This document shows, one piece after another, positions 1 through 20,000 of a stretch of DNA of 20,000 bases; the stretch's first letter is position 1, and every line of letters starts with the position of its first letter. The notes below the pieces were generated by a model, which searched no databases, was not told where the DNA came from, and was given only the letters and a program-made list of their open reading frames with translations. Origin of the DNA: an uncultured virus (IMG/VR IMGVR_UViG_3300033068_001821) (lineage: Duplodnaviria > Heunggongvirae > Uroviricota > Caudoviricetes); IMG/VR virus record IMGVR_UViG_3300033068_001821. One strand, written 5' to 3'. The position numbers were made by a program, and so were the translations under genes.

Positions 1-20
1 AAATACATAAGTCTTTTTGA

Positions 21-209
21 TTACTTAACTACTTCAGTAGTTTTAGTTGTATCTGCAACTTTAGTAGTGTCAACGGCAGAAGTGTCAACTTTAGTTGTGT
101 CAACCGCAGTTGAGTCAACAGTTGTTGTAGTTTCTACAGTTTCAGTTTTTTTGCAAGATGTTAAAGAAATTGCAGCTACGGCCATTACAGCGAATAATAC
201 TTTTTTCAT
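21..209 (-). CDS. Small Bacteroidota-type lipoprotein with Thr/Asp-rich repeats
   Basis: MKK + hydrophobic stretch + lipobox LTSC, followed by KKTETVE and repeated VD(S/T)(T/S) units; an ATATATA box lies upstream (240..246). Confidence 0.8.
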   Translation of the reverse strand: MKKVLFAVMAVAAISLTSCKKTETVETTTTVDSTAVDTTKVDTSAVDTTKVADTTKTTEVVK

Positions 210-302
210 AATTTTTAGTTTTTTTAATTTTTACATGATTATATATCAAAAATAATACACTTTGTTTTTAAAAAAGTGAAATAATTTTTTAATATATAGT
301 TA

Positions 303-704
303 ATGATTAAAAGTTATAATCAATTTTTGAATGAAAGTGTTATACAAGACAATTTAACCAATAAATTGTTATCAATTTCAGGTAAGGAGGTTAAATTAGG
401 TAGAGACACAGAACAAGAAATAAAAAGAATGTTAAATGACGGTAGATTATTTAGTGAAGAAATAATTTATTTACCTGGACAACCAAACAGATGTCATGCA
501 AACGTTGCAGATAGAAGTAAAAGAACTAAAGGGTTTAACATAGTATCTGGATATGCACTTTTTGATGATATTTGGGTTTGTCACTCTTGGGGTTATAATA
601 AACATAAGAAATGTATATTTGAAACAACAAAGAACAAATATACTAAATATTATGGTTATGAATTAAATAAAGTAGAAACAGAAACTTTCTGTGATGAAAA
701 TTAA
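303..704 (+). CDS. Putative transglutaminase/papain-like Cys-His fold protein
   Basis: Ordered motifs RCHAN...GYAL...CHSW...FETT...YYGY fit a Cys-His-acid triad; N-terminus MIKSYNQFLNES. Confidence 0.5.
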   Translation: MIKSYNQFLNESVIQDNLTNKLLSISGKEVKLGRDTEQEIKRMLNDGRLFSEEIIYLPGQPNRCHANVADRSKRTKGFNIVSGYALFDDIWVCHSWGYNKHKKCIFETTKNKYTKYYGYELNKVETETFCDEN

Positions 705-713
705 AAAGTAAAT

Positions 714-1442
714 ATGTCAATTAGTAGTAGAGAAGATGCAAATAAGTATTATCAAGTAGTCAATAAACTTGTTGATGAATATATTGATAAATGGAAGATT
801 AAACCGACAAACCTTAAAAGGTATTTAAAAGTTGGATCTGACAAATTTGAAAAATTCATTGAGAGAAATGGATTAAAAGATGTCAATGGGATCAAACAAG
901 TTATAAGTGATATTATTGAAGATAGAGTTCATATGGAAACTGATGGAGTTCTAACATTTGAAAGTTTTAAAGTATTTGAATCAGATGAATTTAAAATTAC
1001 TTCACTTATTCAATGTCTTTATAAGGGCATAGGAAAAACTGACATCAAAACAGAGAAATTTTTAGCAGATCATTTTGATGCAAATTTAAGCCAAATAGAT
1101 ATTATTGATTCTGATAAACATATGTTTAAAATAAATAATTGGGGAAATGAAGATATTTTAGCAATTGTTTATAATAAAGATGAATTTGATATAATAAAAG
1201 AAAACATTAAAGAATATTTATTAGATGAGTTACTAAAAAAAGATATTGATTTAATCGTAGGTGTTTCGGTCAAATTAGAGGGTCTAATCAATAAAGAAAA
1301 GTTTGAAACAGAAATAGAATCTAAACTAAGTGATAAAGTAATAACAGACTTAATAAATGATTCACTTGAAAGTAACTATTCTAAGTTTAACTTTGAAAAG
1401 ACAGATAACTATTATTTATGGAGTTATAATAAAGGAGAGTAA
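714..1442 (+). CDS. Hypothetical phage protein (242 aa)
   Basis: Long ORF 9 nt after the previous stop and followed by a terminator; internal LTFESFKVFES motif; no family recognised. Confidence 0.75.
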   Translation: MSISSREDANKYYQVVNKLVDEYIDKWKIKPTNLKRYLKVGSDKFEKFIERNGLKDVNGIKQVISDIIEDRVHMETDGVLTFESFKVFESDEFKITSLIQCLYKGIGKTDIKTEKFLADHFDANLSQIDIIDSDKHMFKINNWGNEDILAIVYNKDEFDIIKENIKEYLLDELLKKDIDLIVGVSVKLEGLINKEKFETEIESKLSDKVITDLINDSLESNYSKFNFEKTDNYYLWSYNKGE

Positions 1443-1457
1443 ATTACTCTCTTTTTT
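1432..1457 (+). terminator. Intrinsic terminator
   Basis: Stem GAGAGTA (1435..1441), loop AAT, TACTCTC (1445..1451), then a T6 run, overlapping the stop at 1442. Confidence 0.75.
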
Positions 1458-1506
1458 CTTTTATGAGAATTTTATTTTAATATATACATAAAAACATTAT
1501 TTATAT

Positions 1507-2514
1507 ATGTCATTTATATACACTTATGGTACAAGTAGTCTTTACGAATCAAAACGTTATGATACAGTACAAGATTTATTAAACCAGTTACAAGATAATA
1601 ATGCTAATTTAATATATGCAAATCACGTTAGAGATGCAGTTTTTTCTCTTTGGGAAAGAGTTAGTGATGTTGAAATAATAGCAGCTTCTGCCTCAGCAAT
1701 ATCACCTTATTTTCAAAATTCAAATCCAACAACAGTTGGAGTTGGTGGAATAACACTAGGAACGACTTTTTCAACACAACAAACTGTTCAACAAATGCTC
1801 GATCGTATGTTGTATCCATATGTACAACCAACATTAGTATTATCAGCAACACATTCATCACCTTTATCAAATAAAGAATATGGTTCTAACCCAAACAGTA
1901 CTGCTTATTGGGGTGTTACTAAAGGTTCTGATCAAATTCAAACAATAACAGTTGATGGACAAGTATTTATTGCAAATGGTGGTAATCAAACTGGTTCTAA
2001 AACAATTGTAGGTTCATATAGTACGATAGCGGCATCGACATATAATTCATTTCAAATGACAGTTAATGATGGATTTACAAACTACACAATTAGTGCAGAG
2101 TATGAATGGATGAATAGACTATATTGGGGGACTTTAGATCTTTCTGGTCTAGATTATCCTGACTTTACATTAGATCCTAGTTTGTTAGCAACAGTAACTA
2201 TAAATAGTTCAACTATTTTAGGATTGGACAACTCAAAACTATTTAAAGGTTTCGATGATACAAGTAGTTTAGAATCATTTGATTTATTAGCAGGTGGTAA
2301 TTATCTAGTATTTGCATGGTCAAGTTTTATACCATATGCAACCACACCAAGATTTTATGTAAATGGTGTAAGAAGTACTGCATTTAGTAATATTAAGACA
2401 GGTTGGAATTTTACCAATGTATATGGTGTAACATCAACTTATGAAGTTTGGATTTCAAACACCCCACAATACTCTGAATTAGAAATTGATTTAAAATTCG
2501 TACCAAACATATAA
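1507..2514 (+). CDS. Putative virion structural protein (S/T/G-rich, beta-rich)
   Basis: S/T/G/N-rich and Lys-poor composition; segments LDRMLYPYVQPT, YWGT and TNVYGVTSTYEVW resemble phage fibre-associated/Ig-like proteins; ATATATA box upstream. Confidence 0.55.
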   Translation: MSFIYTYGTSSLYESKRYDTVQDLLNQLQDNNANLIYANHVRDAVFSLWERVSDVEIIAASASAISPYFQNSNPTTVGVGGITLGTTFSTQQTVQQMLDRMLYPYVQPTLVLSATHSSPLSNKEYGSNPNSTAYWGVTKGSDQIQTITVDGQVFIANGGNQTGSKTIVGSYSTIAASTYNSFQMTVNDGFTNYTISAEYEWMNRLYWGTLDLSGLDYPDFTLDPSLLATVTINSSTILGLDNSKLFKGFDDTSSLESFDLLAGGNYLVFAWSSFIPYATTPRFYVNGVRSTAFSNIKTGWNFTNVYGVTSTYEVWISNTPQYSELEIDLKFVPNI

Positions 2515-2532
2515 TAAAAAATAAATTAAAAA

Positions 2533-4110
2533 ATGTCACAAAATATAGGAACTTTAGTATCAGCCGCAATTCGTCCAAACGATTCATTTGATCCGATTGC
2601 AACCGCATATGGAAATGAAATAAAAGGTGGTGTACATTCTTATGAAACACTTGGAGAAGTGTATTCAATTATAACTGCACGAAGAGAGTGGGGTATGTTA
2701 GCAACTGTTTATAATGACGGTACTGATAATGGAACATATAAACTTAAATATGATTATGTTAATACTGACATAACTGACAATTCAAATTGGGTTAAAACCT
2801 CGATTGATACAAAACCAACTACTGAGTGGGTTGACTCTGTTATATCAATACTACTAACTGAACCACTTTTAGAACCTAATCTAGGTGATAGATATTTACT
2901 TGGTACAACTTCAAGTGTATCACCATTTGGGATTCAATGGGATAATATTGATGCAACAACTATTGTAGAGTATAATATTGTAGGAACATGGGATATTACT
3001 TATCCAACTAATGGAATGACTGTTAGAGATGATTCTAATAATAATGTAATGTATAAGTATCATGGAACATTCCCTAATGGTGAATGGAAACTAGAAAGAA
3101 TAACTAATGTTTTTTATATCGAACCTAGTAGTGCAAACGGAATAACATATTCAACTACAACTGATCCAGTATTTACATCTTATACAAATGATTTAATATT
3201 TCTAACTAAGTTCTTTACACCAAATGTTGGTAGTGCCTCATTAAATATAAATGGATTGGGTTATAAACAAATTAAAATTGCAACAACTGCAGGTTTAAGA
3301 GATCTAATATTAGGTGATATTGATACAACTGCAATTTATAGTTTGTCTTATAATGGAACATACTTCCAACTAACTAAACCATTTCCATCCGATGCACACA
3401 ATATAGAGTTCTACATCTCAGCAACAGAAACAATGACTGTTGGTGATTCTGAGCAATATTGGGTTTATGGGGATTTAACAATTGCAGGAACTATGATAAA
3501 TTATGGTAAAGTAATTGTTGCAAATGGTGCGGTTATATTAGAAGGTTCTGGAGCATTAAATAATCAAGGCGATGGTGAACTTATTTTAGTTGACTTATTT
3601 AACACACCTACTTTTAACACAACATCAACTATTCAAATGTCATCAGAAATGACAGTAAACGGTCCATCAGTATCTGCAGTAATTGTGAATAATAGTATAA
3701 CAACTAATTTATTAGACTCAATTAATGTTGCAACTGCGGGTTATGTTCTATCAAATGATGGTAGTGGATCTTTTGAATGGACTAATAGTCCAACTGGATA
3801 TAGAAGTTATGTTGCACTAATGGATCAATCAGGTACATCTGAACCAATTGTAACAAATACTATAATCAATCAAATTGGCTCTATGACATTCTCATATTTC
3901 TCAACTGGTGTTTATAAAATTTATTCAACTGGTTTATTTACATCAAATAAAACAACGGTTACATTATCTAGTGGTAGTACTTATGCAGGACAAATTGCAG
4001 GTGCGTATGTAAATAGTGATAGTGAGATTACTTTAAATACATCACTTGGTGCTTCTTATAGTGATGATGCAATGACTAATAACCTTTTAGAAATAAGAGT
4101 TTATAATTAA
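2533..4110 (+). CDS. Putative tail fibre/adhesin-like virion protein, mosaic
   Basis: T/S/G-rich 525 aa. N-terminal GGVHSY...RREWGMLATV module, DUF2793-like GDRYLL...W...IVEY...W...P..GM segment, fibre-type N.G.ASLNINGLG.K.I motif, C-terminal EIRVY. Confidence 0.6.
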   Translation: MSQNIGTLVSAAIRPNDSFDPIATAYGNEIKGGVHSYETLGEVYSIITARREWGMLATVYNDGTDNGTYKLKYDYVNTDITDNSNWVKTSIDTKPTTEWVDSVISILLTEPLLEPNLGDRYLLGTTSSVSPFGIQWDNIDATTIVEYNIVGTWDITYPTNGMTVRDDSNNNVMYKYHGTFPNGEWKLERITNVFYIEPSSANGITYSTTTDPVFTSYTNDLIFLTKFFTPNVGSASLNINGLGYKQIKIATTAGLRDLILGDIDTTAIYSLSYNGTYFQLTKPFPSDAHNIEFYISATETMTVGDSEQYWVYGDLTIAGTMINYGKVIVANGAVILEGSGALNNQGDGELILVDLFNTPTFNTTSTIQMSSEMTVNGPSVSAVIVNNSITTNLLDSINVATAGYVLSNDGSGSFEWTNSPTGYRSYVALMDQSGTSEPIVTNTIINQIGSMTFSYFSTGVYKIYSTGLFTSNKTTVTLSSGSTYAGQIAGAYVNSDSEITLNTSLGASYSDDAMTNNLLEIRVYN

Positions 4111-4120
4111 TATATAGTAT

Positions 4121-4870
4121 ATGAAGAAGATAAATAAATATTTTGAATTTGTACAAGCTGATTTTGAACCAGTAAAATCATTTCACTTAAAAGATGAATT
4201 GAACCCTAAAATATGGACTGATTTTGAAATTGATGAGGAAGTAAGAGAAGATCTATTAAGAATCGCACAAGATTTCTACAATTCTACTACATTAGAAGCA
4301 GATGTTAAAGATGTTGTTTTAACAGGTTCACTATCAAACTATAACTGGTCTGAAAAGTACTCTGATTATGACTTACATATTCTAATAGACTTTACCGAGG
4401 TAAATGAAGATATAGAATTAGTTAAAAAGTATGTAGATGCGGCAAAAAACAACTTTAATAAAGAACATGATATTCATATCAAAGGTTATGAGGTAGAAGT
4501 TTATATACAAGATATTTCTGAAGATCATAAGGCAAGTGGAATGTTCTCACTATTGAACAATAAATGGTTGGTTAAACCGGAAAAAGTTGACTTTGAACCA
4601 GATGATGAACAAATCAGAGAAAAAGGTAAATCAGTAATGATGCTAATTGATGATTTAGAAAGTGAAGTAGATGAGGATAAATACGAACAATTTAGTGAAA
4701 AGATTAAAAAGGTTTGGGAGAAAATAAAAAACTATAGAAAAAGTGGATTAGATAGTGAAGGTGGTGAATTTTCACTAGGCAATTTAGTATTTAAACTACT
4801 AAGAAGAAATGGGTATATTGAAAAAGTTATGAAACTTAAAAGATATGCTTATGATAAACAATTTGAATAA
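4121..4870 (+). CDS. Pol-beta superfamily nucleotidyltransferase
   Basis: hGS...DxD signature (VLTGSLSNYNWS..YSDYDLHI) plus a third acidic strand (YEVEVY); helical C-terminus with NLVFKLLRRNG. Confidence 0.75.
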   Translation: MKKINKYFEFVQADFEPVKSFHLKDELNPKIWTDFEIDEEVREDLLRIAQDFYNSTTLEADVKDVVLTGSLSNYNWSEKYSDYDLHILIDFTEVNEDIELVKKYVDAAKNNFNKEHDIHIKGYEVEVYIQDISEDHKASGMFSLLNNKWLVKPEKVDFEPDDEQIREKGKSVMMLIDDLESEVDEDKYEQFSEKIKKVWEKIKNYRKSGLDSEGGEFSLGNLVFKLLRRNGYIEKVMKLKRYAYDKQFE

Positions 4871-4872
4871 TT

Positions 4873-5577
4873 ATGAACATTAGAATAGAAGAAATAGAAG
4901 AAGCATTTAAAGAAATCTTCAACGAAGAAGATGGAGTTGTTACATCAATTGATACAGTTTATGAAATGTCCGATAATGAGGAATTTTTAAAACTTGTAAT
5001 ATGTTTACATGGTTTATCAACCGAGGATATATCTATTATACATACTAAATTTATATTTAAAACAGACTTACATAAAAGAAACATTATCGATAATTCATTC
5101 TTGTATTTATATGATATAAACTGTGTTTATCATAAAATGGAATTTACTAATGTTGTTGATATGAAAAAGAAGATTGATGATATTATAGAGTCTAATAACT
5201 TTGGAGAAGATATACAAATTCTTTCCGACTTTATTGAAGCACCTGCAATGTTCTTAAACTATTATATGAAAAGAGCTAAAATTACAGAATACTCAGTTTT
5301 TGAAGTTGAATATGAACCTAAATTTAAAATGGTTTCTTGTGATAAAACTACATTTGACTTTAAAATGAATATCAATAATAGTTATGATATTGAATTATCA
5401 ATACACAAAATTGATAAAGATTTAACAGAAGATCCAGATGATGTAGATAAATATAAATTCCAGTTTAGATTCATGGATGAAATTGAGACTGTTGAAATTG
5501 ATAGTATCAAAAATATACACTATATAATTGGATCAAATATTGCCAAATTATTAGATAGAAAATTAAAAAATCAATAA
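4873..5577 (+). CDS. Hypothetical phage protein (234 aa, acidic)
   Basis: ORF starts 2 nt after the nucleotidyltransferase stop and ends at a bidirectional terminator; no family recognised. Confidence 0.75.
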   Translation: MNIRIEEIEEAFKEIFNEEDGVVTSIDTVYEMSDNEEFLKLVICLHGLSTEDISIIHTKFIFKTDLHKRNIIDNSFLYLYDINCVYHKMEFTNVVDMKKKIDDIIESNNFGEDIQILSDFIEAPAMFLNYYMKRAKITEYSVFEVEYEPKFKMVSCDKTTFDFKMNINNSYDIELSIHKIDKDLTEDPDDVDKYKFQFRFMDEIETVEIDSIKNIHYIIGSNIAKLLDRKLKNQ

Positions 5578-5603
5578 AAAAAGAGAGTTTTAACTCTCTT
5601 TTT
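5578..5603. terminator. Bidirectional intrinsic terminator
   Basis: AAAAAGAGAGTT-TT-AACTCTCTTTTT inverted repeat between convergent genes. Confidence 0.8.
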
Positions 5604-6330
5604 CATTTAATATTTTATCGATTTGTTGTTCTCTGTGTTCTGCTTTAAGTTCTAGTAAGGCTTCTTGATTTTCTAAATCTATTACATTTATTGTTTTACT
5701 AGGTGAAACTAAAAAATCATAATCAAATTTTACTACTAATCTAGGAGTAAATGTTGCTTCCGAAACTATTGCAGCAGTGAAGTTTTCAATATTCAGTGAA
5801 ACATCATCAAATAAATAAATTTTATAATCATTATATCTCATATAAGGATCTACATAAATATCTTTGTCTGCCAATTTACCAGTTAAATAAACAAATGACC
5901 CATTTGTAGATTTATTCTGTAAACTACTAAAATGAAATCCTGGTGCATCTGATATGAGTGATGTCAATCTAGAATTAGTAACACAATATTTATAATTTTC
6001 ATTTAAAATATAATTCGATAATCTATCAATAGAAACAGAAAATAAACTACCATCTATTATCTCCTTTCTTAAATCAACAAAAGTATTAGTAGTATTATTT
6101 GCAATCTCTCTTAATATATTTTTGTAAATATTTTGAGTTACCTCATTAAAAATAGTACTTAGTACTCTATCATCATCTATCTTAATACCCATAACTTCAT
6201 TTTGAGGTAAAGACATAGAAACAGTAGTTGTTTTAAAGTCTCTTAGATTTTTATCTATTTTAATAAAATCTCTGGCAACAATATACTTAGTAAAGTCTTT
6301 ATTTAACTCTTCAAATAGTTTATCCCACAT
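5590..6330 (-). CDS. Truncated paralogue of the major capsid protein (C-terminal part of the gp23-like fold)
   Basis: Collinear matches to the MCP in this window: IFNEVTQNIYKNI/LVNELSQTISKQI, SNYI/SNYI, YCVTN/YLITN, IYVDPYMRYND (identical), IVSEATFTPR/IISEATFAPR. Confidence 0.85.
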   Translation of the reverse strand: MWDKLFEELNKDFTKYIVARDFIKIDKNLRDFKTTTVSMSLPQNEVMGIKIDDDRVLSTIFNEVTQNIYKNILREIANNTTNTFVDLRKEIIDGSLFSVSIDRLSNYILNENYKYCVTNSRLTSLISDAPGFHFSSLQNKSTNGSFVYLTGKLADKDIYVDPYMRYNDYKIYLFDDVSLNIENFTAAIVSEATFTPRLVVKFDYDFLVSPSKTINVIDLENQEALLELKAEHREQQIDKILNEKES

Positions 6331-7276
6331 TTTTGTCTTGTTTAATATTTAACATTTCACCTGTCTTAGGATCATAATTCATAATCAATAACTCAACACC
6401 TTTCTCTTTTTCAACTCCTTCTGTTTTAATAACTGCGGAAGGTCTATGAAACTCTTTAGAAGTCCAAAGATATTCGTTTCTAGGTAATAATTCCTCTAAT
6501 AAAGGAAAGTAATAGTATGACAATGACCATCTACATTTAGATTGTTTTAATAACTCTAATAAACGTCTATGTGAAGAAACACCAAATGTGTTTTCTGTGT
6601 CACACCCATACCAAAATAATCTTCTACCATCATCATCATTTTTTATGTCATTAAAACGAGCGTAAGGTGGGTCTAAATACATATAAGTATCTTCTGCATC
6701 ATACATTTTAATTACTTCTTCAAAATCCATATTATGGAAATCAGTAATTTTCTGTAATCTTTCAGTATATTTATTTTTTTCTAATTTATTGATTAGGATT
6801 TGTAAGTTTAATTTGTTTGTTTTTTTCTTGAAACCTGTGAAACCACCACCTCTTGGATAAACTGAACTAAAACTAGACGTAATTAGAAATGCATAAATTG
6901 CACCTACTTTAAAATCACCAATTTCAAAGTTCATATCATCTAAGAAATTATTAGTAACATATGTTCTATAGATTGACTTAAAGAAATCCCATTTTTTATC
7001 TACTTCGGTTTCTGTTGTATAAAGTAATCCACCTGGTGATAATAAAGCTTTCAACTCTACTAAGAAATCTTGTGGTTGAGAACAACATTTCATCAAGTTT
7101 GCTTGGTGTCTGTTTCTGTCATTAAATATGACATTTGTAAATTCTAAATTAGAATCTAAATATATTGCAAAAGAACCAGAAAATGGTTCAACATATGTTT
7201 TACAATCTGTTGGAATGTTTGGTGTTATAAAGGATTGAAAGTTTGCTTTGCCCCCAAAATAGCTTATGACGCTCAT
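6320..7276 (-). CDS. DNA adenine methyltransferase (D12/Dam-like)
   Basis: SYFGGK, YVEPFSGS (SAM-binding), FND, YLDPPY (catalytic motif IV) and C-terminal ELLIMNY. Confidence 0.9.
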   Translation of the reverse strand: MSVISYFGGKANFQSFITPNIPTDCKTYVEPFSGSFAIYLDSNLEFTNVIFNDRNRHQANLMKCCSQPQDFLVELKALLSPGGLLYTTETEVDKKWDFFKSIYRTYVTNNFLDDMNFEIGDFKVGAIYAFLITSSFSSVYPRGGGFTGFKKKTNKLNLQILINKLEKNKYTERLQKITDFHNMDFEEVIKMYDAEDTYMYLDPPYARFNDIKNDDDGRRLFWYGCDTENTFGVSSHRRLLELLKQSKCRWSLSYYYFPLLEELLPRNEYLWTSKEFHRPSAVIKTEGVEKEKGVELLIMNYDPKTGEMLNIKQDKNVG

Positions 7277-7285
7277 TTTTATTAA

Positions 7286-8116
7286 TTATTTTTTTCTGTA
7301 TTTTGTTTTACTTTTACTTATAGTTACTGCAATATCAAAAGTTTCTTTTTTCCTCTCCAAATAGACAGTTGCATCTTTATAAAAAAATTCATAGAAACGT
7401 TCTATATCGCTGAATGATCCCCAATCTATTACATAATAGGTCCCTTTAGGACACCTAATTTTATTTCTTGTTATTCCACAATAATCTACTAACTTATCAA
7501 CATATATCTCTATAAAATCTTTACTACCAGAACATATATTTACTTGACCTCTATCACTAGTATCTCTAGAACCCTCTCGTTTTTTATGTATTGATATACA
7601 ACCATCACCATCAAATAATCCTCTCATAAAATGGTGTTCTAAATGTTTAGGTATTTCAGGATATTTAACCACCATAGTTTTATTACCTATTATACCTAAG
7701 TTAAATAAATCATCCTTCATTTTTTTAGAAGAAAGTCCTATGTTTGATATTTTACCATCTTTTCTAGTAAAAATATTTCCTTCAAAGGAAACACACTCTT
7801 TAAATTTATATAATATATCTGTTTCCTTTTGTATAATTTTAATATTATTAGTTTTACTATTTATATTACCGTCCGCAACTATAAAACCTAGGAAATATGC
7901 CTTATCTTCGGTATCTATATTTTCAAAGTAATTCTCATTAAAATTAAACTTTCTAGTTCTTTCATTTAACTCACCACCATTTTCAATAATTACTTTTTGG
8001 TAGTGTCTATCCGAAATACCATATTCACTTATTATGTCTTTTCTTTTTATACCGTTTTGTCTTTTAGACAAAATTTCTAATTCTTGTTCCTTTGTCAATT
8101 CTTTTAATTTTCTCAT
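7286..8116 (-). CDS. Free-standing double-motif LAGLIDADG homing endonuclease
   Basis: AYFLGFIVADG and HFMRGLFDGDG motifs, FNENYF..IDTEDKAY leader, YLERK C-terminus and an HTH-like N-terminus. Confidence 0.88.
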   Translation of the reverse strand: MRKLKELTKEQELEILSKRQNGIKRKDIISEYGISDRHYQKVIIENGGELNERTRKFNFNENYFENIDTEDKAYFLGFIVADGNINSKTNNIKIIQKETDILYKFKECVSFEGNIFTRKDGKISNIGLSSKKMKDDLFNLGIIGNKTMVVKYPEIPKHLEHHFMRGLFDGDGCISIHKKREGSRDTSDRGQVNICSGSKDFIEIYVDKLVDYCGITRNKIRCPKGTYYVIDWGSFSDIERFYEFFYKDATVYLERKKETFDIAVTISKSKTKYRKK

Positions 8117-8176
8117 ATAGTATATATAAAAAAGTCAAAGTTCCCACCAAAGTATTTTGATTATTTTCATATTTAT

Positions 8177-8207
8177 TTTGTTATATAATTTTATTTTATT
8201 ACTTTTG
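8177..8207 (+). promoter_or_regulatory. Bacteroidota primary-sigma promoter (-33 TTTG, -7 TAnnTTTG)
   Basis: TTTG 8177..8180, 19-nt spacer, TACTTTTG 8200..8207, 23 nt before the ATG at 8231. Confidence 0.75.
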
Positions 8208-8230
8208 TAGAGTTAAAAAAACAATAATAT

Positions 8231-9352
8231 ATGACGCTTACGTATAAAGGAATCGAATATAGACCAGGAAGTAGAATAATCGCTAAAATAAATGGAGATC
8301 AACTTGAAGGTAGACTTCAGTTTGAAATACAAGAAGGTACTGAGTATTTTTTCATTTGTCACAACAATCCAGATAGATCAGGTAGATATGCAACATACCG
8401 TTTTGGATATAACTATTCTTGGGCATTTAGACCCAACAATAGTGGTCTTACTGATGGTGTACAAATTATTGGAATTAATACGGCAGAAGACTTAAAACCA
8501 GAGTTTGAGATTTCTGAAAAGTTAGTAATGTTTTTAACTAATCAAAAAATTCAAGCGTTTAATTTAGAATATATCACTGTATTCCCAGAATATGATAAGT
8601 TTGACGTATCTGAAAATAAAGGTATGGTTAAATTGACAAATTCCACAAAAAATAGAGTTGTAGAGTTTAAATTAGGTAGATTCCTAAACACATTTTCAAA
8701 ACAAGTAGCGGAGAAATTTGAATCAAACGATTTTTTATTAGATAATAAAACAATCGAGAAAATTCATAATGATTATTTAGTATACCAAACTGGCGATTAT
8801 ATCAAAGTTGAATACTTAACTGGTAAAGATATTCTAGAAGGTTATAAAAGAGAAAATTATCAAGTATCAAAATCATCTTTGGGTGGTTCTTGTATGACTG
8901 ATCGTTTAGATTACTTAGATATTTATGTAAAAAACCCAGATAAAGTCGAAATGATTTCAATAAAGATGTTTGATAAATTTGTTGGTAGAGCTTTATTGTG
9001 GACAACTGACTGCGGTAAAAAAGTTATAGATAAACAATATATCTGTGACGAATGGGTTTCATCTAAATTTGATGAAATTAGAAAAGAAAATGAGTACGAG
9101 ATCTGGTCAGACTACGGTGATAAGGATAATGTTTTATCAATTAGTGTAAACACTGACGGTATTCAAAGATGGCCTTACTTAGATACATTCCAGTTTTTTG
9201 CATATAATAAAACTACAAAAAAAGTTGGTTTGTTTAAAACAGAAGATATAATAGATGAAACAAAAGGAACATTATCTACTTATCCACCAATAGGTTATTC
9301 TATGAGACTTAGAAGTACCGCAGGAAGATATGAAGATTGTACTTGGAGATAA
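8231..9352 (+). CDS. Conserved phage protein with GSCM...GRALLW...PYLDT motifs, function unknown
   Basis: Motifs KLGRFL, LGGSCM, IYVKNP, GRALLW, DKQY and WPYLDTF, a pattern I recall from uncharacterised phage proteins; has its own promoter and terminator. Confidence 0.7.
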   Translation: MTLTYKGIEYRPGSRIIAKINGDQLEGRLQFEIQEGTEYFFICHNNPDRSGRYATYRFGYNYSWAFRPNNSGLTDGVQIIGINTAEDLKPEFEISEKLVMFLTNQKIQAFNLEYITVFPEYDKFDVSENKGMVKLTNSTKNRVVEFKLGRFLNTFSKQVAEKFESNDFLLDNKTIEKIHNDYLVYQTGDYIKVEYLTGKDILEGYKRENYQVSKSSLGGSCMTDRLDYLDIYVKNPDKVEMISIKMFDKFVGRALLWTTDCGKKVIDKQYICDEWVSSKFDEIRKENEYEIWSDYGDKDNVLSISVNTDGIQRWPYLDTFQFFAYNKTTKKVGLFKTEDIIDETKGTLSTYPPIGYSMRLRSTAGRYEDCTWR

Positions 9353-9354
9353 TA

Positions 9355-9382
9355 AAAAAGCTTAGAGAAATCTAAGCTTTTT
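9355..9382. terminator. Bidirectional intrinsic terminator
   Basis: AAAAAGCTTAGA-GAAA-TCTAAGCTTTTT perfect hairpin between convergent genes. Confidence 0.85.
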
Positions 9383-9385
9383 CTT

Positions 9386-9883
9386 TTAAAATAAAATTGA
9401 TTCTAATCCTTTTCGTTGAGTACCATTTAATTCACTTCTAATTTGCATTAGAAGTTTACCCAATTTATTTTTACCTTTGTTAGCACACTTTTCACAAGTA
9501 CATTGACCCCAAAAAATATCGTGCCACCAGTTACCTTCAATAATTTCAACATCACCAGTAGCTAATAACATTTCTTTTAAGTTTTCGTCTTTAAACTTCT
9601 CACGAAGTGCCCACTCCATAAAACCTAATCGTTTTTCTTCCCAATCAGAACGTACTCTTATTACTTTTCCTAATTGTTTAGCTTTACCTGCAGTACTAAT
9701 TTTAGAAACTAATTCTCTAAAATCTGCAGCAGTGTAATATTTACCATCAATCATTTGATCATTATTACATTTCATTGCAACGTAATAGTGTTCAACTGAA
9801 GGGTAAGTTATACCTTGGTATTCTATTTTACAAGGGTAGAAGTTTGAAAGAAAACCATATCTACCATCAAATCTTGTTATCAT
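9386..9883 (-). CDS. NADAR (YbiA/DUF1768) family N-glycosidase/ADP-ribosylhydrolase
   Basis: FLSNFY, YPSVEHYY.A.K, AKQLG, R.DW, KF...L...LL.TG...IIE.N..D.FWG, NKLGKLLM.IR. The start is more likely the ATG at 9883 (MITRF, 165 aa), because the track's start at 9922 lies inside the tmRNA terminator. Confidence 0.92.
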   Translation of the reverse strand: MITRFDGRYGFLSNFYPCKIEYQGITYPSVEHYYVAMKCNNDQMIDGKYYTAADFRELVSKISTAGKAKQLGKVIRVRSDWEEKRLGFMEWALREKFKDENLKEMLLATGDVEIIEGNWWHDIFWGQCTCEKCANKGKNKLGKLLMQIRSELNGTQRKGLESILF

Positions 9884-9900
9884 AATTTCTATATTTTTTA

Positions 9901-9908
9901 CAAAGATA
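9901..9908 (-). promoter_or_regulatory. Bacteroidota-type -7 element (TATCTTTG) for NADAR
   Basis: Minus strand TATCTTTG followed by TA, 17 nt before the ATG at 9883; no clear -33 element. Confidence 0.55.
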
Positions 9909-9910
9909 AT

Positions 9911-9938
9911 AAAAAAACCCACTCATTGAGTGGGTTTT
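9911..9938 (-). terminator. Intrinsic terminator of the tmRNA
   Basis: Minus strand AAAACCCACTC-AAT-GAGTGGGTTTTTTT directly after the tmRNA 3' end. Confidence 0.85.
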
Positions 9939-9942
9939 GTTG

Positions 9943-10318
9943 TGGAAGTGACGTTGTACTGCCCAACGTGTCTTTCTCAGTTAAAAATAACTATTCGTTT
10001 ACAAGTTTAGTAAGTTTTTCTAAGCTCACAAAATAATTAGTTTTTGAATCTCAAACTACTAATAAAAAAGTTTCACTTTTAAACTGGTGACCACAGCTGT
10101 AGAATTTTTGGTGTATTAGTCTTATTTTATTAAGCTACTACTAAATCTCTGTTAGAGATTAAATTGTTTTGTAAGCAAGCTACTAAATCTTCGCTTGTTC
10201 CTACTTGATTAACGTTGCCGTTTAAAAATGTACCATCTAATTTATTAATCGGTTATTGTAGGCCACCCGATACTTGCATAATCATCCTTAGTCCGCAAAT
10301 CAATTCTGAAACACCCCC
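9943..10318 (-). ncRNA. ssrA: tmRNA (one-piece, about 376 nt)
   Basis: 5' GGGGGTG pairs with 3' CACTTCC + discriminator A, including G3:U70. D-loop-like TTTCAGAATTGA. T-arm ACGTTG-GGCAGTA-CAACGT after GAC. Long-range helices TGCAAGT/ACTTGTA and GGATGATTAT/ATAGTTATTT. Tag frame 10219..10130 after TAAAC: GNVNQVGTSEDLVACLQNNLISNRDLVVA then TAA TAA. Flanked by an ATATATA box and a terminator. Confidence 0.9.
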
Positions 10319-10379
10319 AAGTTATTATTGTTTATATATTATAAATAAAAAGCCAAAAAGTTTAGTTTTTTATAAAAAA

Positions 10380-11687
10380 TTATTCTAAAACATTATCAGT
10401 AAACCATTTAATAACTAATTCTTTTGGTATTACATCACCATAGTACTCTTTATATTGTTCACCACCCTTTTTAACGACATATGACGTATCATCTGTGTTG
10501 ATACTATCAAAGTATTTAACATAATCATCAAAGCTCTTAAAACGCATTCCTAATACACTTACAGAACCATCATTAAATATCATCATTTTGTACTCTTCTG
10601 GGTTAATATCAATTCCAAAAATATTACCTAAATAAACATTTAATTTCTTAACATCTTTAAAACTAAATCTCACATCTTCTTGACCTTCAATTTTAACTAA
10701 AATATCATCTAAAATAGTTACTTTAATGTCTTTGTCTTCAAACCAAGTATTAAATACTAAAGTATCAGTATTAAAAGTATCATACTCTAATGTATTAGTA
10801 TGTAATAAGTCGTATTTATTTAAAATAGATTTAACTTCTCTAACAACTGATTTATTTAAGAAACGGTGTCTTGGTGCAATTTTGAATTTTGGTTCAAAGT
10901 AAGTTACTTGTCTTTCAGTTGGTAAATTTTCCCAATCAATTTTACAAGCAGCTTCTGCAACTTTAATAGTATATGATATATCAACATACTCGGTTTTGTA
11001 GTGTTCATTCCAACCACCAGCACTAATATTAGTACACTCTGGAATAATATCTAAAAACGTCGCAGTATCAGTATAATAAGCATTTGGATCGGCTTTAGAA
11101 GCAATACCTAAATTTGTTAGTTCTTCTGCCAAAGTGTCTGCAAATTTATATGAGCAACAAAATCTTGCTTTTTGTCTTAAAACAACAGAACCTGTTTGTT
11201 TTCTATCAAAAGCAACTGCTCTTTTAAATTTCTTGAAGAATTCTGGGTTTGCATTTAAAGAATTTCTTGAACCCCATAGACCACCACTTAAAATTGGTTC
11301 CTCACCTAAGAAAAAGTAGTAAGTACCTGGTATACCTTTAGCAATCATGTATAATAAAATAGACATTCCTAATTTATTATCACCACCTAAAATAGTAGTA
11401 CCATCAGTTTTAATAATATCACCTTCAATAACGTGATTGACTTTCTGATATTCTTTACAATAAGTATCTAAGTGAGTTGTAAATAATGTTTCTGAATTAC
11501 CTACTTCAATATAATAATTACCAGTAGAATCTTTTTTATATCCTTTAGGTAAATATCCCTCTAATGTTTTTTCATGACCATAAGGAATTGTATATTCAGT
11601 TAATTTCAAAAAAGTATCCTTTATTTCTAAAGGATTTATACTTTTTTCTTCCTTTCTAGAGAAGATAGATCTTTTGTTTTTTGCCAT
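10380..11687 (-). CDS. M28/M20-like zinc peptidase, copy A, with C-terminal extension
   Basis: HLDT, GGDNKLG, GEE, AFDR, CCS, YTDTA, IPECTNISAG..NEH metal-ligand pattern. Confidence 0.85.
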   Translation of the reverse strand: MAKNKRSIFSRKEEKSINPLEIKDTFLKLTEYTIPYGHEKTLEGYLPKGYKKDSTGNYYIEVGNSETLFTTHLDTYCKEYQKVNHVIEGDIIKTDGTTILGGDNKLGMSILLYMIAKGIPGTYYFFLGEEPILSGGLWGSRNSLNANPEFFKKFKRAVAFDRKQTGSVVLRQKARFCCSYKFADTLAEELTNLGIASKADPNAYYTDTATFLDIIPECTNISAGGWNEHYKTEYVDISYTIKVAEAACKIDWENLPTERQVTYFEPKFKIAPRHRFLNKSVVREVKSILNKYDLLHTNTLEYDTFNTDTLVFNTWFEDKDIKVTILDDILVKIEGQEDVRFSFKDVKKLNVYLGNIFGIDINPEEYKMMIFNDGSVSVLGMRFKSFDDYVKYFDSINTDDTSYVVKKGGEQYKEYYGDVIPKELVIKWFTDNVLE

Positions 11688-11704
11688 AATTATTTAATTT
11701 TTTA

Positions 11705-11712
11705 CAAATATA
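11705..11712 (-). promoter_or_regulatory. Bacteroidota-type -7 element (TATATTTG) for peptidase copy A
   Basis: Minus strand TATATTTG followed by TA, 17 nt before the ATG at 11687, the same spacing as for NADAR. Confidence 0.55.
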
Positions 11713-11730
11713 CAAAATTATTTTTAAATA

Positions 11731-12336
11731 TTAAAATGGTGCATCATCATCTTCACCATAATCTTCATCTGTATCATCATTTAATCCTTCATCATAATAA
11801 AAACTAAACTCCATTACTTGTCCTCTTTGAGATTCCCAAGTATCATAATCAGAATCATATTGTGGTAAAATATCTGTTTTTAATTTATTCACTAAATCAA
11901 ATAAACTAATTAAATCACTTAATCTTTCTCTATGAGATAAATTACATCTAATAGTTAAATCTAAACTATCATTAGTAATAGAAACATTATGGAAACCTTT
12001 ATTTTTAAACATACTTCTTAATAAGTATTTTAAATGTTCCATGTCATCATCTTCAATGTCTTCATCAGTTAAATCAGGATCTCTTTCTTCTTTTGAATAT
12101 AACCAATCAACATCTCTATTATCATAATCATTAAAATTATGACCAATTCCACCATAATACTCATCATCATAGTGATCATCATCTGAAATCTCTCCTGACA
12201 TATCAAATCGTGAAGGTAGTGGTGTACTAGTTTTTCTTCTTTCACCACCTGCCCAATCTTCATTCCAATCTTGGTCAGTACCTTCCCAAGCTTCATCGTC
12301 AACTCTTTCTACAAATTTTTTATATTTCTGTATCAT
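11731..12336 (-). CDS. Highly acidic hypothetical protein
   Basis: Asp-rich, probably disordered N- and C-termini around a small folded core; starts 1 nt after the peptidase B stop; N-terminus MIQKYKKFVE. Confidence 0.75.
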   Translation of the reverse strand: MIQKYKKFVERVDDEAWEGTDQDWNEDWAGGERRKTSTPLPSRFDMSGEISDDDHYDDEYYGGIGHNFNDYDNRDVDWLYSKEERDPDLTDEDIEDDDMEHLKYLLRSMFKNKGFHNVSITNDSLDLTIRCNLSHRERLSDLISLFDLVNKLKTDILPQYDSDYDTWESQRGQVMEFSFYYDEGLNDDTDEDYGEDDDAPF

Positions 12337-12337
12337 A

Positions 12338-13720
12338 TTATTTTAGTTCTATTTTAATAAATGCGTCATCAAACATAACGTATGGGTCTGGATTTTTATG
12401 TTTATACATCAATCCTTGTACTTGTGAAAGAGTATCATAGATCGTTTTAGTATCTGCCATATCAGTATCTATTTTAATGAAGATTCTATCTTGATGACCA
12501 ACTGTTTTAACTTCTAATCCAAATGCATATTTCTTAATATCATTGATTAAAGGTTTATGTTTTCTTAATATTTCTTCATTTAAACCTACTTTTCTAACTG
12601 TTGGTAATTCTGACCATTTAACTTTTAAAGAAGCTTCTGCCAATTTAATTAAGTAAGTCATATTTTGTATTTCTCTACCAGTATGTTCATTGTTATATCC
12701 AACAGATACGTTAGTACATTCTGGAATATCATCCATAAATGATGCAGAGTCCGTAAATACTCCTGTAGGATCAATAGATAGGTTTAAACCACTCTTATTA
12801 TACTCTTTACATAAAGCACCACCAAATTCGTTTGAACAACAAACTCTACCATATTGTGATGTAATAACTGAACCAGTTTTTCTTCTATCAAAAGAAACAC
12901 ATCTTTTTATATTTTTAAGGTAGTCAAATGAATCAAATTCACTTGCTAAATCTCTTGAACCAATACCACCTCTTTCTTCTCCAATGAAAAAGTAATATAA
13001 TCCAGGAATATTATGTGCCATCATATATAACATAACAGCAACTCCTGACTTATCATCTGCACCCAATATACTCATACCATCAGTATAAATATATTCGTCA
13101 CCATCCTCCATTTTAGAAAATAGAACAGTATCTACTTGTTTTCTATCAGCAGTATCTAAGTGAGAGCTAAACATTGTAGTGTCATCACCTGTAATAATTT
13201 TATAATAATTACCAAATTTATCTATTTCTAGGTCTGGTAAAAACTGTAATACTTCTGTTTCGTGACCCATTGGGTAAGTTTTTGTAACTAAGGATAAGAA
13301 AGTTGAACGTACATCCTTAGGGTTGTATTTAAAAGGTTGGTGTTCTAATCTTGTTCCTACTGGAGCAACAGTTACTTTTACTCCTTTTTTCAACTGAACA
13401 ATAGTAGTAGAGAATTTTCTAATACTTTCTTCGTCATAAACACCTGGAAAATAACTTCTTAAAAAAGAACCTATTTTTAAGTATTGTCTTTTACCACCAA
13501 TAACTGCATCAAAAAAGTAATCTGAGTCAGATATATCTAATTTTGATATATTCATATCATTGGCATATTTAGATCTAGGATCTGCCATCCAATTAAGTTC
13601 ATATGCGATATAATCATCATAATCATCTTCCATCTTAGTTAAAAGTGATTTTAACCTAGCAGAAAATGTAATCTTTATTTCATCATCATATCTCATTCTA
13701 TAATCATTTGTACCGGCCAT
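12338..13720 (-). CDS. M28/M20-like zinc peptidase, copy B, with N-terminal extension
   Basis: HLDT, GADDKSG, GEERGGIGS, SFDR, CCS, FTDSA, IPECTNVSVGY.NEH. Confidence 0.88.
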   Translation of the reverse strand: MAGTNDYRMRYDDEIKITFSARLKSLLTKMEDDYDDYIAYELNWMADPRSKYANDMNISKLDISDSDYFFDAVIGGKRQYLKIGSFLRSYFPGVYDEESIRKFSTTIVQLKKGVKVTVAPVGTRLEHQPFKYNPKDVRSTFLSLVTKTYPMGHETEVLQFLPDLEIDKFGNYYKIITGDDTTMFSSHLDTADRKQVDTVLFSKMEDGDEYIYTDGMSILGADDKSGVAVMLYMMAHNIPGLYYFFIGEERGGIGSRDLASEFDSFDYLKNIKRCVSFDRRKTGSVITSQYGRVCCSNEFGGALCKEYNKSGLNLSIDPTGVFTDSASFMDDIPECTNVSVGYNNEHTGREIQNMTYLIKLAEASLKVKWSELPTVRKVGLNEEILRKHKPLINDIKKYAFGLEVKTVGHQDRIFIKIDTDMADTKTIYDTLSQVQGLMYKHKNPDPYVMFDDAFIKIELK

Positions 13721-13753
13721 TTAAAATGTTTTTATTTTTATTATATATTAAAA

Positions 13754-14146
13754 TTAAATAGTGACTTCATGTGCATTTTTATAGTCAACCATTACTTGAC
13801 CATCATTCATACCTGGTCTTTTACTAACAAAGCGACGTTTACAGTAAACTACAACAGCATTATCTGTACCTTTTGCTTTACTATTATCTTTTGCAATCTC
13901 TGCAACCTTTCTAATTACTTCAGGAGTTGGTATATTATCTCTAACAATAATCACAACATGACTTCCAGGAACACCCTTTACGTGCATCCATATATCGTCA
14001 TTATCAGCGACATTAAATGTTAAATGATCATTAGATTTAGCATCCTTACCTAAGTGTACTAAAAATCCATCAATTTCCATCTTTTTAATATTAGGAAATT
14101 TATCTTTTTTGGACTCATTAAACTGTGAATATTTCTTTAATTTCAT
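13754..14146 (-). CDS. Stand-alone NFACT-R (DUF814) RNA-binding domain protein, RqcH/FbpA-related
   Basis: LGKDAKSND.LT...A...DIWMH....PGSHVVI ... A...SKA ... VVY.....VSK..G...GQV.V, the NFACT-R pattern. The likely start is the ATG at 14146 (130 aa), because the track's start at 14185 lies inside the MCP terminator. Confidence 0.9.
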   Translation of the reverse strand: MKLKKYSQFNESKKDKFPNIKKMEIDGFLVHLGKDAKSNDHLTFNVADNDDIWMHVKGVPGSHVVIIVRDNIPTPEVIRKVAEIAKDNSKAKGTDNAVVVYCKRRFVSKRPGMNDGQVMVDYKNAHEVTI

Positions 14147-14172
14147 AATGTATATATTATTTATATAAAACA

Positions 14173-14198
14173 AAAAAAGACCCAATTGGGTCTTTTTT
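14173..14198 (-). terminator. Intrinsic terminator after the major capsid gene
   Basis: AAAAAAGACCC-AATT-GGGTCTTTTTT perfect inverted repeat 16 nt after the MCP stop. Confidence 0.85.
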
Positions 14199-14214
14199 AT
14201 ATTTAATCTAAAGA

Positions 14215-15936
14215 TTAGTTTAATAATCCTTTAACATCAGACACAACAATAGTCATGAACTGTTTTTGTGGATACCAACCAACTTCAGTTACTGCATATC
14301 TTGATCTAAGTAACATTCTTGGTGCGAATGTAGCCTCAGAGATGATGCTAATTGACTGAGCCATTAAGTAAGGTACGAAAATGATACCTGGTTGGTCAGG
14401 GTTATTTTTTCTACCTAATACGATTCTATTATCGTTATATCTCATATATGGATCAACATAGATAGAGATGTCTCCGATTGAACCTACTGGGTATAATTGA
14501 CCTTGAGAGTTCATTTTAGATTTTAATGGGTTGATAGTATAACCTGCAATATCTTGTAATGCTGCAGCTAAACCTCCATTTGTGATTAAGTATTGAGCTG
14601 GTCCAACACGTCCTTCTGTTGCAATGTAGTTAGAAGCATGAGCAATTTTAGTGATCAATTTTCTTTGTACAGCGTGAGTAGTCTCACCACCAACAGCACT
14701 TCCTGCATACTGTGTATCCAAGTCAAAGATTGTTTGGTTAGCGATTTGTGTAGAGTAAGTAGAACCTGCTACTGGAGCAGTTTGTCTATTTAAAGCACCC
14801 ATTTCAAAAATTTTGTTAACAATTTGTTTAGAGATTGTTTGAGATAACTCATTAACAAGGATTGATTCCATTTTTTGAACGATATCCATACCTGTGTTAG
14901 CTTTAATATCTTCAATCTCTGTTCTTCTTAATGCAGAAGATACTTCAATAGTACCAACAGCAACTGTTTTAGAAGAAATTTTTGGTCCGATAACACCTGA
15001 GTAAGTATCATCATCAGTTGCTCTATCCATTGGATAAGCACCTGCTGGAGACGAAGTTGGTCCGTACCAGTTTGCAGAGAAACCTGGGATGTGGTCTTCT
15101 AATGCAGATACTAATTGGATATCAACACCACCTGTCGCAACACCTGCAATACTTGAGATTTGAGATGTCATCGATGCAGTTGCAGTAAATGTATTTCTAG
15201 TAGGATCATAACTCCATCCAATATTCATTTGTCCAACACCTGTATTTGCAGTGTTTGCTTGTCTGTAAGCTCTAAACATTGGGAAACCATCGATACGAGA
15301 GAATCCTAAGAATTCAACAACACCTAATTTACTAGATGGTTCAGTAGTAGAAATCGTAGCACCAATAGATGCAGTACCACTAGGATTGATTGAATACCAG
15401 TATCTACCGTTTGAAATACCACCTTGATTTTGGTTGATTGAAGAACCAACACCTGTTAAAATCGCAGTAGCTAAAGCAGATGCAGTTGCACCAGCGTTTA
15501 CTTTGAAGATTTGTGGTCTTTCGTCAGATGCACCCATTCTTGTATCATCGTATTGGAAATCGATGTATAATAAGTCGATTTTTGGACCTGGAGTTGGTTT
15601 AACAGCAACTAAGTCTAAACCGATTGTTTGAGCAGCAATTTTCATTGCAACTGGTAACAAGTTTTGACCAACATCACCTGAACCAATTGTTCCTACTGAT
15701 GTAGATGTAGCTAAAGAACCACCAATTGTTTGTCCTGCATAAGTAGCAGGTTGTGCAGCAAATACGTTACCCATACCAGCTACGTTTGAAGCGTTTACAT
15801 ACGCATTTTCGTTGATTGAGTGAAATTCAGCATATTCTGACATCCATTCTACTCTATCACCTGTTACTCCCATGTTTTCCAACACTGGAGACCATTTTTT
15901 CATGGCTTTTTGATTATCTATTCTAATGTGTGACAT
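14215..15936 (-). CDS. Major capsid protein (T4 gp23-like)
   Basis: KKWSPVLE N-terminus, DLVAVKP..GP, IE DIKA..G.D, IL.NE...I...I, IYVDPY, G..FVPY, TFAPR....SRY; lies directly downstream of the prohead protease; C-ending codons are visibly enriched, as expected for high expression. Confidence 0.93.
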   Translation of the reverse strand: MSHIRIDNQKAMKKWSPVLENMGVTGDRVEWMSEYAEFHSINENAYVNASNVAGMGNVFAAQPATYAGQTIGGSLATSTSVGTIGSGDVGQNLLPVAMKIAAQTIGLDLVAVKPTPGPKIDLLYIDFQYDDTRMGASDERPQIFKVNAGATASALATAILTGVGSSINQNQGGISNGRYWYSINPSGTASIGATISTTEPSSKLGVVEFLGFSRIDGFPMFRAYRQANTANTGVGQMNIGWSYDPTRNTFTATASMTSQISSIAGVATGGVDIQLVSALEDHIPGFSANWYGPTSSPAGAYPMDRATDDDTYSGVIGPKISSKTVAVGTIEVSSALRRTEIEDIKANTGMDIVQKMESILVNELSQTISKQIVNKIFEMGALNRQTAPVAGSTYSTQIANQTIFDLDTQYAGSAVGGETTHAVQRKLITKIAHASNYIATEGRVGPAQYLITNGGLAAALQDIAGYTINPLKSKMNSQGQLYPVGSIGDISIYVDPYMRYNDNRIVLGRKNNPDQPGIIFVPYLMAQSISIISEATFAPRMLLRSRYAVTEVGWYPQKQFMTIVVSDVKGLLN

Positions 15937-16024
15937 AAAAATTTTATTTTTTTTTAATTTTTTTTTACAATACTATATATATCCTTGTTTTTACTCGTTT
16001 TCGCAAGTATGGATTTTTTATAGA

Positions 16025-18250
16025 TTATAAGCTTTTGAATCTTTCCATTATTGCATTCATTTCATTTGCAGACAATTTGTCTTCTTGAATCAATGCTTCG
16101 TGAGATACTAATTTCTTAGTTACAGACTCATTCTTTTTAAGATTTCTAGTTGCCCAGAAATGCTCTATTTGATTTTCAGTTTTTAATACGTCTTCTGGAT
16201 ATAATCTAGCTTGTGATAAAACTGATTTCTTCACAGATTCGTTTAACTGACCCCAGATTGGCTTCATGTTTTCAGGCATTAATCTGATTACTCTTTCTTC
16301 AAGAGATTCGTTTTTTGTTGATAATGATTCAGCAATCAATGTAAGAACTTCTTTTTGTGTAAAATAACTACTTTCGTTTATGTGTAGTTTCACGCTTTCT
16401 TGTTCTTCGTCTGATAATGCATAAAAGCTATCAACTTGTGATTTGTTTAAGAACTTCAAGAAGTTCAAATCACTGCTTTCAGAAACTTTACGTTTTTTAG
16501 CTTCTTCAATTAATTTATTTATTGATTCAGAAAGTTCTGAGTCTTCTTCACCTTTAAATTCTGGTGTTTCTTCTCCTTCTTCTCCTTCTTCACCTTCAAA
16601 ATCTTCTTCTTGTGCTTGACCACCGAATTCTTCTTCGTCATTTTCTTCACCTTCGTGTCCTTCATGACCAGCAAATTCTGCAGCATCACGTGCAAACTCT
16701 TCTGCTTCTTTAGCAAATTTTTCTGCTTCCTCAGCAAAGTCTCCGTGTCCTTCGTTTCCAGCGAATTCTTCACCTTCTTCTTGACCACCTTCTAATTCTT
16801 CTTCGTTTTCTTCAAAACCAGCGTCTTTTAAAGTTGGGAATTGAGCTTCTTCTCCTTCTTCAGCAGATTCGTTTAATCTAAAGTTACCGTTTAATCTTTC
16901 AACAATCATTCCTTGATAAGAAATAGATTTGTCTAATGATTCAGCAACATATTCAGAGTAAGCAATGTTATCATCTAAGTGCTCAGCAATGTATTCAGAG
17001 TAAGCAATGTTACCTTCTACGTGCTCAGCTAAATATTCAGAGTAAGCAATTGAGTTATCAACATTCTCAGCAATATATTCTGCATAAGCAATATTTTTGT
17101 CTAAGTTTTCAGCAATATATTCAGAGTAAGCAATGTTTTTGTCTAAGTTCTCTGCTAAGTATTCTGAATACTCAATGTTTTTGTCTAAGTTTTCAGCTAA
17201 ATATTCTGAGTAAGAGATGTTCTTGTCTAAGTTTTCAGCAATATATTCTGAATAATTAATGTTCTTGTCTAAGTTTTCAGCTAAATATTCTGAATACTCA
17301 ATGTTTTTATCTAAGTTTTCAGCTAAATACTCAGAGTAGTTAATTGCTTTTTCTAAGTTTTCAGCTAAATAATCATTGTGTTTAGCTAATTTAGTAGTAG
17401 TGTCTTTTAATGATTTATTTTCATTAACCACCACTTGGATTTTGTCAGCTAAATAATCTAAATATTTAGCAACTTGTGTGTTAGTATTATTTAATTCCTC
17501 ATAATACTCTAATAGTTGTTCTAATTTCTTAGCAGGCATATTACCTTTAGAAATAGCATTCTTTACTTCATTTTTTGTTGAAGCAATTTCTTTAACCAAA
17601 TACTGTGAATAATCACTTAGTTGTTTCTTGGTTACAAATTCATCTTTGTTCATACCGAATAATTCATTTATTTTTGACTCGTCGGATAATTCATATATCC
17701 TAAAGTTATTTTTTTCGATTTGTCCTTCTGGGCAAAAACCTAATGACTCATTCAAAACTCTTACACTCATTTTCGCTGAAGCAAATCCTGGATCTGCAAC
17801 AATGTCATAAGTAAAAAGTTTTTTCAATGATACTGAACCATCTGATTCTGTTATACCAGCAGCTCTTGATGATACAAAAACTGGACATCCATCGTCAACT
17901 AATGCTTTCGCTTCTTTACCCCAGTAAGTACTTAGTAATTTTATTTCTCCAGCAACAATGTTCTTTTCAGCAACAAACTCTGCTTTTGTAATAATGTGTG
18001 ATGCTCTTGATAACGAAGTATCAAAGACATCCGGGTGATCGAATTCACCATAGACAGCACCTAAGCTGTTCATTCTTTCGTTCATTTCTTGTAATGCTGG
18101 TAAAAATTTCTCAGCTTGATATATTCTCTCATTACGATTCTTTACACCAAACTCAGTAAAAGTACCACCCAATACATAGTCTTTCTGATTAGAAGAATTT
18201 TCTTTAATCAATGAACTTGTTGAATTTTCTACTATTAAAACCGGTTTCAT
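16025..18250 (-). CDS. Prohead core protease (T4 gp21-like) fused to a coiled-coil/acidic scaffold-like region
   Basis: G.F....KNRNERIY, GEFDHP, SHII, G.....LVD.G....VSSRAAG and YDIVADPGF..A in the first ~160 aa, then 14-aa repeats and a Glu-rich tract. Confidence 0.9.
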   Translation of the reverse strand: MKPVLIVENSTSSLIKENSSNQKDYVLGGTFTEFGVKNRNERIYQAEKFLPALQEMNERMNSLGAVYGEFDHPDVFDTSLSRASHIITKAEFVAEKNIVAGEIKLLSTYWGKEAKALVDDGCPVFVSSRAAGITESDGSVSLKKLFTYDIVADPGFASAKMSVRVLNESLGFCPEGQIEKNNFRIYELSDESKINELFGMNKDEFVTKKQLSDYSQYLVKEIASTKNEVKNAISKGNMPAKKLEQLLEYYEELNNTNTQVAKYLDYLADKIQVVVNENKSLKDTTTKLAKHNDYLAENLEKAINYSEYLAENLDKNIEYSEYLAENLDKNINYSEYIAENLDKNISYSEYLAENLDKNIEYSEYLAENLDKNIAYSEYIAENLDKNIAYAEYIAENVDNSIAYSEYLAEHVEGNIAYSEYIAEHLDDNIAYSEYVAESLDKSISYQGMIVERLNGNFRLNESAEEGEEAQFPTLKDAGFEENEEELEGGQEEGEEFAGNEGHGDFAEEAEKFAKEAEEFARDAAEFAGHEGHEGEENDEEEFGGQAQEEDFEGEEGEEGEETPEFKGEEDSELSESINKLIEEAKKRKVSESSDLNFLKFLNKSQVDSFYALSDEEQESVKLHINESSYFTQKEVLTLIAESLSTKNESLEERVIRLMPENMKPIWGQLNESVKKSVLSQARLYPEDVLKTENQIEHFWATRNLKKNESVTKKLVSHEALIQEDKLSANEMNAIMERFKSL
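16922..17383 (-). repeat. Coding tandem repeat, 11 x 42 bp (xYSEYLAENLDKNI)
   Basis: Counted from KHNDYLAENLEKAI to AYSEYVAESLDKSI: 462 bp = 11 units, near-identical in the middle and degenerate at the ends. Confidence 0.95.
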
Positions 18251-18381
18251 TTAAAATAATTATTTTTTGTAGTTATTACGTTGGTATATATTTAACCTTG
18301 AAATCGATAAAATTTTAAAGGTGGATTTTTTATGGTGGAAAAATTTGTTCATTTTTTTGCAGATATATCAAATGGATTTTT

Positions 18382-18389
18382 TATCTTTG
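18382..18389 (+). promoter_or_regulatory. Bacteroidota-type -7 element (TATCTTTG) for the Zn-ribbon/RNase R unit
   Basis: TATCTTTG followed by TA; a TTTG at 18356..18359 gives a slightly long 22-nt spacer. Confidence 0.5.
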
Positions 18390-18437
18390 TAAAAATCTTG
18401 GAGGAAAAAGAGTATATTTAATAAATACTTAAAAAAA

Positions 18438-18845
18438 ATGCGGTTTTTTATGATCCTATCAAGAGAAATAAATGTGAAAATAACTGAATCTAATTACAAC
18501 TATTATGATGATTTAGGATATGATGTATATATAAGTGAAGAAATTGTAATTCCGGTTGAGTTACTACCAAAGGGTTCACACTACAAAATAAAGTGTAAAT
18601 GTGATTCTTGTGGGATTGAAAAAGAAGTAATTTATAAGAACTATTTAAAATATGATAATAATTGGGGTGACTATTATTGTAGAAAATGTTCAGAAGTAAA
18701 AAGAAAAGAAACATTAAGAAAAAATTTCGGAGTAGATTATCCGATACAGAATGAAAAGGTTTTGCAGAAAATGAAAAAAACACTGGTGGAGAAGTATGGA
18801 GTAGACAACATTTCTAAAAACAAAAAAAAATTAAATAATGAATAA
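18438..18845 (+). CDS. Zn-ribbon protein with K(Y/F)GV repeats, probably nucleic-acid binding
   Basis: CKCDSC...CRKC and two T...K(N/-)(F/Y)GVD repeats of the kind found on phage endonuclease-associated proteins; no nuclease domain; alternative ATG at 18450. Confidence 0.65.
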   Translation: MRFFMILSREINVKITESNYNYYDDLGYDVYISEEIVIPVELLPKGSHYKIKCKCDSCGIEKEVIYKNYLKYDNNWGDYYCRKCSEVKRKETLRKNFGVDYPIQNEKVLQKMKKTLVEKYGVDNISKNKKKLNNE

Positions 18846-20000
18846 AATTAAAGAAGATAGCATCTACGAAGGTTCTATCGAATTCGCAAACAGCGGAAAT
18901 GCCTCAATAAATATTTTAGATAAGAATATCTTTATATTTAAAAGAAATACTCTCAACTCACTTAATGGTGATAAAGTAAGAGTTAAAATAATAAGTAAAA
19001 ATAATAAGCTAGAAGCTGAAGTTCTTGAAGTTCTTGAAAGATTTAGAAATCAATTCGTTGGTAAAGTACAAGTAAACAAAGAAAATAAAAAATTGATATT
19101 TGTTGTACCAGACAATCAAAAAATTGCAGTTGACTTTTATATAAAAGGAGAACACGATGCACTACACGATCAAAAAGTTCTTGTCGAACTAATCGACTGG
19201 GAACCTGGGACAAAATCACCAAAAGCAAAAATAGTAGAAATACTTGGTAGTTCAGGTGAAAATAATGCAGAAATGAACTCAATTATGTATGAGTACGGTT
19301 TACCAAACAACTTTCCTTTAATGGTAGAAGCCGAAGCGGAATTAATAGACTTCACAATTCCCGAATCAGAAATCAATAACAGACGAGATTTAAGAAATAT
19401 CACAACCTTTACAATTGACCCAGTGGACGCCAAAGATTTTGACGATGCACTTTCAGTCAATATAATAGATGATAATACAGTTGAAGTAGGTATTCATATC
19501 GCAGACGTTTCACACTATATTAAAGAAGGTGGTATAATAGATGAAGAAGCAGTAAAAAGAGCAACATCTGTTTACTTAGTTGATAGATGTGTTCCAATGT
19601 TACCAGAAAGATTGAGTAATGGAGTTTGTTCATTAAGACCTAATGAAGATAAACTTTGTTTCTCAGTTATTGTTAAATTAAATAACAATGGTGATATTTT
19701 AGATAAATGGTTTGGAAAAACTGTTATACACTCTGATAGACGTTATTCTTATGAAGAAGCACAAGAAATAATAGAAGGTAAAGATGGTGATTTCAAAGCC
19801 GAAATACTTTTGTTAGATTCAATTGCTAAAAAAATGAGAAAACAAAGAATAAATGATGGTTCTATTGAAATGGGTGGAATTGAAGTAAGATTCAAATTAG
19901 ACCCAACTACAAAAAAACCAACAGGTGTTTATTTTAAAACTCAAAAAGATGCAAATAAACTTATTGAAGAATATATGTTACTTGCAAATAGATTAGTTGC
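18838..20000 (+). CDS. rnr: Ribonuclease R (RNB family), truncated by the window end and absent from the ORF track
   Basis: Open frame from the ATG at 18838 (MNKIKEDSIYEG...). Cold-shock-like domains (LNGDKVRV), then RRDLR...FTIDPVDAKDFDDALS, GIHIADVSHY, RATSVYLVDRCVPMLPERLSNGVCSLRP and ANKLIEEYMLLAN. Confidence 0.95.
   Translation, partial: MNKIKEDSIYEGSIEFANSGNASINILDKNIFIFKRNTLNSLNGDKVRVKIISKNNKLEAEVLEVLERFRNQFVGKVQVNKENKKLIFVVPDNQKIAVDFYIKGEHDALHDQKVLVELIDWEPGTKSPKAKIVEILGSSGENNAEMNSIMYEYGLPNNFPLMVEAEAELIDFTIPESEINNRRDLRNITTFTIDPVDAKDFDDALSVNIIDDNTVEVGIHIADVSHYIKEGGIIDEEAVKRATSVYLVDRCVPMLPERLSNGVCSLRPNEDKLCFSVIVKLNNNGDILDKWFGKTVIHSDRRYSYEEAQEIIEGKDGDFKAEILLLDSIAKKMRKQRINDGSIEMGGIEVRFKLDPTTKKPTGVYFKTQKDANKLIEEYMLLANRLV

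Follow-up and report, generated by a model that had tools for sequence, protein, structure and literature searches.

A probable tmRNA gene and a stand-alone NFACT-R protein among the head genes of a huge phage

Do a tmRNA, a lone NFACT-R protein and RNase R constitute a single ribosome-rescue kit when they lie among the head genes of a phage? The question is raised by the 20,000-nt stretch of DNA analysed here (the window; IMG/VR record IMGVR_UViG_3300033068_001821, an uncultured virus). A first-pass annotation proposed that it carries parts of two rescue arms, trans-translation and Ala-tailing. What was observed there is confirmed: the tmRNA, NFACT-R, RNase R, the MCP, the prohead protease and two peptidases are all found at the positions named. 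The interpretation is partly supported. With a probability of about two in three, the window belongs to a Mahaphage-type huge phage and represents its head-morphogenesis module, holding a genuine, expressed ssrA gene (for the phage's own trans-translation with distant SmpB, RNase R and ClpP) plus a separate stand-alone NFACT-R protein, and no second rescue arm. The tmRNA, RNase R and NFACT-R are real parts, and a single kit made of them is improbable. The genes are as follows.

9386..9922, minus strand: NADAR-domain protein, constant neighbour of the tmRNA (PF08719, 8.5e-26)
9943..10318, minus strand: ssrA (tmRNA), 376 nt, based on orthologs, covariation and RNA contigs; 3' CCA not encoded (template reads A-CAA)
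10380..11687, minus strand: metallopeptidase-like protein A, paralog of B (phrog_4191, 4.7e-52)
11731..12336, minus strand: conserved 201-aa protein with homologs in 16/20 loci
12338..13720, minus strand: metallopeptidase-like protein B, M20/PepT-like motif region (phrog_4191, 9e-62)
13754..14146, minus strand: stand-alone NFACT-R, 130 aa (ORF 13754–14185, probable start ATG 14146; PF05670, E 8.5e-14)
14215..15936, minus strand: gp23-type MCP (PF07068, 3.9e-30; phrog_138)
16025..18250, minus strand: prohead (head maturation) protease, 741 aa including a long C-terminal extension (phrog_207, 2.6e-29)
18438..18845, plus strand: HNH/DUF7487 homing-endonuclease-like gene (PF24308, 3.6e-7; phrog_12131 "homing endonuclease", 2.8e-8)
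18838..20000, plus strand: RNase R, N-terminal 387 aa, the window stopping inside the gene (RNB 6.1e-72, CSD2 1.6e-27)

The tmRNA is not seen by standard searches of the window. ARAGORN reports 0 genes, with nothing down to -ps70, and Rfam gives 0 hits at the gathering score; its 21 rows at E<=10 include no tmRNA. Orthologs are present at the same site in all 16 relatives that cover it (16/20 loci; the other four end before the site), with identities of 69–97%. ARAGORN calls two of 13 relatives' loci, L016 and L017, and none of the 11 with a GGCRGUN-type T-loop; Rfam RF00023 is found in two of six, again L016 and L017, at 57.3 and 50.4 bits. The parts of the RNA are assigned as below. The start given in the first-pass annotation, 9943, coincides with the discriminator base of this minus-strand gene.

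10312..10318, minus strand: acceptor stem, 5' strand GGGGGUG, pairing with 9944–9950 (CACUUCC)
10127..10219, minus strand: tag frame; resume codon GGC 10217–10219, 29 codons to 10133, stops TAATAA 10127–10132
9951..9969, minus strand: T arm, stem of 6 bp (ACGUUG/CAACGU) closing the non-canonical loop GGCAGUA (9957–9963)
9943..9950, minus strand: acceptor stem, 3' strand (9944–9950), and discriminator A (9943), from alignment and sequence
9911..9938, minus strand: intrinsic terminator directly 3' of the tmRNA end, 11-pair stem and T run

RNAalifold recovers the acceptor, helix 2, the PK1 hairpin and the T arm. Across these helices, 94.8% of cells are paired, against 84.4% in shuffles and 37–46% with slid partners, and 23 compensatory pairs are counted against 14.4 in shuffles (0/500 shuffles as high). 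The acceptor G3:U is invariant (14/14), as is the discriminator A73 in the aligned tmRNAs, while acceptor position 5 covaries (A:U, G:C, G:U) and four of the five T-arm pairs counted show compensatory changes. The tag peptide, read from the ARAGORN -ps60 output, is GNVNQVGTSEDLVACLQNNLISNRDLVVA. Its homologue is called in the L016 and L017 orthologs, and the relatives' alignment shows conservation at the peptide level with visible synonymous changes. Four metatranscriptome runs each contain a whole contig of 361–368 nt at a depth of 17–39, with the flanking genes uncovered. These contigs, assembled from RNA libraries, span 9942–9948 to 10307–10309 and leave the first 9–11 nt of the predicted gene uncovered; their coincident ends are a weak hint. 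Terminator-like sites are in excess (two found, 0.2 expected), and no sigma-70-like promoter stands out upstream (three found, 3.4 expected). Covariation, conserved synteny and the RNA contigs together rule out chance, and the gene is probably a genuine, expressed ssrA with a conserved 29-codon tag.

Of 14 aligned sequences, 11 have a GGCRGUN-like T-loop; the loop is UUCGAAU or UUCGAGU in L016/L017, and UUCAUCA in L015, whose ortholog encodes CCA. The D-loop analogue has no GG. From the sequence, the tRNA-like elbow is likely to be remodelled and CCA to be added post-transcriptionally. The non-canonical T-loop and the lost GG, with the scores under the ARAGORN and Rfam thresholds, could suggest an RNA that does not work in rescue: the remnant of an attachment site, a copy in decay, or an RNA with another role as a host SmpB decoy or a sensor. 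This is very improbable, as both ends of the full-length gene are present, every helix is kept by compensatory changes, the tag, G3:U and A73 are maintained, the RNA is abundant as a discrete species, and a phage-encoded SmpB is retained in the same relatives' genomes.

The RNA shares with one-piece bacterial tmRNA (SsrA, RF00023) the 7-bp acceptor with G3:U and discriminator A, the T arm, a long helix 2, the PK1 hairpin, an internal tag frame with a double stop and a hydrophobic C-terminus (…LVVA), the terminator, and SmpB in relatives. It differs in its T-loop, in the missing D-loop-analogue GG, in the CCA and detection scores noted above, in a resume codon that is GGC rather than GCN in most copies, and in a tag of 29 residues whose coding part contains covarying helices. 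The presence of tmRNA and SmpB in huge phages is already published. In the portions available, Al-Shayeb et al. 2020 (PMC7162821) report huge phages with both, and one tmRNA is given for Mar_Mega_1 (PMC9723777). These phages belong to the same group, with LR745206 and LR756502 being relatives of the window, and the idea of phage-borne trans-translation is the same. Their tmRNAs were assigned, in those portions, with ARAGORN, which misses the copy of the window's clade.

SmpB is absent from the window, in agreement with the first-pass annotation. In relatives, it is found in both complete genomes (LR756502 and LR745206; E 7e-53 and 8e-50, above the TIGR00086 equivalog cut-off), about 130 kb from the tmRNA; the closest clade is covered by three partial contigs (30–74% complete by CheckV), none of which shows SmpB. 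ClpP and RNase R are each present in 5/5 relatives' records, and a stand-alone GGQ/RF-1-domain protein of 138 aa in 2/5 (LR756502 and LR745206). SmpB, ClpP and the GGQ protein are known from the relatives' genomes only. NFACT-N and Pth are both found in 0/5 records. This gene set supports the trans-translation arm, to which the discrete tmRNA also contributes, and not a phage-encoded Ala-tailing arm. In such a system, the tmRNA would be alanylated via G3:U70/A73 and, with SmpB, enter stalled ribosomes and tag the nascent chain; RNase R would remove the non-stop mRNA, and Clp-type proteases would remove the tagged chain.

RNase R is divergent from the prohead protease, with the small HNH/DUF7487 gene between them overlapping its start by 8 nt. 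The ortholog in L002 is full length at 627 aa, 94.6% identical, and scores 633.8 bits against the 597.85-bit cut-off of TIGR02063 (NCBIfam equivalog). Its CSD2-RNB-S1 architecture is that of bacterial RNase R. It is short, and because the alignment runs from position 64 of the model as far as S1, the N-terminal region and the long basic tail are missing; against the E. coli-type model with its tail (813 positions), it reaches 321 vs. 982 bits.

The NFACT-R gene is the next one downstream of the MCP, after a gap of 68 nt. Its product scores 52.5 bits against PF05670 (cut-off 29.8) and matches residues 443–553 of B. subtilis RqcH (E 2e-16). The best Foldseek match of its AF2 model (pLDDT 88.1) is RqcH (TMq 0.77, rmsd 1.4 Å, 40% identity). 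DWH is invariant in 19/19 NFACT-R sequences, and DxWxH is present in 120/120 family members. In RqcH, NFACT-N, with HhH and the coiled coil, does the recruitment of tRNA-Ala. With NFACT-N absent, the solo NFACT-R could not Ala-tail by itself, and judging from its sequence it is probably not a second rescue arm, since every other part of RqcH is missing. In the available part of a preprint, DWH is needed for 50S association of RqcH, and NFACT-R contacts the A-site finger (bioRxiv 10.1101/2020.09.03.281279). The RqcH-type fold and the retained DWH make binding of the large subunit or of tRNA-like RNA the most likely activity. It shares with RqcH/NEMF and with the solo proteins CCDC25 and Jlp2 the fold, the DxxxH/DWH motif and a downstream conserved Ser. 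It lacks the NFACT-N, HhH and coiled coil of RqcH/NEMF, and it stands alone like CCDC25 without the C-terminal coiled coil of the latter. In contrast to all of them, it is phage-encoded, follows the MCP and has an N-terminal leader. In the accessible text of Burroughs and Aravind 2014 (PMC4075521), solo NFACT-R forms are eukaryotic only, and "phage" occurs 0 times.

Could the protein bind DNA like CCDC25, for instance as a basic internal protein on the packaged genome, and play no part in translation? CCDC25 is a solo NFACT-R protein which binds dsDNA according to PDB titles, so RNA or ribosome binding by the phage protein is not assured; Foldseek matches include CCDC25/dsDNA complexes (TMq 0.72–0.73), and a position in the head module fits. 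The protein is nearer to RqcH (37–40% identity) than to CCDC25 (23–26%) and keeps the 50S-contact DWH, which makes this reading improbable. Similarly unlikely is one integrated toolkit, in which trans-translation is joined to RqcH-type Ala-tailing and the two peptidases clear the products. All genes named for it are real, a stretch of about 10 kb contains the tmRNA, NFACT-R and RNase R both in the window and in 11/20 loci and 4/5 large records of the clade, relatives have further rescue-type genes (SmpB, the GGQ protein, ClpP), and the missing parts could come from an RqcH of the host. Against it are the missing NFACT-N and Pth, the distant SmpB, and RNase R, which is adjacent to the tmRNA and NFACT-R in those 11 loci only and 160 kb away in LR756502. 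The linkage of the three genes is partial: the tmRNA and NFACT-R are 2–4 kb apart in every relative covering both. Nothing ties either peptidase to tagged products. Moreover, NFACT-R is found in five of 13 SmpB-encoding large viral records, all five of this clade, and is absent from the other eight; it is a trait of the clade and does not generally accompany trans-translation in phages. Its co-occurrence with the window's type of tmRNA is perfect (5/5 vs. 0/8). This and the 2–4 kb spacing are read as shared ancestry, and a functional tie would also fit. Rather than an operon, the clustering probably reflects a gene order in the head module that one clade has conserved.

A new feature is the start of NFACT-R, a leader of 11 disordered residues, the last of which is Glu.

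14114..14146, minus strand: leader MKLKKYSQFNE, candidate capsid-targeting/propeptide; putative cleavage after Glu11

Residues 1–16 of the AF2 model have pLDDT <50. The Glu is invariant in 19/19 sequences, and a Glu lies <=8 aa upstream of the NFACT-R domain in 117/117 family members. The motif [KR]x[YF]xx[FY]xE begins within the first 12 residues of 13/840 ORFs of the complete relative LR745206, among them a CCA-adding-type enzyme (nucleotidyltransferase), against 0.66 expected from the internal rate and 1.19 from shuffles. The corresponding numbers for G002 are 5/202 ORFs against 0.16 and 0.23. The long NFACT-R forms in L016/L017 carry the leader at the true N-terminus, followed by a segment like the MCP N-arm (BLASTP E 1e-4) and a second phi-x-E junction just before the NFACT-R domain. 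By analogy, NFACT-R seems to carry a head-targeting leader resembling a T4-type capsid-targeting propeptide.

It can be speculated, tentatively, that NFACT-R is a packaged internal head protein: the prohead protease would cut the leader after Glu, and the mature domain would enter the cell with the DNA and act on ribosomes or RNA early in infection. This is compatible with the reading of NFACT-R preferred above. Besides the leader and the long forms, it is favoured by the location of NFACT-R on the same strand, 37–3096 nt downstream of the MCP, in 20/20 loci, and by the precedent of T4. On the other side, the motif is found in 1/21 ORFs of the window and not in its other head-module proteins, it is internal in 20/117 family members, and the leader could be a translation-initiation region, another targeting signal or a degron. 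The leader differs in sequence from the capsid targeting sequence (CTS) of T4. Like the CTS of T4 internal proteins and Alt, it is a short N-terminal peptide with aromatics three apart and a terminal Glu; in both cases the phage has a gp23-type MCP and a gp21-type protease, and the proteins that share the peptide are otherwise unrelated. In the available parts of the sources, the CTS has 10 residues, and cleavage behind the Glu of ITE, LTE and LIE motifs is given for T4-type proteases (PMC9026906, PMC5694885). For the phage leader, packaging and cleavage are putative, and its cargo would be related to translation or RNA (NFACT-R, nucleotidyltransferase) and not anti-restriction proteins.

Among the neighbours, the prohead protease scores 17.9 bits against Pfam S77, under the cut-off. 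Protein B shows weak similarity to the PDB tripeptidase 3rza (8.5e-8) and to PepT (1.9e-9, far under the cut-off), and protein A cross-matches B regions in relatives at 40–44% identity. The 201-aa protein between them has no Pfam, PHROG or NCBIfam match. The NADAR protein adjoins the tmRNA in 13 loci.

In a megablast search, the only matches to the region are four uncultured huge-phage genomes of 635-735 kb: LR745206, LR756502, LR756501, and LR756503. All four fall into the group named Mahaphage in Al-Shayeb et al. 2020 (PMC7162821). For Mahaphage genomes above 634 kb, the predicted hosts are Bacteroidetes (PMC7162821). The first-pass annotation had noticed a tmRNA, an NFACT-R gene directly after the gene for the major capsid protein (MCP), and RNase R among the head genes. 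Profiles, orthologs, and covariation confirm this observation. The genes are arranged as follows.

9386-9922, minus strand: NADAR protein (PF08719, 8.5e-26)
9943-10318, minus strand: tmRNA (ssrA), within the 457-nt gap after the NADAR gene
10380-11687, minus strand: metallopeptidase-like protein A
11731-12336, minus strand: 201-aa protein, family unassigned
12338-13720, minus strand: metallopeptidase-like protein B
13754-14146, minus strand: NFACT-R protein
14215-15936, minus strand: MCP, gp23-type
16025-18250, minus strand: prohead protease
18438-18845, plus strand: HNH/DUF7487 gene, homing-endonuclease-like
18838 to the window end, plus strand: RNase R, the window copy being cut at residue 387

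About 12 ORFs on both strands fill positions 1-9385 of the window, and two of them served as synteny markers. The relatives were compared at 20 loci, namely 18 IMG/VR contigs found via the NFACT-R protein and two GenBank regions. The HNH/DUF7487 gene lies between the protease and RNase R, with an 8-nt overlap with the RNase R start, and adjoins the protease in 18 of the 19 loci covering the position. It is kept beside the protease even where RNase R is not adjacent (loci L010-L014, L016, and L019). The exception is L017, where it lies about 1.6 kb off the protease.

The gap after the NADAR gene contains no convincing ORF. On the minus strand, 5'-GGGGGUG (10318-10312) can pair with CACUUCC (9950-9944) as an acceptor stem, which is followed by the discriminator A (9943) seen in all 14 sequences of the tmRNA alignment. 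The third pair of the stem is G:U in the window and in 14/14 sequences. The hairpin ACGUUG-GGCAGUA-CAACGU abuts the acceptor stem. The tag frame starts from GGC (10219), encodes GNVNQVGTSEDLVACLQNNLISNRDLVVA in 29 codons, and stops at TAATAA. An intrinsic terminator follows the tmRNA (2 terminator-like sites vs 0.2 expected); a sigma-70 promoter scan gave 3 matches vs 3.4 expected, none ahead of the tmRNA.

Standard detectors do not report this RNA. ARAGORN made no tmRNA call in the window, including at settings relaxed to -ps70, and no Rfam match reached the gathering score. At -ps60, two overlapping ARAGORN calls misplaced the tRNA-like domain, and only their tag frame was retained. A permissive Rfam scan of 9300-10800 (E<=10) returned 21 rows with no tmRNA among them; these rows are far under gathering scores and reflect terminator hairpins.

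The 396-nt tmRNA region aligns over 97% of its extent with each complete relative (LR745206 and LR756502), at 72% identity. A homolog is present in 16 of the 20 loci, and the remaining four (L001, L010, L013, and L018) stop short of the site. RNAalifold on the 14-sequence alignment recovered the acceptor stem, a long helix 2, a PK1 hairpin, hairpins in the tag frame, and the T stem. On this structure, 94.8% of cells are paired vs 84.4% in shuffled alignments and 37-46% with slid partners, and 23 pairs are changed on both sides vs 14.4 and 3-8; because the alignment also supplied the structure, the comparison with the slid versions is biased in its favor. None of the 500 shuffles matched the observed pairing value by any measure. 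The acceptor stem is 96.9% paired and its pair 5 covaries. It could be considered that the tmRNA is an attachment-site fragment; this reading is ruled out by the full length of the gene and its conservation among phages.

The T arm has a covarying stem, with a loop that is not of the canonical UUCRANY type (GGCAGUA in the window). A GGCRGUN-like loop is seen in 11/14 sequences, and only the most distant orthologs, L016 and L017, have canonical loops (UUCGAAU and UUCGAGU). These two are called tmRNA by ARAGORN (2/13 loci), and pass the Rfam RF00023 gathering score of 47 bits with 57.3 and 50.4 bits, respectively (2/6 loci). Their homologous tag is ATSNEVGTAEDLVSALRNN…. The 3' CCA is encoded in L015. 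The 11 copies with the GGCRGUN-type loop also lack the GG in the D-loop analogue of L016 and L017 (AG-AA vs AGGCA). As both changes are seen in the same copies, the alignment suggests that the two sides of the T/D-loop elbow were altered together. The changed T-loop with the lost D-loop GG is a natural experiment on what a tmRNA elbow requires to function with SmpB, EF-Tu, and AlaRS.

The tag peptide is conserved through synonymous changes (ACA/ACC, GAT/GAC, and TTA/CTA). In addition, three short helices within the tag-coding part (10133-10219 on the minus strand; alignment columns 124-184) covary, with 8 of 15 pairs changed on both sides, and the same bases are thus doubly constrained by helices and peptide. 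The NADAR gene is the constant neighbor of the tmRNA in the window and in 13 loci (L002-L005, L007-L009, L011, L014-L016, L019, and L020), and in L011 the pair is inverted as one unit. The NADAR protein also matches the NCBIfam model "NADAR family anti-phage protein" below its cut-off.

About 40% of the words sampled from 9900-10400 were found in six metatranscriptome runs; runs with a small share of the words were not counted as evidence of habitat. Four of these runs, from four studies, were compared with 9000-11200 at 88% likeness. Each contains one whole contig of 361-368 nt, 99% alike, at a depth of 17-39, running from 9942-9948 to 10307-10309. The contigs thus match the 3' end of the predicted gene (9943-10318) and leave 9-11 nt at its 5' end uncovered; they are assemblies in which exact ends and CCA are unreadable, and their coincident ends are a weak hint. 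Their three or four differences are variants of relatives of the L002 type. On the NADAR and peptidase genes, the only coverage consists of small parts of unrelated contigs at 9423-9457 and 11017-11048; these carry loose ends and were rejected as evidence for transcription of the flanks. The position of the contigs inside the predicted gene, the matching 3' end, and the empty flanks give fair support that the tmRNA is a discrete, abundant RNA in metatranscriptomes.

The NFACT-R protein scores 52.5 bits against PF05670 (cut-off 29.8), and aligns with residues 443-553 of Bacillus subtilis RqcH, the bacterial Ala-tailing factor (E 2e-16). Its AF2 model (pLDDT 88.1, pTM 0.80) has the NFACT-R domain of RqcH as the best Foldseek match (TMq 0.77, rmsd 1.4 A, 40% identity), followed by FBPS, CCDC25, Rqc2, and NEMF. 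The family comprises 601 matches, mostly of 129-130 aa, several of them on contigs of 250-380 kb. DxWxH is present in 120/120 of the best family members, and D51, W53, and H55 are invariant in the 19 sequences of the protein alignment. In RqcH, 50S association depends on the DWH motif, which is located next to the A-site finger (bioRxiv 10.1101/2020.09.03.281279). At 130 aa, the phage protein lacks the NFACT-N, HhH, and coiled-coil/M domains of the tailing factors RqcH/NEMF, and NFACT-N was found in 0/5 records of relatives. In the text of Burroughs and Aravind (PMC4075521), solo NFACT-R is listed in eukaryotes only and the word "phage" does not occur. Within the literature collection searched, a single paper mentions NFACT-R together with phage, and its subject is no phage protein. 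A solo bacterial-type NFACT-R with an intact 50S-binding motif is a compact tool for the stand-alone function of the domain.

Genes for ribosome rescue were surveyed in five records of relatives, of which LR756502 and LR745206 are complete. SmpB, the partner protein of tmRNA, is encoded in both complete genomes (E 7e-53 and 8e-50; 169.8 bits vs the TIGR00086 cut-off of 119.1), 128-136 kb from the tmRNA. The other three records, partial contigs from the closest clade, yielded no SmpB. No standard tmRNA exceeds the Rfam gathering score in the two complete genomes, which have only sub-threshold matches of 17-92 nt; this leaves the divergent RNA as the sole candidate to partner their SmpB. RNase R is in 5/5 records, its distance to the tmRNA being 9 kb in LR745206 and 160 kb in LR756502; the L002 ortholog scores 633.8 bits vs 597.85 for the equivalog and has the CSD-RNB-S1 architecture. 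ClpP is also in 5/5 records, in one to three copies each, and its models score 260 bits vs 77 for the model of a ClpP-related head protease. A weaker ClpP-like ORF (94 bits) is at 364599-365000 on the plus strand of LR756502, about 2.6 kb upstream of SmpB (367597-368013).

Two of the five records encode a stand-alone GGQ/RF-1-domain protein of 138 aa. In LR745206 its best match is RF1 domain 3 (93 bits), and the ArfB model gives 36.8 bits, below the cut-off of 100. It is located at 48043-48459 on the minus strand in LR745206 (L042:1423-1839) and at 107309-107629 on the minus strand in LR756502. It has no codon-recognition domain, is of ArfB/PrfH size, and is below every equivalog cut-off. Pth was found in 0/5 records. 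ClpX exceeded its cut-off in 0/5, with a weak AAA+ similarity in an AAA+ protein of about 650-700 aa.

The first-pass annotation had proposed that the phage carries parts of both rescue arms, and this is half right. The lineage has a trans-translation system of its own, built around an expressed tmRNA of atypical form, together with SmpB, RNase R, and ClpP in the relatives. No phage Ala-tailing arm is seen in these records. The suggestion that the two adjacent peptidases might clear the products gained neither support nor counterevidence. Among the other rescue genes whose presence in relatives had been raised, smpB and clpP were recovered; Pth and ClpX were not, and the ArfB match stays below its cut-off.

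The linkage of ssrA, NFACT-R, and rnr is partial. Thirteen SmpB-encoding large viral records were searched by BLAST with the window RNA. Five of them (G005, G007, G008, LR756502, and LR745206) carry both the window tmRNA type and NFACT-R, always 2-3 kb apart, and the other eight carry neither. These five records belong to one clade, and the perfect co-occurrence of the two genes may be shared ancestry. RNase R is present in 6/13 records. Four of the remaining records have a standard tmRNA by Rfam, and NFACT-R is in none of these four. In record G012, RNase R adjoins SmpB, and neither NFACT-R nor the window tmRNA type is present. The rescue genes are not a fixed set. G012 (the contig of L148) is an unrelated phage record with direct terminal repeats; its RNase R (343795-344793) is about 2.5 kb from SmpB, and its standard tmRNA is at 80950-81364.

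Residues 1-16 of the NFACT-R model are disordered and contain MKLKKYSQFNE, followed by SKKDKFPNI…. The Glu of this 11-residue leader is invariant in 19/19 aligned sequences, and lies at most 8 residues from the domain in 117/117 members having the block. The junction tripeptides are FNE (79), FFE (7), LNE (5), YNE (4), and others. The NFACT-R domain of L016 and L017 forms the C-terminal end of a protein of 453 or 425 aa, and the true N-termini of these long proteins again have the leader motif (MKYIKPFKIFKE and MKYLKSYKKYNE). After the motif they contain a segment resembling the N-terminal arm of the MCP (BLASTP E 1e-4 in a single comparison).

The pattern [KR]x[YF]xx[FY]xE, beginning within the first 12 residues, was searched in ORFs of at least 80 aa in LR745206. 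It is present in 13 of 840 ORFs; the expectation is 0.66 by the internal rate and 1.19 when residues 1-40 are shuffled (at most 5 in 200 shuffles). In G002, a close relative, it is seen in 5/202 ORFs vs 0.16 and 0.23 expected; in the window, in 1/21, NFACT-R only. Both metallopeptidase-like proteins are without the motif. Ten of the 13 ORFs have no significant family match. One encodes a DUF7275 protein with the motif at position 11 and may not belong. NFACT-R itself and a protein of the tRNA nucleotidyltransferase type (PF01743, 9.8e-30) make up the remaining two; the latter is of interest because the CCA of the tmRNA is not encoded.

In T4, internal proteins enter the prohead via a 10-residue N-terminal CTS, in which residues 4 and 7 are important, and T4-type proteases cleave after Glu in ITE, LTE, and LIE motifs (PMC9026906, PMC5694885). 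The phage leader resembles this system in being a short N-terminal sequence on unrelated proteins with a phi-x-Glu end. The leader is a candidate capsid-targeting propeptide, which would explain the slot of NFACT-R behind the MCP.

It can be speculated, with a probability of roughly one in four, that the T4-like leader K-x-[YF]-x-x-[FY]-x-E (about 11 residues) loads NFACT-R, the CCA-adding-type enzyme, and other proteins into the head. The loaded proteins, including the ribosome-binding-type NFACT-R and the CCA-adding-type nucleotidyltransferase, would be delivered with the DNA, so that translation and RNA-repair factors would be injected at the very start of infection. An orthogonal tmRNA-SmpB pair would be expressed later, and its remodeled T/D-loop elbow might distinguish it from the host pair. 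If the leader is a capsid-targeting signal, the injected proteins of uncultured megaphages could be listed from sequence. Phage-borne trans-translation itself is already published. In this clade, standard detectors miss a whole tmRNA lineage (0/5 large clade records over the Rfam gathering score); ARAGORN-based surveys therefore undercount tmRNAs, and an SmpB taken for an "orphan" may have a tmRNA in its genome after all. The analysis newly contributes the joint alteration of the elbow, the leader family, and, for NFACT-R, the evidence from fold and DWH motif.

Several leader proteins and their neighbors can be located. The tRNA nucleotidyltransferase/poly(A) polymerase-family protein (390 aa, MILKKYKMFLE…) is at 516201-517370 on the plus strand of LR745206 (L074:3201-4370), and the gene just upstream (515857, 114 aa) also has the leader. 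Two small proteins, at 93266 in LR745206 (plus strand, 84 aa) and at 119725 in G002 (minus strand, 153 aa), share with the long NFACT-R proteins of L016 and L017 a leader followed by a stretch that resembles the N-terminal arm of the MCP (…AGMGAV…AQP…). In L017 alone, a 680-aa ORF (7025-9067, plus strand) is inserted between the MCP and NFACT-R.
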